Part shown: positions 1-64,000 of the stretch, in pieces
How the letters are laid out: every line of letters starts with the position of its first letter
How positions within the stretch are numbered: position 1 is the first letter of the stretch
Assembly: GCA_051954615.1 (NCBI GenBank)
Contig: JBQCHN010000096.1
Span: 17,030 to 81,029 of the forward strand
From: Mesorhizobium sp.
GTDB lineage: Bacteria > Pseudomonadota > Alphaproteobacteria > Rhizobiales > Rhizobiaceae
Direction of reading: 5' to 3'
DNA length: 64,000 nucleotides
The notes under the pieces: model-generated
The model's database searches: none
The model's input: only the letters and a program-made list of their open reading frames with translations
What the model was told of the DNA's origin: nothing
Program-made: the position numbers and the translations under genes

Positions 1-2
1 CG

Positions 3-827
3 CTGCGGAAGAAGCGTGCTCCGGGTTTGTGGGCGGCGTTGGAAATCATCTTCATGTATTTGTATGGCGGTCGGCAGCCTGCATCGGGCCTTGTGAAGGA
101 GCTGAAGTCTATCTTGACCTCGGCCGATCTCATCAAGGGCGTCAATCGCGCGGCCATGGACGGCCATCATTTTCAAGGGGCGGTGTCGCTGATCGCCAAG
201 CACAGCGCCTTGGATGCTGCCTTTGCCGTCTCGATGGTGAAGCAGATTGTCAGGCTGGCGACGCGCGCGGGCAGCGACGTGTTTTTCGCGTTGGATGACC
301 CGGCACGGGCCGTGCTCAAGCAAATCATGGCAAGCCGTCCATCCGAAGCCTGGTCGGTTCTCTCCGAAGCGCTTGAGGCCGAGGATGGCAATCGCCGCCG
401 CCTGGACCGGCTGCTCGATCATGACCGTGACGATTGGCTTGGACCTGGGCTCTTCTATGAGCTTCCAGCCGACATGTATCTGAAATGGATACAGGCCGAC
501 CCAGAGCAGCGGGCATCAAAGGCGATATCCTGGCTGCCAATTGCCGAGAAACAGCATGATGGGACACTTCAGTGGCATCCCGCGCTTGTCCAGTTTATTG
601 CCGATTTCGGCGACCAACCGAATGTGTTGCGCGGTTTGACGCGCCGCCTTCACCCAAGCTCCTGGTCAGGTTCGTTGGCATCTTATCTCGAACCGGTCGT
701 TCCGATGGCCGCATCTTGGCAACGCCATCAGAACCCCAATGTGCGCGCCTGGGCCGGGGCGACAGTGGATTGGCTGCGCCGCTCAATTGATTCCGATGGG
801 AGCGAATATGACGAACCATACCGCTGA
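3..827 (+). CDS. hypothetical protein, C-terminal part (5' end lies outside window)
   Basis: Track ORF 27..827 begins at TTG, but the frame stays open back to nt 3. The sequence looks helical and I recognise no catalytic motif. Confidence 0.5.
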   Translation: MRKKRAPGLWAALEIIFMYLYGGRQPASGLVKELKSILTSADLIKGVNRAAMDGHHFQGAVSLIAKHSALDAAFAVSMVKQIVRLATRAGSDVFFALDDPARAVLKQIMASRPSEAWSVLSEALEAEDGNRRRLDRLLDHDRDDWLGPGLFYELPADMYLKWIQADPEQRASKAISWLPIAEKQHDGTLQWHPALVQFIADFGDQPNVLRGLTRRLHPSSWSGSLASYLEPVVPMAASWQRHQNPNVRAWAGATVDWLRRSIDSDGSEYDEPYR

Positions 828-1075
828 ACGGTCGCTTGCTGCAAACTTCGCCTGATGGCAGACCGGCCGCTTCCGGCCCCTGACCTGCCAGAATGAATCC
901 TTCCCGAGATGGACGATCAAAGGATTCGTATAGGTCTCGGTTGGGGTGGGAAACGGACTGGCAGGTTTCGGTCGGACGGCTTGAATGAGCGGACGTTCGC
1001 AACTCACGCCGGTTAGGCCCATAGGACGCGATCTTCAGGCAGGCCTTCGCAGCAAATGCTATACTGTAGGGCGTC

Positions 1076-2149
1076 ATGAGAATTGAACGCACTGGCCCCA
1101 TCCCAAAACTGACGCCTCGCCTCGAGCGTTTTTTCATCGAAGCGCTCGGCGGCAAATCGTTGGATGCACTTCAGCACCCAGAGGCTCGCAAGGCGGACTT
1201 TCAGTGTCTGCGCGGCCTGCTCGCGATTGAGCTCAAGAGCCTGGAAGAAGATGGTTCGGAGCGTATCGACAATCTTATGAACGAGATGCGCAAGCGGCCG
1301 GACTGGCCGCTTTTTCTTGGAGCCGCGCCAATAGATGCCATTTTCAAGCACCTCGATCAGCCTGACGAAGCGAGGCGCAAGCTGACCGACCGTATCGGAC
1401 GCGCGATCAAAAATCATATCCACAAAGCGAACAAGCAGCTTGGCGCGCACGCACAGGCGGTTTCGCGCCAAAACCTTATGCTGATGATGGTGATCGCGAA
1501 TGAAGACCATGAAATCTATGATCCGAACCTCGTCGGCGGGATTATCCAGCGTCACCTGTTGCGGCGCGAGAACGGCGTTCTGCTCCACCCCCACATCGAT
1601 GCGGTGATTTTCCTGTCTGAGCGTCACGCGGCGGCCGTCGGCGAGCAACTGACATTTGCCGTGATGTGCATCGAGGCAGCATCCGTCGAGACTGATACTT
1701 GGAAAGGCGATGTGATAGAATTGTTTCTGCAACGCTGGGCAAAATGGAATGGCCAGCCGCTTCTGCACGCTGAGCCTGAAAGCATTAAATTTGAAGCCGT
1801 CGATCATATTCCCGAGCAGATGGCCCGCTATGAAAAGTGGGAGCTTGATTATAAGCGCAACCGCTACATGCAGCATTTCACGCGAGATCAACTTCGAGAT
1901 CGCTTCGACGAAGTCAACTGCGTGTCGGTTCTGCGATTCATCAAAGCGTCACCGATGAAGCCCCCGGACCAGGCGGTGGCATGGTGCATGTCGTCGCTTT
2001 CTCACATCATGCTGGAGATGGGCTGGCGAGCAATCCCTGCGACGGAGTTTCGGCTGGAGCCACTACGCCTTGCGCGCGCCGCACAACGTCTAGGCCTGCC
2101 TAGCGACGCAGTGCTATGGTTCGAAATGGATATGGGTCGCGTGGCATAG
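1076..2149 (+). CDS. hypothetical protein (357 aa) with weak PD-(D/E)xK-like D..ELK motif
   Basis: Long ATG-initiated ORF with the motif KADFQCLRGLLAIELK near the N-terminus. The antisense ORF 1013..1891 is judged a shadow. Confidence 0.6.
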   Translation: MRIERTGPIPKLTPRLERFFIEALGGKSLDALQHPEARKADFQCLRGLLAIELKSLEEDGSERIDNLMNEMRKRPDWPLFLGAAPIDAIFKHLDQPDEARRKLTDRIGRAIKNHIHKANKQLGAHAQAVSRQNLMLMMVIANEDHEIYDPNLVGGIIQRHLLRRENGVLLHPHIDAVIFLSERHAAAVGEQLTFAVMCIEAASVETDTWKGDVIELFLQRWAKWNGQPLLHAEPESIKFEAVDHIPEQMARYEKWELDYKRNRYMQHFTRDQLRDRFDEVNCVSVLRFIKASPMKPPDQAVAWCMSSLSHIMLEMGWRAIPATEFRLEPLRLARAAQRLGLPSDAVLWFEMDMGRVA

Positions 2150-2627
2150 GAACTGCATTGTGCACAACGCCTAAGCAAGTCAGCAGCGAAACGGCAACTT
2201 CTCCGTACGCAATCTTGAATGCGGACAGTCCGCGCCCGGCCTCGAACAACCGAAGCAGGATGCCAAATTGATGTCGGCTTTCGGCAAGTCGCTATTGAAC
2301 GACGAATGACCGGGATGAGGGTCGAAAGCGGTCTAGGCAAACTTTGCCCGTTGAACCGAATTGGAACGGCAGCTTACCGCCGAGCGCTTGCCACGACCGG
2401 ACCGTCCCGGACACGGCCCCCATACCGTCATTCGGCGGCACTAGAATACTCTCAAAAGCTGCCGTCATTTTCGGTTCTCGGCCTCGATGTGAGCAACGGC
2501 GATATCTAATGGAACACCGTACGAAGCCTTCGATGTCGCCCTCACGCGGGACTATACAGGATCCCTCGCCGAACTGACTTGCAAAGGATTCGATCATTCC
2601 ATGAATTCTTTGCACACAGGGACTCCA

Positions 2628-3299
2628 CTAGATGGAATCCTTGGCGCTTGGATTTGGGATAGGCTTCCCCGAAAACCAGTAGCCGTCACCGACGTTCTGG
2701 AACTCGTCAGAGCTCCACATAACCTTAGCTATCCGCTTAATAGGCACTTTCGAGTCGATGGAGATTCCTGCTTGTCTTAATAGGTCCCATATCTCAGCCC
2801 TATTCAAAGGTCTTCCGGCTTCTTTCAAGGCTTGTCGGGCGAATTTACGGATAATGCTCGCGGCGCTATTTTCATGCACGCCTTCGATCTCCCCGTCGCT
2901 TCGCTTCTCTTCTAAATTGTTCAAAGGTTTAGCAATGCGACCATTTTTAGGTTGTGAAGGAGCGGTCTTTTGCCTTCTCAGTGCTCGCAACGCGTCCTTA
3001 AGTCGTGCGAGGTCAGCTTCACCCCGACGCACCTCTCGTTCGCAAGCGGCGATCGCCGAGATGAGCTGCTCTTCCATATTTTGAACGGTCACCCCCGTCA
3101 TGGCAGAAATAGATTTCCCTCTCCGAGGATCCGGATTCCCTTCTGAGAAAGATTGGTATCCATATGTGGACATGGAGTCTCGAATCGCGTAGATGTTAAT
3201 ACAGGCTCCACTTATCGGAAGTCGAGCGATTTCAGTGACCGTACCCTGTTCCCGTGTGCGACACCAAATAGGACAGGATAAAATCATGAATCTATCCAA
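2628..3299 (-). CDS. coiled-coil protein with C-terminal winged-helix (HARE-HTH-like) domain; start uncertain (TTG 3299, ATG 3287 or ATG 3173)
   Basis: The C-terminus reads IIRKFARQALKEAGRPLNRAEIWDLLRQAGI...VGDGYWF, the pattern of HARE-type wHTH modules. The central segment ADLARLKDALRALRRQ looks like coiled coil. Confidence 0.6.
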   Translation of the reverse strand: MDRFMILSCPIWCRTREQGTVTEIARLPISGACINIYAIRDSMSTYGYQSFSEGNPDPRRGKSISAMTGVTVQNMEEQLISAIAACEREVRRGEADLARLKDALRALRRQKTAPSQPKNGRIAKPLNNLEEKRSDGEIEGVHENSAASIIRKFARQALKEAGRPLNRAEIWDLLRQAGISIDSKVPIKRIAKVMWSSDEFQNVGDGYWFSGKPIPNPSAKDSI

Positions 3300-3376
3300 A
3301 GATTAGCACCAATTCGCAGCTACCCAAAGGATTCGTAGCGCGCACTTTCGCTGTGCGTGACTTTTCGACGACTCAT

Positions 3377-3439
3377 TGTTGTGTCGTTTGGGATTCTGGT
3401 CGCTGCTGGATAAGGTCAATCTGCCGCTTGGATTATATG
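3377..3439 (+). repeat. candidate right-end transposase (TnsB) binding-site array
   Basis: Three similar sites: tgttgtgtCGTTtgGGATT (3377-3395), gtCGCTgctGGATAagg (3398-3415) and gcCGCTtGGATTat (3422-3439). They lie between the outside gene and the tnsA ATG at 3488. Confidence 0.35.
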
Positions 3440-3487
3440 AGGATTCCCTCAGGCGGCCAGTCTTGGGCTGCCGGGCGGCGTGCCGAT

Positions 3488-4429
3488 ATGAAGCTGTGCA
3501 TGAGTGAAAAAGCGCGGCCTGCACTAATAAATCCAATGAGGCAGCAAATGTATTCTGTGAGTTTAGAAGGTAATGGCGGACAATTTGAGAGAGATGAACC
3601 GTCTGCGCTTATTTCGATTGGAACGAGATCCGAGACTCCGGCCGCGGTCATCGTCTGGTCGGAAGATGGCGGCCCCTTGCGTCGCATTGTCAATGGACGT
3701 GCGCGCAAACCCACGGGAGTAGAGCCCTGTATGAAAGCTGGGGGCAGGGGAATGCCTTGGGAATCCGAAAAGGCTGAATTCCCGGCGCTATTGCTGGCCG
3801 AGGTGGGATCTCCGGTAATCGATCTACTCGCCCAGCCTCATCGATTGGAAATGTCAGTTGTTGGTCGGCGGCAGCGCATGGTCTATTTCCCAGATCTATT
3901 ACTAACCGTCGAGGAAGGCTTTCTGCATTTGCTGACGAAGGGTGTGCCCTTCGGCCGCGCCGTCGTTGAATGGAGACCTGATCCCCGCCGCTGTCCGCAT
4001 CCCAGCAAACTTGTCGTGGAAGTAAAGGACGACGCCGACGGCAGGATGAATGACCCAATCTATAGGGAGAAGCTACGCCTCGCCCGCGAGGTCTACGCTA
4101 TAGCTGGCTATAGCTTCATTCAGATAGTCCGTTCTGTCGACATCGACTGCGTTGACAGGCGAATTATCAACGACGTTCTGTTGGATAAGCGTACGGTCAT
4201 CACTGCAAGCGAAGTTGGGCGGGCGGTTCGTTACCTGCGTTCTCAAGGCGGCCGAGGAACATTGGGTGGCCTAATCGACGTGCTTGGTGGTGGAACGTTG
4301 GCGAGGGCTGTGGCGAAAGCCCTGCATGTGAGGCGCATTTTATCAATCGATCTCACAGGTCCTCTCCAGCACTCAAGTTGGGTGTGGCTCATTCGGCCCT
4401 ATGGGTTGGAGGGATGCTATGCGAACTAA
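3488..4429 (+). CDS. tnsA: TnsA-like transposition endonuclease
   Basis: The motif set WESEKAEFPALLLAEVGSPV..LAQPHRLE..YFPDLLL..VVEVKDD matches the TnsA restriction-endonuclease-fold N-domain. The track ORF starts at 3353, but ATG 3488 sits downstream of the putative end sites. Confidence 0.85.
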   Translation: MKLCMSEKARPALINPMRQQMYSVSLEGNGGQFERDEPSALISIGTRSETPAAVIVWSEDGGPLRRIVNGRARKPTGVEPCMKAGGRGMPWESEKAEFPALLLAEVGSPVIDLLAQPHRLEMSVVGRRQRMVYFPDLLLTVEEGFLHLLTKGVPFGRAVVEWRPDPRRCPHPSKLVVEVKDDADGRMNDPIYREKLRLAREVYAIAGYSFIQIVRSVDIDCVDRRIINDVLLDKRTVITASEVGRAVRYLRSQGGRGTLGGLIDVLGGGTLARAVAKALHVRRILSIDLTGPLQHSSWVWLIRPYGLEGCYAN

Positions 4430-6689
4430 GATCGATGCGAAGATAGGGGAGACATACGTCTTCGTCCATGATGAGCCGAACCGATTGTATTGGCTGAAAG
4501 CTGTTACACCGAAAGGCAAATTTGTATTCTTTGATGAAGGTGGACATAGGAAGACCGTTGATCCCGTCGCATTCGAGCGAATGCGCGGCGATGGCCATGC
4601 CCGGCGTGTCCACCGCACGGGGATCACCGAAAGGGGTTTGCTTCCTCGGCACATCAATCCAAGCGTATTTATGGATCCCGCAGAAGACGCCAAATCACAG
4701 GGCGAAATCAACCGACGCAGAAAAGATGCGCGGACCCTCGATGAAGCCAGGACGCTCTATTTTTACACCAAACTGCTTGCTGAAAGCCCGGGTGTAACCT
4801 TCCACGTACCTGCCTTGCAGAGATTTATCGACGATAACTGCGCAGATGCTGAGGCAGAAGGACTGTATTGGAAACCCTCCCCCAGTGCGTTGAAGCGAGT
4901 TATCGATAAACACGGAGGTAAAGCAGAAGGCATTACGTTTGCTGCGATCTATGACCAGCGGAGGAAATGGTCACCAAGACAATGCTGGGATTCGCCGATC
5001 GTGAAAATGCGCAACAAAGTCGTGAAGTTCTATTGGTCGGATCGAGAACCGCCCTGCACCCTCACGGAAGCGCACGCATTTTTCTTCGCCACGATGATCA
5101 GGCTCAACAGGCGGCGTATCCGAGCAGGAATGGAGCCGTATAAAGTTCCGGTCCCTCAGACAGTTACCAACTGGATCGCGAAAGCGAATTCTAAGGCGAA
5201 TTTTGCTAGGCGGCATGGCCCCGATGAAGCAAGGCGCAAGATGGGCGCACGCGGACGCTCTACGGAGGTAAGCAGAGCGCTTGAGGTCGTTTTGATGGAC
5301 AATACTCAGGTGGATGTGTGGGCTGTCGTGCGTTCACCTGACGGGCAGATTATCGACCGCGTCAGACCGTGGCTGACTCTTGCCGTTGACGTCTATTCTC
5401 GGATGATTGTCGGCGTGCATCTTTCACTTGAGCCGGCGTCGCTGTCATCGGCTCTGGAATGTCTGAAACAGGTGGTGCGCCGTAAGGAACAGTTGATCAA
5501 GCGCTTTCCTGAATGTCCGGAAGCGGCAGACTGCTGGGGTCGAGTAGGCACCCTTATTGTAGATAACGGGTTAGATTTTGCGGCGCTGAGTTTCAGGGTT
5601 GCATGCGAATATGCCGGCATATCGCTTCGTTTCGCACCGGTGCGCACCCCCGAGTACAAGGGGATCGTCGAAAGGACATTTGGCACTCTTAACACCAGCC
5701 TCTGGCACCGACTTCCTGGGGGCATAGCTGAGACACCACAGGAGAGATCAAGGCTGCGCAAGGATCCTCGAGACCATGCTCATTTCACAGTGGAGGAACT
5801 CGAGCATCGCATGTGGGGCACCATAGTCCCGATACTCGGAATGAGTCCGCACACCCAGACCGGAGTTGCTCCCGCTAAACGCTTCTTCGAGAGTATTCGT
5901 GCCCACGGTCGGCCGACAGTGGACGATATTAGTTCTTTCGATGCAATTCTAGGGCAAACGAAGCGGTGCCTCCTCACCGCTGAAGGTATTCGATTCGACA
6001 ACCACAGATTCCACGATCCCGTCCTAACTAGCGAGTTGCTTGAGGACATGCTGTCGGATGCCAAAGAACGAGGACAGAGGAAGGTCGGTTCTTCCGCCAC
6101 CGTGTGGGTCTGGGCTCTAGCAACGCGGGAGGATTGCAGCCAGGCGATCGTGTATAATACTAAGAGGAAGGAGGCCGTGAGGCTTCCAAACTGGGACCCG
6201 GACATTCGGCCCTTAACTTCGTACAAGGAGGCATCGCTCCAAAGAGCACACAAGGATGCCGCGAACGAAGCCTATTTCTCCAGTGACGATCGGTGGCTCG
6301 CCCGAGACAGGGAGAGACGATCCCGTGAGGTTCCCAAGGCGAGAAAGCTACCTCGGAAGCCAAGAGAATTCTCCGAGATTGTACCTGCTGGCGGATTGCA
6401 GTTGATAGATGGAGCCGTAATCGAGGAGCGCTCGGTCGCACCGTCTGTCTCGGGGAGTCGCCCTGTCGATGTTCCGGGACGCATGCCCTTACACGAGCGG
6501 GTCGATGATCTCATTCCTCCGAAGGACCAACCAAGAGGGCGGGCGTCTTCCCGTAAGAGGAAGGCCGTCCGTGCCGCACCTAGAGGAAATGATGCGCTGC
6601 CGTTAGATAATATAGCTCCTGTACGCCCCTCTCAGTTCCGCATAGATGACCCAACCGCTTTTATGGCAAGTCTCGAGAGTGGAAAATGA
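4419..6689 (+). CDS. tnsB: TnsB-like DDE (retroviral-integrase-fold) transposase
   Basis: DDE triad context: LMDNTQVDVW, LIVDNGLDFAA, KGIVERTFGTLN. ATG 4419 is preceded by GGAGGG. The gene overlaps the tnsA stop (4429). Confidence 0.9.
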   Translation: MRTKIDAKIGETYVFVHDEPNRLYWLKAVTPKGKFVFFDEGGHRKTVDPVAFERMRGDGHARRVHRTGITERGLLPRHINPSVFMDPAEDAKSQGEINRRRKDARTLDEARTLYFYTKLLAESPGVTFHVPALQRFIDDNCADAEAEGLYWKPSPSALKRVIDKHGGKAEGITFAAIYDQRRKWSPRQCWDSPIVKMRNKVVKFYWSDREPPCTLTEAHAFFFATMIRLNRRRIRAGMEPYKVPVPQTVTNWIAKANSKANFARRHGPDEARRKMGARGRSTEVSRALEVVLMDNTQVDVWAVVRSPDGQIIDRVRPWLTLAVDVYSRMIVGVHLSLEPASLSSALECLKQVVRRKEQLIKRFPECPEAADCWGRVGTLIVDNGLDFAALSFRVACEYAGISLRFAPVRTPEYKGIVERTFGTLNTSLWHRLPGGIAETPQERSRLRKDPRDHAHFTVEELEHRMWGTIVPILGMSPHTQTGVAPAKRFFESIRAHGRPTVDDISSFDAILGQTKRCLLTAEGIRFDNHRFHDPVLTSELLEDMLSDAKERGQRKVGSSATVWVWALATREDCSQAIVYNTKRKEAVRLPNWDPDIRPLTSYKEASLQRAHKDAANEAYFSSDDRWLARDRERRSREVPKARKLPRKPREFSEIVPAGGLQLIDGAVIEERSVAPSVSGSRPVDVPGRMPLHERVDDLIPPKDQPRGRASSRKRKAVRAAPRGNDALPLDNIAPVRPSQFRIDDPTAFMASLESGK

Positions 6690-7708
6690 TTTCCATCTTC
6701 AAGCCGCCAACCGACGGTCAGATACTTTCTGCCTTCGACGAGATGTTGATCTGCCACAAGAGAGCGCAACAGGCACAGTCAATATTTGACTCCCTGAGGG
6801 AGGCCAAACGCTTATCGCCAAACACGCCTAAGAATTGGGTCGCGCTCTTCGCTCCAAGCTTTAGCGGAAAAACCCGGGCCGTCATGCTCTACATGGAACG
6901 CGTGATAGATGACGCGATCGCATCGGGTCGCTTCCCGCCGGAAATGACAAGAAATGAAATCGGAAAGGCTCAGACCAAAGTCATCTACCTCTCCATTCCG
7001 TCATCGAACGTTACTCAGAAGACGGTAATCACGATGTTGCTCGCGCGGTTGGGCGATCCGCTACCGGACAAGGGGAATACCGGCCAGCAGTTACAGCGCC
7101 TCTATGAGTTGATGCATAAGCTCGGCGTGGAGTTGGTGATCCTGGACGAGATGCAGCACTTGAGCGCAGCGATGCGCGAAGGGGCGCGGTCGCGCTCGAA
7201 GGATGGTCAGTACGCTCCGATTCCATATTTGATCAAGACGCTCCTCGATAACGGCCATGTTCCGATAGTTTGCATCGGGATAACTGAAGGAAGGAGTCAC
7301 TTGATGAGCAACAATGAACTCAGAAATAGATGCTTTAAGGAGTTAGATTTCTTACCAATTAAACCAGATAGCATTGATATGCTGGAAGTACTCGCGAAAT
7401 ATTTTGGAATGCTTGCGAATAAAATTGTTGAATATGGGCTTTTCCCGGATGTTCCTGATTTTATTTCTGGCGAGATCCCGGATTGTTTTGTGGATGTGTC
7501 GGGCGGCAAGATCGGTGAAGCCACTATGTTGGCACGAAGCGCCTGCTGTTTCGCAGCTCATCGAGGAGCGCGTTGCGTGGAATATGAGGACCTCGAAGCC
7601 GCTACGGACGAGGCGATTGCTGCAGGTAAGGTCAAGATCAATTTTTTCCGTCTGCGCAGGGAGAAGAAGGAGAGGGAAAGGGAACGGGAACTGGAAATGG
7701 CGGGATGA
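6686..7708 (+). CDS. tnsC: TnsC/TniB-like AAA+ transposition ATPase
   Basis: Walker A APSFSGKTRAV and Walker B LVILDEMQHL. There is a 4-nt overlap with tnsB and with tniQ. Confidence 0.88.
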   Translation: MISIFKPPTDGQILSAFDEMLICHKRAQQAQSIFDSLREAKRLSPNTPKNWVALFAPSFSGKTRAVMLYMERVIDDAIASGRFPPEMTRNEIGKAQTKVIYLSIPSSNVTQKTVITMLLARLGDPLPDKGNTGQQLQRLYELMHKLGVELVILDEMQHLSAAMREGARSRSKDGQYAPIPYLIKTLLDNGHVPIVCIGITEGRSHLMSNNELRNRCFKELDFLPIKPDSIDMLEVLAKYFGMLANKIVEYGLFPDVPDFISGEIPDCFVDVSGGKIGEATMLARSACCFAAHRGARCVEYEDLEAATDEAIAAGKVKINFFRLRREKKERERERELEMAG

Positions 7709-9714
7709 GTGGCTTGGCGGGAGAGTCTCAACGTGCAACTCGTGCACCCGGCATGGTTGAGGCCGTCTGGGACCGTGGACATCTCGCGATCCCGATTGCA
7801 CCCCTTCCGGGCGAAGGGCTTGCTGAGATGATTGTCCGCGCAACGGCCGAGAACAGCTACGGATGTTGCGCGACGATCACGAACGCTCTCGGGATCCGTG
7901 GAAAGCTCCCTGTTGGGTTGGCGACAAGATTTCAAGCGCGAGAAAAGGCGTTGGCTTCCTTGCTCGGTATTCCAGGCGAAGGCGAAAGCTTGAGGAGCCT
8001 ATTGTACCTACCGATGGAAGCGCGCACGGGTTGGCAATCGTTTTTTGGTACTTCCATACGGCAGATTTACCGTGAGGTTGCCGGGCGGCGCGTTTCGCCG
8101 CGAGCGTTGGCAATCTCCCCACATCTTAGGGCGATCTGGTCTGTTCGAATTTTCCCTTTCGATCCTCTAACCAAGGAAATGTTGATCAATCGATGCCCAG
8201 TTTGCTCCAAGTCCTTCGGATGGGCGAGGACGCGCGGGACTGTCTATTGTGATCAATGTCTGTCCATAGACGACCATGGTTGCGAACGAGGCATAGTCGA
8301 TCTGCGCGATTTTCCACAGCCTTTGGTAGATGAAAAGCATTGGGCTAAATTGGATATTCTGACGGGTCTTATTGATCCAGATCAGAGCATTCGCGCGGAT
8401 TTCAATCCACAGCTTCCTGAGGTTTTCAGGGTCTTTGATCGCGGCGAAATTTTTGAATTTGCGGTAGCGTTGGGATCCGCATTCGAGGGTCCGAGCAAAT
8501 CGCAATCATGTTATCTTAGCCGTGCTGCCAATAAGGAACAATGTTTGCGCTTTACGCCGGCCGCTCTGGCTAAGGTCGCAACAGCGCTCTTGGATTGGCC
8601 TGCAACATTCAACTCTGCAGTGGAAGCAACTCGAAATGACGCTTGGAACGATGCCGGCAACCTCCGGTGGCGAACGGTCTTTGGCTCATTCGCGCAACTA
8701 GCTATAGATCGCTTCATCCATCCTGGCCTGCAGAAATTGGTTCGAGGGGAGTTGGAACGGCACCTCGTGGGTTATCATAGTGAGATGCCTAGAATGAAGG
8801 GCGGTGTGAAGCGCCAAGATATGAACGCAGTTCCTATCTGCGTCGCCAGTGAAATCCTCAAGACGTCAAGGACGAGGATTAGCAGGCTGGTAAAACGCAA
8901 GAGGGTTTCCGCCATCACAACTGGCACGTCATCGAAGGCGTCTGTCCTCGTGTCGGTGCCACGGATCGCCGCTATCATCGCTGCAGATGCCGAACTCGTT
9001 TCAGTGGAAAGTGCAGCTTCCCGCTTGGGGCTTCCTGGGCTTGCTATACTTTCCCTAGTGGAGGACGGATTGTTGAGAAAGGGAGTCAACCATGAGGGCC
9101 AACACGTAGCTAAAACCGTAGCACGATGTTCGATAGACGAGTTGATTCGTACATTAGATGAGCGGCTGTGCCATTCTGCACCGCCGCCGAGAGTTCTCTC
9201 TCTTTTTTCTGCAGCCATCCTACTGGGTTCTCCCCGATCGAATCCTTGGCCTGACCTTCTGCAGTTGGTAATCCGGAAAAAGGTGACCGCATGGAAACGA
9301 AGGCTGCAGGGACCGGTGTCATCCTGCATCGCTGTCAATTTGAACGAAATAGAAGACCGGATAAGTTTGAAGAGACCATGGGCTTGTAAGGGCGACGCGA
9401 CTATATCTCACCGGGATGCCATCAGATTGCTGGGAACTAACGGAATGGTCCTGTATGCATTGTTTGACGCTGGTATACTCCCGCGCAAACTTCTGCTGTC
9501 CCATCTTCAGGCGTTTTCCAGTTCAAACGTCCTTACTGGGGAATTGCTGGATCAACTCACTGCCCGCGATATCTCGACGGTTCCCTACGCATTGATTCAA
9601 CATCTCCAAAAGCGAGGATTGCACGCCACCTCGGTGAAACGCGGCCTCGTGAGGCGCTGGATTTGGCCGCGTGCGAAAGCGGAAGCTGCCATAGGACATA
9701 TTTTAGTTGCCTAG
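7705..9714 (+). CDS. tniQ: TniQ/TnsD-family target-selection protein (669 aa)
   Basis: N-terminal TniQ pattern IPIAPLPGEGLAEMIVRATAEN and zinc module CPVCSKSFGW..YCDQC. Fourth gene of the overlapping tns operon. Confidence 0.85.
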   Translation: MSGLAGESQRATRAPGMVEAVWDRGHLAIPIAPLPGEGLAEMIVRATAENSYGCCATITNALGIRGKLPVGLATRFQAREKALASLLGIPGEGESLRSLLYLPMEARTGWQSFFGTSIRQIYREVAGRRVSPRALAISPHLRAIWSVRIFPFDPLTKEMLINRCPVCSKSFGWARTRGTVYCDQCLSIDDHGCERGIVDLRDFPQPLVDEKHWAKLDILTGLIDPDQSIRADFNPQLPEVFRVFDRGEIFEFAVALGSAFEGPSKSQSCYLSRAANKEQCLRFTPAALAKVATALLDWPATFNSAVEATRNDAWNDAGNLRWRTVFGSFAQLAIDRFIHPGLQKLVRGELERHLVGYHSEMPRMKGGVKRQDMNAVPICVASEILKTSRTRISRLVKRKRVSAITTGTSSKASVLVSVPRIAAIIAADAELVSVESAASRLGLPGLAILSLVEDGLLRKGVNHEGQHVAKTVARCSIDELIRTLDERLCHSAPPPRVLSLFSAAILLGSPRSNPWPDLLQLVIRKKVTAWKRRLQGPVSSCIAVNLNEIEDRISLKRPWACKGDATISHRDAIRLLGTNGMVLYALFDAGILPRKLLLSHLQAFSSSNVLTGELLDQLTARDISTVPYALIQHLQKRGLHATSVKRGLVRRWIWPRAKAEAAIGHILVA

Positions 9715-9730
9715 ATTGACAGGGAAGTCC
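9703..9730. repeat. repeat family copy A (TTAGTTGCCTAGATTGACAGGGAAGTCC), contains the tniQ stop codon
   Basis: Matches 19965-19992 at 26 of 28 positions in direct orientation. It fills the 17-nt gap between the convergent tniQ and the 841-aa gene. Confidence 0.8.
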
Positions 9731-9731
9731 G

Positions 9732-12257
9732 CTAATTCGTTAGACGACTCTCGTCGGCATCCTCCGGATCACTAATCAAGTCGAGTGTCCAGGTGTTTTG
9801 GACCGTGTCATAACACGCTTCAAGTGACTGCAGTTGTGACGAAATCTGGTTTCTCTCTAAAGGCCGCCCGAGTTTATCTTCCGCCGCAGTCAAAATTTCA
9901 GTGAGCGTCAAAGGCTTTGAACTCTCTCCCATTATTGCGGCGACAACATCATGCAAACTCTCTCTTCGCGGTGATCCCCATTCTGTCAAATAAAGATAAC
10001 GGCCAGTGCTGACTCGCATACGGTCGTCGGAGGTTGAGAGGCTGAAGAAGGCGGTGACGGTCAATCCTGATGCTTTCAAAGCAGCCGATCTTTCCATCTC
10101 CGAATAATGCAAGCCTGCGCCACGAGTTCGAAGAAGGTGCACTACTCCGTCCAGCAATCGACGTTGGTCCGCTCTCTTTATCGGCACGTCTCGATCATTT
10201 AGCCCCCACACGCCCGGAGCAGTTCTGATCACCGGATCGATAGAGAAAATCTGGAAGAGCTTGTCTACACCGCGCGATGCCATCACGCGCTCCCGAAGCT
10301 CTTTGGTTGTAAGCGGCCCCCCAGCATTCTCTAGAGCCGCAATGGTCGCTTGTCGGATGTCGATCCGAAACTTATCATCCTGTCCATCCTTGATGTCCAG
10401 CGTCCACACGAGACGCCCGAGTCGCTCTACACCCCCAATGCGTTTTAGCGCGATATCCAGCAAGTACTTGTCGAACCTTTCTGCGTCTGGGATGTCACGC
10501 TCGGAGAGTTCAGCAACCAACTCCGACGTGTGCCATTGGCGGCCTCGTGGGCCCTCCGCGATAATCTGCTCTGCTTCCTCTGCAATCCTTAGCATCGTGT
10601 CCGCATCAACGACGACGTGCTTGTCGAGGCCATATGTGCCACGCCCGAACAGAAGGCCCACATTGGCCGCAGCGTTGTGAGCACGTCTGACGTCAAGATT
10701 GTGAGAAAAGCTCTGCGCAACTAGCTCGGGTAATTCTGAGTAGTGGAGCGGTCTATCTGAGGATGAGAGGGTCGCGTATACGAGATTTTCGGCAGATTTC
10801 CCGAAACTTGTGAGAATGCGGCCCTCAACGGTTTCGGTGAATTGAGCGTCGCGGGTGGCGGTTTCCCACAACAACTCGCGAAACTCGCGGCATTGATCTG
10901 GCAACAGCGGTAAGATCACGGATCTGCAATGCTCGTGCGACCAATTGTGGTCTGCGCCGTCATCAAGCAAGCGTCGAGAGGCAGAGACGGCGTCTTCCCA
11001 CTCACTTTGCCGCATTGCACCCAAGTATTGGACGCCATCAATTTCGATAACTCGTATTGGCGTAGATGCAACGTGTTCCAAAAGATACGCGAGGGTTTCT
11101 AAGTGATCGGCAATTCCAGAGAACCAAGCATCTGCAGCCTCCAGACCATGTAAGGGGATGGGCATAATCCGCTCTCTGATGATCTGGTCCACTCGGTGTG
11201 CCAACTCGTCATCCCAAGTCTCTAACTTGATGATGCGAGCAACCATCTTCGATTCAACTTGGCGAATGCGTTCACGAGTGACGCCAAAGCGTTCCCCGAG
11301 TTGTTGGAGGGTTTCAGCGGTGCCCCCATATCCCATACGACGGATAACAATCTCTCTTTGCCTTTCGGAGAGTGTAGCCAAGGACGCATCCAGCGATTCT
11401 AACAACGTCGACCATCGACGAACTTCATTTTTGTGAGAGTCGACGTCGCCCGATGGGCTACCGTAACTGTCTTCTGGGCCCCGATCCAACGCGGACATCA
11501 GAGAAGAGAACAGGTCCCAAGCAGATTTGCGCCCGAAATTCTGCATGTGCAGAAGGTCGTCAAGCGATAGTGACGCAAGATCGCCAATAGTCTTAATATT
11601 TTTCACGCTGAAGACGTTCGCCACTCGCACCGTTACATCGATCGACTCGACGGTTCGTTCGCTTAGCCAAGGCGGTGCGGCGCGGGCCACGCTGCATGGG
11701 TCTTTAGCTTCTCCAGTTAACATCTGCCCGAACCTGAAGAGCCCGAGATCGTGCCGAAGAGTGCGGGGTAACTTATGTTCAAAGTCCAGATAACTGGCCT
11801 CGTTGAATATGCCAAACTGGCGAAGCTGCTCCTCTCGATCCGCAAACTTCACAAGGAAACGGCGCACCCACCCGTCCGGGGACCATTCTTGGGCTTGCTG
11901 AACAGGAGTTGACGCGGGGCGAATCTTGTCCTCTAGTTCGTAGCCCCAGCCGCGCAAAGCTAGGTAGATTGGGATTCCTGCAACTTTCCCGAGAGACGTA
12001 GAGGAAGAGACAAACCCGGATGGCAGTCCATACTTTGCTGATTCAGTCAGCAGCAGATGGCCAGCGTGTTCACTGACAATCTCCTCAAAGTCGCGAGATG
12101 GAGGCCGGGAGAACCCAACGTGGAGCACGCCGACGCTAGCATCCGGCGATGGACGAGATTTCCAACTTTCGAGCAACTCTTCCAATTCACGATGGACGGT
12201 AACGGTCCATTCGGCATCATGCCGAAGCATCAAAAATGCCCGCAAAGGAATAGTCAT
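9732..12257 (-). CDS. 841-aa multi-domain DNA-binding protein: RNAP alpha-CTD-like HhH + sigma-70 region 4 HTH + several HARE/winged-helix modules
   Basis: Alpha-CTD-like segment: VRVANVFSVKNIKTIGDLASLSLDDLLHMQNFGRKSAWDL. Sigma r4-like segment: LSERQREIVIRRMGYGGTAETLQQLGERFGVTRERIRQVESKM. Repeated PL(T/H)..EL....wHTH-like segments occupy the C-terminal half. The start overlaps the upstream stop (TAATG). Confidence 0.8.
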   Translation of the reverse strand: MTIPLRAFLMLRHDAEWTVTVHRELEELLESWKSRPSPDASVGVLHVGFSRPPSRDFEEIVSEHAGHLLLTESAKYGLPSGFVSSSTSLGKVAGIPIYLALRGWGYELEDKIRPASTPVQQAQEWSPDGWVRRFLVKFADREEQLRQFGIFNEASYLDFEHKLPRTLRHDLGLFRFGQMLTGEAKDPCSVARAAPPWLSERTVESIDVTVRVANVFSVKNIKTIGDLASLSLDDLLHMQNFGRKSAWDLFSSLMSALDRGPEDSYGSPSGDVDSHKNEVRRWSTLLESLDASLATLSERQREIVIRRMGYGGTAETLQQLGERFGVTRERIRQVESKMVARIIKLETWDDELAHRVDQIIRERIMPIPLHGLEAADAWFSGIADHLETLAYLLEHVASTPIRVIEIDGVQYLGAMRQSEWEDAVSASRRLLDDGADHNWSHEHCRSVILPLLPDQCREFRELLWETATRDAQFTETVEGRILTSFGKSAENLVYATLSSSDRPLHYSELPELVAQSFSHNLDVRRAHNAAANVGLLFGRGTYGLDKHVVVDADTMLRIAEEAEQIIAEGPRGRQWHTSELVAELSERDIPDAERFDKYLLDIALKRIGGVERLGRLVWTLDIKDGQDDKFRIDIRQATIAALENAGGPLTTKELRERVMASRGVDKLFQIFSIDPVIRTAPGVWGLNDRDVPIKRADQRRLLDGVVHLLRTRGAGLHYSEMERSAALKASGLTVTAFFSLSTSDDRMRVSTGRYLYLTEWGSPRRESLHDVVAAIMGESSKPLTLTEILTAAEDKLGRPLERNQISSQLQSLEACYDTVQNTWTLDLISDPEDADESRLTN

Positions 12258-12637
12258 TACTCGCTAGCTTTCGCTGCGACCTGATCAAATATGGCCACGA
12301 AATCTAGATTCCCGTTTCGGGCTTGAGCCGAAAGCTCATTGACACCCCACTCGGCCAGCCGTTCAATCAGCCTGTACGGAGTTATTTCGGCGACCTCTTC
12401 CGGCATTAGCATTTCAACGGAACGACGGAATGACTGGTCGGGGTCCAACGAGCCTATATTCAGAAATGGCGAACGGTCCGATAGCTCAGGCGGGATGACG
12501 CCTTGTGCCAGTGCGAGAGAAACCGCAAATCGAAAGCCGTCCATCTTTTCTGCGAAAATGCCGCTCTCTTTGAGGTCGTCGAGCTTGTCGTTTCCAGCCT
12601 TCGACAACCCAATCGTCACGATTTCCTGTTGGCTCAT
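12257..12637 (-). CDS. DndE-like small DNA-binding protein (126 aa)
   Basis: Size, position directly after a DndD-like gene, and the pattern LSKAGNDKLDDLKESGI...FRFAVSLALAQG...LDFVAIF resemble DndE. ATGA overlap with the upstream gene. Confidence 0.5.
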   Translation of the reverse strand: MSQQEIVTIGLSKAGNDKLDDLKESGIFAEKMDGFRFAVSLALAQGVIPPELSDRSPFLNIGSLDPDQSFRRSVEMLMPEEVAEITPYRLIERLAEWGVNELSAQARNGNLDFVAIFDQVAAKASE

Positions 12638-14619
12638 AGCGCCACCCGCTCGATACGCGACTGGGTCGGAGAAACCTCTACAATCTGGTAAGTGCCGCCA
12701 ATTCTCGATCTGATGCTGCTCAAATCTGTATCGGGGCGGATTTCACCGCTATGGACAAGAAGCACAAACTGACTGGTGACCTCTGGCAGATATCCGAGGA
12801 TATTATCGCGATGGTTGAGGTCTAGTCTGCCAAACGGTGTATCCATTATAACTGGTCCTACCGCTCGGCCTGTACGATTCAAACCATCGATTAGGGACAG
12901 GGCCACAACTTGTTCAGCACCAGCACTTCTGATCGTTACTTTTCGCCCCATGTTATCGATGATGCTTAGTCCGTAGTTGGAATTGATCTCCAGGCCGCGA
13001 TAGCTTTTCTGCGTGGTCATCCTCCGAAAGGCATCATTTGCCAAATCTTCCACGCGCGATCGCAACCTATCTCGGAGTTTCTCGATGCTGGCTGCAAACA
13101 CGCGCTCTAGTTGCTGCGTGATATTGACTTTGGACGTGCTGCGGCGTGAGCGGGAGGCGGCCAGGCCTGCAATTGCCTTTTGAGCAATCGCCAGGTCCTG
13201 ACGCACTTTATCTATATCTTTCTTTACACGCTCGATATCGCTCTGAAGACGACCTTCCTCTTTCACAGCATCGTCTTTGAGCACCCGTTTTCGAGCCAAC
13301 TCGGCAGTGTCTTGGCCGCTGATCTCATCTTGTATCGATTCTATGTCGTTTTCAGTCCGCTGCAATTCGACCAACGATCGCCGCATGTCGCGATCAATCT
13401 CGCGTAGGCGATCTGCGGCGTTAACGCCTCGTATTTTACTAATTGATGCGAGTTGTCCCGCGATAGACTCAAGCTCGTTGGAAGTATCTTTAGCGCGAGA
13501 CAGTTCAGCCTCCAAAGAGCCAAGTTTGGTTCCGAACTCGTGATTGTGACCTGAGTCAACCTTTTGACCGCATGTTGGGCAAACACCTTTTGCAACTAAA
13601 TCTTGTAGTTGACGCACTGTACCCTCAAGCTTCGCTTGATGCTTGACCTCTTGCGTAAGTTCTCGGCGACGGTATTCGAGAGCCGATCGCTTTGTACTGA
13701 GCTTCGCATCCAATAGGTCTTGCCATGCTTGTCCCAAAAGTGTTCTTCTGTCGATCTCTTTTTGCCTGATAGTGATATCAAGATTTGATTTCACTAATTT
13801 CAAGCCATCAAGTTTCGCCTTTTGAGTAATTAGGGTATTCGCCGCCTCTAAATCATCTTCCAACTGCGTGCGCGACTTCCGTGTTTGCTCTAATTTTAGC
13901 TGGAGCGTATCCCGGTCACGTTCCAGAGCTTCTTGACGTGTCATCAAATCTCTTTGGTTTGCAGCTTGCCGCTCCAAGCCATTAATCTGCTGAAGTTCTA
14001 CTGCTTGTTGTTTCTGCGCTCCTTTGAGGATCGAGCCGAGTTCAGCCCGCCCCTTGGTTAGGGCCGGAACACCCAAGACATCCTCAATCGCCTCCTTGAT
14101 CTGTCGCCCTTGCTCGCTTCCTTCGATCAGGAGGCTCTCATATTCTTGCAAAAGTTCGCCGTCGAAAAGGAAGAAACGAGAGATTTGCTCCGGGGCGATC
14201 TGATCGATCTCTTGCTTAATTTGATCTCCGCTAACAGCAGAGCCATCCTTTGTCAGGTGCTCCGATACGGTGAAGTCTTCGGGGCGTGCTGGGATTGCGA
14301 CATTCGCTCGACGATCAGCGATTCGTCGAAGGTCATACATTGAGCCATTTGCTTCAAATTGAACGAAGACTTGAACGCGCCAATCTCCTGCCGCCGCAGC
14401 ATCTTTGTTCACGATATCTTGCATCGGGATTGGCCGAGAATGGCGGCCGATGGCTTTGCCGTAGAAGCCCCATCTCAAGGCGTTCAAGAAACTGGTTTTA
14501 CCCCGCATGTTGTCGCCGAACACGATCATGACATTTCGTTGCTCGTCCGTGGGGAATTCGAGCGACATGTCGCCGTGGTAGGGCATGAAGTTTCGTGCTG
14601 TGATCCGGTGTAATTTCAT
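12634..14619 (-). CDS. DndD-like SMC/Rad50-type ATPase (661 aa)
   Basis: Walker A GDNMRGKTSFLNALRWGFYG, FFLFDGELL, long coiled-coil middle with CPTCGQ, and C-terminal VIMDTPFGRLD. Confidence 0.8.
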   Translation of the reverse strand: MKLHRITARNFMPYHGDMSLEFPTDEQRNVMIVFGDNMRGKTSFLNALRWGFYGKAIGRHSRPIPMQDIVNKDAAAAGDWRVQVFVQFEANGSMYDLRRIADRRANVAIPARPEDFTVSEHLTKDGSAVSGDQIKQEIDQIAPEQISRFFLFDGELLQEYESLLIEGSEQGRQIKEAIEDVLGVPALTKGRAELGSILKGAQKQQAVELQQINGLERQAANQRDLMTRQEALERDRDTLQLKLEQTRKSRTQLEDDLEAANTLITQKAKLDGLKLVKSNLDITIRQKEIDRRTLLGQAWQDLLDAKLSTKRSALEYRRRELTQEVKHQAKLEGTVRQLQDLVAKGVCPTCGQKVDSGHNHEFGTKLGSLEAELSRAKDTSNELESIAGQLASISKIRGVNAADRLREIDRDMRRSLVELQRTENDIESIQDEISGQDTAELARKRVLKDDAVKEEGRLQSDIERVKKDIDKVRQDLAIAQKAIAGLAASRSRRSTSKVNITQQLERVFAASIEKLRDRLRSRVEDLANDAFRRMTTQKSYRGLEINSNYGLSIIDNMGRKVTIRSAGAEQVVALSLIDGLNRTGRAVGPVIMDTPFGRLDLNHRDNILGYLPEVTSQFVLLVHSGEIRPDTDLSSIRSRIGGTYQIVEVSPTQSRIERVAL

Positions 14620-14623
14620 CTGA

Positions 14624-14827
14624 CTAGCTCTGCAGGTGGTCGAGCATGTTTTTGACGTGTACGTCTATGAGCCTCTCCATCTCTATCTGAGACGCGGAGC
14701 GATCGTCGCTAAACTGAAAGCGCTTTTGGACCTGATAGCATTGCTTCAACAGGAGATCATCGACCGTCGGTTCCGCCTCTTGGCGAACCGAAAGTAGAGT
14801 CTCTAGGGTCAGGTCTTCGTCTGACAT
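14624..14827 (-). CDS. 67-aa acidic hypothetical protein
   Basis: Wedged between the helicase (1-nt TAATG overlap) and the DndD-like gene (4-nt gap). I count 14 D/E against 7 K/R. Confidence 0.55.
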   Translation of the reverse strand: MSDEDLTLETLLSVRQEAEPTVDDLLLKQCYQVQKRFQFSDDRSASQIEMERLIDVHVKNMLDHLQS

Positions 14828-16920
14828 TATTCGTCCCCCTCTATTCCGGTATCGGTTAGCGTGTCAGGATCAATACCAAGCTCGATGGCAATAGCCCGCA
14901 ACTCCGCACCACCAGCGCGATTTAACGCATGAGATGAAAACTCGATCGAGCGAACAAGTTCTGCCTTAAGAAGACCCATCTGATCTGACTCGTCTTCGGC
15001 ATTTACGGGTACAACGATCGCGTCGTGAATCACTGCCAAGTCTTTCTCGGGCGATTTTCGAAGTACGCGACCTCTACGTTGTATGAACTGCCTTGGGTTT
15101 TGGGATGAGGCCAGGATGAGCGCATGCGAGATCGAGGGAATATCGACACCTTCGTCAAGGCAGCGAATTGACACTAAAACGCCTCCAAAAGTGCGGAACC
15201 ATGTCAGAGTTGCATTGCGATCGCCACTCATCGAAGAGTGATACTCTACGGCATCAATACCAGCGTCTTTCAGACTTCCGAGGACGACTCCCAATTGATC
15301 CGCGTCTTCACAATAGACCAGCCAACTCTGACCTTTCTCGAAATGATTTTTTAGAACGCTCACCGCCAGTGCCACCTTTGCAGTGGCCTTCTTGGCAACA
15401 CGTGATCGTTGGATCAATAACATCTTGGCTCGTTCCGAAACGGACTTTTTTCCGTTCGAATCAGTGGGTTGTCTCGCAATTTCTTGACGTATCGAATGGG
15501 TGATCTTGCTCCATTCTTCTGCTTCTGTTGCCGAAAGGTGCACCGGGTGAGGGAAATATTCATATGGGACCAAGCGCCCGGCATTAATCGCATCATTTAT
15601 GGTGATGGGTGGTGGAACGACTTCTCCGAAATACTGGAACATCCTTGCGGTCCCGTCTTGGTCACCAAATCGCTGGGGAGTTGCGCTCAGTCCAAGACGA
15701 GGGCCTGATGCGAGATTGTAGACATTCGAATTTCGACGGCTCCCTGATTGGTGCACCTCATCTGCTACAAGCATCAGGTGATCGCCGCCCCTTACCAAAT
15801 TCAGAAAATCCAAACTCGATGCGGTTTGCATGGTCGACAGCACGATCCTAGCACCGAGTGAGGGATCGGGGTCCGTCATGCTTTGAAGGCGTCCAGCTTT
15901 TTTCCACCCGTCGTTTCCGCCTCCAGCTAGCATCAGAGCCGCAGACGGAACTTCTTCGCGAAGCTCTTTGGCCCACTGCTCCAAAAGCAATTGACTTGGC
16001 ACCAACACCAACGACGGTAGGCCCAGACTCAAGTGCTTATTGAGAGCGGTAATAGCCGTAAAAGTCTTGCCACTCCCTGTCGCATGCTCAAAAATGCCAC
16101 GGCGGCCACTAGCTTCCCAACGACTGATTGCATCCATCTGATGGGGTAGTGGGGTGCGCTTGTCGCGAACTGGCTGCAATTGCAGTTCCGTCACGTCGTC
16201 CAACCCTTTCAGAGCGTGTTTCTGCAGACGTTCGATAGCAACGCTGGGAAATGGAAACACTTCCACGTCCCGGTCGGTTTGTGACCATAGTGAATCGAAA
16301 TGATTTTCATGGCGATTAACACGCTCAGCTTCCAATCCACCGCGCCAGCTGCAAAAAACTTCTATTGATTCAAAGTTACCGCTTGGGTCCCATGCGCTCC
16401 ACGTCTCGTTAGCCGATCCTTTGAACGAAACTCTGTTGCCCAAACCGTCCGAGAAAATGCCCAATTTTTCGTGATATAGCCCCTTTCGATCTGATCGAAA
16501 TGCGAGCTTTATCTCCAACGCATTTACGGCGACCAGGGTCGCTAGAATGCGTGCGTGTTGTTGAGTCGTTGGTTCCGATAAGAGCTGGTCGATTTGCTCA
16601 ACCAATCGTTGAGCGACGTGGCTGCTTCGTTTCGCGTAACCGAGCACGATCGAGTCGATGTCTGATGGATCAAGCTCAGGCGAACAAATCAGACATATTT
16701 TCCCTCCGCGACGTGCGAAGTCTACAACACTGCCCCCCGTGACGACGAAAACCGTCGAACGGAAATATCCTGCCGCGCGCTTGTAGGTATTTGAGTGCTG
16801 GAGACAGGGTCTGTAGAAGCTCGTTGCGGGCGTCTCTTTGATTGAGCGGTACTCTGTACGGAGATTGAGCACGGATAGATCGCCGAGAAATTCGTTACGG
16901 ATCGTGCTGCTCCCGGTCAT
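14827..16920 (-). CDS. PLD-family (single HKD) nuclease fused to SF2 DEAD/DEAH-type helicase; restriction-enzyme-like
   Basis: HKD motif YHEKLGIFSD..FKGSANETW. Helicase motifs HATGSGKTFTAI, LVADEVHQSG, LSATP and QRRGRVLR. Confidence 0.85.
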   Translation of the reverse strand: MTGSSTIRNEFLGDLSVLNLRTEYRSIKETPATSFYRPCLQHSNTYKRAAGYFRSTVFVVTGGSVVDFARRGGKICLICSPELDPSDIDSIVLGYAKRSSHVAQRLVEQIDQLLSEPTTQQHARILATLVAVNALEIKLAFRSDRKGLYHEKLGIFSDGLGNRVSFKGSANETWSAWDPSGNFESIEVFCSWRGGLEAERVNRHENHFDSLWSQTDRDVEVFPFPSVAIERLQKHALKGLDDVTELQLQPVRDKRTPLPHQMDAISRWEASGRRGIFEHATGSGKTFTAITALNKHLSLGLPSLVLVPSQLLLEQWAKELREEVPSAALMLAGGGNDGWKKAGRLQSMTDPDPSLGARIVLSTMQTASSLDFLNLVRGGDHLMLVADEVHQSGSRRNSNVYNLASGPRLGLSATPQRFGDQDGTARMFQYFGEVVPPPITINDAINAGRLVPYEYFPHPVHLSATEAEEWSKITHSIRQEIARQPTDSNGKKSVSERAKMLLIQRSRVAKKATAKVALAVSVLKNHFEKGQSWLVYCEDADQLGVVLGSLKDAGIDAVEYHSSMSGDRNATLTWFRTFGGVLVSIRCLDEGVDIPSISHALILASSQNPRQFIQRRGRVLRKSPEKDLAVIHDAIVVPVNAEDESDQMGLLKAELVRSIEFSSHALNRAGGAELRAIAIELGIDPDTLTDTGIEGDE

Positions 16921-16942
16921 GAAGTTACAGCCGCCCTCGATT

Positions 16943-18076
16943 CTACTCTGCGAGGGACCCGGTAAATTCAGAGAACCGACCTTGTGAACCCCTTACGTAG
17001 TCAGGATCGGCTTCAACTCCGATCCATTTGCGTCCCAACGCTTGCGCGACGGCCCCGGTGGTGTTCGATCCTGCGAAGGGATCGAGAACCAAGTCATTGG
17101 GCGATGTCAGAAACTGCACAAAGAACGCTGAGAGCATTGCTTGCATGCGAGCGGGATGGGCGGGAAGATTATGCGTTTTGCAATAGTCGCGATAGTTTGC
17201 GTCCCACTTGGTGCCTGAGAATTTCAGGAGCGCTTCGGGCGCATTGGTTTCATCGGCAAGTTCAAGCACATTCGCTGAAATCGCTCCACCATGATCCCTT
17301 AGAAAGCCTGTTTCAGAAATCACGTGCCCAGATGGTCGAGCACCAGGATTGTATTTGCCTGTTTTGAGCAGGCGCTTCATGTCTTTGCTGTAAGGCTTAA
17401 GGACGTTGCGGTTGTCGGCCTTAGGGTCCTTGGACTTCGACATCCACCAGACGTGTGTGAATGAGTCCTTTAACCTGACCCGCTTGACGTTCACCCATGC
17501 TGCGGGGCTAGGTAGCCGGGCTGGATTGTGGCAGATCACATGCTGACAGAGATACAGTCCGGCAGATTTTTTGATTTCAAGTAGAGCTTCGAGTGGAAGC
17601 GTAGACATCACTGGAGCCCCTTCTTCCCAAGCGTTCCCGATCTCGATAACAATCGAGCCGTCGTCCGTCAGAAGTTCGGCTAGTGGTTTTGCGAGGGCGC
17701 TCAGCCACTCTATGTACGCCTGCCCAGTTTCATTTCCATAGCGTTTCTTTCGAACGAGCGGAAAGGGCGGCGATGTTACTATCAGATTAACCTTGCCCTT
17801 CAGGTCCAGTAAGGCAGCGGAATGAAGCGCGTGCTCAATTCTGCCATGAAGCATGGTCCCCGAACCTGTTTGGTAGGCCTTGACTACGGGACCGACCACG
17901 TCCTCCGACGGACCCGTCTCACTGACGGGCGATATCAGATGCAAATGCGCATTGACGGATATCTGCTTGCCTTTCGCCGTGTCAGCGATGGCTTTGCCCT
18001 CGGCTTCTCGACCGTTTTTCTCGACGCAACGAGCTTTCCTCACCACGCGCCCATTTTTTTGCGCATGCTCATTCAA
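16943..18076 (-). CDS. beta-class N4-cytosine/N6-adenine DNA methyltransferase
   Basis: Motif IV IVTSPPFPL comes before motif I VLDPFAGSNTTGAVA. SPPF favours m4C, but this is not decisive. Confidence 0.85.
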   Translation of the reverse strand: MNEHAQKNGRVVRKARCVEKNGREAEGKAIADTAKGKQISVNAHLHLISPVSETGPSEDVVGPVVKAYQTGSGTMLHGRIEHALHSAALLDLKGKVNLIVTSPPFPLVRKKRYGNETGQAYIEWLSALAKPLAELLTDDGSIVIEIGNAWEEGAPVMSTLPLEALLEIKKSAGLYLCQHVICHNPARLPSPAAWVNVKRVRLKDSFTHVWWMSKSKDPKADNRNVLKPYSKDMKRLLKTGKYNPGARPSGHVISETGFLRDHGGAISANVLELADETNAPEALLKFSGTKWDANYRDYCKTHNLPAHPARMQAMLSAFFVQFLTSPNDLVLDPFAGSNTTGAVAQALGRKWIGVEADPDYVRGSQGRFSEFTGSLAE

Positions 18077-18262
18077 TCAAGAATTACCCCGCCAGCGTCC
18101 GAATCGCTTTGATCTTACAGACGCACCTTTACCCCGCAATGAATTGTTACAAGAAGCAGGATAGCAACACACGTCAAGTGAAAAACGGGTCATGCTCAGC
18201 GAGATCGAGCGGAAATTTGATGCTAAGCAGCCGACAGGAGTCGACTGGACTCTCGGCGACCG

Positions 18263-18293
18263 ACAACAAGCCAAGCGTTTCCGGGCTTGTTGT
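18263..18293. promoter_or_regulatory. perfect 10-bp inverted repeat (ACAACAAGCC N11 GGCTTGTTGT) in divergent intergenic region
   Basis: Read directly from the sequence. It lies between the MTase start (18076, minus strand) and the NYN gene start (18420, plus strand). Confidence 0.4.
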
Positions 18294-18419
18294 GATTATT
18301 GCGACAAGGCGGAAATCCGACGACGAGGGGCAATCAGGTATGTTTCTCGGATATTGGGTCAGTGAATTCGATGCTACCCGATCGTCTCGGGCGGATGAAA
18401 TTTTTGGTTGGAGATCGCC

Positions 18420-19193
18420 ATGGTGTCTGAAACTCGTTCACCTCGGCTTGCGGTTCTGATCGATGCAGACAACGCCTCGGCAAAGATCGCCGACGGCCTG
18501 TTCGAAGAGATCGCGAAGATCGGCGAGGCCAGTGTCCGGCGGATCTATGGCGACTTTTCGAGTACGCGCTCAAAGGCTTGGGCCGATATCCTATCGAAAC
18601 ATGCGATCATACCCCAACAGCAGTTCGCCTATACGACTGGCAAGAACGCCTCCGATATAACATTGGTGATCGATGCGATGGACCTGCTCCATAGCGGGCG
18701 GTTTGACGGTTTCTGTCTCGTCTCATCTGACAGCGACTTCACGCGGCTTGCTGCCCGAATCCGTGAGCAGGGCGTTGATGTCTTCGGTTTCGGGGAGCAG
18801 AAAACGCCTGAAAGTTTCCGTCAGGCCTGTCGCCGATTTATCTATACCGAGAATCTGCTGCCGTCTGCCCCTGCAAACGAACCAGAGGCCGCACCGAGCA
18901 CGAAGTCCCTGCAGCCACCGTCGGCGGCCGTGCCGATCATCCGGAAGGTCATCGCGCAGATGGAGAGCGAGGACGGTTGGGTTCCGCTCGGTGCGGTCGG
19001 CAATCAGCTCGCCAATCTGGCTTCCGATTTTGATCCCAGGACATTTGGCTTCCGCAAACTGAGTGATCTCGTGCGGAAAACGAATGCATTCGACATCGAG
19101 CATCCCGAAGGTGGCAGCATGCGGATTCGTATCAAGCCCGCCGGCAACCGACCCTCGACGACTAAATCAAAGGGACCGAGATCCAAGGGCTGA
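18420..19193 (+). CDS. NYN (LabA-like) ribonuclease-fold protein with C-terminal OST-HTH/LOTUS domain
   Basis: LAVLIDADNAS and FCLVSSDSDFTRLAARIREQG mark the NYN domain. The C-terminal segment GWVPLGAVGNQLA..FGFRKLSDLV is LOTUS-like. Confidence 0.8.
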   Translation: MVSETRSPRLAVLIDADNASAKIADGLFEEIAKIGEASVRRIYGDFSSTRSKAWADILSKHAIIPQQQFAYTTGKNASDITLVIDAMDLLHSGRFDGFCLVSSDSDFTRLAARIREQGVDVFGFGEQKTPESFRQACRRFIYTENLLPSAPANEPEAAPSTKSLQPPSAAVPIIRKVIAQMESEDGWVPLGAVGNQLANLASDFDPRTFGFRKLSDLVRKTNAFDIEHPEGGSMRIRIKPAGNRPSTTKSKGPRSKG

Positions 19194-19384
19194 AGGGCTT
19201 GGCGTTCAAGAGAAGAGCACGGATCGTTGATATTATATCCATCGCCCGGTCACCGCCTCGGCCTCGTAAGAAATGCAGATGACCTGAGCTTTCGTGCGTC
19301 CGCCATTCTGATCCCGGCTACCACATCCACGCTCGACACGGTATTTGGCTATCTGGAATCGATTTCGATGCGATGACGCTGACT

Positions 19385-19640
19385 TTAATCTTGAGCAGCG
19401 GCAACCAGGAAATCGGCGAGCCGCTGAGCCTCCGCGGATAGGGAAGTGCTTTCGCTGTAGCAGAGATAGTAACCTCGCTCCGTGTGCAGGACATCGCTGG
19501 TCAACGGGACAAGCCTCCCGGCCGTTAGTTCCGATTGTAACAGGGCAACACTACCTAATGCGATGCCATTACCTCGAATGGCTTCACCGATGGTCTGGGA
19601 ATAAGTGCTCATCGTTCTGACATTCCAGCCGTGATGGCGG
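19385..19640 (-). pseudogene. LysR-family regulator, C-terminal fragment only
   Basis: The fragment ends ...LTAGRLVPLTSDVLHTERGYYLCYSE..AQRLADFLVAAA, which is an effector-domain tail. There is no HTH and no matching upstream frame. Confidence 0.55.
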
Positions 19641-19880
19641 ACCCGCCGACCATTGATCGAGAAGACCGCCGGGACCCGCCTCATTGAACCGGTGAACCCA
19701 GTCACGCAATGTCTGGCGATCCATGCCGCCGATCCGTGCGGCATCGGCCCGGCTCATGCCGTCCACGACCGCAGCGAGCGACAACAGCCGGCTGCTTTGA
19801 CGCACATCCTTCGACGCCCGTGCAAGACGGCGAAGCTCGCCACCGGAATAGTCTCCACGCAACTTCACCGCTGAGCCCAT
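19584..19880 (-). pseudogene. IS630-family transposase, N-terminal about 85 codons only
   Basis: MGSAVKLRGDYSGGELRRLARASKDVRQSSRLLSLAAVVDGMSRADAARIGGMDRQTLRDWVHRFNEAGPGGL matches the IS630 HTH region. Similarity is lost after about aa 85. Confidence 0.7.
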
Positions 19881-19964
19881 CGCCGAATCTCCTTCGGCAA
19901 CAAAGAATCACGGCACGCGCTCGGGCCAAAATCACGAAAGAGTCAGCAGTCGAGACCGTTGGTA

Positions 19965-20068
19965 TTAGTTGTCTAGATTGACAGGGAATTCCTGCCCGAC
20001 CGCTTTGGGGCGGCGGAGTTGGGAAAGCGGCCATTCGGCTGGCCGTCGTATTTCGACGGCAACGCGCC
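19965..20068. repeat. repeat family copy B (28-nt motif plus 78-nt extension)
   Basis: 19965-19992 matches 9703-9730 at 26/28. 19991-20068 matches 24368-24445 at 60/78 ungapped, by my own column count. Confidence 0.75.
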
Positions 20069-20166
20069 CTCATGCCCGCCATTGGCCCACCCTGCCTCGC
20101 GTCCCGAAAGCCGCCGTCGGCAAATTCAGCGCGAGTCCGGCTATATCGAACGTTAGCTAAGCGCCA

Positions 20167-21060
20167 TCACTTGCGGAATCGGGGAGTCCAGCTTTCGATC
20201 AGCGCGTCTTCGTCATCGTCTTCAGGCTCGGCCTCAGAGCGCATGCTGAGCGACTTGCACGTCAGAATCGTCAGAGTACGCCCGTACTGCCCAAGTCCGA
20301 CCACCTCTTCGGTGATGCGATAGTTGCCGCCGCCGCCCATCCAGTCACTCAACCGTCTCTGGCCCTCGTCGCGTTGACCTGTACGCACGTTCTCGGGGCT
20401 GGCATTAAACTGCGCCGTAATGGTGCCTGAGGGAACGCCGATGCCCTTTCGCAGGTAGGTCAGTCCCTTCGCCTGCTTGAGGCCATCAGACATGAAGCAC
20501 CAGTCAACGGCGTCGCCTGTCGTGCAGATGACTGCAACACCGTCTGATGTAAGGGTGCAGTATCGGATGGCGGTCGCCGTCAACGACGTTTCGCATTCTT
20601 TTCGCAGCGCCTCGACGCAGGCCAAGCCCGCATCCCGATCCGCAATCGCTTTCTTGAACGGCGCTTCCGGCATGAGAAGAGCGGCTGCGAAGTGATCCGC
20701 CTCTTGTTCAAAAGGATCACCTGACACGAAGCCCGCGCGTGATTGATGAACACCCGTCGTGAGCAGCGCTTCGGGGTGTCCTTCAATGAAGTAGTGTCCC
20801 AGCTCGTGGCTGATGCTGAACCTCTGAAAGCCACGGCTGGGAATGTTCGTTGCGTACATGATGCCGAAATCATCACCGGCTTTGATCAGCATACCCGAGA
20901 CGCCTGAAGCTGTGTCAGGCTTAGGCCGCACCATGATCCCCTTCGTGGCAGCGATTGCCTCGGGGTCGACCCACAGTCCTTCAACCTTCATCTGCCGAAG
21001 CACTGCATTGGCAGCAGCCTCAGCCAGAGTACGACGTGCGAGCCGCGGTTTCGTGTTCAT
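20167..21060 (-). CDS. ImmA/IrrE (M78) zinc metalloprotease, CapP-like
   Basis: HELGHYFIEGH motif. ATGA overlap with the upstream XRE gene. Confidence 0.85.
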   Translation of the reverse strand: MNTKPRLARRTLAEAAANAVLRQMKVEGLWVDPEAIAATKGIMVRPKPDTASGVSGMLIKAGDDFGIMYATNIPSRGFQRFSISHELGHYFIEGHPEALLTTGVHQSRAGFVSGDPFEQEADHFAAALLMPEAPFKKAIADRDAGLACVEALRKECETSLTATAIRYCTLTSDGVAVICTTGDAVDWCFMSDGLKQAKGLTYLRKGIGVPSGTITAQFNASPENVRTGQRDEGQRRLSDWMGGGGNYRITEEVVGLGQYGRTLTILTCKSLSMRSEAEPEDDDEDALIESWTPRFRK

Positions 21061-21410
21061 TCGCTTGCCTTCGTACCTCTCTGCTTGGCCAGGAGGCCCA
21101 CGAAATCCGTTGCGAGCTTCAGGTCTTCCTCGGTGAGCCTGCTCAGGTCGCGGTGAAGGCGGCCGACTGTTTCTGCTGAGGCCTGAGGCGTATCGGATCG
21201 ACCAAGCAAATAGTCGGTGGTCACATTGAGGGCCGAAGCCAAGGCTTTGAGATTGTCGAACGACGGTTTCCGCGGGCCCGACTCGAAATGAGACACCGAA
21301 GCAGCTGGAAGCCCGGCTTTGGCAGCAAGTTCGGCCTGATTCAGGCCACGGAGTTTGCGGGCGTCTTTGAGACGTTCTTTAAAAATATCAGTGGCTTGGG
21401 TTTCTGGCAT
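21057..21410 (-). CDS. XRE-family HTH repressor, CapH-like
   Basis: LRGLNQAELAAKAGLPAASVSHFESG. ATG 21410 is preceded by GGAAG, while the track start at 21506 adds an implausible His-rich leader. Confidence 0.8.
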   Translation of the reverse strand: MPETQATDIFKERLKDARKLRGLNQAELAAKAGLPAASVSHFESGPRKPSFDNLKALASALNVTTDYLLGRSDTPQASAETVGRLHRDLSRLTEEDLKLATDFVGLLAKQRGTKASE

Positions 21411-21431
21411 GGTGCTTCCGATATGGATAAC

Positions 21432-21475
21432 TTGACGTTTCCGCCATTCCGAGTCAACATCATGGTGATCATGGT
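21432..21475. promoter_or_regulatory. candidate operator in capH-like / Ubl-operon divergent promoter
   Basis: TTGAC (21432-21436) N16 GTCAA (21453-21457), followed by the tandem ATCATGGT GATCATGGT (21459-21475). Confidence 0.35.
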
Positions 21476-21484
21476 AATTATGCC

Positions 21485-21772
21485 ATGGCGGAATCGCATG
21501 GCGCAAGCCAGAAACCTATGGGGCCAAAGATGGCAAAGAATGACAGGTGTGTCGTCCGGCACGGCAACGACTGGGCGGTGAAGAAGGGCGGCGTGGCTGC
21601 ACCGGAAAGCATCCACCACAAGCAAAGTCGCGCCGAGCAGCAGGCGAAATCGATCGTACGTGATCTCGGAGGCGGGGAAGTTCGCATCCAGGTGCGCGAC
21701 GGAAAGTGGCGTGACTCTGACACTGTCGCCCCGGCGCATGATCCGTTTCCGCCACGCGACAAGAAACACTAA
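21485..21772 (+). CDS. DUF2188-family small protein (start may be ATG 21530)
   Basis: VVRHGNDWAVKKGG...QAKSIVRDLGGGEVRIQVRDGKWRDSDT..DPFPPRD is the typical DUF2188 pattern. Confidence 0.7.
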   Translation: MAESHGASQKPMGPKMAKNDRCVVRHGNDWAVKKGGVAAPESIHHKQSRAEQQAKSIVRDLGGGEVRIQVRDGKWRDSDTVAPAHDPFPPRDKKH

Positions 21773-21789
21773 CGAATAGGAGAAGAGAA

Positions 21790-22113
21790 ATGGCGAACAA
21801 CAATCAAGGTCAAGGTAGCGACAAGGGTGGCGGTCAAGGCGGTGGCAATCCCGGCCAAGGCGGTGGCGGCAACAACGAGATCACCATCCACATCGACAAG
21901 AAGCAGTTCAAGTCCGCGAGCCCCACGACCGGAGCGGCGCTCTACACGCTCGGCCAGGTCGCCGCGGGTTACGATCTGTGGCGCGAGGTTCACGGTAAGG
22001 GCGATGACGAACTTATCGCGAACAATGCCACACAGGTGATCCTGAAGAATGGTGACCACTTCTATACCGCACAGTCCTCGCTGAACCCGGGCGCTGGCCA
22101 TGTCAATGGCTGA
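21790..22113 (+). CDS. ubiquitin-like beta-grasp protein (multiubiquitin-family single domain) with Gly/Gln/Asn-rich N-tail, ends in Gly
   Basis: ITIHIDKKQFKS..TGAALYTLGQV...VILKNGDHFYT. The final codons read HVNG then stop. Overlaps the next gene by 14 nt. Confidence 0.75.
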   Translation: MANNNQGQGSDKGGGQGGGNPGQGGGGNNEITIHIDKKQFKSASPTTGAALYTLGQVAAGYDLWREVHGKGDDELIANNATQVILKNGDHFYTAQSSLNPGAGHVNG

Positions 22114-22495
22114 TGTAGAAGAACTCTTGCCGGAGGCTGATCGGGATTTTCTGGTCGCCGCCGGCTATGAGCACACGATCGAACGGGTCGGGAACCACGT
22201 CCATATCGTCATCAAGAATTTCCCGTTGCCACGTTACAAGCCGCAGAGCGCTGATCTGCTGATCAGGGTGAAGAACGGTTACCCGAATGCGAAGCTGGAT
22301 ATGTTCTGGACGTATCCAGACGTGTCGCTACCAAGTGGCGGCGTCCCGCTAAAAGCAGACGTTCATGAGCAATACGGGGGCCGCAATTGGCAGCGTTGGT
22401 CCCGGCATATCGCCGACGGAAAATGGCGTCCGGGTGTCGATAACTTGCGGTCGTATCTCACGACGGTGAAAACAGAGCTGGCGAAGGGGGTTTGA
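22100..22495 (+). CDS. prokaryotic E2/UBC-fold protein (family-E-like), contains no cysteine
   Basis: HIVIKNFPLP..YKPQSADLLIRVKNGYPNAKLDMFW is an E2-like core. None of the 131 residues is Cys. Confidence 0.7.
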   Translation: MSMADVEELLPEADRDFLVAAGYEHTIERVGNHVHIVIKNFPLPRYKPQSADLLIRVKNGYPNAKLDMFWTYPDVSLPSGGVPLKADVHEQYGGRNWQRWSRHIADGKWRPGVDNLRSYLTTVKTELAKGV

Positions 22496-23874
22496 TGCGC
22501 TACTCCGTCACCTTTCTCGAGCATGATTACGAGGTCTTGGAAAAACATTTGGCGGCCACTACCGATGAGCAGGCCGCGTTTTTGATTTGTAGGATTGCGC
22601 AGACCGAAGGCGAGACCAGGCTTTTGGTCCGGGAGTTGTTGCCGGTGACCGGCGAAGACGTCATCGAGCAGTCTCCTGTCCACATGGAGATCGCGCCGCG
22701 CGCCTACACACGCGCCATGAAGCACGCCAATGACGAAAAATCCTGCCTTCTCTTCGTCCACTCCCATCCGAACGGCTACGCGGATCATTCCGCTCAGGAC
22801 GACGTCGAGGACGCAAAACTCTTCAAGACCGCTTATACGCGTATTCGCACGCCTGGCGTTCATGGGTCGTTGGTGCTCACACCGCAAGGACTCTCCGGTG
22901 CGCGCGTTTGGCTGCCGGATGGAGCGAGCGCTTCGATCGAACGCATTCGTATTGTTGGCAGACGCGTGAGGTTTTGGTTTTCACAGCAGGGCGCGACCGA
23001 AATCCCCACATTCTTCGATCGTCAAGTCCGGGCTTTTGGCCCAGACATTCAGCGCCTGTTATCGCGCCTGCGGGTTGGCATTGTCGGCCTTGGCGGCACT
23101 GGATCTTCCGTCCTTGAACAACTTATCCGCCTTGGAGTCGGCACGATCTACATCTCCGACGGAGAGCGTTTTGAATCCTCGAATGTGAACCGCGTCTACG
23201 GGTCCCGCGTCATCGATGACACGCTCCCCAAAATCAAGATCGCACAGCGCCTGGCGGCGGAGATTGGATTAGGCACGAAGGTCGAGCTCATTGATAAGCC
23301 GATCTCATATCAATCTGCGCTCAAGACACTCCGGGATTGCGATATTGTATTCGGCTGCACGGATGACGAGCTTGGTCGTTCGCTCCTGAACACCTTCGCT
23401 ATCTACTACTACATCCCGGTCTTTGACATGGGCGTCAAAATCGACTCCGACGAGGGTGTTATTCGGTCCATCAATGGGCGGGTCACAACGCTGGTTAATG
23501 GAGCCGCCTGCTTGCATTGCCGGGGCAGAGTTTCTGCCGAACGCATCGCAGCTCAGGCCGAATGGGAAGCTGACCCCGAGGGCGCGCAGGCCCTTCACGA
23601 TGAAGGCTATCTGCCGGAACTCGGGGACCCTGCTCCGGCTGTGGTGGCTTTCACAACCACGGTCGCAGCAAGTGCAGTGTCCGAATTTCTGCACCGTCTC
23701 ACCGGCTTTATGGGACCGGAGCGCGAAAGCACGGAAGTCTTGCACCTGATCGACCAAACGTTGGTTCGGACCAATCGGGTTGCCTCGCAGCATGATTGCT
23801 TCTGCGCGGATAAGTACCATTGGGGTCGCGGCGATGTGCGCCCTTTCCTCGACACGACATGGCGGGCTGAATGA
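22492..23874 (+). CDS. JAB/JAMM peptidase fused to ThiF/E1-like adenylyltransferase
   Basis: JAMM motif HSHPNGYADHSAQD. E1 nucleotide loop VGIVGLGGTGSSVLEQL. Cys pairs CLHC and CFC. Confidence 0.88.
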   Translation: MMRYSVTFLEHDYEVLEKHLAATTDEQAAFLICRIAQTEGETRLLVRELLPVTGEDVIEQSPVHMEIAPRAYTRAMKHANDEKSCLLFVHSHPNGYADHSAQDDVEDAKLFKTAYTRIRTPGVHGSLVLTPQGLSGARVWLPDGASASIERIRIVGRRVRFWFSQQGATEIPTFFDRQVRAFGPDIQRLLSRLRVGIVGLGGTGSSVLEQLIRLGVGTIYISDGERFESSNVNRVYGSRVIDDTLPKIKIAQRLAAEIGLGTKVELIDKPISYQSALKTLRDCDIVFGCTDDELGRSLLNTFAIYYYIPVFDMGVKIDSDEGVIRSINGRVTTLVNGAACLHCRGRVSAERIAAQAEWEADPEGAQALHDEGYLPELGDPAPAVVAFTTTVAASAVSEFLHRLTGFMGPERESTEVLHLIDQTLVRTNRVASQHDCFCADKYHWGRGDVRPFLDTTWRAE

Positions 23875-24206
23875 AGAAACTGATTGCCTATCTCAGACGT
23901 CTTTGGCTTCGGTTTCGTCGCCGTCATGAGATCGCATCGATTGTTCAGGTCAGCAGTCGCTCGGAGCTTCCCACTAAACTAGGGACCTCTCTCTACCTCG
24001 TTGGCGATCCACCGAAATGGGCAGTCCTAAAATGCCCTTGCGGTTGTGGTGACACAATCGACGTCAACCTCATGAAGGTGCGCAGTCCTGCCTGGCAGTT
24101 ATCGGTTGTCGACGGGAAAGTGAGCTTTCATCCGTCTTTATGGATGCCCAAAGACAAATGCGGTGCGCATTTCTGGATCAAAAATGGGAAGATTACCTGG
24201 GTTTGA
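23871..24206 (+). CDS. DUF6527-like small Cys-cluster (probable zinc-binding) protein
   Basis: LKCPCGCGDTIDVNL...KDKCGAHFWIKNGKITW. 4-nt overlap with the E1 gene. Confidence 0.7.
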   Translation: MKKLIAYLRRLWLRFRRRHEIASIVQVSSRSELPTKLGTSLYLVGDPPKWAVLKCPCGCGDTIDVNLMKVRSPAWQLSVVDGKVSFHPSLWMPKDKCGAHFWIKNGKITWV

Positions 24207-24332
24207 CTTTTATAACGGTATGACGTGCGGTCGCAGCGGATCCCTGATTGGCGCAGCGTAGATCTGCTCGTGAACAGAAGCGGGACAGTCTGCTGTCGGC
24301 CCCCAAAATGGCCAAATGAATCCAGGGCGAGA

Positions 24333-24445
24333 TAGTTCGACGGGAAGGACCGAGATGGGGGTGGTATCCCGCCCGACGGCTTCTGAGCGGCTAAGCTGGG
24401 ATAGCCGCCGTTCAAGTGGCAGCCATACTTCGACGGCAACGCGCC
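24333..24445. repeat. repeat family copy C (degenerate motif plus 78-nt extension)
   Basis: TAGTTCGACGGGAA (24333-24346) compares with TAGATTGACAGGGAA in copy B. 24368-24445 matches 19991-20068 at 60/78. Confidence 0.65.
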
Positions 24446-24869
24446 AGCAGCTGACTGTCCGGTCCTGGCGACACTTGAGGGCCATCTGACATTCTCATCG
24501 TTACGATCGCGGGTTTCGTCCCTTCAGCGGAGCTACGGGCATGCGCCCGCGACGATGTGTCCAACGATGCGGACATCCACGCACTTTCGCAACATTCCAG
24601 CCCGCTCAGTCGCCAGCGTGAGTAGAAGGCTTGGCAGAACTGAGCGCAAATGACCGAAGTATGCACCAAGAGAGGCAGAGTTTCCCGTTCACCGCGAGGA
24701 ACCACAAGGCTCCGCCCCCTGCAACGGCAAGCGCGATCTCGCATGGGACCTCAATGTCGCTGGCGAAAAAGAGCCACCCGTCGGCCTCGCCAGTTTCACG
24801 ACGATAGCAGTGGTTCCAAGCCGTCTCGCGCAGTTAGGACCGAAGTCCCGGAGGGATCGCTCGTACTGA

Positions 24870-27587
24870 TCACCAATTTTTCCCGTAGGAAAGATCCTTG
24901 TGGTTCAGAAGATTTGGAAGTTCAGGCCCCTGACATGTGAGGCCGAGGAAGGTCGCGGCGCGCGTTGCGCCGACGTAGATATACCGATCAAAAAGGTCAG
25001 GCTGTTCGGCATAGAGGCGATCGACATCAATGAAGAACACCGCCTCGAATTCGAGCCCCTTGATATGTTCGATCGGGAAAACTCTGACATCGTGCGTCTG
25101 ACCTATCGCCTCGCCCTCTGAATAGGCTTTGGCCATGAGGCTCATGTCGGACAATTCAGTGTTAAGCGCTTCGGTCAGCGAATTCAGCGCGCTGCGGTTT
25201 GGAACAAGAACGGCAATAGTAGGTAGCTTGCCGTCGGTAGCGCGCTCAATTTCAGCTATCCGCGCCTTGAGCCAGCGCGCCCGCTCAGCATCAGAACCAA
25301 GGGACAAGCCCAGCACCGGATCAAAACCCAGGTTGTCGATAAACTCAGGAGGGCGATCGTCGACTTCAGCGCCCTGGAGGCGCGCAAGTGTGCGGGCAAA
25401 ATCGCCCAGCTTTTGGCTCTGGCGGTAGCTGATGGAAATTCGGTGTATGTCGAGCGTGGGAGCAAACCATTTCAGATCGGCTTCCGTACGGCTACCCCAA
25501 CGCGTGAGCCGTTGGTTGAAGTCGCCAGAAAGAAACAACGATCCGACTTCTAGCCGAGCAAGCTCGGCCATGCACGCGAGTTGCACGGGCGAGAAATCTG
25601 TTGCCTCGTCTACCAAGACTTGGTTGCGTCGCAAGCGTGAAATGGCATCCAGAAGTGCCGGGCGGTTCTCAGACAGTCTTGCGGAGAGCACGCGATTGGA
25701 TTCGATGAAATTTGCCGCCCTCAGCAATGCCAGCATGATCACGTCAACTTCCGCGGGGTGCACATGGGCAGCGGCACTGGAACCTGAACCGTACCATTTG
25801 CCTTCCGCGCGCATTGCGCGCCTGAAGCGCTGGTAGCGGGTAGGCATTCGCTGCAGATAGGTGGCTGGTGCGTTGCCGAGGCGGCTTGCCGCGCGCTGTA
25901 CCAGTAGGACGTTTCCTACTTCTCTAAGGTCTGGCGTATCCAATCCTCTCTCGGAAAGGAATACCAGAATTCGGCCGGCGCGGCTGCCGCCGGCTGGTTT
26001 ACTGCCAGTAGTTTGCCGAATGGCTAGCGTGCGCATTGCGCGGCGGAAAATCTCCACTACCAGTCTCCGCCCCTGCGGAGTGCGCCCAGAGCCTTCCGTT
26101 TCGACGGACTCGTCGTCAACGTCATCATCTTCGCCATCGACCTCGGGCTCTTCGGGCGATTGTTGCTGCAAGGCATCGACAAACCTGGCAAGTGCGTCCA
26201 GGAAGCCCGGATCGCGGACAGCAAAGGCACGGATCGGATAGTCCAGATCCTTGCGGGTCCTATCCCCCAGCGATGACGCCAGTTGTCCCAGCTCTCTGCG
26301 GAGGCCTGCGAGCTCAGCCAGCAATCTGATGACGTTGTCGCCGGAGCGCTGAAGTGTGTGAGAGACCTGCCGACCGAGCTCTTTTGCTCTCGCGTCGGTC
26401 GCTTTGGTCAAACGTTCTGCTTCCGTCTCCATTTGCTGGACGAAATTTCGCGCCTGCCAGCTGTTGAAGTCTTCGAACCAGGCCCGGTGGTTGAGCAGAG
26501 TATCTGGTACCAAATGATCGTCGTGGGCGTCGCGATCCATCACCAGACCGCCGCCAGCGCCGCGCCTGAGAATCCCCAGCTCGTTCCTAGCAGTTGCGAA
26601 ACGGAATGCCTCCCAGGTACGAAGGCGTTCGTCGTGCGCCGGTACGCCCTCTCGCCCCAGCGCCTCCTTGACATAGAGGCGCAATAGCTCTGTTGGCGTG
26701 AACAGGATCCAACTATTCGCGTGAGACCTTCCCGCCTCGTCGACCTCTTTCGCCAGTTCCTGTTCTTCTTCGTCGAGATATGCGAAGTCGAGCTTTTGCC
26801 GGAGTCGCCGGACCATCGTGGTGGTCTTTCCGGTTCCAGGCGGTCCCATCACAGCGATTTTGCTGTCGATCGGCAGACGGAATATCTCGTCCTGGAAGCG
26901 GTCGAGAATCGGGGCCACGCGGAGTTGCATTGCCGTCAGCACCCCGCGCGTGATGCCTACCGTAATATCCTCACCGTCAGTCTCTCCGAGCCACGGGGCT
27001 AGGGCATCGATCTCGTCATCGGCGACGCCGTCTTCCCGCAGCAGATCTCGCAGGGACCTGATCGTCAGCGGCGGCGCGCTTTCGCGAAAGTGTATTGCGG
27101 GCTGAGAATCCCACCCATCGCCGAGCTCCACCGCGCTGAAAGTCATCTTTTCGCGGATCAGGAAACTGTGCGTTGCCGCAGGCAACTTAACCTCTGCGTC
27201 CTCACCGACGCCGAAGGTGGCAAGTCGTCCCTTTGGTGCCATATAGCTGCACAGACGCACTTTGCCTGCACCGACTGTTTGGGCCGGCGAAATGTAAAGG
27301 GTCTCAAGCTTCTGATCTTCGTCTTCGATGACAAGGCGAGCTATTGCCGGCTCACGACGCAATCGTTGGAGATTGGCAACCGTGTCTGCGTTGCGCTGGT
27401 GCAAGTTGGAAACAAGCGCGTCGTAGGTAGCCGCGTTCACGCTGGCGAACGATTCCAAGGTTACCCCTTGGCTCTGTAGCCCGGCCTGTGCGTGAGCGGA
27501 AATCTCTCCAAAGCTGTCGAGCACTTCTCGTGCAGTGTTCCGCAGAGCGTTCCGATCGAACTCTTCATTCGTCCTGTCCACCCCCAT
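24870..27587 (-). CDS. UvrD/HelD-like SF1 helicase with GreA/B-C-like N-terminal domain
   Basis: Walker A VMGPPGTGKTTT, VLVDEATDFSP, and C-terminal GLEFEAVFF..YVGATRAATFLGL. The N-terminal SYMAPKGRLATFGVGEDAEVKLP resembles the Gre C-domain. Confidence 0.8.
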   Translation of the reverse strand: MGVDRTNEEFDRNALRNTAREVLDSFGEISAHAQAGLQSQGVTLESFASVNAATYDALVSNLHQRNADTVANLQRLRREPAIARLVIEDEDQKLETLYISPAQTVGAGKVRLCSYMAPKGRLATFGVGEDAEVKLPAATHSFLIREKMTFSAVELGDGWDSQPAIHFRESAPPLTIRSLRDLLREDGVADDEIDALAPWLGETDGEDITVGITRGVLTAMQLRVAPILDRFQDEIFRLPIDSKIAVMGPPGTGKTTTMVRRLRQKLDFAYLDEEEQELAKEVDEAGRSHANSWILFTPTELLRLYVKEALGREGVPAHDERLRTWEAFRFATARNELGILRRGAGGGLVMDRDAHDDHLVPDTLLNHRAWFEDFNSWQARNFVQQMETEAERLTKATDARAKELGRQVSHTLQRSGDNVIRLLAELAGLRRELGQLASSLGDRTRKDLDYPIRAFAVRDPGFLDALARFVDALQQQSPEEPEVDGEDDDVDDESVETEGSGRTPQGRRLVVEIFRRAMRTLAIRQTTGSKPAGGSRAGRILVFLSERGLDTPDLREVGNVLLVQRAASRLGNAPATYLQRMPTRYQRFRRAMRAEGKWYGSGSSAAAHVHPAEVDVIMLALLRAANFIESNRVLSARLSENRPALLDAISRLRRNQVLVDEATDFSPVQLACMAELARLEVGSLFLSGDFNQRLTRWGSRTEADLKWFAPTLDIHRISISYRQSQKLGDFARTLARLQGAEVDDRPPEFIDNLGFDPVLGLSLGSDAERARWLKARIAEIERATDGKLPTIAVLVPNRSALNSLTEALNTELSDMSLMAKAYSEGEAIGQTHDVRVFPIEHIKGLEFEAVFFIDVDRLYAEQPDLFDRYIYVGATRAATFLGLTCQGPELPNLLNHKDLSYGKNW

Positions 27588-28376
27588 ACTTCCCCCCTTT
27601 TATGAAATGGTCTATCTGCCCCACTGTCGGCTGAGCGTCAAAATCTTTCACAGATACCATTCAGTCCTTGCCCGTATGACCTGCGCGATGAGTTCGTCGA
27701 ACGCGGCGAGTGCGACGGGGCGGGTGCGGTATTCGCCGTTGACTGCTGCCGAAGGTCCGGGGCTCTGACTTCAGTGAACGAACGGGTAAATCTCTCGTAA
27801 CGGCAGATTAGTTCGCGATCGAGATCAAATATGTCCATGGGAAGTAAGCCTCATCCCCGCCCACCACTCGTCTAATGAATGTCCAGTGCACCCACCGCGG
27901 AGCAGATTTCTAACTCGCAACTCGCTTGGCACTGACCTTCCATCCGGCGGCAACCTGAATCTCAGTCGATATTAATACGCTGTGAGGCAGAGGGTCAGCA
28001 ACCGGCGGAGGCGCATGTGACCTCCGCTTCACACCTGCGGAGCGTCCGCTCTCGGGCAAAGGCGACACTTGACTGAATGTCCGCGATGAGGGTCGGAAGC
28101 GGACGCGGCATCTCTGAGCCGTCAACAGTCAACGGTAGCTAATCGACCTGGACACATCTCTGAAGCTGTGAGGCCTTGTTCCGGATTTGAAAACTCGTCG
28201 GATATGCAGCATCTTGACTGATTACACGGTCGTCTAACAGATGACGTGCGGCTGGGCTCTCATTCGGTCGGCCGAATCGCCGTTCTTTGGAAGCCAGAAT
28301 CGCTATTTTTCTTCAATTGAAGAAATATCAATAGCTTAGGCGATTCGCTTCAGTTTTGGGCCGACACATGTAGAGA

Positions 28377-28432
28377 CAAATCCTGAGCGGTTCAAAACCA
28401 AATCGGAGCGGCTAATAGCCAAATCACAACGG
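28377..28432. repeat. three tandem CAAATC-N3-4-(A/G)(G/A)CGG sites at 21-22 nt spacing; candidate left-end TnsB sites
   Basis: CAAATCCTGAGCGG (28377-28390), CAAATCGGAGCGG (28399-28411), CAAATCACAACGG (28420-28432). Confidence 0.4.
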
Positions 28433-28619
28433 TTCATTGACGCGACGTAAGGTCCAGTAAGTATCTGATCTTGAAGACGCTTTTAATACAACTCATCGCA
28501 AAATGCCGTTGCATCACTTCGATCGGATCTTGTTCTTGACACAATCCAGCCGTTCGAAAAACAAGCGCTAGCGATTCACGCTGGCGTTTGGAGCAGATTG
28601 TCGGGAAGCATTTGTCCGT

Positions 28620-29273
28620 CTACTGCCGCCTGGATATTTCCGTCATTGCTTTTGTCTCAAATCGGTCCGCATAGGCAGTGAAGGCGGTCATGCTACCTGC
28701 CTTATCTTGCAACGATATTTGCGCGATCAGATCGGCGAAGCACTCCCTTAACTTGAGATCCCTAGCCAGTCCGTGGAAGAAGCGGACCCTTTCAACCAGC
28801 AGCCGCATGGGCGCGAGGACGGCGAGCAGATAAGAATTTCTCGCCATTTGCGCGATCTGATCGTTGATCTTCGCGTAGAGCGATGTCTGGTTGTCATCCT
28901 CATGAGTGGAAGTCAGAAGAACTGCCAGCGCCCCGAGTTGCTTGAACTCTTCCTCGCTGGCATGGTCGATCGCACACCGGATGAGCAGCTTTTCCAGCGG
29001 CCAGACCACCAGGAATAGCTCGGTGGCAATATCCGGATCGATGCGCGATACGAATGTACCCCGCCTGGGCTCCACCTGAACCATATGGTTCGCTGCCAGT
29101 TTCTGCAGGGCCTCCCGCACCGGTGTGCGGCCGATCCGAAACTGTGCGCTTATGGACCGTTCCGACAGCTCCTGGCCGGGAACGAGTTCCCCTTGGACGA
29201 TCTGGGCTTCCAGCATTCTGTAGACGCGGGATGCCTGGGTATCGAGCTTGGAGCTTGGTATGAACGGGTTCAT
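28620..29273 (-). CDS. GntR-family (FadR-type) transcriptional regulator
   Basis: RVYRMLEAQIVQGELVPGQELSERSISAQFRIGRTPVREALQKL plus a helical FCD-like C-domain. Confidence 0.85.
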   Translation of the reverse strand: MNPFIPSSKLDTQASRVYRMLEAQIVQGELVPGQELSERSISAQFRIGRTPVREALQKLAANHMVQVEPRRGTFVSRIDPDIATELFLVVWPLEKLLIRCAIDHASEEEFKQLGALAVLLTSTHEDDNQTSLYAKINDQIAQMARNSYLLAVLAPMRLLVERVRFFHGLARDLKLRECFADLIAQISLQDKAGSMTAFTAYADRFETKAMTEISRRQ

Positions 29274-29425
29274 CTCGTTTTCACTTGTTGGCGGCGGCTG
29301 GCCGGGCTCGCGTCCTGCAATATGCAGCGCTCCGTTTCAGCCGCGTCGGGACCTTAGCCCAGTCTGGATCAATTGCTCCAGTCCTTGATCCGGCCCGCAC
29401 CGCGCGCATCCCGCTGGCGCAATGG

Positions 29426-30265
29426 CTAGTGGGAGCCTGATGCGAACCCCGCCTCGATGCCGAGCTTCGCAAGGATCGTTTCCTTGGCGAACCTTTCGAG
29501 TTCGTCGGTAAGCTTGCAGGATGCCGCGCCCACAGCTGTCCTGTCCCCATCGGCTACCGTGCGGATGAGATGCACAAGCGCGACGTCGACCCCCTGATCC
29601 GTCTCGGCGGTATGCATGAAATAGAAGCGTCGCGACAATGCATGAATGGGGACGATCGCCTTGGTGAGGAACCTGTTGCGGGCGATGGACAGAAGCAGGA
29701 GCTTGAACTGCAAGTCCGTTTCCAGGAGAGCTGCGAAGTCTCTGCGTACATGCGCGTCCTGAACTTCCCTGGCCATCTCCTTCAGTGCGGATCGGTCGGA
29801 TTCCGTTGCCAACGCGTTTGCGGTCTCGCACAGCAGCCTGTCCAGTTCGCGCCGCGCTTCCAGGATCAGCAACTGTCCCTGGAAATCGACCTCGGTGACA
29901 AACATTCCCCTGCGTGGAATGATCTCTAGCAGGCCGTGGTCCGCCAGCCGCTGCAACGCCAGCCGGACCGGTGTCCGGCCCAGCCCGAGCGATTTGCAGA
30001 TTTCCATCTCATTAACGATGGAGCGCGGCGCGATGTGGCCCGTGACCAGCAATCTTTCAATTGCGATGTAGGCGCGCTCGGATGCGCTGGGGCTTTTCGG
30101 TGGCGCCAAGATCGTCTCGTCCCTTCCTGCCACGGGTTCCGCTGCCGTGGCCGATGGCAGGAGTTCTAGATGCAGCCTTTTGCCTTGCCAAGATGGTTGG
30201 CGAGGACGTCCGGGCACCGGCGGCGCGTCGACGGAGCGATAGATCGAAGGGCGCTTGACGGTCAA
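29426..30265 (-). CDS. GntR-family transcriptional regulator
   Basis: ERAYIAIERLLVTGHIAP..EICKSLGLGRTPVRLALQRLADHGLLEI. Confidence 0.8.
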   Translation of the reverse strand: MTVKRPSIYRSVDAPPVPGRPRQPSWQGKRLHLELLPSATAAEPVAGRDETILAPPKSPSASERAYIAIERLLVTGHIAPRSIVNEMEICKSLGLGRTPVRLALQRLADHGLLEIIPRRGMFVTEVDFQGQLLILEARRELDRLLCETANALATESDRSALKEMAREVQDAHVRRDFAALLETDLQFKLLLLSIARNRFLTKAIVPIHALSRRFYFMHTAETDQGVDVALVHLIRTVADGDRTAVGAASCKLTDELERFAKETILAKLGIEAGFASGSH

Positions 30266-30311
30266 ATTGTACGATGGTATCTGGCATATCAGCGATACAC
30301 CTGATGAGTAG

Positions 30312-31172
30312 ATGACCCAATCCCGATTCCACCCATGGCTATTGCTGACCCCGGCGCTTCTGGCGTTGGCGATGTTTGTGATTGCACCTGTGGCGATTGT
30401 CTTCGCCTATTCGTTCTTCGAATTTCTCGGGGCGGGAAGTGAGCGCGCGGCCTTTCAGTTCGGCAACTGGGCCGAGGTCTTTTCCGATCCCTTCTATCTG
30501 TCGGGTCTGTGGAAGACGGTTCGGATCGCGTTGATTGCCACGGTCGTCTCGGTCCTGTTCGGCTACGTCCCGGCCTATTTCCTTGCGACCACTCGCTCCA
30601 GGCACCGCAATCTTCTGTTGATGCTGCTCATCGTGCCTTTCTGGATCAGTTTCATTATCCGCACTATGTCCTGGATCCACGTGCTTGGCACGAACGGCGC
30701 TTTGAACGAGGCGCTTCAGGCGCTAGGCATAATCGACGAGCCGCTGCAAATGCTCTACGGCGAGGCTGCCGTCGTGCTTGGGCTGGTTCATTTCACGCTG
30801 CCCTATGTGATCCTGAACATCTATGTCAGCCTCGAGGGTATCGACCGAAATCTGGTCGAGGCGGCACGTTCCTTGGGCGCCTCCAAATGGTCGGCGTTCC
30901 TTCAGGTGGTGCTACCGCTTTCGCTGCCGGGCCTCTCGACCGGAATCTTGCTGTGCTTCGTGTTGGTCAGCGGGGCATTCATTACTCCCCTCATTCTCGG
31001 TGGGCCGCAGGATTTCCTGTTCGGCAATCTCGTCTACGACACGATCATGTCCGAGTTGAATCTGCCTCTCGGCGCTGCACTAGCATGCGTCCTGCTGCTT
31101 TTCCTCGGCATGTTTGTCTTCGTGTTCAATCGCTTCGTCGGTTTGAACCAGCTCTACAAGAGCTTCAGGTAG
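30312..31172 (+). CDS. ABC transporter permease (PotB/spermidine-putrescine type)
   Basis: Multi-span hydrophobic protein with an EAA-like loop VEAARSLGASKWSAFLQVVLP. Confidence 0.85.
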   Translation: MTQSRFHPWLLLTPALLALAMFVIAPVAIVFAYSFFEFLGAGSERAAFQFGNWAEVFSDPFYLSGLWKTVRIALIATVVSVLFGYVPAYFLATTRSRHRNLLLMLLIVPFWISFIIRTMSWIHVLGTNGALNEALQALGIIDEPLQMLYGEAAVVLGLVHFTLPYVILNIYVSLEGIDRNLVEAARSLGASKWSAFLQVVLPLSLPGLSTGILLCFVLVSGAFITPLILGGPQDFLFGNLVYDTIMSELNLPLGAALACVLLLFLGMFVFVFNRFVGLNQLYKSFR

Positions 31173-31182
31173 GGCGGCCGAA

Positions 31183-31962
31183 ATGAGCGCATATCTCATC
31201 AGGTTCGTGACGGTAGCGGTCTATCTGTTCCTGTTCGCGCCGATCCTCGTGGTTGTTGCCCTCTCCTTCAACTCGTCCCAGTTCGGCAGTTTTCCGTTCC
31301 AGAACTTCACCTTTCATTGGTACGCGACCCTCATCCAGAACGAAGCGATCGTCTCGGCGGTCAAGACCTCACTGGTGCTTGGCGTGCTCACGGCCGTCAT
31401 TTCAACCAGCATCGGCTTCCTGGCCGCGCTTGCGCTCGTCCGGTACGAATTCATTGGTAGGGGGCTAATTCTGGTGCTGATCACCTCCCCGCTGCTGATT
31501 CCGGAAACGGTGCTGGGCGTAGGGCTGCTTCTGTTCACGCGTACGCTCGGCTTGCCGCGCAGCTTCTGGCTCCTACTGGTCGGTCACGTCGTCTTGACGC
31601 TGCCTTTCGTGGTGATGGTCGTCCAGGCTCGGCTGATCGGCATCAAGCGGACATATGAGGAGGCCGCGCGCACGCTTGGAGCCAATCAGGCCGAGGTGCT
31701 GCGAACGGTGACGCTGCCGCTGCTGTTCCCGGCGCTGCTGGCGGGCGGGTTGCTCGCCTTCACGGTGTCCTTCGACAACATCACCGCCAGCATGTTCTGG
31801 CGCCCGGGCGGTATGCAGACAGTGCCTACCGAGATTTTCGCCATGCTGCGCAATTCGATCAGCCCGGAGATCAATGCGCTCGGCACCATGATGATCGTCT
31901 TCACGCTGCTGCTGCCGATCATCGCCGGGCTCATTCTGCGGCGCAAGAACCGCGCACTTTGA
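31183..31962 (+). CDS. ABC transporter permease (PotC type)
   Basis: Hydrophobic protein with the loop EEAARTLGANQAEVLRTVTLP. Confidence 0.85.
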   Translation: MSAYLIRFVTVAVYLFLFAPILVVVALSFNSSQFGSFPFQNFTFHWYATLIQNEAIVSAVKTSLVLGVLTAVISTSIGFLAALALVRYEFIGRGLILVLITSPLLIPETVLGVGLLLFTRTLGLPRSFWLLLVGHVVLTLPFVVMVVQARLIGIKRTYEEAARTLGANQAEVLRTVTLPLLFPALLAGGLLAFTVSFDNITASMFWRPGGMQTVPTEIFAMLRNSISPEINALGTMMIVFTLLLPIIAGLILRRKNRAL

Positions 31963-31985
31963 CCAATCGCAATGGGAGTTGGGAA

Positions 31986-33149
31986 ATGACAGACAAGATT
32001 GAAGACGGAATTCGGTACGAGCGACTGATGGATCGCTACAGGAACGGCGACGTCGATCGCCGTACGTTCCTCGGTCTCGTGGGCGCTGCGGCCGTCTCGA
32101 CTGGCCTCGCTGGCGGCTTCCTCTCCGGCATGAGCCGTCAGGCGATCGCGCAGGTGCAGGAAGTACGTTTCGACGGCTGGGGCGGCGTCGTGCAGGACGC
32201 GCTGCGCAAGCTCGCCTTCGAGCCTTTCACCAAGGAAAGCAACATCAAGGTCGTCGAGGGTTCGTTCGGCGGCGAGGACGAGATCTACACCAAGGTGAAG
32301 GCGTCCAACACGGGCGAATACCACATCGTCGAATCCGCCGGCGTCGAATGGTACAAGCGCTGGGTCGACGCGGGGCTTTGTGAAAAGCTCAACGAAACCA
32401 ACATTCCGAACATTCAGACGCTGATGCCGGCTCTGATCGCCCCGTTCCGTGCCGTCACCCCGGACGCCCTGTGCGGAATTCCCTATCATTACGGCGTGAC
32501 CGGCATCGCCTACAACACCAAGTACGTTTCGAAGGAAGAAGCGGAATCGCTGGGCGCCAAGCTCCTGCTCAAGAAGGAACTGAAGGGCAAGGTCACGGGC
32601 TGGGCCGACTGGGAAACGCGCGTTTGGTACGGCGCGTTGATGAGCGACCAGGATCCGAACAACATTCAGGACATCGATGCCGTCTGGGCGAAGGTGCGAG
32701 AGCATCGCGACAACGTTAAGAAGTACTGGAACTCGGCTGCCGAGAGCATGGACCTTCTCGCCTCCGAGGAAGTCTATGTAGCGGAAGCGTTTTCGGGGCG
32801 CGTCGCCTTGCTTCAGCAGCAGGGCTATCCGATCGCCTATATGGACCCGCCTAACTCCTTTGGCTGGATCATCGACTTCCTGGTCCTGAAGGGCTCGCCG
32901 GTCGAGGCATGCGAAACGCTGATCAATTTCATGCTTGATCCGGCTACACAGATCACGGTGGCCGAAGCCCAGCTCTACCCGCCGGGACTCGACGCCAGCA
33001 AGTACGAGATACCGGAAGCGGTCAAGCAGTTCCTGACCTTTGATCCCACGGGCACGCTGAAGGGTATCACCTTCGCCGACGCCAAGTACTGGAACGACAA
33101 CCAGACCGAGTGGCAGAAGATCTGGAACCGGATCCAGCGCGGCGGCTGA
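31986..33149 (+). CDS. ABC transporter periplasmic substrate-binding protein (PotD/F-like), Tat-type signal
   Basis: DRRTFLGLVGAAAVSTGLAGG signal. ATG 31986 follows GGGAG. Confidence 0.8.
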   Translation: MTDKIEDGIRYERLMDRYRNGDVDRRTFLGLVGAAAVSTGLAGGFLSGMSRQAIAQVQEVRFDGWGGVVQDALRKLAFEPFTKESNIKVVEGSFGGEDEIYTKVKASNTGEYHIVESAGVEWYKRWVDAGLCEKLNETNIPNIQTLMPALIAPFRAVTPDALCGIPYHYGVTGIAYNTKYVSKEEAESLGAKLLLKKELKGKVTGWADWETRVWYGALMSDQDPNNIQDIDAVWAKVREHRDNVKKYWNSAAESMDLLASEEVYVAEAFSGRVALLQQQGYPIAYMDPPNSFGWIIDFLVLKGSPVEACETLINFMLDPATQITVAEAQLYPPGLDASKYEIPEAVKQFLTFDPTGTLKGITFADAKYWNDNQTEWQKIWNRIQRGG

Positions 33150-33217
33150 TCTCGACCATGACGGCCCGGCCGGCTCGGCCGGGCCATTTCCCGAACAGAG
33201 AACGAAAGCGGCTAGGC

Positions 33218-34318
33218 ATGACTGCTGTCGAACTTCGACATGTTTTCAAAAGCTTCGGACAGTTCGAGGCCGTGAAGGGCGTCGACCTGAAAATTGCCGA
33301 TGGAGCGTTCGTCAGTCTGCTAGGCCCCTCGGGATGCGGCAAGACCACGATCCTGCGAATGATCGCCGGTCTGGAAGAGCCGAGCTCGGGGGACATCTTC
33401 ATCAAGGGCCGACGCGTTACCGATGTTGCCGTTCACAAGCGCAACATCGGCTTCGTGTTCCAGAACTACGCGCTTTTCCCGCACAAGACCATTTTCGACA
33501 ACGTCGCGTTCGGCCTGCGCTATCGCAACGTTTCGCGCGAGGTTGTTCGCGAGAAGGTCCGCAAGGCCTGCGAGATGGTCAAGTTGCCGAATGTGGGGGA
33601 GCGCCTTCCCTCACAGCTTTCCGGCGGGCAGCAACAGCGCATCGCGCTGGCACGCGCTATCGTCATAGAGCCCGACGTACTTCTGCTCGACGAGCCGCTT
33701 TCAGCGCTCGACGCGTCGCTGCGGGCGCAGATGCGCACTGAAATCAGGCGCCTGCAACGTGAACTGGGCATCACGGCGATCTTCGTCACCCATGACCAGG
33801 AAGAGGCCCTGTCGATGTCGGACGACATCGTTATTCTCGACCAGGGCCTGGTGCAGCAGGTCGGTACGCCGAAAGAAGTCTATCGCGTGCCTGAGACTCG
33901 TTTCGTAGCGGAGTTCCTCGGCCAATCGAATATCTTGCCTGCAAGCTACACAGCTGCGGGGGAGGGGTACGGACGGGCTCGCTTGGAAGACGGTGCGACG
34001 TTGGACGTTTCGGCCGCCGAAGACCGGTCTTTTGCAGGTCCGGTCAGCGTGGTCATCCGTTCGCAGCGGATCGGCATTCATGCTGCCGCACCACAGGCCG
34101 TCCAAGGCGTGAACGTCAGGCGCGGCGTCGTGCGGGAGCTGAGCTTTCTGGGCAACGACGCCTCCTATCTCGTCGAGGTCGGTACCCTTCTTTTCCATGT
34201 CGTGCATGCAGTCGATGAGGATCCGATAGAGGAAGGCAGCGATGTCTGGCTCACGATCCGTCAATCGGAGTGCATGCTTCTGGACGCCCAAGGCAAGCGC
34301 GTCCCGCAAGTCTCCTGA
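33218..34318 (+). CDS. ABC transporter ATP-binding protein (PotA-like)
   Basis: [39 protein letters not shown] 33218 gives a normal N-terminus. Confidence 0.9.
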   Translation: MTAVELRHVFKSFGQFEAVKGVDLKIADGAFVSLLGPSGCGKTTILRMIAGLEEPSSGDIFIKGRRVTDVAVHKRNIGFVFQNYALFPHKTIFDNVAFGLRYRNVSREVVREKVRKACEMVKLPNVGERLPSQLSGGQQQRIALARAIVIEPDVLLLDEPLSALDASLRAQMRTEIRRLQRELGITAIFVTHDQEEALSMSDDIVILDQGLVQQVGTPKEVYRVPETRFVAEFLGQSNILPASYTAAGEGYGRARLEDGATLDVSAAEDRSFAGPVSVVIRSQRIGIHAAAPQAVQGVNVRRGVVRELSFLGNDASYLVEVGTLLFHVVHAVDEDPIEEGSDVWLTIRQSECMLLDAQGKRVPQVS

Positions 34319-34333
34319 AACGCCGTCAACTGG

Positions 34334-35212
34334 TTGATTGAAGTCAAGGAAAATAGAATGCATATCCTTCCGGGCGTCCTGACGCGAGAAGATCCGAGCG
34401 ACAATCCGGTACCGCTTATCTTCGATGTGCCGCGCAGCGGCTGCCACTACCCGAACGACTTCAGCCCCGTGGCTCCGTTCCGCGCCATCCACGAATGGGT
34501 TTCCAAGCATGTCGATGACCTGTACGGCCTTGCCCCGCAGCACGGCGCCACGCTGCTCGTTGCCAGTTTCGCCAACGCATATATCGATGCCAACCGCAGC
34601 CTTTCCGATATTGATCCGGACCTGATCGATGGCGTCTGGCCGGAACCGCTGGAGCCCAGCGACAAGTCCGCGAGGCTGGGCATCGGTTTGATCCACAAGG
34701 TCTGTGCGGGCGACATCCCGCTCTATGACCGCAAGCTGTCCATCGCGGAAGTTCAGCATCGGATCGAGAATTACTACAAGCCCTATCATTCAGAGCTTGG
34801 CGCGCTCATCCAGCGTGGCCTGGACCAGCATGGCGCGGCTTGGCATCTGAGCTGCCACTGCATGGCGACGATCGGTCCCGACTACGCCCACGACAAGGGC
34901 AAGCGCCGCGCCGATTTCTGCATCAGCGACCGCGACGGAACCACTTCGAATGCGGAGTTCCTCGACGTCGTCGTCAATGCCTTCCGCGAACTCGGCTACA
35001 GCGTTTCGGTCAACGACCCCTTCAAGGGAGCCGATTCCATACGAAGGCATGGCAATCCGGCCGGCGGCGTGAACAGCCTCCAGATCGAGATGGTCAAGGG
35101 CCTCTACATGCAGGACGACAATTTCAACAAGTCGGCCGACTACGATCGCGTCCGGGAGGATCTCGGCAAGTTTGCAGCCACCGTGTCGGCATACGTCCGC
35201 AGCAAGATCTGA
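34334..35212 (+). CDS. N-formylglutamate amidohydrolase-family protein (copy 1)
   Basis: FGase-family pattern FDVPRSG..YPNDF...YIDANRS..DIDP...YYKPYH..RRADFCISDRDGTT. Confidence 0.8.
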   Translation: MIEVKENRMHILPGVLTREDPSDNPVPLIFDVPRSGCHYPNDFSPVAPFRAIHEWVSKHVDDLYGLAPQHGATLLVASFANAYIDANRSLSDIDPDLIDGVWPEPLEPSDKSARLGIGLIHKVCAGDIPLYDRKLSIAEVQHRIENYYKPYHSELGALIQRGLDQHGAAWHLSCHCMATIGPDYAHDKGKRRADFCISDRDGTTSNAEFLDVVVNAFRELGYSVSVNDPFKGADSIRRHGNPAGGVNSLQIEMVKGLYMQDDNFNKSADYDRVREDLGKFAATVSAYVRSKI

Positions 35213-35254
35213 CGCCAAGGGCGCAGCACCGGAATTTCATGGGGAGAAACGGAT

Positions 35255-35845
35255 ATGGAACGGATCAGGGCAGCGCACGGCAAGGCGTTCCGCATGAAGG
35301 CCGGGCAGAGACTCAAGATTGTCAGCGTCGGCGGGGCCCAGGTGGTCGATACCTGGGCATTCGACCCGACCGATCTCAACCATCGCATGTCGATGGAGAT
35401 ATCGCGGCGCTATCTCTACAAGCTGCGGCCGTCGGTGAGCGACATCATGCACACCAATTATCGCGTGCCGATCGTCAAGATCGTCGAGGATACCTCCGAT
35501 GGCATCCACGACACGCTGATCGCGCCGTGCGATGCGGCGACCTATGCCAAGCTCGGCGCGCCGGAGAGCCACCGCAGCTGTGCCGGCAACCTGCATGAGG
35601 CGCTGGCCGAAATCGGGGAAACCCTATCCTACACGCCCTGTGCGCTGAACCTGTTCATGAACGTGCCGGTGAGCAACAACATCGACATCGCCCTGGAGCC
35701 GTCGAAGGCTAAGCCCGGCGACTATGTCGTCCTCGAGGCGCTCATGGATGCCATCGTAGTTCTGTCGTCCTGCCCAATGGACATGGTCCCGACCAACAGC
35801 GCGGACTGCAAGCTCAGCGACCTCGACGTGGAGCTTATCGGCTGA
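35255..35845 (+). CDS. DUF1989 (urea-carboxylase-associated) family protein (copy 1)
   Basis: HGKAFRMKAGQRLKIVSVGGAQVVDTWAF...HDTLIAPCD...HRSCAGNLHEAL. Confidence 0.8.
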   Translation: MERIRAAHGKAFRMKAGQRLKIVSVGGAQVVDTWAFDPTDLNHRMSMEISRRYLYKLRPSVSDIMHTNYRVPIVKIVEDTSDGIHDTLIAPCDAATYAKLGAPESHRSCAGNLHEALAEIGETLSYTPCALNLFMNVPVSNNIDIALEPSKAKPGDYVVLEALMDAIVVLSSCPMDMVPTNSADCKLSDLDVELIG

Positions 35846-36741
35846 TGTTGCGGACAATGAGTGCCCATCCGCAGGGCCGCAAGGAAATTCGCGACGGCGT
35901 GTTCTTCCGCAGCGAACCTGTGTCGGATGAACTGCCGGTCCTGTTCGAATTGCCCCAGAGCGGCACGGTCTATCCCAACGACTTCTCGGCCTCCGCTCCG
36001 TTTTCGGACCTGCATTTCCTGATCTCGCCCTATGTCGAGGACCTGCTGGCTGGCGTTGTCGAAAGTGGATGCACGCTTTTGCAGGCGTTGTTTCCGATGA
36101 CCTACATCAATGCCAACAGAAGCCCTTCTGATATTGACGAGACCATCCTGGATGCACCTTGGCCCACGGGCGCCGAACCCTCGCCCAAGGTGGCGATCGG
36201 CATCGGCCTGATCCAGAAATGGGCACGACCCGGAGTGGCCATCTATGACCGTAAGCTGACGGTGGCCGAGATCCAGCACCGCATCGACACCTATTACGAG
36301 CCCTATCACCTGGAGATACAAAGCATCCTGTCCGGCTTCAGAACCCGTTTCGGCGGTGCATGGCACATCGATACGCACTGCATGGGCTCCTACGGGTCCT
36401 CCATGTCGCCCGACCCCGGCAGAAAGCGCGCGGATTTCTGCATCGGCGACCGCGACGGGACGACGAGCGATCCGGCATTCCGCGACTGCGTGGCCGGACT
36501 GCTGAAAGGAATGGGCTACTCTGTGAGCATCAACGACCCCTTCAAGGGCGTCGAGATCGTGCGCCGACACGGCCGCCCGTCCGAAGGCATTCACAGCATC
36601 CAGATGGAAATCGGCCGCGGCCTGTTTCTCGACGAGGCGAGCAATGAACCGTCCGACAACTACGGCAGGCTCGCGGCGGACATGAGCAGGCTGGCCGACG
36701 GCATCGCCGCCTTCGTGCGCGAACAGGTTTCGGTTGGGTGA
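35845..36741 (+). CDS. N-formylglutamate amidohydrolase-family protein (copy 2)
   Basis: Clear paralogue of 34334..35212: FELPQSG..YPNDF..YINANRS..YYEPYH..KRADFCIGDRDGTT. Confidence 0.8.
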   Translation: MLRTMSAHPQGRKEIRDGVFFRSEPVSDELPVLFELPQSGTVYPNDFSASAPFSDLHFLISPYVEDLLAGVVESGCTLLQALFPMTYINANRSPSDIDETILDAPWPTGAEPSPKVAIGIGLIQKWARPGVAIYDRKLTVAEIQHRIDTYYEPYHLEIQSILSGFRTRFGGAWHIDTHCMGSYGSSMSPDPGRKRADFCIGDRDGTTSDPAFRDCVAGLLKGMGYSVSINDPFKGVEIVRRHGRPSEGIHSIQMEIGRGLFLDEASNEPSDNYGRLAADMSRLADGIAAFVREQVSVG

Positions 36742-36785
36742 GCGCGCTTGGGAATGTCCTCGAACAATTGGAAGTGGTGGAATCC

Positions 36786-37373
36786 ATGAATGTCATCAAG
36801 GCGGGCTATGGCAAGGCGTTCCATGTCGACAAGGGGCAGAAGGTCAAGATCGTCAATGTGGAAGGCGAGCAATGCGTGGACATCTGGGCGTTCGACCGGA
36901 CCAATCTGTTTCATAATCTCTCGATGGAGCGGTCGCGGGTCTTCATGGAAAAGATCAGGCCCGCTGCCGGCGATGCACTTTACACCAACCTGCGCGAACC
37001 AATCTTCCGCATCGTCGAGGACACTTCGGTAGGGCACCACGACACGCTGATCATGGCGTGCGATTCCACGCTCTACGAAAAGCGCGGCTTGAAGAACCAC
37101 CGGAGCTGCACCCAGAACCTCCACGAGGCGCTCGCGGAGATCGGCGAATCGCTGCCCTACACGCCCGGGCCGCTCAATCTCTTCGCCAATATCGTGGTGG
37201 AGGACGGGTTGCGAATGACCATCCGGCCCTGCGTGGCGCGCCCCGGCGACTACGTGCTGGTGGAGGTCTTGATGGACGCGATCGTGGCGCTGTCCTCATG
37301 TCCGTGCGACGTGGCTCCGGTCAACGCGGCCGACGGAACCATTCATGACATCGCCTATGAAGTTCTTGACTGA
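36786..37373 (+). CDS. DUF1989 family protein (copy 2)
   Basis: Paralogue of 35255..35845: YGKAFHVDKGQKVKIVNVEGEQCVDIWAF..HRSCTQNLHEAL. Confidence 0.8.
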   Translation: MNVIKAGYGKAFHVDKGQKVKIVNVEGEQCVDIWAFDRTNLFHNLSMERSRVFMEKIRPAAGDALYTNLREPIFRIVEDTSVGHHDTLIMACDSTLYEKRGLKNHRSCTQNLHEALAEIGESLPYTPGPLNLFANIVVEDGLRMTIRPCVARPGDYVLVEVLMDAIVALSSCPCDVAPVNAADGTIHDIAYEVLD

Positions 37374-37444
37374 GACATGCCCGATGCCGGCGCAGTCCGG
37401 CCCGACCGTATCGTTTCCCTTCTCAGCACAGTGAGGAATTACCC

Positions 37445-37696
37445 ATGTATTTTACTGCCCGAATCCGCGCCCGGACCGTTCACCTCGGCTACGATGAGAA
37501 CGGCGAGCTCGTTACCCACGACCTCAACAAGAAGGAATTCGTCGAGAAGGTGATCAAGCTCGACCGCATCCTGTCCTTCACGGACGATCATCTGTTCGTT
37601 GCCTGTCCGCACGACACGGTTCAGGTCTGGGACTACGAGGGCGATCTGACGGCAGTCAAGGAACACCTCAATGCAAGGGGCCTCTTGCTCGCATGA
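37445..37696 (+). CDS. small hypothetical protein (83 aa)
   Basis: ATG ORF filling an otherwise empty gap, with GAGGA 8 nt upstream. No recognisable motif. Confidence 0.45.
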   Translation: MYFTARIRARTVHLGYDENGELVTHDLNKKEFVEKVIKLDRILSFTDDHLFVACPHDTVQVWDYEGDLTAVKEHLNARGLLLA

Positions 37697-37713
37697 AAGG
37701 CAGGTGACCCATC

Positions 37714-38190
37714 GTGGCTGATGCCCTGACGATAGGCTTGACAGTCAACGGACGCGGCGTGGAGGTCGAGATTGATCCTCGCCGGAGCCTTCTCGACCTG
37801 TTGCGCGAAAACCTTGGCCTGACCGGAACCAAGAAGGGCTGCGACCATGGTCAGTGTGGGGCCTGCACCGTTCATGTCGACGGCGAGAGGCGCCTTTCCT
37901 GCCTGCAGTTCGCCGCGCAGATGGGGGGACGTTCCGTCACCACCATCGAGGGCGTCACCGGCGACAACGGTGAATTGCACCCGCTCCAGAAGGCCTTTGT
38001 GCAGCACGACGCCCTGCAGTGCGGGTTCTGCACGCCTGGCCAGATCATGTCCGCCCTGGCGCTGCTGAAGGAAGGATGCCCGACGGACGCCGCCGGGGTT
38101 CGCGAACTGATGAGCGGAAACATCTGCCGTTGCGGCGCCTACGAGAACATCGTCAAGGCGGTGCAGGAGGTCGCTGATGGCCTCCGTTGA
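37714..38190 (+). CDS. molybdenum hydroxylase small subunit, [2Fe-2S]-binding (CoxS/XdhC-iron-sulfur type)
   Basis: GCDHGQCGACTVHVDG and CGFCTPG motifs. Confidence 0.9.
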   Translation: MADALTIGLTVNGRGVEVEIDPRRSLLDLLRENLGLTGTKKGCDHGQCGACTVHVDGERRLSCLQFAAQMGGRSVTTIEGVTGDNGELHPLQKAFVQHDALQCGFCTPGQIMSALALLKEGCPTDAAGVRELMSGNICRCGAYENIVKAVQEVADGLR

Positions 38191-39154
38191 GTGGGTTCGC
38201 CCCGAGTCGGTCGAAACGGCTCTGGCGGCGCTCGCCGACCGGGCAGGTCAGGCGGTCGCCGGGGGAACGACACTGCTCGACCTTCTCAAGATGGGCCACC
38301 GGCTGCCCGAACGATTTGTCGACATCAGCCGACTGCCGCTCGACCAGATCGTGGAAACGCCGGGCTCGTTCACGGTGGGGGCGCTTGTCTCGAACACGGC
38401 CCTCGCCAATCACGCGGTCGTTCGCGCAGCGTTTCCGGTGATTTCGGAAGCTATCCTGTCCGGCGCCTCGCAGCAGATTCGCAATGCGGCGACGGTCGGC
38501 GGCAACATCATGCAGGCCGTGCGGTGTCCCTATTTCAGATCGACGGACTGGCCATGCAACCTGCGCTCTCCCGGCTCCGGCTGCGAAGCGATGAGGGTAC
38601 CGCTCCACAGCCATGCCATACTGGGCACCACCGCCGATTGCATCGCCGTCCAACCGTCCGACATGGCCGTGGCTCTGCTGGCGCTCGATGCAATCGTCCA
38701 CATGCGCACGGCGGTCGCCGCCTGGACGATCCCGCTGTCCGAATTCTACCTTGAACCGGGACGGGGAGGGGAGGCACGCACCGCCCTGCCGCGCGACGCC
38801 CTTGTCACGGCCATCGAGATTCCGCGCCCGGTGTCCGCGATCCGGTCCGGTTATCTCAAATTGCGGGGGCGTGCGTCCTACGAGTTCGCCACGGCTTCCG
38901 TGGCGGCGGTCCTGCTTTACCGGAACGAGCGGGTCGAAGCCATTTCCGTCGGCCTTGGCGGCGTTGCCACCAGACCGTGGCGGCGACAGGACGCCGAACG
39001 CCTGCTGGTGGGGCGGAAACTGGACGAAGGTTCGATCGATCGCTTCTGCGATGCCTTGCTGGATGATGCGGACGTCCGGCCAGAAACCGGGCATAAGCTT
39101 GCGTTGGCCCGCGGGGCTGTTCATCGCATTTTGCGGAGCTTGGCTGCGTCATGA
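38177..39154 (+). CDS. molybdenum hydroxylase FAD-binding medium subunit (CoxM-like)
   Basis: AGGTTLLDLLK and RNAATVGGNI patterns. The gene sits between the small and large subunits. Confidence 0.85.
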   Translation: MASVEWVRPESVETALAALADRAGQAVAGGTTLLDLLKMGHRLPERFVDISRLPLDQIVETPGSFTVGALVSNTALANHAVVRAAFPVISEAILSGASQQIRNAATVGGNIMQAVRCPYFRSTDWPCNLRSPGSGCEAMRVPLHSHAILGTTADCIAVQPSDMAVALLALDAIVHMRTAVAAWTIPLSEFYLEPGRGGEARTALPRDALVTAIEIPRPVSAIRSGYLKLRGRASYEFATASVAAVLLYRNERVEAISVGLGGVATRPWRRQDAERLLVGRKLDEGSIDRFCDALLDDADVRPETGHKLALARGAVHRILRSLAAS

Positions 39155-41340
39155 GCCAGACGGAAAGCGCCCCCAATCGCGTCGATGCGATTGTCAAGGT
39201 CAGCGGGGCGGCCCGCTATGCGGCGGACGCCAGGCCGGCCGGAATGCTCTTTGCGCTGGCGTTGCGCTCACCTGCCGCCCGCGGCCGCATCAAGGCTTTC
39301 CGTCTCGATGCGGCAAGGAACCTCCCAGGCGTCCGTGCCATCTTCACGCATGAGGACCGCGACCGGCTCGGCTGGGGGAGCTCCCCGGAGGTGGACGCTC
39401 TCAGCGGGGAAGCGCTGGGGCGAGCCGCCATGGCGGATGCAGCCTCGCAACTGCCGGCCTACCGGCCACTTCTCGATGCGGAGATTTTCTTTGCCGGGCA
39501 ATGGATTGCAATCGTTGTTGCGGAGCAACTGGAGCAGGCCCGGGCGGCCCTGAACGCCATCGAGGTCGATATCGAACGGTCGGAGGCGGAACGACCGGAC
39601 GCCGTGCTGCCAGGCCCGTTCTTCGCCGGCGACATGCAGCACGCGCGGGACGATCAGACGGACGCGGGTCCCGAGGCCGTCCACATGAAGGCGACCTATT
39701 CTACGCCGCCGCAACTGCACCATCCGATGGAACCTTCCGCGACCACCGCGGTCTGGGATGGCGACCGCGTGACCTTGTATGATTCCACGCAAGGAACCCA
39801 AGCGACCCGCGACTATGTCGCCAGAAGCCTCGGCATCGAACCGGACAAGGTTCGGGTGCTGTCCCCGTATGTCGGAGGCGGATTCGGTTCGAAGAACCAG
39901 ATCTGGCCACATCAGGCGCTTGCCGCCCACATGGCGCGCGCCCTTGCTAGGCCGGTGCGCCTCCAACTGACGCGGCCGGACATGGGCGTCGCTTCGGGCT
40001 ATCGCAGCGAGACCATTCAGGAGGTGGAACTGGCTGCGGACGCGCTGGGCCGGCTCAAGCTGCTTCGCCACGTCAGCACGATGCCGACTTCGCTGCGTGG
40101 CGGCTTTTTCGAGCCCTGCGGGCTGAATTCCCTGATGCTTTACAAGGCTGATCGCATCGAGGTGAGCCATCGCGTCGAGCGGCGTGCGGTCGCGACGCCG
40201 ACCCCCTTTCGGGCGCCCGGTGAAACGCCCGGCTCGTTTGCCCTGGAAACGGCGCTGGACGAGCTTGCCGTCCGGCTGCGCATGAGCCCGATAGACCTGC
40301 GCATCAGCAACCATGCGGAGATGGATCTCTATCACCAGCGCCCGTGGTCCTCGAACAACCTCCTGGAATGCTACCGACAGGGAGCCGAACGGTTCGGCTG
40401 GCCGGCCGGCTATATCGAGCCCCGCTCGATGACCCGGGGCGACCTGAGGATCGGTTTCGGCATGGCGACGACGGCCTATCCGGCGCCCGCGCTGCCGGCG
40501 AGCGTGCGCCTCGTCCTGCGCATGGGCTCGGCTCTGCTTGTCGAAACGTCGGCTACCGACATCGGCACCGGCTTGCGCACGATCCTCACCCAGACCGTTG
40601 CGGAAGGCCTTGGCATCGACACGGACCGGATCGAGGTCAGGCTCGGGGACTCGTCCCTGCCCAACGCCCCCACGGCGGGACGCTCCAAGCTAACGGCCAG
40701 CGTCCTTCCCGCCGCCGCGCAGGCCTGCCGGCTGCTTTTGCGGGAACTGGAATGCATCGATCCCGTGCCGGCCGGCGACAATGCTACCGGCCCTTTCGAG
40801 CGACTGGAGCGTTGCGGCCGGCGGGAGATCGTCGTTGAAGCGAGATCGACAGGCCTGCCTAGGGATGTCCCGCTCAGCTTCTATTCCTTCGGCGCCCATT
40901 TCGTAAAAGTCGAGATCGACGAACTCATCGGCCGGCTTCGCGTGAAAAGGATCGTGAGCGCTCTGGATTGCGGCCATATCGTCAACCGGAAACTGGCCGA
41001 AAGTCAGATCCGCGGCGGCATCATTTTTGGAATTGGCATGGCGCTGATGGAGGATGCCGGCCGGCGGACCGAAGACCTGCGACTGCTCAACGATAACCTT
41101 GCCGATTATGCAGTGCCGGTTCACGCGGATATTCCGCCGATCGAGGTCCTTTTCCTCGAAAAGCCGGATCCGGCGATCAGCGATATCGGCGCCCGAGGGA
41201 TTGGGGAGATCGGCCTGCCGGGCTTGGCGGCGGCGATCGGCAATGCGGTGTTCAACGCCGTCGGCCGGCGTTGCCGGTCACTGCCTATTCCGCTGGCAAC
41301 GCTCGCCGCACGACCCCCGCGCTTCGATGTCGAGCAATAA
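39151..41340 (+). CDS. molybdopterin-binding large subunit (aldehyde oxidase/xanthine dehydrogenase family)
   Basis: 729 aa with YVGGGFGSK and typical a/b-hammerhead and MoCo-binding segments. Confidence 0.88.
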   Translation: MSQTESAPNRVDAIVKVSGAARYAADARPAGMLFALALRSPAARGRIKAFRLDAARNLPGVRAIFTHEDRDRLGWGSSPEVDALSGEALGRAAMADAASQLPAYRPLLDAEIFFAGQWIAIVVAEQLEQARAALNAIEVDIERSEAERPDAVLPGPFFAGDMQHARDDQTDAGPEAVHMKATYSTPPQLHHPMEPSATTAVWDGDRVTLYDSTQGTQATRDYVARSLGIEPDKVRVLSPYVGGGFGSKNQIWPHQALAAHMARALARPVRLQLTRPDMGVASGYRSETIQEVELAADALGRLKLLRHVSTMPTSLRGGFFEPCGLNSLMLYKADRIEVSHRVERRAVATPTPFRAPGETPGSFALETALDELAVRLRMSPIDLRISNHAEMDLYHQRPWSSNNLLECYRQGAERFGWPAGYIEPRSMTRGDLRIGFGMATTAYPAPALPASVRLVLRMGSALLVETSATDIGTGLRTILTQTVAEGLGIDTDRIEVRLGDSSLPNAPTAGRSKLTASVLPAAAQACRLLLRELECIDPVPAGDNATGPFERLERCGRREIVVEARSTGLPRDVPLSFYSFGAHFVKVEIDELIGRLRVKRIVSALDCGHIVNRKLAESQIRGGIIFGIGMALMEDAGRRTEDLRLLNDNLADYAVPVHADIPPIEVLFLEKPDPAISDIGARGIGEIGLPGLAAAIGNAVFNAVGRRCRSLPIPLATLAARPPRFDVEQ

Positions 41341-41358
41341 ATGGACGACCTGGCAGAA

Positions 41359-41560
41359 GAGTTCTGTTGCAAACTTCTGTCATAGTGCACGATGATTGTT
41401 GCCTTCACGGATTTCAGGCGGCGATTGCCTCGAATTGTTCCTTGAGAGAGCAGATGCCGGATTGAGCGCGAAGCGGCTCTGGCACTTGCGCATGATGTTA
41501 GCCATCTCAACGCCAGACAGCGTGACGGCTGCCGACGAGAACGACTTGAAGCCCAGGTGG
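41359..41560 (-). mobile_element. IS6-family remnant: terminal inverted repeat plus last about 45 codons of transposase
   Basis: GAGTTCTGTTGCAAACTTCTG (41359-41379) resembles IS6/IS26-type IRs (GG.(A/T)CTGTTGCAAA). The minus-strand translation HLGFKSFSSAAVTLSGVEMANIMRKCQ matches the IS6 transposase C-terminus. Confidence 0.6.
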
Positions 41561-41674
41561 TAGTGACGAATCCTCCTAGATGACGGAGTAAATTGGGCCG
41601 ACGAGAAAAATAAAATCGAAGACGAAAAGCCTACCGCGCTACCCTGGCTTCGGATTCCGAAGCGCGCAGACGTT

Positions 41675-42022
41675 TCAATAACTCACTCTCTTCGTATCTG
41701 GGACTGGTCGCCGGTTCTTCGATCTGACTCGATCGAATAGTTCATTGTAAACTCGAGTTCTATTCCGGCAAGCACGGTCCCAAGGGTCCAGTAACCAAAA
41801 GGCGGCTTCTCCAAAGTAGCCTTTTGGCGTTTCTGGCTCGTTGTCCCCTCGCGCTTGTGCTTTCTTTGCGCAGTAAGGATTCGCGGAGCAGTTCTCGAAT
41901 TCATCCGCGAACACAATGTCAAAACGATCCGATAGCTCTGCCGTGAGGGGCTTAGCGGCGAAGTGAATCGCTTTTCTTTGGCTAGTTGAGGCACTCGTGC
42001 TTGGCATATCTTGGAGAAACAA
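41675..42022 (-). CDS. hypothetical protein (115 aa), visibly lower-GC patch
   Basis: Only a plausible ORF in the 41.56-42.08 kb gap, with no motif. It may be a remnant. Confidence 0.3.
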   Translation of the reverse strand: MFLQDMPSTSASTSQRKAIHFAAKPLTAELSDRFDIVFADEFENCSANPYCAKKAQARGDNEPETPKGYFGEAAFWLLDPWDRACRNRTRVYNELFDRVRSKNRRPVPDTKRVSY

Positions 42023-42082
42023 AGGTTAGGTGAATCACTTCCAATTTGCCCCTACAAGACCCTCTTGTATGGGCGCGATTGT

Positions 42083-43357
42083 CTAGGTCGTTTCCTGGCG
42101 CCAGATCTGACAAATCTCTTTGACCGTCGGGACAAGCGCGTAAAAAGTCGACAGTGTATCCAGTATCGCCGTTCGCTGGGTAGTGTCCGGTGAACCGGAG
42201 ACGACACCATCGGCAGGAACTACAACGTAGAAATCGCGCATAGCTGCCGAACGCGCGCTCATGTCAACGCACCGCTCAAGCGGCAGTCCAACGAAAATCG
42301 CGCTGCGGATGTCGTTTGCGCGCAGAAGAAGTTCGAGGTCGGTGTCCTGGAAAGCGTCTAGCCGATGCTTTCGCACGATGGGCTCGCCGGCGAGCGGTTC
42401 GAAGCCCTCCAGAAAATCATCGTCGACATCGTTCGTCGGCACGGCCGGCATTTTGGGATGACGGGTCATTTCCGACCAATTCGACTCGACATGAACGACC
42501 ATTACCCCTGCCGCCCGTGCTCGATCGAGCAGGTGTCGCGCCATGCGGATCTCGGCGCTTTCGCCATCGCTGGACGGCGTTGAACTGGCTACTGATTTTT
42601 GGAACCCCATCATGATGATGGCCGTGTGAGCAGGTGCGACGCGGCGCTCCAACGTGTCCAGAACTCTGGTTTCCTTCACGCCGTTCTGCCATCCACGGCG
42701 GGTTTCATTTGAACGCAGCCAAGCGCCGGCGACCGACTCGGAGGATTCGACCAAGCCGAACGATCTGTCGAAGAGCTCGTGGGATGCGCGTTGACGAGCA
42801 TGGGAAAAACTGGCGGTGCAATCGCCGGCGACGACAATACAGTAGTCTCGAAAGAAAGCGTCCCGGGCCGTGGATTCAACGCAGACTTCTGTCGCTATCC
42901 CGGCGAGCACCAAGGTCGTGATACCATTCGACCGCAAGATCAGGTCTATCTCCGTGCCCCAAAAACCGCTGAAGCGATGTTTGGTCACGACGCATTCGTG
43001 TTCCGATGGCTGGGGCTCCAGGCCGTCGACGAATTTCTCGCCTTCGGTGCCGCTTTGGCATGGACCATAGCCAAGGCCTCGACGGACGAATGCCTCTGCA
43101 AGGTTGGCCGCAACATAGGGCCGGTCATTGTTCATGCGGACATGGACCGTCAATATCTGCTTGCGGCGCGCGACATCGAGCAGCGACCTCAGCCGCTCTA
43201 CCATGGGCTCGATCGAGGCGAGATCATCTCCAGACTGTTCGCAAGCTCCGGCAGGGACGGCGAAATCATTCTGCATGTCGACGATAACCAGCGCCGTCGT
43301 TGCAGGGTCCAGTTTCTCGTCGAGGGAACGAACCTTCAACTCCGCATCATATCTCAT
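42083..43357 (-). CDS. tandem isochorismatase-family (cysteine hydrolase) protein
   Basis: The N-domain has TALVIVDMQNDF. A second homologous half begins around HTAIIMMGFQ. Confidence 0.8.
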   Translation of the reverse strand: MRYDAELKVRSLDEKLDPATTALVIVDMQNDFAVPAGACEQSGDDLASIEPMVERLRSLLDVARRKQILTVHVRMNNDRPYVAANLAEAFVRRGLGYGPCQSGTEGEKFVDGLEPQPSEHECVVTKHRFSGFWGTEIDLILRSNGITTLVLAGIATEVCVESTARDAFFRDYCIVVAGDCTASFSHARQRASHELFDRSFGLVESSESVAGAWLRSNETRRGWQNGVKETRVLDTLERRVAPAHTAIIMMGFQKSVASSTPSSDGESAEIRMARHLLDRARAAGVMVVHVESNWSEMTRHPKMPAVPTNDVDDDFLEGFEPLAGEPIVRKHRLDAFQDTDLELLLRANDIRSAIFVGLPLERCVDMSARSAAMRDFYVVVPADGVVSGSPDTTQRTAILDTLSTFYALVPTVKEICQIWRQETT

Positions 43358-43395
43358 CCGACTTCCTTCCCTCTTGACCGCACGACGGTTAGTTT

Positions 43396-43409
43396 CAGAA
43401 ACGTTTTTG
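43396..43409. promoter_or_regulatory. LacI-type palindromic operator candidate CAGAAACGTTTTTG
   Basis: One of three near-identical sites sharing a central CG. Located in the 43358-43435 gap. Confidence 0.45.
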
Positions 43410-43435
43410 TAAATGCTTTGCCATTCCGGACCGAG

Positions 43436-44266
43436 TCAAGTCACAGCCCGCCTTCGCTCTGTGAAGGCGCGTGTTGACTCTCCAATGGTCTTCGCGTGCT
43501 CCCATCCAATGCAGAAGCGCCCATTCGGAATGACTTCAACTTGCGCTTCACGAAACATCGATACGAGATCCTGGCGCAACGGGGTAAAATGGAACTGCTC
43601 GCCGTAGATCGCCAGGACCGGGCTACGGACAGTCGGCGCCGTGGCGGCAAGATCGTATGCGTGCATCGCCGTCAGTCCTTGCCAGCGGTCTCGGCCGGCT
43701 TCCATTTGCGCTACGTTGATGCGATCCATCCAGTCCTGGGTTGGATTGATCGGTGCATGAACGGCATCGTTGTGAAGCAGGAATTCGATTGTTCTGGTTA
43801 GCGGAAAGCCTGAACTGTCGGATGGCCGCTGCTCGGGAGTCACCCGGGCATCAGTCTGCTGCGTTGTGCCTCCAGGCACATAGGGGCAGTTGAGAAGCAC
43901 GAGATTCCGCGCGTTTGCAGGAAACCGCGCCGCGATGTCGACCGCGACGACGGCGCCGATCGCTTCGCCGAGGAGGTGGCAGGCCGAGATGCCGAGAGCA
44001 TCCATCACGGCCATGACCGCATCTGAATAGTCCGAAACAGAAGGTTGGCGCGACATGTGATCCGACATGCCGTGACCCGGGAAGTCGACGGCGATCGCCG
44101 TGAAATCGGAAGCCAGATCCTTCATCAGCTCCAGATAAGCCGCAGACGATTGCTGATTGATGTGAAGCAGGGCGATGGCGGGGCCATTTCCCAGCGAGCG
44201 GTAGTGGATGTAGCCGTTGTTTGTGCGGACAAGCCCTCGATGGATCATTCCAAGTGTGCTCTCCAT
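43436..44266 (-). CDS. alpha/beta-hydrolase-fold protein (nucleophile elbow reads GEAIG)
   Basis: LLHINQQSS...VDFPGHGMSD...CHLLGEAIGAVVAVDIAARFP is the typical fold pattern, but Ala occupies the expected Ser position. Confidence 0.75.
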   Translation of the reverse strand: MESTLGMIHRGLVRTNNGYIHYRSLGNGPAIALLHINQQSSAAYLELMKDLASDFTAIAVDFPGHGMSDHMSRQPSVSDYSDAVMAVMDALGISACHLLGEAIGAVVAVDIAARFPANARNLVLLNCPYVPGGTTQQTDARVTPEQRPSDSSGFPLTRTIEFLLHNDAVHAPINPTQDWMDRINVAQMEAGRDRWQGLTAMHAYDLAATAPTVRSPVLAIYGEQFHFTPLRQDLVSMFREAQVEVIPNGRFCIGWEHAKTIGESTRAFTERRRAVT

Positions 44267-44350
44267 GGTACTCCCTGCTGTTTCTTCCTTACGGCTTCAC
44301 TGATGGTCGCGGCTTGACAAGCGCGACAATAGCCGATCTTTATCAAATTA

Positions 44351-44364
44351 CAAAAACGATTTTG
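44351..44364. promoter_or_regulatory. LacI-type operator candidate CAAAAACGATTTTG
   Basis: Lies 13 nt upstream of the acyl-CoA dehydrogenase GTG start, in a divergent promoter. Confidence 0.45.
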
Positions 44365-44376
44365 GAGAGAGGCACG

Positions 44377-45519
44377 GTGGAGATTTCCTCGAGTGAAGTG
44401 GACCTCCTGCGAAAGACGGTACGAAGCTTCGTTCGCGATCGCCTCGTGCCGCTCGAGCAGGGAATCGAGGACAACGACGACGTTGCGCCGACGGTCCTGG
44501 CCGAACTGCGCAGGGAAGCGGCAGCTCTCGGACTTTACGGTTTCAACATGCCGGAAAGCCTGGGCGGACCGGGCCTGCCGCTTTCCGCGCAACTGGAGAT
44601 CCTGGAGGAATTGACCTACGTGTCGGTGCCGTTGACCGAGGTGCTTGGATACCTTCCTCTGTCGCTCACTTTCTGCAACGACGAGCAACGGGAGCGCTTG
44701 CTGCCGCGCTTCCTTGCCGGGGACATCATCGCAACTTACGCCCTGACCGAGCCGGATGCCGGCTCCGATCTGGGTGGCATTCACACACGGGCTGTGCGAA
44801 CCGACGGCGGCTGGCGGCTGAACGGATCAAAGCAATTCATTTCGCACGCCGAAACTGCGGACTATCTCATCGTTCTGGCAGTTACCGATGCCGAGGCACC
44901 GCTCAAGGGTCGCTTCACCACTTTTCTCGTCAAGCGGGGGAATGCCGGCGTCACCGGGATGACCCGTTATCGAAAGATGGGATGGCGTGGCTATCATCTC
45001 AACGGCTTCACGCTCGAGAATTGCTTCGTCTCCGATCGCGACGTGCTTGGCGCTGTCGGGGATGGTTTCGCGACTATGATGGCCTCCATCAACAACGATC
45101 GGATTCTGTCGGCCTGCAGATCCCTCGGCATTGCCCAGCGTGCCCACGGCATGTCCGTTGCCTACGCCAATGAACGCAAGGCCTTTGCCGCCCGGCTTTC
45201 GGCACATCAGGCCATCCAATTCATGATCGCTGACAATGTGGTGGACATCGAGGCCGCGCGCGCGCTCATTCACCGCGCAGCGGGCTTCGCCGACAGTGGC
45301 TCGCCTGACTTCAGGATCGCGGCTTCGCAGGCAAAACTGTTTGCGAGCGAAATGGGATGCCGCGTGACCGATCGGGTGCTGCAGATGTTCGGCGGCATGG
45401 GCTATATGTGCGAGTTGCCCATCGAGCGTTTCTATCGCGACGCACGCGGCTTCCGAATTGGCGAAGGCACCTCCGAGATGCAACGCATCCAGATCGCGCG
45501 ACACGCGGTCGGAAATTGA
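44377..45519 (+). CDS. acyl-CoA dehydrogenase
   Basis: YALTEPDAGSD and FGGMGY..ERFYRDARG..IGEGTSEMQR. The GTG start follows GGAGAGAGG. Confidence 0.88.
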   Translation: MEISSSEVDLLRKTVRSFVRDRLVPLEQGIEDNDDVAPTVLAELRREAAALGLYGFNMPESLGGPGLPLSAQLEILEELTYVSVPLTEVLGYLPLSLTFCNDEQRERLLPRFLAGDIIATYALTEPDAGSDLGGIHTRAVRTDGGWRLNGSKQFISHAETADYLIVLAVTDAEAPLKGRFTTFLVKRGNAGVTGMTRYRKMGWRGYHLNGFTLENCFVSDRDVLGAVGDGFATMMASINNDRILSACRSLGIAQRAHGMSVAYANERKAFAARLSAHQAIQFMIADNVVDIEAARALIHRAAGFADSGSPDFRIAASQAKLFASEMGCRVTDRVLQMFGGMGYMCELPIERFYRDARGFRIGEGTSEMQRIQIARHAVGN

Positions 45520-45530
45520 GGGAGCCGATC

Positions 45531-47072
45531 ATGCTTTTTGACGAGCTGGCCAGCGATCCGGACAGGATTGCGTTCCGCGTCGGCGAGCGCTCTGCCAGTC
45601 GGGGGGAACTCGCCAAGGCGGCTGCCGATATAGCCGGTTTTCTCCACACGCTCGGTCTGCGCCGCGGCGACGCCATCTGCGCCTGGCTGCCTGACGGCGG
45701 ACCGTGGTTGCAGCTCCTGTTCGGATGCTCTCGGGTCGGCATGCTCATGGTGCCGATCAGCACGCGTTACCGGTCATCGGAAGCCCGTCATGTGCTGAAG
45801 ACGTCCCGCGCGAAGGCCATTTTCGTGGCCAAGGAATTCCTGAACACCGACTATGCGGGAATGGTCGCGGAAATTCGCGGCGATTTGCCAGACCTGGAGC
45901 ATATTCTAGAGGTCGATCAAGGAGATCTCTTCTGGACGGCGCCCGACGCACCGGCCGATCTCCGCGTCGATACGGGGCTGGCCGATCCCCTTTGCGTCTT
46001 CAGCACATCGGGAACGACCAGCATCCCGAAACTGGCGGTTCACCATCACGGCGGCATTCTCGAGCATTCCCGCAATGTCGTGGCGCGACTGGATATCCGG
46101 CCCGGCGATACGATGCTGTGCGCATTGCCGCTTTACGGCGTGCTCGGATTCACGACGGCGCTGGCGGCAATAGTCGGCGGGGCGAGTTGTTCTTTCCTAC
46201 CGGTCTTCAATGCCTCGGATGCAGCGACCATCATGAAGCGAGATGCCGCCACACACCTTTATGGCTCGGATGGATTGATCGACAGGCTGCTCGAAGTGGA
46301 AGGGGTCGATCTTTCAAGCTGGCGTGAAGGCGGCTTCGCGGAATTCGCCGCTCTGGGTGAAAGCGTGATCCGGAGAGCGGAGGACCGGTGGGGCGTGCGG
46401 CTTGTATCGATCTACGGCTCCTCAGAATGCTTCGCCGTTACGGCGACACGTTCCCCCGGCGACGAGCCGGCACAACGGCTGCGGGCCGGAGGCCGTCCGG
46501 TCTCAGAAGAAATCTCTTCCCGTGTCGTCGATCTCGATTCGGGCCAGCCTGTTGCCGATGGCGAGCCTGGCGAGCTGCAAATCCGCGGCTACAATGTCAT
46601 GACCGAATATCTCAACAACCCCGAAGCGACCGCGCGCGCTTTCACCGCGGACGGCTGGTACCGGAGCGGCGACTATGCCATCGCTGACGGACAGGAATTC
46701 ACGTTCCTCTCACGCCTTGGGGATGGGCTGCGCCTCCGTGGCTATCTGGTCGATCCCGCCGAGATAGAAACGACCTTGGTCGAGCATCCCGCCGTGGCGG
46801 CAGCGCAAGTCGTTGGCGTCAAGCGCACAGGCGACGGCGACGTTGCGGTGGCGTTTGTACTCGGCGCGTCAAATTCTGTCAGCGAGGGCGACCTCATCTC
46901 CTACTGCCGGGAACGCATGGCCAACTACAAGGTGCCGCGGCGCGTCGTCTTCATCGACTGTTTTCCCTCTGTCGATGGGCCCAATGGAACAAAGATCCTG
47001 AGAACCGAACTGCGGAATATGGCGGAACAATTGATTCCGCAGGTGAAGGAGCACGCACATGAGGCGCGGTGA
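45531..47072 (+). CDS. AMP-dependent acyl-CoA synthetase/ligase
   Basis: AMP-binding motif FSTSGTTSIPK. C-terminal YKVPRRVVFID. Confidence 0.88.
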   Translation: MLFDELASDPDRIAFRVGERSASRGELAKAAADIAGFLHTLGLRRGDAICAWLPDGGPWLQLLFGCSRVGMLMVPISTRYRSSEARHVLKTSRAKAIFVAKEFLNTDYAGMVAEIRGDLPDLEHILEVDQGDLFWTAPDAPADLRVDTGLADPLCVFSTSGTTSIPKLAVHHHGGILEHSRNVVARLDIRPGDTMLCALPLYGVLGFTTALAAIVGGASCSFLPVFNASDAATIMKRDAATHLYGSDGLIDRLLEVEGVDLSSWREGGFAEFAALGESVIRRAEDRWGVRLVSIYGSSECFAVTATRSPGDEPAQRLRAGGRPVSEEISSRVVDLDSGQPVADGEPGELQIRGYNVMTEYLNNPEATARAFTADGWYRSGDYAIADGQEFTFLSRLGDGLRLRGYLVDPAEIETTLVEHPAVAAAQVVGVKRTGDGDVAVAFVLGASNSVSEGDLISYCRERMANYKVPRRVVFIDCFPSVDGPNGTKILRTELRNMAEQLIPQVKEHAHEAR

Positions 47073-47838
47073 AGTCCGATCCGATCTCGCCTGGGCGACG
47101 CCGACGAAGGTCGTCGTGCAGGGGCTCGACCTGTGCGAGGAGATCGTCGGCAAGATAGACTTCGGCCAGATGGCGTTTCTCGAATTTTTCGGTCGGCTGC
47201 CGAACGAGAACGAGAACCGCATGTTCAATGCGGTGATGGTGATCCTCGTTGAGCATGGCATCACGCCATCGTCTCTGGCGACTCGAATGACCTATTGCGG
47301 CGCACCGGAAGCTGTTCAGGCGTCCGTCGCAGCTGGTCTGCTCGGCCTCGGCTCCGTGTTTGTCGGATCGATCGACGGCGCCGCCAGACTTCTGCAGGAA
47401 GCTCTGCCCGATCCCTCCGCTCCCGTAAATCTTCGCGAAGTGGCAGAGAAGGTCGTCTCCGACTTCCGTTCGCGCCGCGAAATCATCCCCGGTCTGGGCC
47501 ATCCCTTCCACAAGCCCATCGACCCGAGGACGCCGGCGCTGTTTCGCGTCGCTGATGAGACCGGCTTCAAAGGCCCATATGTGGAACTCGTCACTCTGAT
47601 TGCCGAGGAAACGAGCCGGCGCGCCGGCAAGCAGATTCCGCTCAACGTGACCGGTGCGATGGGCGCGATCGCCAGCGAGTTCGGCCTTCCCTGGCGCGCC
47701 TGCCGCGGGCTCGCGGTGGCCGCGCGCGCGGTTGGCCTCGTCGGCCACATCCTCGAAGAAATGCGGCGGCCCATGGCTGACGAACTCTATATGCGGATCG
47801 AGAAAGAGGCCTCCGCACATCTCCATGCCGAGGATTGA
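47059..47838 (+). CDS. citryl-CoA lyase / citrate-synthase-superfamily small protein
   Basis: ILVEHGITPSS and PGLGHPFHKPIDPR. Confidence 0.7.
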   Translation: MRRGEVRSDLAWATPTKVVVQGLDLCEEIVGKIDFGQMAFLEFFGRLPNENENRMFNAVMVILVEHGITPSSLATRMTYCGAPEAVQASVAAGLLGLGSVFVGSIDGAARLLQEALPDPSAPVNLREVAEKVVSDFRSRREIIPGLGHPFHKPIDPRTPALFRVADETGFKGPYVELVTLIAEETSRRAGKQIPLNVTGAMGAIASEFGLPWRACRGLAVAARAVGLVGHILEEMRRPMADELYMRIEKEASAHLHAED

Positions 47839-48283
47839 ACCAGTGGCGTCCGTCCATCACGATGCGCCCTATCGCTTCTGGTGCGAAGAGAAGCTCCGCA
47901 ACATGGACACGGACCAGTTCGGTCACGTCAACAATGCGGCAATCGCGAGCTTCTGCGAGGCGGGTCGGATGAGTCTTTTCGCGGAGCCTGAGATGGCAGG
48001 CGCAATGGGCGAGCGGACAGTCGTGGTGGTCAGATTGCTGATTCTGTTCCGGCAGGAGCTGTTCTATCCAGGAGTTGTGCGGGTGGGCAGCCGCGTTCCC
48101 AAGATCGGCCGCACGTCCTTCGATGTTGTACAGGGCTTATTCAAGGGTCCCGAACTCGTAGCCACGAGCGAGGCAACCTGCGTACTGCTCGACGGCAGGT
48201 CCCGGCGTCCGGTTCCGGTTCCAGAGTCCATTCGCCAGTTCCTGCTCGGACCCGGACCGACGGGGGCGTTCGATGCCAGTTGA
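47825..48283 (+). CDS. 4HBT/YbgC-type acyl-CoA thioesterase
   Basis: NMDTDQFGHVNNAA hot-dog motif. ATG 47825 overlaps the preceding stop. Confidence 0.75.
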   Translation: MPRIEPVASVHHDAPYRFWCEEKLRNMDTDQFGHVNNAAIASFCEAGRMSLFAEPEMAGAMGERTVVVVRLLILFRQELFYPGVVRVGSRVPKIGRTSFDVVQGLFKGPELVATSEATCVLLDGRSRRPVPVPESIRQFLLGPGPTGAFDAS

Positions 48284-49058
48284 CTACGAGTTGCAGGCGG
48301 AAGTTGCGATCCTGACGCTCAACGAACCCGAACGCCGGAATGCCCTGTCGCGTGAACTTGTCGTCGGCCTGCGCAGGAACCTTGAGCGATCCAGGACGGA
48401 TGCGGCAAGGGCTGTCGTCATAAACTCGCAGGGAACCGCCTTTTGCGCCGGCGCCAACATCGACGATCTCGCCAGCGGCTGGATGGGTTCATCCGATCCG
48501 GATACCGATCCCACACGTTTGTTTGGTGAACTGGCGCGGGAGCCCCGTATCACCGTCGCGGCGGTTCAAGGAATCGCTGCCGGCGGCGGCTTCGAACTGT
48601 CGTTGGCTTGTGATCTGGTCGTCGCAGGGCCAAAGGCAGCGTTTGTCTGCCCGGAACTTGGCCATGGTGTGATACCACCGACCGCGCTGGCGCTTCTGGC
48701 GCGGACGGTCGGCCGCAGAAGAGCTCTCGACCTCATTCTGACGCGCCGCAAGATCGAGGCACAGGAGGCGGTGGATCTCGGTCTGGTCAACATCGCTGTT
48801 GATGGCGACAACGTCGTCGAAGCCGCGGTGGAGCTCGCCCGATCCATTGTGCGGTCGACACCGCCGGGAGCACTCGCCGTCGCCAAGCGTTATTTCAGCG
48901 AATATCAGCACGTCGATTGGAATCGAGTGCTGGAATCGTCCGCAGAGGTCCCGAAGGCAGAGTGGCAGGAAGGTCTCGAATCCTTCGCCCAAAAGCGTCG
49001 GCCGGACTATGAGCCGTTCTGGGTCGCGGCCGCCGCAGCATGGGAGAATGGGAGATGA
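48273..49058 (+). CDS. enoyl-CoA hydratase/isomerase (crotonase) family
   Basis: LNEPERRNAL and GTAFCAGANIDDL..AAVQGIAAGGGFELSLACD. Confidence 0.88.
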   Translation: MPVDYELQAEVAILTLNEPERRNALSRELVVGLRRNLERSRTDAARAVVINSQGTAFCAGANIDDLASGWMGSSDPDTDPTRLFGELAREPRITVAAVQGIAAGGGFELSLACDLVVAGPKAAFVCPELGHGVIPPTALALLARTVGRRRALDLILTRRKIEAQEAVDLGLVNIAVDGDNVVEAAVELARSIVRSTPPGALAVAKRYFSEYQHVDWNRVLESSAEVPKAEWQEGLESFAQKRRPDYEPFWVAAAAAWENGR

Positions 49059-50014
49059 CGCAGGCTTTCGTCGTCATCGATGACGATACCGTCCGATCTC
49101 TTCTCACACCTGGGCTGGCGATGAAGATTGTTCGCGATGCTTTCGTGAGCGCAGCCGAAGGAACGTCGAGAAATTTCCCCGTCGTTCGCGAACGTCTGCC
49201 TCATGCTGTTTTCGGCATCAAGTCGGCCGTTGACGAGCAGTCCCGGCTGTTAGGCCTTAAGGCAGGCGGCGCGTTTCCATTGGGCGGAGCTGAGGGATAT
49301 GCGCATCAATCATCCGTCCTACTGTTCGATTTCGAACGCGGTGTACCGGCCGCGTTGGTGGCCGGCAACACGATAACCCGCATGCGTACGGCAGCCGCCG
49401 CGGCGCTGTCGGTCGATCTGATGGCGCGACCGGACGCGCGCGTGCTTGGCCTGATCGGTGCGGGCGCGCAGGCGGAAGCACATCTGCGGGCCGTTCTTGC
49501 TATCCGGACTTTCGAGGAGGTGTTCATCTGGAGCCGGAATGGAGCGCGCGCGGCGGCCTTGGCAGAGCGCGTATCGGATCTGGCACGCTGCAGGACCGAT
49601 CTTGCTCCCGCCGACTTCGTTTCCCGCTGCGATGTCCTCGTCACCCTCACACCTGCCGAAAAGCCGATCATCGAATCCGGATGGATCCGCGAGGGCGCGC
49701 ATCTTGCATGCATGGGCGCAGACACCAACGGCAAGCAGGAGATCGCCGCTGATCTCTTGCCCCGTTGCCGTATCGTTACCGACGATATGGCGCAGTCGAT
49801 CGCGATCGGAGAATGCCAGGCGGCATATCGTCTTGGTTTGATTACGGACAAAAACGTTTCTGGCACAGTTGGCGATATTCTGCTGGGGCGAATACCGGGG
49901 CGATTGCGCCATGAAGAGATCACGCTGTTCGATGGAACTGGTGTAGCGCTTCAGGACTTGCTCGCTGCGGCTTGCATTCTCGACATCGTAAGGTCTGCAA
50001 GTGGCAGAAACTAA
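49055..50014 (+). CDS. ornithine cyclodeaminase/mu-crystallin family protein
   Basis: ITRMRTAAAAAL and LGLIGAGAQAEAHL (Rossmann). Confidence 0.85.
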   Translation: MTQAFVVIDDDTVRSLLTPGLAMKIVRDAFVSAAEGTSRNFPVVRERLPHAVFGIKSAVDEQSRLLGLKAGGAFPLGGAEGYAHQSSVLLFDFERGVPAALVAGNTITRMRTAAAAALSVDLMARPDARVLGLIGAGAQAEAHLRAVLAIRTFEEVFIWSRNGARAAALAERVSDLARCRTDLAPADFVSRCDVLVTLTPAEKPIIESGWIREGAHLACMGADTNGKQEIAADLLPRCRIVTDDMAQSIAIGECQAAYRLGLITDKNVSGTVGDILLGRIPGRLRHEEITLFDGTGVALQDLLAAACILDIVRSASGRN

Positions 50015-50051
50015 GGGCATTACACAGGGCAAGTTGCCGGATTCTCGTTGA

Positions 50052-50065
50052 CAAAAACGTTTTTG
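50052..50065. promoter_or_regulatory. LacI-type operator candidate, perfect palindrome CAAAAACGTTTTTG overlapping a TTGACA box
   Basis: Read directly from the sequence, 60 nt upstream of the ABC binding-protein gene. Confidence 0.5.
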
Positions 50066-50124
50066 AAGCATCATATTAGTCATGTCCTTAGGGACGCAAA
50101 AAACAGAAACAAGGGGAACGACAC

Positions 50125-51147
50125 ATGACTGGTACCACGCGTCGCAATGTGCTGGGATTGATGGCCGCTGCGGGCGCCTCGACCCTGTCTACGCCCTATA
50201 TTCTTCAGGCTCGTGCACAATCCGCGCCTGAAAAAATGCGCCTGCGTCTCGATTTCCTGGCGACGATCCCGCATGTCTACTTCTTCGCGGCCAGGGAAAA
50301 GGGCTTCTTCGCGGAAGAGGGGCTGGACGTCGAGATATTGGAGGGAAACACCTCCGCGCAGTCAATCCAGCAGGTCGTCAACAAGGACGACGATTTCGGC
50401 GTGGCGGGGTTCGACGCTCTCGTACAAGGAACGCAGGAAGGCTTGCCGGCCAAAATGGTTATGTGCAACTTCCGGTCGACGCCGAACGTGGTGCTTTCGC
50501 TCGAAAGTTCCGGTATCGAAACGCCGGCCGATCTCGGGGGGAAGATCATAGGCGTACGGGCCGGATCAGGGCCGACGACGATGTTCCCCGCGCTGATGGC
50601 GCGTAACGATGTCGACGCGTCGAAGGTCTCGCAACTCAATCTGGATTTCAGCGCGTTCATACCGTCGTTGCTGGCCAAGCGTATCGGAGGCTTCGTTGGC
50701 TTCGCGCCGACGCAATACCCGGTGCTCGCAAATCTTGCGAAAGAGCCTGTCAAATCCCTCTACTATTCCCAGTTTGGCGTTGTCGCGCTCAGCATGGGGG
50801 TCGTGGCACATCCCGACACCATCAGCGGGAAGCCGAAGCAGGTCGCGGGCTTTGTTCGGGCGGTCCAGCGTGGCATGAAGTGGACGGGCGAAAACCGGGC
50901 AGAAGCCGAGCAGATGCTGGTCGGTCTGTATCCGCGGACCATAAAGCCGGAGGAGGCGCGGATCGGCTTGGAACTCCTGCCGAAATTCGAAAGGAGCGCG
51001 CGCACGCAGGATGCCGCGCTGGGGTGGATCGACGAGGCGGACGCCGCGGACACGATCGCCCTGATGAAGGAGTATGCCAACCTCAAGATCGCGCGCGAAC
51101 CGTCAACTTACTACACGAACGAGTTCATCGACTCTTCGATCAAGTAA
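50125..51147 (+). CDS. ABC substrate-binding protein (NitT/TauT, NMT1-like), Tat signal
   Basis: TRRNVLGLMAAAGASTL signal. The body of the protein is NMT1/THI5-like. Confidence 0.82.
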   Translation: MTGTTRRNVLGLMAAAGASTLSTPYILQARAQSAPEKMRLRLDFLATIPHVYFFAAREKGFFAEEGLDVEILEGNTSAQSIQQVVNKDDDFGVAGFDALVQGTQEGLPAKMVMCNFRSTPNVVLSLESSGIETPADLGGKIIGVRAGSGPTTMFPALMARNDVDASKVSQLNLDFSAFIPSLLAKRIGGFVGFAPTQYPVLANLAKEPVKSLYYSQFGVVALSMGVVAHPDTISGKPKQVAGFVRAVQRGMKWTGENRAEAEQMLVGLYPRTIKPEEARIGLELLPKFERSARTQDAALGWIDEADAADTIALMKEYANLKIAREPSTYYTNEFIDSSIK

Positions 51148-51228
51148 GCCAAAGGCAGCGCTGTCGCCTGAACGGCGCTGTCCCGCTTTAACCCGTCAGA
51201 GCCATCGCGTTGAATTTGGACGGCATCG

Positions 51229-51993
51229 TTGAATAGACTCTTTGTGGCCCCCGCAGCCAGAACGGCGCTCATATGGATCTTGGTGCTGACCGGGCTCGAG
51301 ATTGGCCTGCGTCTGGCCGATGTGCCTTCCTATATCCTGCCAACCCCGTCTTCGGTTGTGCTTGCGTTCTGGCAGCAGTTCGGATGGATCGCCTGGCACT
51401 CGTGGATCACCGTGCAGGAGATCTTCCTGGGGCTGGCGCTTGCCGTCCTGTGTGCGGTCGTTGTCGCGGTGCTGATCCAGGCATCTCCTATGCTGCATAA
51501 GACGCTCATGCCGCTGATGGTTGCTGCGCAGGCATCTCCCAAGGAGGCGGTGGCGCCGCTGTTGGTAATGTGGTTCGGCTTTACAATGTTGCCGAAGATC
51601 ATCCTTGCAGCTGCCATCGCCTTCTTTCCGGTGCTGATCGGCATCGTTGTCGGTCTGGACCGCTTCGATCGGAAGCTGCGGCTGCTCGCCGCCTCGATGG
51701 GAATGGGACCGGTCAGGACTTTCTTCTCGTTCCGGGCCTGGGTCGCCTTGCCCGCGTTCATGGGCGCCCTGCGTGTCGGCATCACACTCGCTGCTGTCGG
51801 CGCTGTGCTCGGCGAAGTGATCGGATCGGATGACGGGATAGGATATCTCGTGCTCTCTGCATCGCGCACGATGGACGGAGCGCTGCTCTATGCCAGTCTT
51901 GTTATTCTGGTGGCCTTGTCGCTTGGATTCACAGCAGTCATCAACCGCCTCGAACGCTGGTTGCTACCCATGAGTGGAGCGAAAACGCTGTGA
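51229..51993 (+). CDS. ABC transporter permease (NitT/TauT family)
   Basis: Six-span hydrophobic protein, adjacent to its binding-protein and ATPase genes. Confidence 0.85.
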   Translation: MNRLFVAPAARTALIWILVLTGLEIGLRLADVPSYILPTPSSVVLAFWQQFGWIAWHSWITVQEIFLGLALAVLCAVVVAVLIQASPMLHKTLMPLMVAAQASPKEAVAPLLVMWFGFTMLPKIILAAAIAFFPVLIGIVVGLDRFDRKLRLLAASMGMGPVRTFFSFRAWVALPAFMGALRVGITLAAVGAVLGEVIGSDDGIGYLVLSASRTMDGALLYASLVILVALSLGFTAVINRLERWLLPMSGAKTL

Positions 51994-52814
51994 GTGCGCA
52001 GATCGAGGCGCCAAACGCGCCAAAGCCGACGAGCTTTCGCGTATGGGACTGGCTGAGCACTGCCTTCTATCCGCTGGCGGCTCTGGCCCTGCTTATCTTG
52101 GCATGGTTCACGGTGTCTTGGTTGTTACGGCCGCCGCCTTACATCCTGCCATCGCCGCAGCATGTATGGGATCGGTTTACGGAAGAAGCGCCGTCTCTTC
52201 TGGAAAACACTGCCGCGACGGTGGAGGTGGCTCTGGCGGGCCTGCTGGTCGCCGTTCTTGCCGGACTTGCGCTTGGCTTCTCAATCGCGTGGTGGGGCTC
52301 TGTCCGCCGCCTTCTGCTGCCACCGATCATCGTGACGCAAAGCATTCCCAAGATCGCTCTTGCCCCGCTGTTTGTAGTCTGGTTCGGATACGGCGCGATG
52401 CCCAAACTGCTCGTCGTGGTCCTGGTGACCTTCTTCCCGATCGTGGAGGCTTGCACGGTCGGCGTCCGGTCTCTGCCGCAGAGTGTTTTCACCCTATCCC
52501 AGTCCATGGGTCTTCGTTCGTTCAGCCTGTTCTTCCGGATTTTGCTGCCGGCAAGTATGCCGTTTCTGGCGGGGGCGTTTCAGGTTTCGGCAAGCCTCGC
52601 GCTCATTGGCGCCCTGACCGCCGAGTTCGTCGGCGCAGAAAAAGGCATAGGTGTTGTCTTGAGGACGGCCGTTGGGTTCCAGGACACGGCGCTGGCCTTT
52701 GCCGGAATCCTGCTCTGCGCCGTTACGGGGACCATCATCTATGTGGCCAGCATCCTGATCAGCGGCCTGGCATTGAAAGCGGTAAGCCCTGGCTATGCAA
52801 GGAGCAAATTTTGA
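51990..52814 (+). CDS. ABC transporter permease (second, NitT/TauT family)
   Basis: Hydrophobic paralogue, with a 4-nt overlap with the previous gene. Confidence 0.85.
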   Translation: MSAQIEAPNAPKPTSFRVWDWLSTAFYPLAALALLILAWFTVSWLLRPPPYILPSPQHVWDRFTEEAPSLLENTAATVEVALAGLLVAVLAGLALGFSIAWWGSVRRLLLPPIIVTQSIPKIALAPLFVVWFGYGAMPKLLVVVLVTFFPIVEACTVGVRSLPQSVFTLSQSMGLRSFSLFFRILLPASMPFLAGAFQVSASLALIGALTAEFVGAEKGIGVVLRTAVGFQDTALAFAGILLCAVTGTIIYVASILISGLALKAVSPGYARSKF

Positions 52815-53635
52815 CAAGCGTTATTGACCTGCCGCAAGACTTGTCGAACGCCGGAAGCGGCGGCGTCTCAGTCGAATTTCGCGGAATCAGCCATGTCTAC
52901 GGCCAGGGGGCACGCAAGACGGAGGCCCTGCGGGACATAAACTTCACAGCCCGCCCTGGTGAGTTCGTCGCGTTGTTAGGGCCGAGCGGCTGCGGCAAGA
53001 GCACGCTGCTGACCATCGCCGCCGGTCTTGTGCGATCGTCGTCGGGCACTGTCCTGATCGACGGTATTCCAGTGACGAAACCCGCGACCGAACTTGGCTT
53101 CGTTTTTCAGGAAGCTACCTTGCTCGAATGGCGGACTGCGCTCAGCAATATCATGTTGCAGGCAGAAGCCCGCTCGATCGACCGCGCGCAAGCGTTGAAG
53201 CGTGCAAAGGAACTGATGGCGCAGACCGGCATCTCTGGATTTGAGGAGGCCTATCCGGCACAGCTTTCAGGGGGGATGCGGCAACGGGTCTCCATCTGCC
53301 GTGCGCTGCTGCACAATCCTCCGATGCTATTCATGGACGAGCCGTTTGGGGCGCTCGACGCGATGACACGCGAGCAAATGATCATGGATACCCAGCAAAT
53401 CTGGATGGACGGCCGCAAGACCGTCCTGTTCGTCACCCACGACATTCCAGAGGCGCTTCTGCTCGCCGACAGGATCGTCGTCTTGGGCGCGCGTCCCGGG
53501 AGGATACTGAAGATCTACGAGGTTGGCGGCGGTCGGCCGCGCGCAATGGACGATTTGTCAACGAAGCGCTTCGTCGAATTGCAGCACGAGGTTCGCCAGC
53601 TCCTGCGAGAAGCAGGCGCCTTTGCACGGCACTGA
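52811..53635 (+). CDS. ABC transporter ATP-binding protein
   Basis: [36 protein letters not shown] 52811 follows AAGGAG. The track ORF 51974.. is an out-of-context N-extension over the permease. Confidence 0.85.
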
Positions 53636-53645
53636 CGGTTCAGGC

Positions 53646-55082
53646 ATGGCGGGGAGGGAATCCAGCGAGCTGTGGACCTGGGACGCGACGGAGATCGTAG
53701 CTGCCGTGACGCGGAGGGATGTGTCCTGCGCCGAGGTCGTGCAGTCCTGCCTGGATCGGCTCGACCGCGTCAACCCCGCGGTCAATGCCGTGATCGCGCA
53801 TTTCCCCACTGAGGCCATAGCTGCCGCAAAGCTTGCCGATGCCGCAGCCGCGAGAGGCGAGGTTCTGGGCCCGCTTCATGGCGTGCCGGTTACGGTGAAG
53901 GACAATGTGGACCAGCAGGCCGCCGCGACAACGAACGGCGTCGTAGCCTGGCGTGCGCTGATTTCGGATGAGGACAGTCCTGCGGTGGCAGGTCTGCGTG
54001 CAGCCGGGGCGATCGTAATCGGACGAACGAATACGTCCTCCATGTCGCTGCGTTGGACCAGCGAGAACGATCTGCACGGGCTGACGCTTAATCCATGGGT
54101 CCCGGACAGGACGGCGGGAGGTTCCAGTGGCGGTGCCGGTGTAGCCGTGGCAACTGGTGTAGGACCCATTGCCCACGCCAACGACCTTTTCGGATCGATC
54201 CGCTATCCCGCTTTCTGCTCCGGAGTGACTGGCCTCCGTCCGAGTTGGGGCGTGACGCCATTCTTCAACGGCACGTCGACAGCGGAACGCGGACTGGCTT
54301 TCCAGACAATGGCCGTGCAGGGGCCGATCACACGCAGTGTGCGCGATCTTGCACCAGCCATGACTGCAATGTGGGGCCATGATCCTCGCGATCCGTGGAC
54401 GGTTCCCGTACCGTTCGATGCCTCACCGGGAATGAAGCCTGCCAAGGTGGCCGTGAGCTTGGATCCGGTTGGTGCCGGGGTTCATCCTGCGATCAAGGAC
54501 GCGCTCCGTAGAGCGGCGGTCTTGCTGGCGGATGCCGGGTATGTAGTCGAAGAAATCGACCCTCCGCATACGCTTGAAGCGGCGGAACTGGCCGAAGATA
54601 TCATCATCACGGAAACCCGCGTCCTGTCGGCTGCCGCGGTCGAGGAGTTCGCCGATGCGCCGATGCGGCGTCAATTGGAATTGACGCTTGCGCGGCGCAA
54701 GCCGCTCGACCTGAACGACTATGTACGCGCACTCGCCCGCCGTGCGACCCTGCGTCGTAGTTGGGCGCTGTTCAGCGAAAAATATCCGGTGCTGCTGTGT
54801 CCGAATTCCGCTCAACTGCCTTATCGACTGGGTGAGGACATAGCCAGTCAGGCTGCACTTGACCAAATCTATCTGGCGCACGCCCTGTTCTTTGTCGTCC
54901 CGCTGGTCGGAGCTCCGGCGCTGGCGCTTCCGACTGGCTGCTTCGACGGTGTCCCCATCGGCATTCAGCTTATTGGCAGAAGGTTTGGCGAAGCGGCACT
55001 CATCCAGGCCGGCGGAATTCTCGAGGCCGGTTTCGGCGTGACCACTCCGATCGATCCGGTATATCCGGAAAAACAAGTCTGA
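53646..55082 (+). CDS. amidase-signature-family amidase
   Basis: GGSSGGAGVAVA and KDNVD motifs. Confidence 0.88.
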   Translation: MAGRESSELWTWDATEIVAAVTRRDVSCAEVVQSCLDRLDRVNPAVNAVIAHFPTEAIAAAKLADAAAARGEVLGPLHGVPVTVKDNVDQQAAATTNGVVAWRALISDEDSPAVAGLRAAGAIVIGRTNTSSMSLRWTSENDLHGLTLNPWVPDRTAGGSSGGAGVAVATGVGPIAHANDLFGSIRYPAFCSGVTGLRPSWGVTPFFNGTSTAERGLAFQTMAVQGPITRSVRDLAPAMTAMWGHDPRDPWTVPVPFDASPGMKPAKVAVSLDPVGAGVHPAIKDALRRAAVLLADAGYVVEEIDPPHTLEAAELAEDIIITETRVLSAAAVEEFADAPMRRQLELTLARRKPLDLNDYVRALARRATLRRSWALFSEKYPVLLCPNSAQLPYRLGEDIASQAALDQIYLAHALFFVVPLVGAPALALPTGCFDGVPIGIQLIGRRFGEAALIQAGGILEAGFGVTTPIDPVYPEKQV

Positions 55083-55245
55083 TGGCACACACTTGCCCAC
55101 GACAATATCGGTTCGTTCTATCAAACTTAGCTTGCGATCACGTTGATACCGCACTGAATAGAGCCAGCCAGATTTGGATGGCAAAGGCATTTGTACGGCG
55201 GCCGCCGCGAAAAAAGGTAGAGATGAGATTTATGGGTGAGGCAGA

Positions 55246-56271
55246 ATGAACCTTACCGAGTTTGCGAAACGGGTCGGCTATTCGGTGAGCACCGTGTCAC
55301 GCGCGCTCAACGGTTATCATGACGTCAACGAAGATACCCGCCGTGAAATCATCCGGGCCGCCGAAGCACTCGGCTATGCCGCCGATCCATCCGCCCGTCG
55401 ATTGCGCAAGGGGAATTCCGGACTGGTGGCCTTTGTCCTGTCCTCCCCGCAAAAGCAGTTCGCCAGCCCTTTCTTTCTCGACATGATCGTGGGCGTCAAC
55501 GAAAGGTTGCGCGACACCGAGCTTCAGCTCATCGTTACATCGGCGCCTTCATTCGAAGCCGAGTTGGAATCGCTCAAGCAGTTGGTCCAGCGGCAGCGCG
55601 TGGACGGAGTGATCTTTGCGCGTACTCGCAAGCATGATGACCGGATAGAGTATCTGCAAGACAAAAAGGTGCCCTTTGTGACACACGGGCGCAGCGAGAC
55701 CGGGGAGCCCTTTGCCTATCTCGATATTGACCACGAGGTCGTGGGACGGGACGGTTGTGCGCGTTTCATCGCGCTGGGGCATCAACGTATTGCGCTGCTC
55801 AACACGCCTGATGAGTTGATGTTCAGCCACCACCGACTGCAGGGCTACAAGGCGGCGCTTGCAGCAGCAAACATGCCGTTCGATCCTGTTCTTGTCGTGG
55901 AAGCCGACCTTACCGAAGAGGCAGGCGCGGCAGCCGCCCTCAAGTTGCTGGCCAAGGACAACCCGCCAACAGCTATCCTGTGCGGAAACGACCTGGTTGC
56001 GATGGGCGCAATGCGGGCGATCAGCGAAATTGGCCGATTGCCGGGACAGGAGGTAGGCGTCATAGGCAGCGATGATAACCCGTTCGGCCGCCACATGGTC
56101 GTGCCGCTGACAACGTTCACCTCGCCAAGGATTGAGGCGGGCAAACGCATAGCCGAACTGCTGCTTGGGGCGATTGATCGACAGCCGGCGACGAAGTTGC
56201 AAGAGCTTTGGCGACCGGAGTTGGTGCTGCGCGGTTCGGACGGACCGCCCAGGCGCGAAACGCGTCCATAA
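55246..56271 (+). CDS. LacI-family transcriptional regulator
   Basis: N-terminal HTH LTEFAKRVGYSVSTVSRALNG plus a periplasmic-binding-fold body. Confidence 0.9.
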   Translation: MNLTEFAKRVGYSVSTVSRALNGYHDVNEDTRREIIRAAEALGYAADPSARRLRKGNSGLVAFVLSSPQKQFASPFFLDMIVGVNERLRDTELQLIVTSAPSFEAELESLKQLVQRQRVDGVIFARTRKHDDRIEYLQDKKVPFVTHGRSETGEPFAYLDIDHEVVGRDGCARFIALGHQRIALLNTPDELMFSHHRLQGYKAALAAANMPFDPVLVVEADLTEEAGAAAALKLLAKDNPPTAILCGNDLVAMGAMRAISEIGRLPGQEVGVIGSDDNPFGRHMVVPLTTFTSPRIEAGKRIAELLLGAIDRQPATKLQELWRPELVLRGSDGPPRRETRP

Positions 56272-56697
56272 GCGCGACAGTGCCGTCGGACAAACGTGGG
56301 GTAGAAACGAAACGGACAGCCGGCCCGTTCAGCGCTGCAGATGGCAGGACAGGGGGCATAGAGACCGGTGGTGATACATTGCCCGTCTCATCGTGGAGGA
56401 AGCCGAATTACAGCGATCCCCGCAGGCGAGCGATCTCGCAGTCCGGCGGTCATCGAGAATTTCGGCTATCGGCCATCACAATTCTGGCGGGTGATATGAG
56501 CCGGAAATTCAAGCGCCATTTCTGTTCTCATCTATCCCAGCAGCGATCTTTCAAGCAGTCCACTTTCGGCCCCTATCCGGCCAGACGACGGGTTACGTTG
56601 GTAATCGCTCGATAATTTACAATTGATTAACCATGCACTGCTCTCATCGATCTTGTTTTTTGTCTTCATTTTATTTGTTTTTTGAGTCGGTGGGGCG

Positions 56698-59600
56698 ATG
56701 CGCGAATTCAAAGGCACGATCGTAAGTCGGGATGCCGTTTTGGCCGCCTTCTGTGTGGCAGTCCCTGCGGTACTGGCGTTTCCCGCGACGGCGTTGGGAG
56801 CCGATACGGTCATCAGCGCCGGTGAGACAAAGACGCCCGCCGATCTCGGAGGCGCCGGCGACGCCACGACTGTGGAGTCCGGCGGCACGTTGGAGATCGA
56901 TGCGAACGTCACGCAGAATCATTATACGATTTCCGGCGACGGCAATGGCGGCGTCGGTGCCATCCACAACAGTGGCGGCAACAACACGCTCTACGGAGAC
57001 ATTGCGATCGACGATTCGACGTCGATCGATGCCTCCGGCGGCGTGCTGACGATCGATGGCGATGTCTCGAGTTCGGTTCCGTTCGATCTGGACCTGACGA
57101 TGGGAGGGGATGGCGACATCGTTTCCCTTGGGAATATCAATCTGGGGGGAGTGGGGCAGAGCTACGGCCTGGAAAAGGTCGGCGGCGGTACATGGACGTT
57201 GAAGGGTACAACCTTCTTTACCGGCTATGTCGGCGTCGCGGACGGCACCTTGGCAATCTCCAATGGAGCGAAGGTCACCATAAACCCCGCAAGCGATACC
57301 GATTCGACCCGGATCAGCGCCTCCCTGCACATTACCGGCACTGGCAGCATCCTGACGAACAACGACTATCTGGTTGTCGGAAGTGACTCTCTGGGAGCGG
57401 CAACGGTCATCGTCGACAATGGCGGGCATCTGAACACCTATGCCAGCCAGATCGGCGAGGGGGCCGGTTTTGCGGTCTCGGATCAGATCACTGCCGTGGT
57501 CGACGGAGCGGGATCGGTCTGGGATTTCGGAGTTTTTCTCGGCGTAGGTGCGGCGGAAAACGGGGTCGCGTCGCTGACCGTCTCGAATGGCGGCGTCATG
57601 ACGACGACGGTTTCGGGAAACGCATCGATTGGTCGTGGCGGCAGCGGCGCCGCCACCGTGACCGGCGCCGGATCGCAATTGTCCACCAACTACTCCATCA
57701 CGGTCGGGGAGCTTCTCAATGGTAATTCCGGCGACGGTTCGCTGATCATAGAGAACGGCGGTTCCGTCACGGCGGGCCAGGCACATATTGGTGATGGCGG
57801 CGTTGGCACTGTTTCGGTGCGAGCCGGCTCGCAACTTCAGGCAGGCGATTTCCTCGGAATAGGTGAAGCGAACGAGGACTATACCGGTACGCAAGTCGCC
57901 GGGCAGGGGCATCTGACCATTGAGGATGGCGGCTTGGTCGCGGCCGACAACGTCTGGATCGGTGTCGACAACAATGTCGTATCCGGTTCGAGCGGCACAC
58001 TGACGGTTTTGGGCACGGCAGGGAGCCACGGCGTCCTCGAAACGGCTTCGTTGATGAGGGGCTATGATAGCGCATCGGCGCTGTTCGACGGCGGTGTTCT
58101 GCGCGCCACCGCCAATAGTGCCGATGGCGATGCTCCTTTCATCGGGAGCTTCGGCGATCCGTTCATCGTCGATATCGGCGCCGGCGGCATTTTCATCGAC
58201 ACCCAGGCCTACGATGTCACGGCCGCTGCCGTGTTCGCCGACGATGACGCGTTCTCCTCCGGTTTCCTCGAGAAGCAAGGCGGCGGCAGGCTGGTCCTGA
58301 CCGCCGACAACACCTACAGCGCCGGAACGACGATCACGGACGGCATACTCCAACTCGGCGCTGGGGGAGCGTCGGGCTGGATACTCGGTGACGTCGCCGA
58401 CGATGGCATTCTGGCCTTCAACCGTTCGGACACGAAGACGTTCGATGGGACCGTCGCCGGGGCCGGCAGCATCTACCAGATCGGCACGGGGCACACCATT
58501 CTAACCGCTGATAGCTCAGCTCTGACGGGCATTTCGCAGGTGCAGAACGGCATCCTGTCGGTCAACAGCATTCTGGGCGGCTCGATGGAGGTCAGGGGCG
58601 GACGTCTTCAGGGTATCGGCCGTGTAGGAGCGACGACCAATTTCGCCGACGGCACGATCGCGCCCGGCAATTCGATCGGGACATTGACCGTCGCCGGCAA
58701 TTATGTCGGCAACGGCGGCAGGCTGGAAATCGAAACCGTTCTCGGGGACGACGACTCGGACACGGACAGACTGGTGGTTACCGGCAATACATCCGGCAAC
58801 ACCGACGTCCAGGTGATCAATGTCGGCGGCTCTGGAGCACAAACCAGCGAAGGCATCAAGATCATCGATGTTGCCGGCGCCTCGGACGGAAACTTCACGC
58901 TTCTGGGCAGCTATACCTTCAAGGGGGATCCGGCCGTCGTTGCGGGCGCCTATGCCTACAGACTTTATCAGGGTGGCATCAGCACACCCGCCGACGGCGA
59001 TTGGTACCTGCGCTCGTCCGTGCTGGATTCGGGCAACCCCACCACCCCGATCTATCAGCCGGGAGCCCCCGTCTACGAGGCTTATGCCGGGGTCTTGCGG
59101 AGCTTTAACGAACCCGACACGCTGCAACAGCGTCTGGGCAACCGCTCGTGGTCCGGCGGCGCGGCAACAGCGGACGCCGGCGGTGCCGGAAGTGGCATCT
59201 GGGGCCGGGTTCTTGGCCGCTACGCCAGTATAGATCCGAAGAGTTCGACGACCGGTGCCAGCTATGGTGCAGGCATCTGGGAATTGCAGGCTGGCGTTGA
59301 CGGACCGGTCTATTCCGGAAATTCCGGCGATCTGATCAGCGGGCTTTCGATCCGATACGGCACCGTCTCCGCCGATATATCCTCGATTTTCGGTGACGGT
59401 TCGATCAGCAGCGCCGGCTACGGTCTGGGCGGGTCGATCACCTGGTACGGAAAAACCGGCTTCTATGTCGATGCCCAGGCGAACGCCACCTGGTACGACA
59501 GCGACCTGTCGTCCTCCACTGCCGGCACCAACTTGATCACCGGCAATGACGGCTTCGGCTATGCATTGGGGCTGGAAGCCGGCCGGAAGATCGCGCTTGG

Positions 59601-60027
59601 CGCCAACTGGTCGGCTACTCCGCAAGCACAATTGACCTATTCGGCTGTCGATTATGACGACTTCCGCGATGTGTTCGGCAGCGCGGTTTCGGCAGCGAAC
59701 TTGCGAAATCTCAGGGGACGTCTCGGCATCTCTGCCGACTACGAGAACAGCTGGACCGACAAAGCGGGGCAGACGAGCCGTCTTCACGCATATGGCATTA
59801 CCAACCTCTACTACAACTTCGAGCACGACTCGGACGTCCGGGTCGCTGGCGTCAAGTTCGCGAGCGAACAGGAAGCGCTCTCAGGAGGTCTCGGTCTTGG
59901 CGGCACCTACGATTGGGGCGACGACAAGTACGCCCTTTATGGCGAAGCGACGGTCGCCACCAGCCTTGGCCATTTCGGAGACAGCTACACCCTGGCGGGC
60001 AGATTGGGCCTGAATATCAAGTTCTAG
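56698..60027 (+). CDS. autotransporter (type Va) outer-membrane protein
   Basis: Signal peptide ...AVLAFPATALGAD. Repeated autotransporter beta-strand units (GGGTWTLKG, GGGRLVLTADNTYSGTT, GTGHTILTAD). The C-terminal beta-barrel ends ...LGLNIKF. Confidence 0.9.
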   Translation: MREFKGTIVSRDAVLAAFCVAVPAVLAFPATALGADTVISAGETKTPADLGGAGDATTVESGGTLEIDANVTQNHYTISGDGNGGVGAIHNSGGNNTLYGDIAIDDSTSIDASGGVLTIDGDVSSSVPFDLDLTMGGDGDIVSLGNINLGGVGQSYGLEKVGGGTWTLKGTTFFTGYVGVADGTLAISNGAKVTINPASDTDSTRISASLHITGTGSILTNNDYLVVGSDSLGAATVIVDNGGHLNTYASQIGEGAGFAVSDQITAVVDGAGSVWDFGVFLGVGAAENGVASLTVSNGGVMTTTVSGNASIGRGGSGAATVTGAGSQLSTNYSITVGELLNGNSGDGSLIIENGGSVTAGQAHIGDGGVGTVSVRAGSQLQAGDFLGIGEANEDYTGTQVAGQGHLTIEDGGLVAADNVWIGVDNNVVSGSSGTLTVLGTAGSHGVLETASLMRGYDSASALFDGGVLRATANSADGDAPFIGSFGDPFIVDIGAGGIFIDTQAYDVTAAAVFADDDAFSSGFLEKQGGGRLVLTADNTYSAGTTITDGILQLGAGGASGWILGDVADDGILAFNRSDTKTFDGTVAGAGSIYQIGTGHTILTADSSALTGISQVQNGILSVNSILGGSMEVRGGRLQGIGRVGATTNFADGTIAPGNSIGTLTVAGNYVGNGGRLEIETVLGDDDSDTDRLVVTGNTSGNTDVQVINVGGSGAQTSEGIKIIDVAGASDGNFTLLGSYTFKGDPAVVAGAYAYRLYQGGISTPADGDWYLRSSVLDSGNPTTPIYQPGAPVYEAYAGVLRSFNEPDTLQQRLGNRSWSGGAATADAGGAGSGIWGRVLGRYASIDPKSSTTGASYGAGIWELQAGVDGPVYSGNSGDLISGLSIRYGTVSADISSIFGDGSISSAGYGLGGSITWYGKTGFYVDAQANATWYDSDLSSSTAGTNLITGNDGFGYALGLEAGRKIALGANWSATPQAQLTYSAVDYDDFRDVFGSAVSAANLRNLRGRLGISADYENSWTDKAGQTSRLHAYGITNLYYNFEHDSDVRVAGVKFASEQEALSGGLGLGGTYDWGDDKYALYGEATVATSLGHFGDSYTLAGRLGLNIKF

Positions 60028-60162
60028 CCACTTGGATATTCACGGATCTGGCTAAAAATGAAAACGCCGTCGAACCAGTTTGACCTTTCTGACGAAGTGC
60101 CGGGATAGAGGGAGGCCAGCGCGCCAGGCCGGAAGCACGTCAGGTCAGTTCGTGCCCCTACC

Positions 60163-60600
60163 ATGATCGCAAAACGCCTTCCCAGGCTTGCTGTTCTGGT
60201 CGATACCGAAACCAGTGGCGTGCAGCGGGCCAGGGACAAGTCATCGAGCTCGGAGCTGTCGCCTTCACCTGATGAAGGAAGGTCGGCGACGTTGTCGGAG
60301 TCTACAGCGGCCTCCGCCTTCCACAGGTTCTTTCCCACCACCGTCGACCAGGACTTGGACTTGCAAGTCGCCAAGCTCCAGGCCGAGGGGGGCGCTCACG
60401 TTTAGTCGGGGAAAGCGTCGGGGGCAGCCGGCACGGCCACGCCGAACTGGCCACCCTCATCGATATGAGTTGCTCTCGAATGCGGGTTTATCGGATTTCG
60501 AAGGCAATCCGGTAGCCGGCAAAATGCGCGAACTCTACCGAATAGCTGACTGCGCCGATATTCGTGGAAAACGCCACGGATTGAACATTCCAGGCTGAGC
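60163..60600 (+). pseudogene. decayed fragments: DnaQ-like exonuclease N-terminus followed by serine-recombinase (resolvase) N-terminus
   Basis: LAVLVDTETSGV, then by frameshift VIELGAVAFT and stop. After that comes TVDQDLDLQVAKLQAEGGAHV, a stop, and ..GKASGA..ELATLIDM spread over several frames. Confidence 0.4.
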
Positions 60601-61860
60601 CTAGTAGCTTCCCATCTTGGATAGTCGTTCGGCTGCGGCTCTGATTGTGTTCTCCGAAGCGCCATCCTTTTTCAAGCGATCGTAGATATTGCCGAGGCGT
60701 GCAATTCCATCTGGAATTCGGGATTCGTCCTCATACGAGAAGCAGATCCGTAACGCATTTTCTTGTGGTTCGAGCGGGTAGCATTTGCGGCCAGAATATA
60801 CCTTGACTCCATTCTGGAGTGCCAACGCCGCCAGAACGTCCGCATCAACGGATTGCGGTATTCTTGCCCAGAGATAGTAGCCGCCTTCAGGTTTTCTGAC
60901 ATGAATTTCGGGAAGATACCTGGCTAAGGAATCCAACATCACATCGCGATGTTTGCGCAGTTCCACAGTCACCTGATCGATATGGTGCGATATCTGGTTT
61001 CCTCTCAACAATTCGATCATGATCCGCTGGTTGAAGGGGCTGGTGCCACCGTCAGATTTTTGCGCTGCCATGCGCTCGATGATTTCATCGGCGGCGATGA
61101 CCCAGCCGATCCTTAGCCCCGGAGCCAGAATCTTTGATGCCGTGCCGAGAGCGATAACCACGCCATTTTTGTCCAGGCTCTTTAGCGGAGGCACAGGCTC
61201 GCCTTCGAACCGGATCCGACGATAGGGGTCATCTTCCACGATAAAGAAGCCAAATCGCTCTGCCAAAGCGATCAACAACCGCCTTCGCTCCAGACTCATA
61301 GTGATGCCGGTCGGATTGTGGAAATCGGGCACGTCAAAGAGCAGCTTTGGCAATTTCTCGCCTGCGTCCAGCGCGCTTTGAAGCTTCTGCTCCAAGATGT
61401 CGACACGCAGGCCTTGGTTGTCCTGTTCGATCGGCAGGAAATCGACCTCATGGGTGCGCAAGATGCTGATCGCGGTCATGTACGTGGGCGCTGTCACGAT
61501 CACAGTGTCGCCCGGTTCTATGAAGACTCGACAAGCCAGATCGAGTCCATGTTTCGCGCCATTCACAATCATGACGTTTTCGCGCCGGCATTGGACGCCA
61601 TCACTTGCCACATAGCTGCAAATCAGATCGCGCAGCTCATCAATCCCGAAGACGTCTGCGTACTGCATGGTCTCGTTACGCAGGGCGGCGGCCGCTGAAG
61701 CTTCTCGTGTGATGTCCGGCAGGCATTTGGGGAATGCGTAGCCGTCCGAAAAATCGAAGTCGATGCTCTCGTCACCATGCCCCAGCCCGGTCGGGGGGGC
61801 TGAACGAGCGGCAAAAAGCGAGATCAAATTTCGCGGCGTGATCGTTTCGCTGTCAGTCAT
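60601..61860 (-). CDS. PLP-dependent aminotransferase (class I/II)
   Basis: FHNPTG and LGTASKILAPGLRIGW (PLP lysine context). Confidence 0.85.
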   Translation of the reverse strand: MTDSETITPRNLISLFAARSAPPTGLGHGDESIDFDFSDGYAFPKCLPDITREASAAAALRNETMQYADVFGIDELRDLICSYVASDGVQCRRENVMIVNGAKHGLDLACRVFIEPGDTVIVTAPTYMTAISILRTHEVDFLPIEQDNQGLRVDILEQKLQSALDAGEKLPKLLFDVPDFHNPTGITMSLERRRLLIALAERFGFFIVEDDPYRRIRFEGEPVPPLKSLDKNGVVIALGTASKILAPGLRIGWVIAADEIIERMAAQKSDGGTSPFNQRIMIELLRGNQISHHIDQVTVELRKHRDVMLDSLARYLPEIHVRKPEGGYYLWARIPQSVDADVLAALALQNGVKVYSGRKCYPLEPQENALRICFSYEDESRIPDGIARLGNIYDRLKKDGASENTIRAAAERLSKMGSY

Positions 61861-61861
61861 T

Positions 61862-62626
61862 CTACATTACCTTTCCGAGGAATGCTTTCGTGCGCGGTTC
61901 GCTTGGAGATGCGAGCAGTTGCTTTGCGGCGCCGCTCTCGATGATTTCTCCGTCGACCATGAAATGCACGGTGTCGGCGACCTCGCGGGCAAACCCGATT
62001 TCATGAGTGACCAAGATCATCGTCTTGCCCTCTTCCGCGAGTGTTCTCATCACAGCGAGGACTTCCCCAACCAACTCCGGATCCAATGCGGACGTTGGTT
62101 CGTCGAAAAGGAGAACCTTGGGGGTCATTGCCAGCATCCGGACGATGGCGACACGTTGTTGCTGGCCACCGGAAAGCTGTGACGGATAACTCGACTTTTT
62201 ATCCAGCAAACCTACTCGCGAAAGCAGTTGCTTTGCCTGCTCGGCAGCTTCGCTTCGTGAGAGGAGTCCGAGACAAACGGGAGCCTCGATGACGTTTTCC
62301 AATACCGTCATATGAGGAAACAGGTTGAACCGCTGGAAGACCATGCCGATATTTCGTCGTTGCATCGCCAGAGCAGCCTCGGAAAGCTCGTAGTATTTCC
62401 CATTGCGGTGTTCATACCCAACGGGTTGCCCCAACACGAAGATCATACCCTCGGTTTGGACTTCCAGTCTGTTGACGCATCTGAGAAGTGTTGATTTTCC
62501 GGCTCCCGACGGCCCTATGATGCAAGTTACCTCACCGGGCTTCACATCGAGACAGACGTTTTTCAGGACCTTAAACGCGCCGAACGACTTGCTCACATTT
62601 TTGACTTCAACAATCTTCTGCATCAT
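61862..62626 (-). CDS. amino-acid ABC transporter ATP-binding protein (GlnQ-like)
   Basis: [35 protein letters not shown]. The ATG at 62626 gives [11 protein letters not shown]. Confidence 0.9.
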
Positions 62627-63573
62627 TGCAGGCGCTCCGCCGAACTTGCGTTGCCTTTGCGGAAAGACGGCCGCAACACATTGATGGCACTGCGCCAACG
62701 GTTACTCTTCTCGGCGTGAAGATCGCGAGAATATCGGCGTTCAATGAACCATTGGCCAATGTTGGCAATCGTCGTGAGGACGAGGTACCAGATGCTTGCA
62801 ACTACCAGCAGCTCAAGGATTCGGAAGTTCTCGCTGTAAATCCTTGTCGCCTGTGTCAGCAGGTCGCCGGCAGAGATCACCGAAACCAGGGACGATGTCT
62901 TGAGCAGGGAGATAAACTGGTTGCCAATCGGAGGAACGATCAGCCGCATGGCTTGCGGGAAGACTATGCGCGCCATGACCTTGAATGGAGGAAGCCCGAG
63001 CGCCTTCGCAGCTTCGACTTGCCCCTTGTCGATGCTTTGGATTCCGGCGCGGACAATCTCCGACATATAGGCGGCTTCATTCAATCCAAGGCCAATCAAT
63101 GCCGTGACGACCGCGGTCATGATCGTATTCATGGGCATAGAGAAGAGGACGTTGCCGCCGGGCAGGGACAGCGAAAGGTTAGGAAATATGATGCCGATGT
63201 TGAACCAGAAGATCAGCTGGACGAGAACCGGTGTGCCTCGAAACAGCCATATGAATGCAGAAGCAATGATATTGGTGACGGGGTTGGCCGAGAGGCCCAT
63301 GATGGCAAGCACGACGCCAAGAACAAGCCCGATGAGCATCGATCCGCATGTCACGTAGATCGTCAGTTTGAGACCATCCAGGATCCGGGGGTCGAGGAGG
63401 AATTCCGGCACCGTTGCAAAGTGGAAAGAGTCGTTATTGCCGACGTGGAATATCAGCCAAGCTGTCACTGCGATCGAGAAGATGCCCGCGATCCACCGCC
63501 AAGGATGCGACTTGCTCACGGTGACAAATTCATGTTCATCGTTCATCGCGGGCACCTTTGAAAATACTGGCAA
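62623..63573 (-). CDS. amino-acid ABC transporter permease (His/Glu/Gln/Arg/opine family)
   Basis: Hydrophobic protein with the loop [22 protein letters not shown]. The start may be ATG 63546. Confidence 0.88.
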
Positions 63574-63594
63574 GCCTAGTCCCAGTGGGCAGGT

Positions 63595-64000
63595 TCAGTC
63601 CTCTTTTTGGGAGGCGATGTTGTAGGTGGCTTTGGTGATTCCAATTTCGCCCAGCCCGTATTTGTCGAGAATTTGCTTATATTCTCCGCTCTCGATTATC
63701 GCGTCCAACCCCCGCATAAGGGCTTCTCTGATCTCAGCATTATTTTTCTGGATAACCATACCGTAAGGTGCGGGCAGGAATTGCCCACCTGCGAGTTCCA
63801 GCTTTCCGTCCGATTTCTGAGCCGTATAAGCCGATATCGGATAGTCATGCATCACGACGTCGGCGCGGCCGCTCTGCAACTGCAGAAGCGATTGTGTGTC
63901 CTCTGGAAATTCGTTTACGGTAACTTCGGGATTGCCGGCTTCAACGCATTTCTTCGATTGCGCCTTGGCAAGAGTGGTCGCCAAGTCACCCGTCTGCGAG
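63595..64000 (-). CDS. amino-acid ABC substrate-binding protein, C-terminal part (5' end outside window)
   Basis: The frame is open to the window edge. SGRADVVMHDYP..AGGQFLPAPYGMVIQK is a family-3 SBP pattern. Confidence 0.8.
   Translation of the reverse strand, partial: SQTGDLATTLAKAQSKKCVEAGNPEVTVNEFPEDTQSLLQLQSGRADVVMHDYPISAYTAQKSDGKLELAGGQFLPAPYGMVIQKNNAEIREALMRGLDAIIESGEYKQILDKYGLGEIGITKATYNIASQKED

Follow-up and report, generated by a model that had tools for sequence, protein, structure and literature searches.

A DndD-/DndE-like gene pair in Mesorhizobium as the probable core of a Pbe/CxC defence operon coupled to an M.PvuII-like methyltransferase

PbeABCD was first described in Haloterrigena (Natrinema) jeotgali A29, where it requires phosphorothioate (PT) made by DndCDEA (Xiong et al. 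2019, PMC6459918). Its antiviral function was shown experimentally, with a contribution from each of the four genes, although that of pbeA was partial; pbeC and pbeD were required for restriction but not for PT modification (PMC6459918). PT-modified virus escaped the archaeal system, implying that it discriminates by modification (PMC6459918). Viral DNA was reportedly not degraded in this PT-coupled system, the only Pbe system tested, so a simple model in which unmodified DNA is cut may be wrong (PMC6459918). Among PbeAC pairs without DndCD, a base-modifying gene was present within 10 kb in 155 of 320 (PMC6459918). Rakesh et al. (2024, PMC10853773) have since reassigned PbeC to the CxC ABC ATPases and regard PbeD as a cognate of DndE. 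Many taxa have CxC systems but no Dnd system, and cytosine methylases of the C5 or the circularly permuted N4 type are reported as partners of CxC systems; DndD itself is devoid of the Cys hook (PMC10853773). Comparative genomic studies have already described Pbe/CxC systems that are coupled to methylases and independent of PT (Xiong 2019; Rakesh 2024). No experimental test of such a system was found in the literature searched.

The window analyzed here is a 64-kb stretch of Mesorhizobium DNA. The original prediction had described three of its ORFs as an orphan DndD-/DndE-like pair accompanied by a small acidic ORF. All three are real minus-strand genes, located at 12257..12637 (126 aa), 12634..14619 (661 aa), and 14624..14827 (67 aa), but the orphan framing did not hold. 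They are genes 3-5 of a six-gene operon, with the genes for a methylase and PbeA directly upstream. The six minus-strand genes (9732-18076) are translationally coupled: the stop of PbeA overlaps the start of PbeB as TAATG, 4 nt separate PbeB from PbeC, PbeC and PbeD share the ATGA noted earlier (gcgctATGAgcc), and PbeD overlaps the gene for an 841-aa protein, again as TAATG. PbeA, the methylase, and the 841-aa protein had been overlooked in the original prediction. The operon is carried in a low-GC island and adjoins a Tn7/Tn5053-type transposition module. We consider it probable, at roughly 75%, that the DndD-/DndE-like pair represents PbeC and PbeD, the DNA-scanning core of a Pbe/CxC defence system whose partner is an M.PvuII-like N4-cytosine methyltransferase and not DndCDEA.

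The locus resembles PbeABCD of H. jeotgali A29 in its four-gene order, its gene sizes, the helicase-type PbeA, the coiled-coil PbeC, and the small PbeD. PbeB comprises about 66 aa there and 67 aa here, and the PADLOC PbeA and PbeC models matched the Mesorhizobium proteins end to end. In contrast, phosphorothioation by DndCDEA in the archaeon has its counterpart here in a predicted N4-cytosine methylase, with no dnd gene in the 64 kb; an additional gene, for the 841-aa protein, follows PbeD in the Mesorhizobium locus, and PbeD is shorter (126 versus 152 aa). With the published CxC ABC-ATPase/DndE systems that have cytosine methylases (Rakesh et al. 2024, PMC10853773; see also Krishnan et al. 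2020), the locus shares the CxC-hook ATPase, the clade-2 DndE, the rapidly evolving small protein, the HKD nuclease plus SF2 helicase, the circularly permuted N4 methylase, and the lack of Dnd genes. An MTaX1-domain gene is mentioned for methylase-bearing versions (PMC10853773), whereas no MTaX1 match was obtained at the Mesorhizobium locus.

The original prediction had recognized DndD hallmarks in the 661-aa ATPase. The protein is indeed DndD-like, but when scored against the DndD equivalog TIGR03185 it reached 135.3 bits, below the cut-off of 245.85. The PADLOC PbeC model PDLC02725 matched it with an E-value of 5.9e-290 and 961 bits over model positions 1-646 of 646, far ahead of the best PADLOC DndD model (163 bits). 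Canonical DndD identity was rejected on the basis of the TIGR03185 score and the presence of a CxxC hook. The protein carries a Walker A motif (GDNMRGKT) at residue 35 and, at the apex of its coiled coil, the sequence CPTCGQ (residues 347-352, nt 13581-13564). Cys347 and Cys350 were invariant in 14 aligned homologues, and a CxxCxQ string was present in 78 of 80 related PbeC loci. Residues 305-409 matched the Rad50 zinc-hook fragments 1l8d and 6zff, albeit weakly (phmmer, E ~3e-4), which together with the invariant cysteines bears out the resemblance to a Rad50 hook suspected earlier. In both PbeC and Rad50, a CxxC caps an antiparallel coiled coil, and the ABC head has Walker A and a signature motif. 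PbeC differs from Rad50 in a much shorter coiled coil (the whole protein has 661 aa) and in a defence rather than repair context, and no gene for an Mre11/SbcD-type phosphoesterase was found among the neighbours by Pfam scans. A Rad50/SMC chromosome-maintenance ATPase was rejected, as PbeC scored 47-53 bits with the NCBIfam Rad50 models, whose cut-offs are 1000 or higher. Judged by its sequence, the ATPase is a member of the CxC/PbeC clade, a sister of DndD but not DndD itself.

The 126-aa protein, PbeD, had been thought to fit DndE in size and sequence pattern. Its AlphaFold2 model (pLDDT 87.8) consists of two strand-helix-helix units, as in a double ribbon-helix-helix (RHH) protein. A Foldseek search of the PDB with this model returned DndE crystal structures (4lrv, 5wtu, 7x4e) as all of the 14 best matches, with probabilities of 0.80-1.00, TM scores of 0.42-0.68, and E-values of 0.06-0.75. 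At the sequence level, Pfam DndE (PF08870) did not match PbeD or 32 homologues at E<=10, and it likewise missed PbeD of three other Pbe loci; in a control with the same Pfam library, a true DndE from another locus (L064) scored 1.7e-35. No match was obtained by tblastn between PbeD and bona fide DndE. An alignment of PbeD with the canonical DndE profile by hhalign was in register and covered the first RHH (47 columns), but it was weak (probability 34%, E 4e-4). The expectation of a DndE was therefore borne out by the predicted fold and not by the Pfam DndE profile, and no family other than DndE was matched by the protein. PbeD is best described as a divergent clade-2 DndE cognate at the level of modeled fold and synteny, with a weak relationship at the sequence level. 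The kinship draws on a predicted structure, a best Foldseek E-value of about 0.06, and the 34% of hhalign.

PbeA (14827..16920, minus strand) is a putative translocating effector in which an N-terminal HKD/PLD-type nuclease domain is fused to an SF2 (ResIII/DEAD) helicase. The PADLOC PbeA model matched across its full length (1e-211), and TIGR04095 (dnd_restrict_1) gave 5e-94, which is under its cut-off. Pfam detected ResIII, Helicase_C, and, weakly, PLDc_2. The sequence HEKLGIFSD...GSAN is found at residue 150, and this HxK...GSxN motif was kept in 75 of 76 related loci; the helicase motifs GSGKT and DEVH are located at residues 282 and 387. PbeA also gave weak matches with LlaGI/LlaBIII and with R subunits of the Type I/III enzymes. 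PbeB (14624..14827, minus strand) corresponds to the small protein "SP" of CxC systems. Its acidic character, noted in the original prediction, was evident from 14 D/E versus 7 K/R in the translation. Pfam Sp-DndD (PF20306) matched PbeB at 6.1e-5, but its 23.5 bits fall short of the gathering score (27.2); one homologue (locus L005) bears a precomputed PF20306 match, and a relative on an Aurantiacibacter plasmid is named "DNA modification system-associated small protein" by NCBI. In most related loci, tblastn placed a PbeB counterpart at this position too, with identities of 31-62%.

The methylase gene (16943..18076, minus strand), the proposed self-marking component, lies 22 nt upstream of PbeA. 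Its start is uncertain: TTG at 18076 yields 377 aa, and the gene caller of the source contig gave 366 aa. Pfam N6_N4_Mtase matched the protein at 3.1e-34. A full-length match to the N4-cytosine methylase M.PvuII (1boo) was obtained by phmmer (3.5e-65, residues 67-370). Motif IV (SPPF, residue 102) is N-terminal to motif I (DPFAGSNT, residue 332), and SPPF or SPPY was present in 51 of 51 related methylases. From these motifs and matches, the protein is an M.PvuII-like beta-class enzyme of predicted N4-cytosine specificity. Methylases of the M.PvuII type act site-specifically and on their own, each having a target-recognition domain.

[quoted passage not shown] Pfam scans of the 38 large ORFs of the window revealed no PAPS_reduct, Aminotran_5, or DndB domain, and six-frame tblastn of the 64 kb with DndA/B/C/E/F/G/H of Vibrio profundum gave nothing below E=0.25. 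A DndABCDE phosphorothioation system within the window was rejected, there being no linked DndC, DndA/IscS, or DndB. The missing partners also set the pair apart from canonical DndD-DndE, as do the ATPase, which has a Cys hook and falls under the DndD cut-off, and the 126-aa protein, which is not seen by Pfam DndE but has the overall fold in common with DndE. In 80 related genomes from several phyla, the gene order PbeA-PbeB-PbeC-PbeD-841aa was constant. A neighbour-joining tree rooted on canonical DndD placed the Mesorhizobium locus in a clade of 59 leaves, in which the methylase family was adjacent in 52 and DndC was found within 10 kb in none; a methylase was not detected in 7, some of which sit on truncated contigs. 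The methylase gene usually lay 20-200 nt upstream, in the same orientation. In the sister group of 23 leaves, DndC was within 10 kb in 19, neither gene was seen in 4, and the methylase was present in none. A split between methylase-linked and Dnd-linked clades was thus observed, and the PbeC/PbeD pair belongs to a separate clade with its own conserved neighbourhood. This fits the PT-independent option of the original prediction. For the combination of this ATPase with a double-RHH protein, the literature likewise suggests the DNA scanning or bridging considered there (PMC10853773).

On the preferred reading, the methylase would write m4C on host DNA at its target motif. Dimers of PbeC, linked by way of the Cys hook, may loop or scan DNA using ATP, and PbeD may provide sequence recognition as the partner of PbeC. 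At unmarked sites on incoming DNA, the PbeC/PbeD complex would recruit or license PbeA, whose SF2 motor would translocate and whose HKD domain would nick or cut, unless PbeA blocks replication in another way. The acidic PbeB could act as an adaptor or a negative regulator. The multi-HTH 841-aa protein might add discrimination of DNA or of its modification state, or a link to transcription. The defence role, the m4C mark, and the nuclease activity of the methylase-coupled operon are what we infer from these assignments.

The sixth gene (9732..12257, minus strand) encodes a protein with an alpha/beta N-terminus, an alpha-CTD-like domain, sigma-70 region 4, and winged helices. Pfam matched RNA_pol_A_CTD (2.9e-11), Sigma70_r4 (1.1e-10), and, weakly, HARE-HTH; the three domains were detected in 37, 37, and 32 of 37 homologues, respectively. 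The AlphaFold2 model (pLDDT 85.3) matched sigma-A region 4 at 45% identity with an rmsd of 1.3 A in Foldseek, so closely that this part resembles a copy of region 4 of a primary sigma factor; SelB-C and UFL1, both with tandem winged helices, were matched as well. About five HARE-type winged helices are present, and the alpha-CTD-like domain is a helix-hairpin-helix. A homologue directly follows PbeD in each related locus of sufficient length, and the protein is common to the methylase-linked and the Dnd-linked clades. Distant Pbe loci carried by plasmids of Natrinema and Lactiplantibacillus lacked the gene. The protein is not among the PADLOC Pbe models, and the literature on Pbe/CxC systems, in the portions consulted as text, contained no description of an alpha-CTD/sigma-4/HARE-HTH protein. 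It may tentatively be proposed, though we hold it to be rather unlikely, that this protein, always behind PbeD, is an undescribed fifth core subunit of a bacterial Pbe subfamily. Of all the elements of the operon, only this gene may extend the published picture of Pbe/CxC systems. The protein could be an RNA-polymerase mimic, a decoy sensing phage proteins that hijack sigma region 4 or alpha-CTD and so licensing PbeA, or it could be a reader of the state of DNA modification that licenses the PbeA nuclease. If the former were true, a restriction machine based on modification would be linked to the sensing of a take-over of transcription. Phage regulators commonly bind sigma region 4 and alpha-CTD.

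Copies of these RNA-polymerase modules would also suit abortive infection, an explanation that we regard as unlikely. PbeB or the 841-aa protein would restrain PbeA until a phage factor frees it, host and phage DNA would both be attacked or replication arrested, and the methylase would only tune the response or partly protect. Rakesh et al. put forward the same alternative and saw in the small disordered protein a negative regulator that can be released (PMC10853773). The reported absence of viral DNA degradation in the archaeal system and the few clade members without any adjacent modification gene are consistent with it. However, a site-specific methylase that stays closely linked throughout the clade is the signature of self/non-self marking, and the escape of PT-modified virus in the tested system argues for discrimination by modification (PMC6459918).

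Nor is it likely that the module still depends on PT, reading marks made by dnd/ssp genes elsewhere in the genome, with the methylase being unrelated or an additional R-M part. The founding PbeABCD has this dependence, loci of the sister clade of the same subfamily are embedded in dndBCDE(A) clusters, 105 PbeAC pairs have DndCD and a methylase both nearby (Xiong et al., PMC6459918), and the sequence examined represents 64 kb of the genome. Against it stand the clade counts (methylase adjacent in 52 of 59, DndC within 10 kb in 0 of 59) and the CxC systems of many taxa without any Dnd. Moreover, the cassette was found in unrelated contexts, namely a transposon, a plasmid, and an integrase island. 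Its transfer as a unit among these favours a self-contained modification-restriction unit, as in the methylase-paired Pbe/CxC system preferred here.

It is very improbable that PbeC and PbeD are a true DndD/DndE modification core that lost or never had DndC and recruits the methylase to write a mark, acting as a machine that targets modification and not within the restriction arm: the adjacency of the methylase in this clade would suit such a core, but the ATPase falls in the CxC/PbeC clade, M.PvuII-type methylases act autonomously, pbeC and pbeD of the founding system served restriction and not PT modification, and the Dnd-linked sister clade has a separate canonical DndD/DndE pair beside PbeC/PbeD, so that PbeCD is not the modification core there.

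If the pair is the core of a methylase-coupled Pbe/CxC system, the apparent anomaly of Dnd-like genes without sulfur chemistry becomes a textbook case. The ATPase and double-RHH core would be a modular DNA-scanning unit that evolution has combined with different chemistries for marking self, namely phosphorothioate in one Pbe clade and, as predicted, m4C in its sister. The six-gene cassette, which is intact, compact, and borne on a transposon, would be a sensible choice for an experimental test of methylase-coupled Pbe, and such a test could help to decide whether Pbe cuts DNA or blocks replication. Like the ATP-dependent Type I/III/ISP R-M enzymes, the operon joins a site-specific methylase with an SF2 translocase-nuclease. 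It differs from them in the HKD/PLD-type nuclease, in recognition that is apparently left to a separate ABC ATPase and RHH pair, and in three extra subunits, namely PbeB, PbeC/D, and the 841-aa protein.

The window contains three minus-strand ORFs of 126 aa (12257-12637), 661 aa (12634-14619) and 67 aa (14624-14827), which the original prediction had presented as a DndD-like/DndE-like pair, plus a small acidic ORF, without sulfur-insertion partners. Translation reproduced all three ORFs, and the ATGA overlap between the 661-aa and 126-aa genes, the CPTCGQ string of the 661-aa protein (residues 347-352) and the acidic character of the 67-aa protein (14 acidic versus 7 basic residues) were likewise seen. 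The pair was not an orphan. Three further minus-strand genes were found next to it: a 697-aa gene (14827-16920), whose stop codon overlaps the start of the 67-aa gene (TAATG), a 377-aa methylase gene (16943-18076), located 22 nt upstream of the 697-aa gene, and an 841-aa gene (9732-12257), whose start overlaps the stop codon of the 126-aa gene (TAATG). Because these same-strand genes, with their TAATG overlaps, flank the three ORFs, the six genes were assigned to one translationally coupled operon. It is a complete, intact, mobile and methylase-coupled Pbe/CxC defence operon with PbeC and PbeD as its core. When the operon was scanned for promoters and terminators, the counts were at or below shuffle expectation.

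The 661-aa ATPase was identified as PbeC by PADLOC with an E-value of 5.9e-290 and an end-to-end alignment; the best DndD model reached only 2.7e-48, and with 135 bits the NCBI DndD equivalog model fell short of its 245.85 cut-off. As the PbeC score lay far above that for DndD and the equivalog score stayed below its cut-off, the ATPase was placed outside DndD proper; judged by these profiles, it is a DndD-like protein belonging to the sister clade of DndD. The 697-aa protein matched PbeA (1e-211, PADLOC). Pfam searches revealed a ResIII/DEAD/Helicase_C SF2 motor and a weak PLDc_2 match at its N terminus, and an HKD-type signature, HEKLGIFSD...GSAN, lies at residue 150 and is kept in 75 of 76 homologues. 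The 67-aa protein (PbeB) matched Pfam Sp-DndD below threshold (6.1e-5), and its counterpart on an Aurantiacibacter plasmid bears the NCBI name "DNA modification system-associated small protein." The 377-aa methylase contains an N6_N4_Mtase domain (Pfam). Its closest solved relative is the N4-cytosine methylase M.PvuII (3.5e-65, full length), and its motif IV, SPPF, precedes motif I on the N-terminal side, the arrangement being of the circularly permuted beta type.

Assignment of the 126-aa protein (PbeD) was less direct. No Pfam, PADLOC or NCBIfam family was found for it at E ≤ 0.01; Pfam DndE returned nothing at E ≤ 10 for the protein or 32 homologues, comparison of its profile with PDB sequences yielded noise only, and a bona fide Vibrio DndE gave no tblastn match to it. 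An AlphaFold2 model built with 33 homologues (pLDDT 87.8) consisted of two strand-helix-helix units. The 14 best Foldseek matches of this model in the PDB were all DndE (4lrv, 5wtu, 7x4e), with probabilities of 0.80-1.00, TM scores of 0.42-0.68 and E-values of only 0.06-0.75, and every non-DndE match had a probability of at most 0.18. When PbeD was aligned by hhalign with a profile of 18 canonical DndE sequences, the first of which scores 1.7e-35 on Pfam DndE, a weak match in register over the first RHH was obtained (E = 4e-4, probability 34%). The PbeD proteins of three other Pbe loci were also missed by Pfam DndE, and the failure is therefore a property of the model rather than of the protein. 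Thus, the predicted identity of the 126-aa protein as DndE held at the level of fold and not at that of profile detection. The link to DndE comes from structure, with weak additional support from hhalign, and on the modeled fold we concluded that the protein is a divergent "clade-2" DndE cognate. Rakesh et al. (2024; PMC10853773) likewise regard PbeD in this way.

The same six-gene cassette, with close relatives of the 126-aa protein, also occurs in Rhizobium and Desulfovibrio; there it is embedded in an integrase/primase island, and the surroundings are otherwise unrelated. Relatives of PbeC were collected by searching one genome per species with an alignment, and the best 80 of 237 were kept; a scan of genome contigs with the single PbeC protein had found no relatives, and the alignment was needed for matches. 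Most of the 80 relatives belonged to the Alpha-, Beta- and Gammaproteobacteria and a few to other phyla. Among these best 80 of 237, the order PbeA-PbeB-PbeC-PbeD-841-aa homologue was kept in every locus long enough, and a methylase of the same family was adjacent in 51 loci, either directly upstream on the same strand or directly downstream on the opposite strand. In the more distant of these loci, mostly from Gammaproteobacteria and with PbeC 39-44% identical, the neighbors were a second, canonical DndD together with DndE, DndC, DndB and often DndA; Vibrio profundum, Aliivibrio and Endozoicomonas additionally carried DndFGH. In V. profundum (NZ_JAKJTA010000013.1, 8-21898), DndF-G-H, PbeA-B-C-D with an alpha-CTD/sigma-4 protein, DndE-D-C-B on the opposite strand and DndA follow one another in a single 22-kb cluster, in which three proposed PT-related modules adjoin.

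In a neighbor-joining tree of PbeC rooted with canonical DndD, the methylase-linked and Dnd-linked groups were cleanly apart. The clade including the window comprised 59 leaves, 52 with an adjacent methylase, none with an adjacent DndC and seven with neither detected; the corresponding numbers for the 23 leaves of the sister group were zero, 19 and four. A few members were solitary, with unrelated genes upstream. The window's ATPase accordingly falls into a separate clade with a conserved neighborhood of its own. The reading as a true DndDE modification core was rejected, as the ATPase belongs to the wrong clade and a separate DndDE pair is present in the sister clade.

When 14 homologues of different genera were aligned, residues Cys347 and Cys350 of PbeC proved invariant, and the CxxCxQ string was present in 78 of the 80 related loci. 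Residues 305-409 directly matched the zinc-hook fragments 1l8d and 6zff of Rad50, so that the likeness noted earlier was sound. Chromosome maintenance of the Rad50/SMC type was nevertheless dismissed, the scores being far under the cut-off and an Mre11 partner being absent among the neighbors.

The absence of sulfur-insertion genes from the 64-kb window was confirmed in two ways. Pfam detected no PAPS_reduct, Aminotran_5 or DndB domain in the 38 large ORFs of the window. Six-frame tblastn of the window with the eight proteins DndA to DndH of the V. profundum locus, of which DndA, DndB, DndC and DndE had been verified by Pfam, gave nothing below E = 0.25, with one exception: DndD hit PbeC through its ABC signature region. 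[quoted passage not shown]

In the study of Xiong et al. 2019 (PMC6459918), pbeABCD located beside dndCDEA protected a haloarchaeon against a virus; all four genes contributed, pbeA only in part. A PT-modified virus escaped pbeABCD, and viral DNA was without visible degradation (PMC6459918). DndCD was near only 42% of 553 PbeAC pairs, a candidate base-modifying gene lay within 10 kb in 155 of the 320 pairs lacking DndCD nearby, and pairing of Pbe with methylation was suggested (PMC6459918). According to Rakesh et al. 2024 (PMC10853773), PbeABCD is the CxC ABC-ATPase system of 2020, in which PbeA is an HKD endoDNase plus SF2 helicase, PbeB a rapidly evolving small protein and PbeC the CxC ATPase. 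The same paper describes versions whose cytosine methylase is of the C5 or the circularly permuted N4 type, as well as versions in genomes without Dnd, and proposes that unmarked DNA is restricted or that a suicide response is unleashed via the small protein (PMC10853773). From these descriptions, the window is therefore a further member of a described, computationally predicted variant. A literature search found no paper with an experimental test of the methylase-coupled Pbe version.

Family membership, fold, motifs and synteny of the operon proteins were established in this analysis; their activities we infer, and the mechanism is most likely R-M-like. In such a scheme, m4C would be the mark on self DNA, PbeC and PbeD may scan DNA in an ATP-dependent manner, and PbeA would serve as the helicase-nuclease effector, with PbeB and the 841-aa protein as possible modulators. 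The original prediction was partly right: a PT-independent role is likely for the pair, not as an orphan but as the core of a methylase-coupled Pbe operon.

The sixth gene alone offers a lead that might extend the published picture. In the 841-aa protein, Pfam recognized a helix-hairpin-helix domain of the RNA-polymerase alpha-CTD type (2.9e-11), sigma-70 region 4 (1.1e-10) and, weakly, HARE-HTH; these were found in 37, 37 and 32 of 37 homologues, respectively. The AlphaFold2 model (pLDDT 85.3) displayed an N-terminal alpha/beta domain, two RNAP-like modules and C-terminal winged helices in series; the packing of these domains is unreliable because pTM was only 0.44. Foldseek matched the model to sigma-A region 4 (45% identity, 1.3 Å rmsd) and also to the tandem winged-helix proteins SelB-C and UFL1. 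The PADLOC match was to MzaA and confined to its sigma region 4 part; a literature search on MzaA gave spurious matches alone. The protein is publicly annotated as "sigma factor-like HTH DNA-binding protein," even as "HrdA." A homologue follows PbeD in the methylase-linked and Dnd-linked clades alike. Distant, plasmid-borne Pbe loci of Natrinema and Lactiplantibacillus are without it. An "MTaX1" gene is mentioned for methylase-bearing CxC systems in the available part of PMC10853773, and the alpha-CTD/sigma-4/HARE-HTH architecture is not mentioned in that part of the text. The MTaX1 domain gave no match in the 841-aa protein or 36 homologues. The protein might read DNA or its modification state, act as a regulator, or serve as a decoy that draws phage factors aimed at sigma region 4 or alpha-CTD.

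On a plasmid of Aurantiacibacter atlanticus (NZ_CP015441.1, 9359-11894), an IS3 insertion has cut the 841-aa homologue to 437 aa, and the other five genes look intact. This natural knock-out of the sixth gene could show whether it is dispensable. In a distant Pbe locus of archaeal origin, on a Natrinema sp. plasmid (NZ_CP082247.1, 12396-13319), a gene for a TFIIB-family transcription factor lies ~0.9 kb downstream of the PbeD position, possibly an archaeal parallel to the bacterial sigma-like gene or a coincidence.

The GC content is 0.51-0.55 over 2-18 kb, the stretch containing the operon, and 0.57-0.66 further on. Convergent with the operon, at 17 nt from stop to stop, is a plus-strand Tn7/Tn5053-type transposition module (3353-9714). 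It is composed of a 358-aa ORF without family, a 762-aa rve-family transposase (4401-6689), TniB (6686-7708) and, at the place of TniQ/TnsD, a 669-aa protein that carries Cys-rich motifs and was not matched by Pfam (7705-9714). The Pbe cassette is probably cargo of a transposon. Relatives of the four module genes were not found beside the cassette at other loci, except for a weak rve fragment in one related locus (L074), and no tRNA gene marking an integration site was found. A 28-nt direct repeat, TTAGTTG(C/T)CTAGATTGACAGGGAA(G/T)TCC (9703-9730 and 19965-19992; 26/28 identical, none expected by chance), brackets 10.2 kb made up of the six-gene operon and an NYN/LOTUS gene, with unrelated flanks. 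It was absent from all other loci compared except the window's source contig, and might represent an att-like scar or else a site bound by a transposase. The first copy of a 79-nt direct repeat (19990-20068 and 24367-24445, 77% identity) abuts the second copy of the 28-nt repeat. The NYN/LOTUS gene (18408-19193, plus strand), divergent from the methylase gene, encodes an NYN ribonuclease-like domain fused to OST-HTH/LOTUS.

Other genes likely to be of the defence or mobile kind lie downstream. An HTH_3 (Xre-type) regulator gene overlaps a Peptidase_M78 (ImmA/IrrE-like) gene on the minus strand (20167-21506), a pair typical of mobile-element or defence-island regulation. A plus-strand cluster similar to a ubiquitin-like conjugation system (21790-24206) comprises Prok-E2_E (22100-22495), a JAB + ThiF/E1 fusion (22492-23874), a 107-aa Gly-rich ORF and a 111-aa Cys-rich ORF, and presumably resembles the Bil-type E1/E2/JAB anti-phage systems. 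A 905-aa UvrD-like helicase (24870-27587, minus strand), for which the matches were confined to C-terminal and partial helicase domains, stands at the low-GC island's edge, ahead of GntR/ABC-transporter housekeeping genes; from ~28.6 kb onward, ordinary metabolic and transport genes follow.

What the first reader, a model, noticed from the sequence alone, without database searches (positions are those of the whole stretch)
20167..24206. CapH/CapP-like regulated ubiquitin-like conjugation operon (Ubl, E2-like, JAB-E1 fusion, DUF6527-like protein)
**Seen.**
- An M78/ImmA-type protease (HELGHY) overlaps an XRE repressor by ATGA.
- Divergently, 21485-24206 encodes DUF2188, a 107-aa beta-grasp protein ending in Gly and a 131-aa E2-fold protein.
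- It continues with a 460-aa JAMM (HSHPNGYADHSAQD) plus ThiF/E1 (GLGGTGS; CLHC, CFC) fusion and a 111-aa Cys-cluster protein.
- The junctions from the Ubl gene through the DUF6527-like gene overlap by 14, 4 and 4 nt.

**Established.**
- This gene set corresponds to the computationally defined prokaryotic multiubiquitin/E2/JAB-E1 operon class.
- The related Bil (ISG15-like) operons are antiphage.
- CapH/CapP pairs de-repress CBASS and other defence operons after DNA damage.

**Inference.** This is a damage- or infection-inducible Ubl-conjugation defence module. I know of no defined target or mechanism for this JAB-E1-fused, Cys-less-E2 class.
Basis: partly seen in the sequence, partly recalled or inferred. 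Interest (0 to 1): 0.8.

Follow-up and report, generated by a model that had tools for sequence, protein, structure and literature searches.

The report
CapH/CapP-controlled Type I Bub ubiquitin-like operon
This is an intact copy of a recently described bacterial ubiquitin-like protein-tagging operon (Type I "Bub"), placed behind a DNA-damage-sensing switch; the gene set is real and correctly read, but the class and its chemistry are already published, so this is a new member rather than a new system.

Summary
All seven ORFs exist as described, and profile searches confirm them: CapP (2.9e-62), CapH (1e-24), DUF2188, a beta-grasp Ubl, Prok-E2_E (1.9e-30), Prok-JAB+ThiF and DUF6527.

This gene set is the "6E.1/DUF6527" class, now called Type I Bub (Ye, Gong, Chambers and Corbett, bioRxiv 2024). 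Its best solved-structure matches are Citrobacter BubCD and BubB. Every published catalytic residue is present and invariant in 21-22 relatives:
- JAMM: E26, H90, H92, D103.
- E1: R234 and crossover-loop Y373.
- E2: D67, S101, H103.
- BubE: S89, H100 and the Cys4 cluster.

The published mechanism uses Tyr and Ser oxyester intermediates, with DUF6527 acting as a Ser-His protease. The target and the biological role are still unknown.

One correction: the terminal Gly107 is coincidental. The conserved glycine is G101 in an invariant LNPG motif, followed by a variable 0-14 residue tail, so BubA is probably a pro-Ubl trimmed by the JAB domain.

The separate Ubl and E2 genes are a common, already catalogued subtype. 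The ~4 kb cassette is mobile and sits in a defence island. DUF2188 is a widespread first gene behind CapH/CapP or CapW regulators with varied cargo.

The parts
20167..21060 (-). capP: ImmA/IrrE-type Zn metallopeptidase (HELGH at residues 85-89), 297 aa. It has no cysteine-switch loop.
   Evidence: PADLOC capP 2.9e-62, full length. Pfam Peptidase_M78 1e-11. The only PDB sequence hit is Thauera CapP 7t5t, 6.4e-10; the position of the switch Cys aligns to Thr.
21057..21410 (-). capH: XRE-family HTH repressor, 117 aa from the ATG at 21410. It overlaps capP by ATGA.
   Evidence: PADLOC capH 1e-24 over profile positions 4-101 of 103. HTH_3 1.5e-17. PDB hits include ImmR, the CapH HTH domain 7t5u and DdrO. 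Gene callers give 115-116 aa in relatives.
21411..21529 (.). Divergent regulatory region. Inverted repeat CGTTTCCGCCAT (21436-21447) and ATGGCGGAATCG (21485-21496), with a third copy at 21498-21506. A -35-like TTGACG lies at 21432-21437, with CAACAT 17 nt downstream. This is the candidate CapH operator overlapping the operon promoter.
   Evidence: Inverted repeat, 12 nt, 92% complementary. Both arms are invariant in five cassettes whose proteins are 61-97% identical. Three copies lie within 68 bp, against 28 in the whole window on both strands. The motif is replaced by a different inverted repeat in loci where DUF2188 follows CapW instead of CapH. The promoter hexamers are hand-picked and fall below the scan threshold.
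21530..21772 (+). DUF2188 gene, 80 aa, first gene of the operon. Function unknown.
   Evidence: Pfam DUF2188 6.3e-14; PADLOC PDC-S16 3e-14. Present in the same position in L001, L017-L022. 746 relatives found.
21790..22113 (+). bubA: pro-Ubl of 107 aa. Residues 1-29 are a Gly/Gln/Asn-rich disordered tail and residues 30-101 form a single beta-grasp. The conserved LNPG ends at G101 (codon 22090-22092). AGHVNG (22093-22110) is a variable C-terminal tail.
   Evidence: AlphaFold2 pLDDT is about 90 for residues 30-100. Foldseek top hits are bacterial multi-ubiquitin/BubA structures 8u38, 9d5b, 9cd2, 9d5a, rmsd about 2 A. L98, P100 and G101 are invariant and the tails vary.
22100..22495 (+). bubB: Cys-less E2, 131 aa, with D67, S101 and H103.
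   Evidence: Prok-E2_E 1.9e-30. The only PDB hits are Citrobacter BubB chains (best 9eae_C, 3.8e-10), with D299/S333/H335 aligned. D and H are invariant in 21 of 21 homologues and S in 20 of 21.
22492..23874 (+). bubCD: JAB/JAMM peptidase fused to a ThiF-type E1, 460 aa from the TTG at 22492 (459 aa from the ATG at 22495). JAMM residues E26, H90, H92, D103. Nucleotide loop GLGGTGS. R234. Crossover-loop Y373. Predicted structural Zn site C340/C343/C436/C438.
   Evidence: ThiF 2.8e-32 and Prok-JAB 3e-8. Best PDB hit Citrobacter BubCD 9ea4, 5.8e-38. All six published catalytic residues align and are invariant in 22 of 22 homologues. There is no Cys in the crossover loop.
23871..24206 (+). bubE: DUF6527 protein, 111 aa. 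Cys cluster C55/C57/C59/C97, S89-H100 dyad, and a basic/hydrophobic N-terminal extension.
   Evidence: DUF6527 1.3e-21. S89 and H100 are invariant in 21 of 21 homologues and the cysteines in 18-21 of 21. The pattern matches published BubE (C57/59/61/99, S92, H102).

Best explanation
This is a complete, intact Type I Bub (bacterial ubiquitination-like, formerly 6E.1/DUF6527) operon of the subtype with separate Ubl and E2 genes. It is preceded by a DUF2188 gene and controlled by a divergent CapH/CapP pair.

Proposed mechanism:
1. CapH binds the TTCCGCCAT / ATGGCGGAA repeats that overlap the divergent promoters and keeps the operon off.
2. DNA damage or infection produces single-stranded DNA, which activates the CapP metallopeptidase. 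CapP cleaves CapH and transcription starts.
3. BubA is made as a pro-Ubl. The JAB domain of BubCD removes the six-residue tail and exposes G101.
4. The E1 domain adenylates G101 and takes it onto Tyr373 of its crossover loop as an oxyester.
5. BubA passes to Ser101 of BubB (assisted by His103 and Asp67) and then to lysines of target proteins.
6. BubE, a zinc-stabilised Ser89-His100 protease, removes BubA from targets.

What is shown here: gene content, family membership, conservation of every catalytic residue, the conserved operator-like repeats, the conserved Gly with a variable tail, and the mobility of the cassette.

What is inferred: all chemistry is taken from the Citrobacter homologue, and induction from E. 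coli and Thauera CapH/CapP. The tail trimming is my own inference. The target and the benefit to the cell (antiphage or general stress response) are unknown for the whole family.
For: - Profile and structure-sequence matches for all components.
- Published mechanism of the family.
- One-to-one alignment of E28/H91/H93/D104/R227/Y370 and D299/S333/H335 to the window proteins, and their invariance in 21-22 homologues.
- The BubA model is a beta-grasp closest to solved BubA/multi-ubiquitin structures.
- LNPG is invariant with non-conserved tails in 109 of 112 homologues.
- Fused relatives carry the same SLNPG followed by a linker and the E2. This is the site type that BubC cleaves in Citrobacter BubAB.
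- Table S1 of the Bub paper already lists Type I operons with separate Ubl and E2 genes plus CapP/CapH in Mesorhizobium, Bradyrhizobium and Rhizobium.
- The operator-like repeats are conserved and switch with regulator type.
- Tight coupling of the genes.
- The cassette recurs in unrelated flanks and lies beside PbeA/PbeC, a methyltransferase and transposition genes.
Against: - Identity to the characterised Citrobacter proteins is low, and the BubCD alignment covers residues 13-407 only, so the chemistry is transferred across a long distance.
- This clade keeps a CxxC...CxC cluster next to the crossover loop that the Citrobacter enzyme lacks. A cysteine-based step is unlikely but not formally excluded.
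- No sigma-70 consensus promoter or downstream terminator passed the scan thresholds.
- Three of 112 BubA homologues have no tail. The published data suggest the JAB domain mainly cleaves BubAB fusions, so its role with a separate BubA is untested.
- No Bub operon has yet shown phage protection.
Confidence: 0.8

Rival explanations
1. Same machinery, but its role is a general DNA-damage or stress-response protein modification of host proteins rather than antiphage defence.
For: The authors of the family could not find any Bub operon that protects E. coli from phage. A 2026 paper still says protection has not been demonstrated and raises a global stress-response role. The regulators respond to DNA damage as such.
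Against: The cassette is mobile and sits among PbeA/PbeC, a methyltransferase, a NYN protein and a UvrD-like helicase next to transposition genes. The same DUF2188-led layout carries TIR and Qat-like cargo elsewhere. Related Bil systems are antiphage.
Confidence: 0.3
2. BubA is used as encoded: the terminal Gly107 is adenylated and conjugated without processing. The JAB domain then acts only as a deconjugase.
For: The ORF does end in Gly directly before the stop. A few relatives also end in G after a tail.
Against: The 93%-identical relative ends ...NPGADHVSD. Tail length and sequence are not conserved, while L98, P100 and G101 are invariant. Fused relatives continue straight from SLNPG into a linker and the E2.
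Confidence: 0.07
3. bubA and bubB are the two halves of a BubAB fusion gene broken by a frameshift, either a pseudogene or an assembly error.
For: The paper's text defines Type I by a BubAB fusion. Deleting one T at 22111 would fuse the two frames.
Against: All but one of the 89 BubB homologues (87 of 89 at 122-141 aa, one 92-aa fragment) and 105 of the best 150 representatives are standalone E2 proteins. 112 standalone BubA homologues exist. The split is present in loci down to about 30% identity and is listed in Table S1.
Confidence: 0.02
4. A ThiS/MoaD-type sulfur-carrier or cofactor biosynthesis module.
For: The E1 domain hits ThiF/MoeB models, and the clade keeps the MoeB-like Cys4 site.
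Against: All ThiF/MoeB NCBIfam scores are far below their cut-offs (for example 59.8 against 275 bits). An E2, a JAB domain and BubE are present. No thiamine or molybdopterin genes are adjacent. The best structural relatives are BubCD, BubB and BubA.
Confidence: 0.01

Closest known systems
Type I Bub operon of Citrobacter sp. RHBSTW-00271 (BubAB, BubCD, BubE; PDB 9ea4, 9eae, 9eav)
   Same: JAB-E1 fusion, Prok-E2_E type E2 and DUF6527 protein in the same order. All published catalytic residues are conserved.
   Different: - Here the Ubl and the E2 are separate overlapping genes.
- The Ubl has one beta-grasp with a short Gly/Gln/Asn-rich N-terminus rather than three beta-grasp domains.
- The E1 keeps a CxxC...CxC cluster that Citrobacter lacks.
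- CapH/CapP and DUF2188 lie upstream.
Type I Bub operons listed as 'DUB+E1 fusion' only in Table S1 of Ye et al. (e.g. Mesorhizobium sp. LSHC422A00, Rhizobium phaseoli, Bradyrhizobium yuanmingense, Hyphomicrobium denitrificans)
   Same: Separate Ubl and E2 genes, JAB-E1, DUF6527, often with CapP and CapH. In several entries the gene numbering leaves room for one extra gene between CapH and the Ubl.
   Different: No difference is evident; this is the subtype the window belongs to. The paper's text does not discuss this subtype, its Ubl tail or the extra gene.
Type II Bub operons (BubA, BubBD, BubE; E. coli ZDHYS365)
   Same: Tyr/Ser oxyester chemistry, BubE, and a multi-ubiquitin type Ubl.
   Different: Type II fuses the E2 to the E1 and lacks a JAB domain. 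Its E2 uses Ser with Lys and His.
Bil (bacterial ISG15-like) Type I/II operons
   Same: A Ubl, E2, JAB and E1 working together in a mobile defence-type operon.
   Different: [quoted passage not shown] It has no DUF6527.
CapH/CapP of CBASS (E. coli MS115-1, Thauera sp. K11)
   Same: Divergent HTH repressor plus M78 metallopeptidase upstream of the cargo operon. CapP matches over its full length.
   Different: No cysteine-switch loop, which only 33% of CBASS CapP proteins have. The cargo is Bub and the operator sequence is different.
DUF2188-led operons behind CapW/BrxR or CapH/CapP (Lau et al. 2022; PADLOC PDC-S16)
   Same: The same 80-aa protein (73-76% identical) is the first gene after the regulator.
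   Different: The cargo there is TIR proteins or Qat-like genes, and the regulator is a WYL protein.

Membership tests
Type I Bub (6E.1 / DUF6527) operon | JAB/JAMM peptidase fused to a ThiF-type E1, with JAMM Glu, HxH and Asp, the adenylation Arg, and an invariant crossover-loop Tyr instead of Cys | tested here: met
   Pfam Prok-JAB plus ThiF. Best PDB hit BubCD, 5.8e-38. E26/H90/H92/D103/R234/Y373 align and are invariant; there is no Cys in the loop.
Type I Bub (6E.1 / DUF6527) operon | Prok-E2_E type E2 with Ser-x-His plus Asp in place of the catalytic Cys | tested here: met
   Prok-E2_E 1.9e-30. The only PDB hits are Citrobacter BubB chains. D67/S101/H103 are conserved. All 150 best representatives checked appear to keep S-x-H (118 match S[RK]H; the 15 of 32 others displayed read SWH).
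Type I Bub (6E.1 / DUF6527) operon | DUF6527/BubE protein with a Cys4 cluster and a Ser-His dyad | tested here: met
   DUF6527 1.3e-21. C55/57/59/97, S89 and H100 are conserved.
Type I Bub (6E.1 / DUF6527) operon | Beta-grasp Ubl with a conserved glycine that becomes the C-terminus | tested here: met
   The model and the Foldseek hits to BubA structures. G101 is invariant in LNPG. The Pfam Multi_ubiq match itself is below threshold.
Type I Bub (6E.1 / DUF6527) operon | Ubl encoded as a fusion to the E2 (BubAB), as stated in the paper's text | tested here: not met
   The two genes are separate, overlapping ORFs in different frames. The paper's own Table S1 files operons with separate Ubl and E2 genes under Type I. 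Standalone E2 proteins are the majority among close relatives. The fusion is therefore not a true defining feature.
Type I Bub (6E.1 / DUF6527) operon | ATP-dependent conjugation through Tyr and Ser oxyester intermediates; BubE peptidase activity | not testable with these tools
   This needs biochemistry. It is inferred from the Citrobacter system.
CapH/CapP regulator pair | HTH repressor and M78 Zn-metallopeptidase genes together, upstream of and divergent from the regulated operon | tested here: met
   Orientation and ATGA overlap. PADLOC capH 1e-24 and capP 2.9e-62. HELGH motif. PDB 7t5t is the only CapP hit.
CapH/CapP regulator pair | Repressor binding site in the promoter region of the cargo operon | tested here: inconclusive
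   A conserved inverted repeat overlaps a -35-like element and changes with regulator type. No binding data are available and no consensus promoter passed the scan.
CapH/CapP regulator pair | ssDNA-stimulated cleavage of CapH by CapP; induction by DNA damage | not testable with these tools
   Known for the E. coli MS115-1 system.
Bil (ISG15-like) operons | [quoted passage not shown] | tested here: not met
   There is a single adenylation domain fused to the JAB, no catalytic Cys in the E1 loop or the E2, and DUF6527 is present.
ThiS/MoaD-ThiF/MoeB sulfur-carrier pathways | E1 reaching the ThiF/MoeB family cut-offs, with cofactor biosynthesis neighbours | tested here: not met
   The best NCBIfam ThiF score is 59.8 bits against a cut-off of 275. 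The neighbours are defence and mobile-element genes.

The most novel reading that the evidence does not exclude
The 80-aa DUF2188 protein may not be part of Bub. It may instead be a conserved leader gene that travels with DNA-damage-responsive regulators (CapH/CapP here, CapW/BrxR elsewhere) in front of interchangeable cargo such as Bub, TIR systems or Qat-like genes. Under this reading it has its own role in sensing or in setting the threshold or feedback of de-repression. A smaller second point is that split Type I Bub operons make a pro-Ubl whose vestigial linker tail still needs JAB trimming, which would explain why the JAB domain is retained without a BubAB fusion.
Probability: 0.25. Interest if true: 0.5.

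Novelty: new member of a known kind. Interest (0 to 1): 0.25.

Why it matters
For the genome scan, this locus can be annotated with confidence as capP, capH, a DUF2188 gene and bubA, bubB, bubCD, bubE. It does not need to be flagged as an unknown system.

For the field it adds three modest points.
- The subtype with separate Ubl and E2 genes is at least as common as the fused form among close relatives, and its Ubl carries a variable tail after an invariant LNPG. This predicts a processing role for the JAB domain even without a fusion.
- A candidate CapH operator is defined by conservation and by its replacement in CapW-controlled loci.
- DUF2188 emerges as a highly conserved first gene shared by different regulators and cargos.

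The large open questions are what Bub modifies and whether it defends against phage. This locus does not bring either question closer than the systems already under study.

Tried and rejected
Led nowhere:
- Pfam on full-length BubA gave no hit, and the core gave only Multi_ubiq E=0.014, below the cut-off.
- A PDB sequence search with BubA gave only noise.
- NCBIfam has no Bub-specific hits.
- The AlphaFold model of DUF2188 (three strands, a helix, two strands; pLDDT 78) has no significant PDB match. The best match is E=0.1 to MutS fragments, and it shows no resemblance to YegP/DUF1508.
- The sigma-70 promoter scan found nothing, and there is no terminator on the + strand after bubE.
- No tRNA genes are in the window, so no tRNA insertion site can be called.
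- The plasmid collection holds only partial capP/capH-like matches and no Bub cassette at the blastn level.

Considered and rejected:
- A frameshifted BubAB pseudogene, because the split is conserved in more than 100 relatives.
- A sulfur-carrier pathway.
- Bil.
- Type II Bub, because there is no E2-E1 fusion.
- CBASS-type Cap2/Cap3, because the PADLOC E1-E2 hits at 1e-10 or weaker cover only the adenylation domain.
- The DUF2188 start at 21485, because the upstream stretch has a 1-nt indel between close relatives and matches the non-coding operator block.

Full report

Profile searches confirm each domain assignment:

| Coordinates | Assignment | Scores |
|---|---|---|
| 20167-21060 (-) | M78 peptidase, CapP | PADLOC capP 2.9e-62 over the whole profile |
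| 21057-21506 (-) | XRE HTH, CapH | PADLOC capH 1e-24 |
| 21485-21772 (+) | DUF2188 | 6.3e-14; PADLOC candidate PDC-S16 |
| 22100-22495 (+) | Prok-E2_E | 1.9e-30 |
| 22492-23874 (+) | Prok-JAB plus ThiF | 3e-8 and 2.8e-32 |
| 23871-24206 (+) | DUF6527 | 1.3e-21 |

The 107-aa protein is the only component without a profile hit. Its core reaches only E=0.014 against Multi_ubiq. An AlphaFold2 model built on 33 homologues gives a confident beta-grasp for residues 30-100. The best PDB matches of that model are the solved bacterial multi-ubiquitin/BubA proteins 8u38, 9d5b, 9cd2 and 9d5a, at about 2 A rmsd.

The overlaps were read directly from the sequence:
- capP/capH overlap by ATGA.
- bubA/bubB overlap by 14 nt.
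- bubCD/bubE overlap by ATGA.
- bubB/bubCD overlap by 4 nt only if the TTG at 22492 is the start. The ATG at 22495 gives a 1-nt TGATG overlap and matches the 459-aa calls in relatives.

Two starts should be moved. capH most likely starts at 21410 (117 aa) and DUF2188 at 21530 (80 aa). The stretch between them aligns as non-coding DNA, with a 1-nt indel between close relatives.

**What it is.** The gene set is the class formerly called 6E.1 or "DUF6527 operons". It was renamed Type I Bub by Ye, Gong, Chambers and Corbett (bioRxiv 10.1101/2024.11.21.623953).

That work solved Citrobacter BubCD alone and bound to BubA and BubB. It reported the following:
- The JAB domain cleaves after a conserved Gly of the Ubl.
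- Conjugation needs a crossover-loop Tyr on the E1 and a Ser (with His and Asp) on the E2.
- DUF6527 (BubE) is a zinc-dependent Ser-His protease that removes conjugates.
- 168 of 544 Bub operons (31%) carry CapH+CapP.

In the PDB sequence search, the window's JAB-E1 hits Citrobacter BubCD first (5.8e-38). The next hits are ThiF/MoeB-like proteins at 1e-9 or weaker. The E2 hits only Citrobacter BubB.

Using those alignments, the published residues map one-to-one onto the window proteins:

| Citrobacter residue | Window residue |
|---|---|
| BubCD E28, H91, H93, D104 | E26, H90, H92, D103 |
| BubCD R227, Y370 | R234, Y373 |
| BubB D299, S333, H335 | D67, S101, H103 |

I extracted the homologous proteins from 24 fetched loci. 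Every one of these positions is invariant in 21-22 distinct sequences. So are BubE S89 and H100, and the BubE cysteines are nearly so. The crossover loop contains no cysteine.

This locus has everything needed to use it.

**The split Ubl and E2.** The paper's text says all Type I operons encode a BubAB fusion, whereas here the two are separate genes in different frames. This is neither an error nor a novelty.
- All but one of the 89 homologues of the E2 are standalone proteins: 87 are 122-141 aa, one is a 92-aa fragment, and one weak hit of 213 aa may be fused.
- 112 standalone Ubl homologues of 73-152 aa exist.
- Among the 150 best representatives in an exhaustive search (613 hits in total), 105 are standalone and 42 are fused.
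- The paper's own Table S1 files operons with separate Ubl and E2 genes under Type I. These come from Mesorhizobium, Bradyrhizobium, Rhizobium phaseoli, Hyphomicrobium and others, many with CapP and CapH.

**The C-terminal glycine.** That is literally true, but it is not the functional glycine.
- The 93%-identical Ubl of Mesorhizobium hunchu ends ...NPGADHVSD.
- In 109 of 112 homologues an LNPG motif is followed by a tail of 0-14 residues, mostly 1-6, with no sequence conservation.
- In a 33-sequence alignment, L98, P100 and G101 are invariant.
- Fused relatives of the same clade read ...SLNPG, then a short linker, then the E2. That is the arrangement that Citrobacter BubC cleaves after its conserved Gly.

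I therefore propose that BubA here is a pro-Ubl and that G101 (codon 22090-22092) is the residue that is adenylated. The AGHVNG tail would be a remnant of the linker, trimmed by the JAB domain. This also explains why the split operons keep that domain. It is an inference and was not tested.

**Regulation.** CapP's only solved relative is Thauera CapP (7t5t). The HELGH motif aligns with it. The cysteine-switch position is a Thr here, so this CapP belongs to the majority without a switch.

The 119-bp region between capH and DUF2188 contains a 12-nt inverted repeat, CGTTTCCGCCAT ... ATGGCGGAATCG, plus a third copy. Three copies fall within 68 bp, against 28 in the whole 64-kb window on both strands. 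Both arms are invariant across five cassettes whose proteins are only 61-97% identical. The left arm overlaps a conserved TTGACG that could serve as a -35 element.

When the same DUF2188 gene follows a CapW/BrxR regulator instead of CapH, the intergenic region carries a different inverted repeat, TATAGAAACTA ... TAGTTTCT. This is what is expected if the repeats are regulator-specific operators.

The consensus promoter scan found nothing at its threshold, so the promoter hexamers I name are weak candidates only.

**Module limits and context.** Nucleotide similarity to the Bradyrhizobium and Hyphomicrobiales copies and to a metagenomic copy spans exactly 20183-24202. Similarity to M. hunchu spans 19988-24300. 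The flanks are unrelated in every case. The unit that moves is therefore the ~4-kb cassette capP-capH-DUF2188-bubA-bubB-bubCD-bubE.

The neighbours in the window are as follows:
- To the left, a transposase fragment and a LysR fragment.
- Further left, a NYN-LOTUS protein and a DNA methyltransferase.
- PbeA (1e-211) and PbeC (6e-290).
- An 841-aa protein with sigma-70 region 4 and RNA polymerase alpha-CTD motifs.
- rve/TniB transposition genes.
- To the right, a convergent 905-aa UvrD/HelD-like helicase, followed by ordinary regulators and ABC transporters.

G+C content rises from 0.51-0.57 in the left 20 kb to about 0.60 beyond 32 kb. The operon thus lies in a transposon-associated defence island, as reported for other Bub operons. 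Exact protein matches point to a Mesorhizobium sp. metagenome-assembled genome as the source.

**DUF2188.** This gene is in every CapH/CapP-linked cassette of the Rhizobiales clade. It is absent from more distant Bub loci that lack CapH/CapP.

It is much more widespread and more conserved than the Bub genes, with 746 hits and the best 120 at 69% identity or more. In all four further contexts I looked up, the same 80-aa gene (73-76% identical) is the first gene after a divergent CapW/BrxR regulator. The cargo there is TIR proteins or a Qat-like set.

Its link to HTH-peptidase regulators was noted before by Lau et al. 2022, who cite Burroughs and Aravind 2020. Its predicted fold has no significant solved relative. 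I treat it as a leader gene tied to the regulators rather than to Bub, with unknown function.

**Alternatives.**
- A sulfur-carrier pathway is excluded. ThiF/MoeB scores are far below their cut-offs, and an E2, a JAB domain and BubE are present.
- Bil is excluded by the single-domain E1, the Cys-less E2 and the presence of BubE.
- A frameshifted pseudogene is excluded by the conservation of the split.
- A general DNA-damage response, rather than antiphage defence, cannot be excluded. No Bub operon has been shown to protect against phage, and this was restated in 2026.

**Verdict.** The system is a new member of a known, recently characterised kind. Its catalogued subtype even includes the same regulators in the same bacterial genera. 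Interest is low to moderate. What remains unknown (the target, the biological role and the function of DUF2188) is unknown for the whole family, not for this locus in particular.

Noticed in passing
window 21530-21772; L025-L028 at 5001-5243: The 80-aa DUF2188 protein has 746 relatives, the best 120 at 69% identity or more. In four of four other contexts it is the first gene after a divergent CapW/BrxR (WYL) regulator, followed by TIR_2 proteins or a KAP-NTPase/QatB/QueC/TatD set. It looks like a leader gene shared by different regulators and cargos.
   Followed up: partly
window 9732-18076 (- strand): PbeA (14827-16920, PADLOC 1e-211) and PbeC (12634-14619, 6e-290) lie with a 126-aa ORF, an 841-aa protein carrying sigma-70 region 4 and RNA polymerase alpha-CTD motifs (9732-12257), and an N6/N4 DNA methyltransferase (16943-18076). 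This looks like a Pbe-type defence system with no dnd modification genes seen nearby.
   Followed up: partly
window 4401-9714: Transposition genes: a 762-aa protein with an rve integrase core, a TniB-like AAA protein, and a 669-aa ORF without family hits. This suggests a Tn7/Tn5053-like element bordering the island.
   Followed up: no
window 18408-19193: NYN ribonuclease domain fused to an OST-HTH/LOTUS domain (1e-37 and 5e-17), standing alone between the methyltransferase and the Bub cassette.
   Followed up: no
window 19385-19880: Short ORFs with a transposase-type HTH (HTH_29/28) and the C-terminal part of a LysR substrate-binding domain. These are gene fragments at the left edge of the cassette, close to where similarity to M. 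hunchu begins (19988).
   Followed up: no
window 24870-27587 (- strand); L026 8241-10243: A 905-aa UvrD/HelD-like helicase with a long insert lies convergent to bubE. A UvrD-like gene of similar size also follows the DUF2188-TIR operon in Mesorhizobium sp. Root552. It is not part of the conserved cassette.
   Followed up: no
window BubCD residues 340, 343, 436, 438; L007, L011-L015: The clade containing the window keeps a CxxC...CxC cluster (a MoeB/ThiF-like zinc site) beside the crossover loop. The Citrobacter-like clade has SxxS at the first pair. The catalytic Tyr is invariant in both.
   Followed up: partly
L005 7380-7706 and L006 7373-7678: In two distant relatives (a Peribacteria MAG and an Acidobacteriota MAG) the bubE homologue lies on the opposite strand, directly after bubCD.
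   Followed up: no
L017 379-2825, L018 380-2670, L022 607-2897: Next to capP in the Bradyrhizobium and metagenomic cassettes there is a conserved pair: an AAA_18 plus adenylosuccinate-synthetase-like protein (532-584 aa) and a DUF7002 protein. This may be another defence-type module. It is absent from the window.
   Followed up: no
window 1-64000: G+C is 0.51-0.57 across 1-20 kb and about 0.60-0.66 from 32 kb onward, where the genes are ordinary (ABC transporters, xanthine-dehydrogenase-like subunits, amidase, acyl-CoA enzymes, and an autotransporter at 56698-60027). This is consistent with a horizontally acquired island on the left.
   Followed up: no
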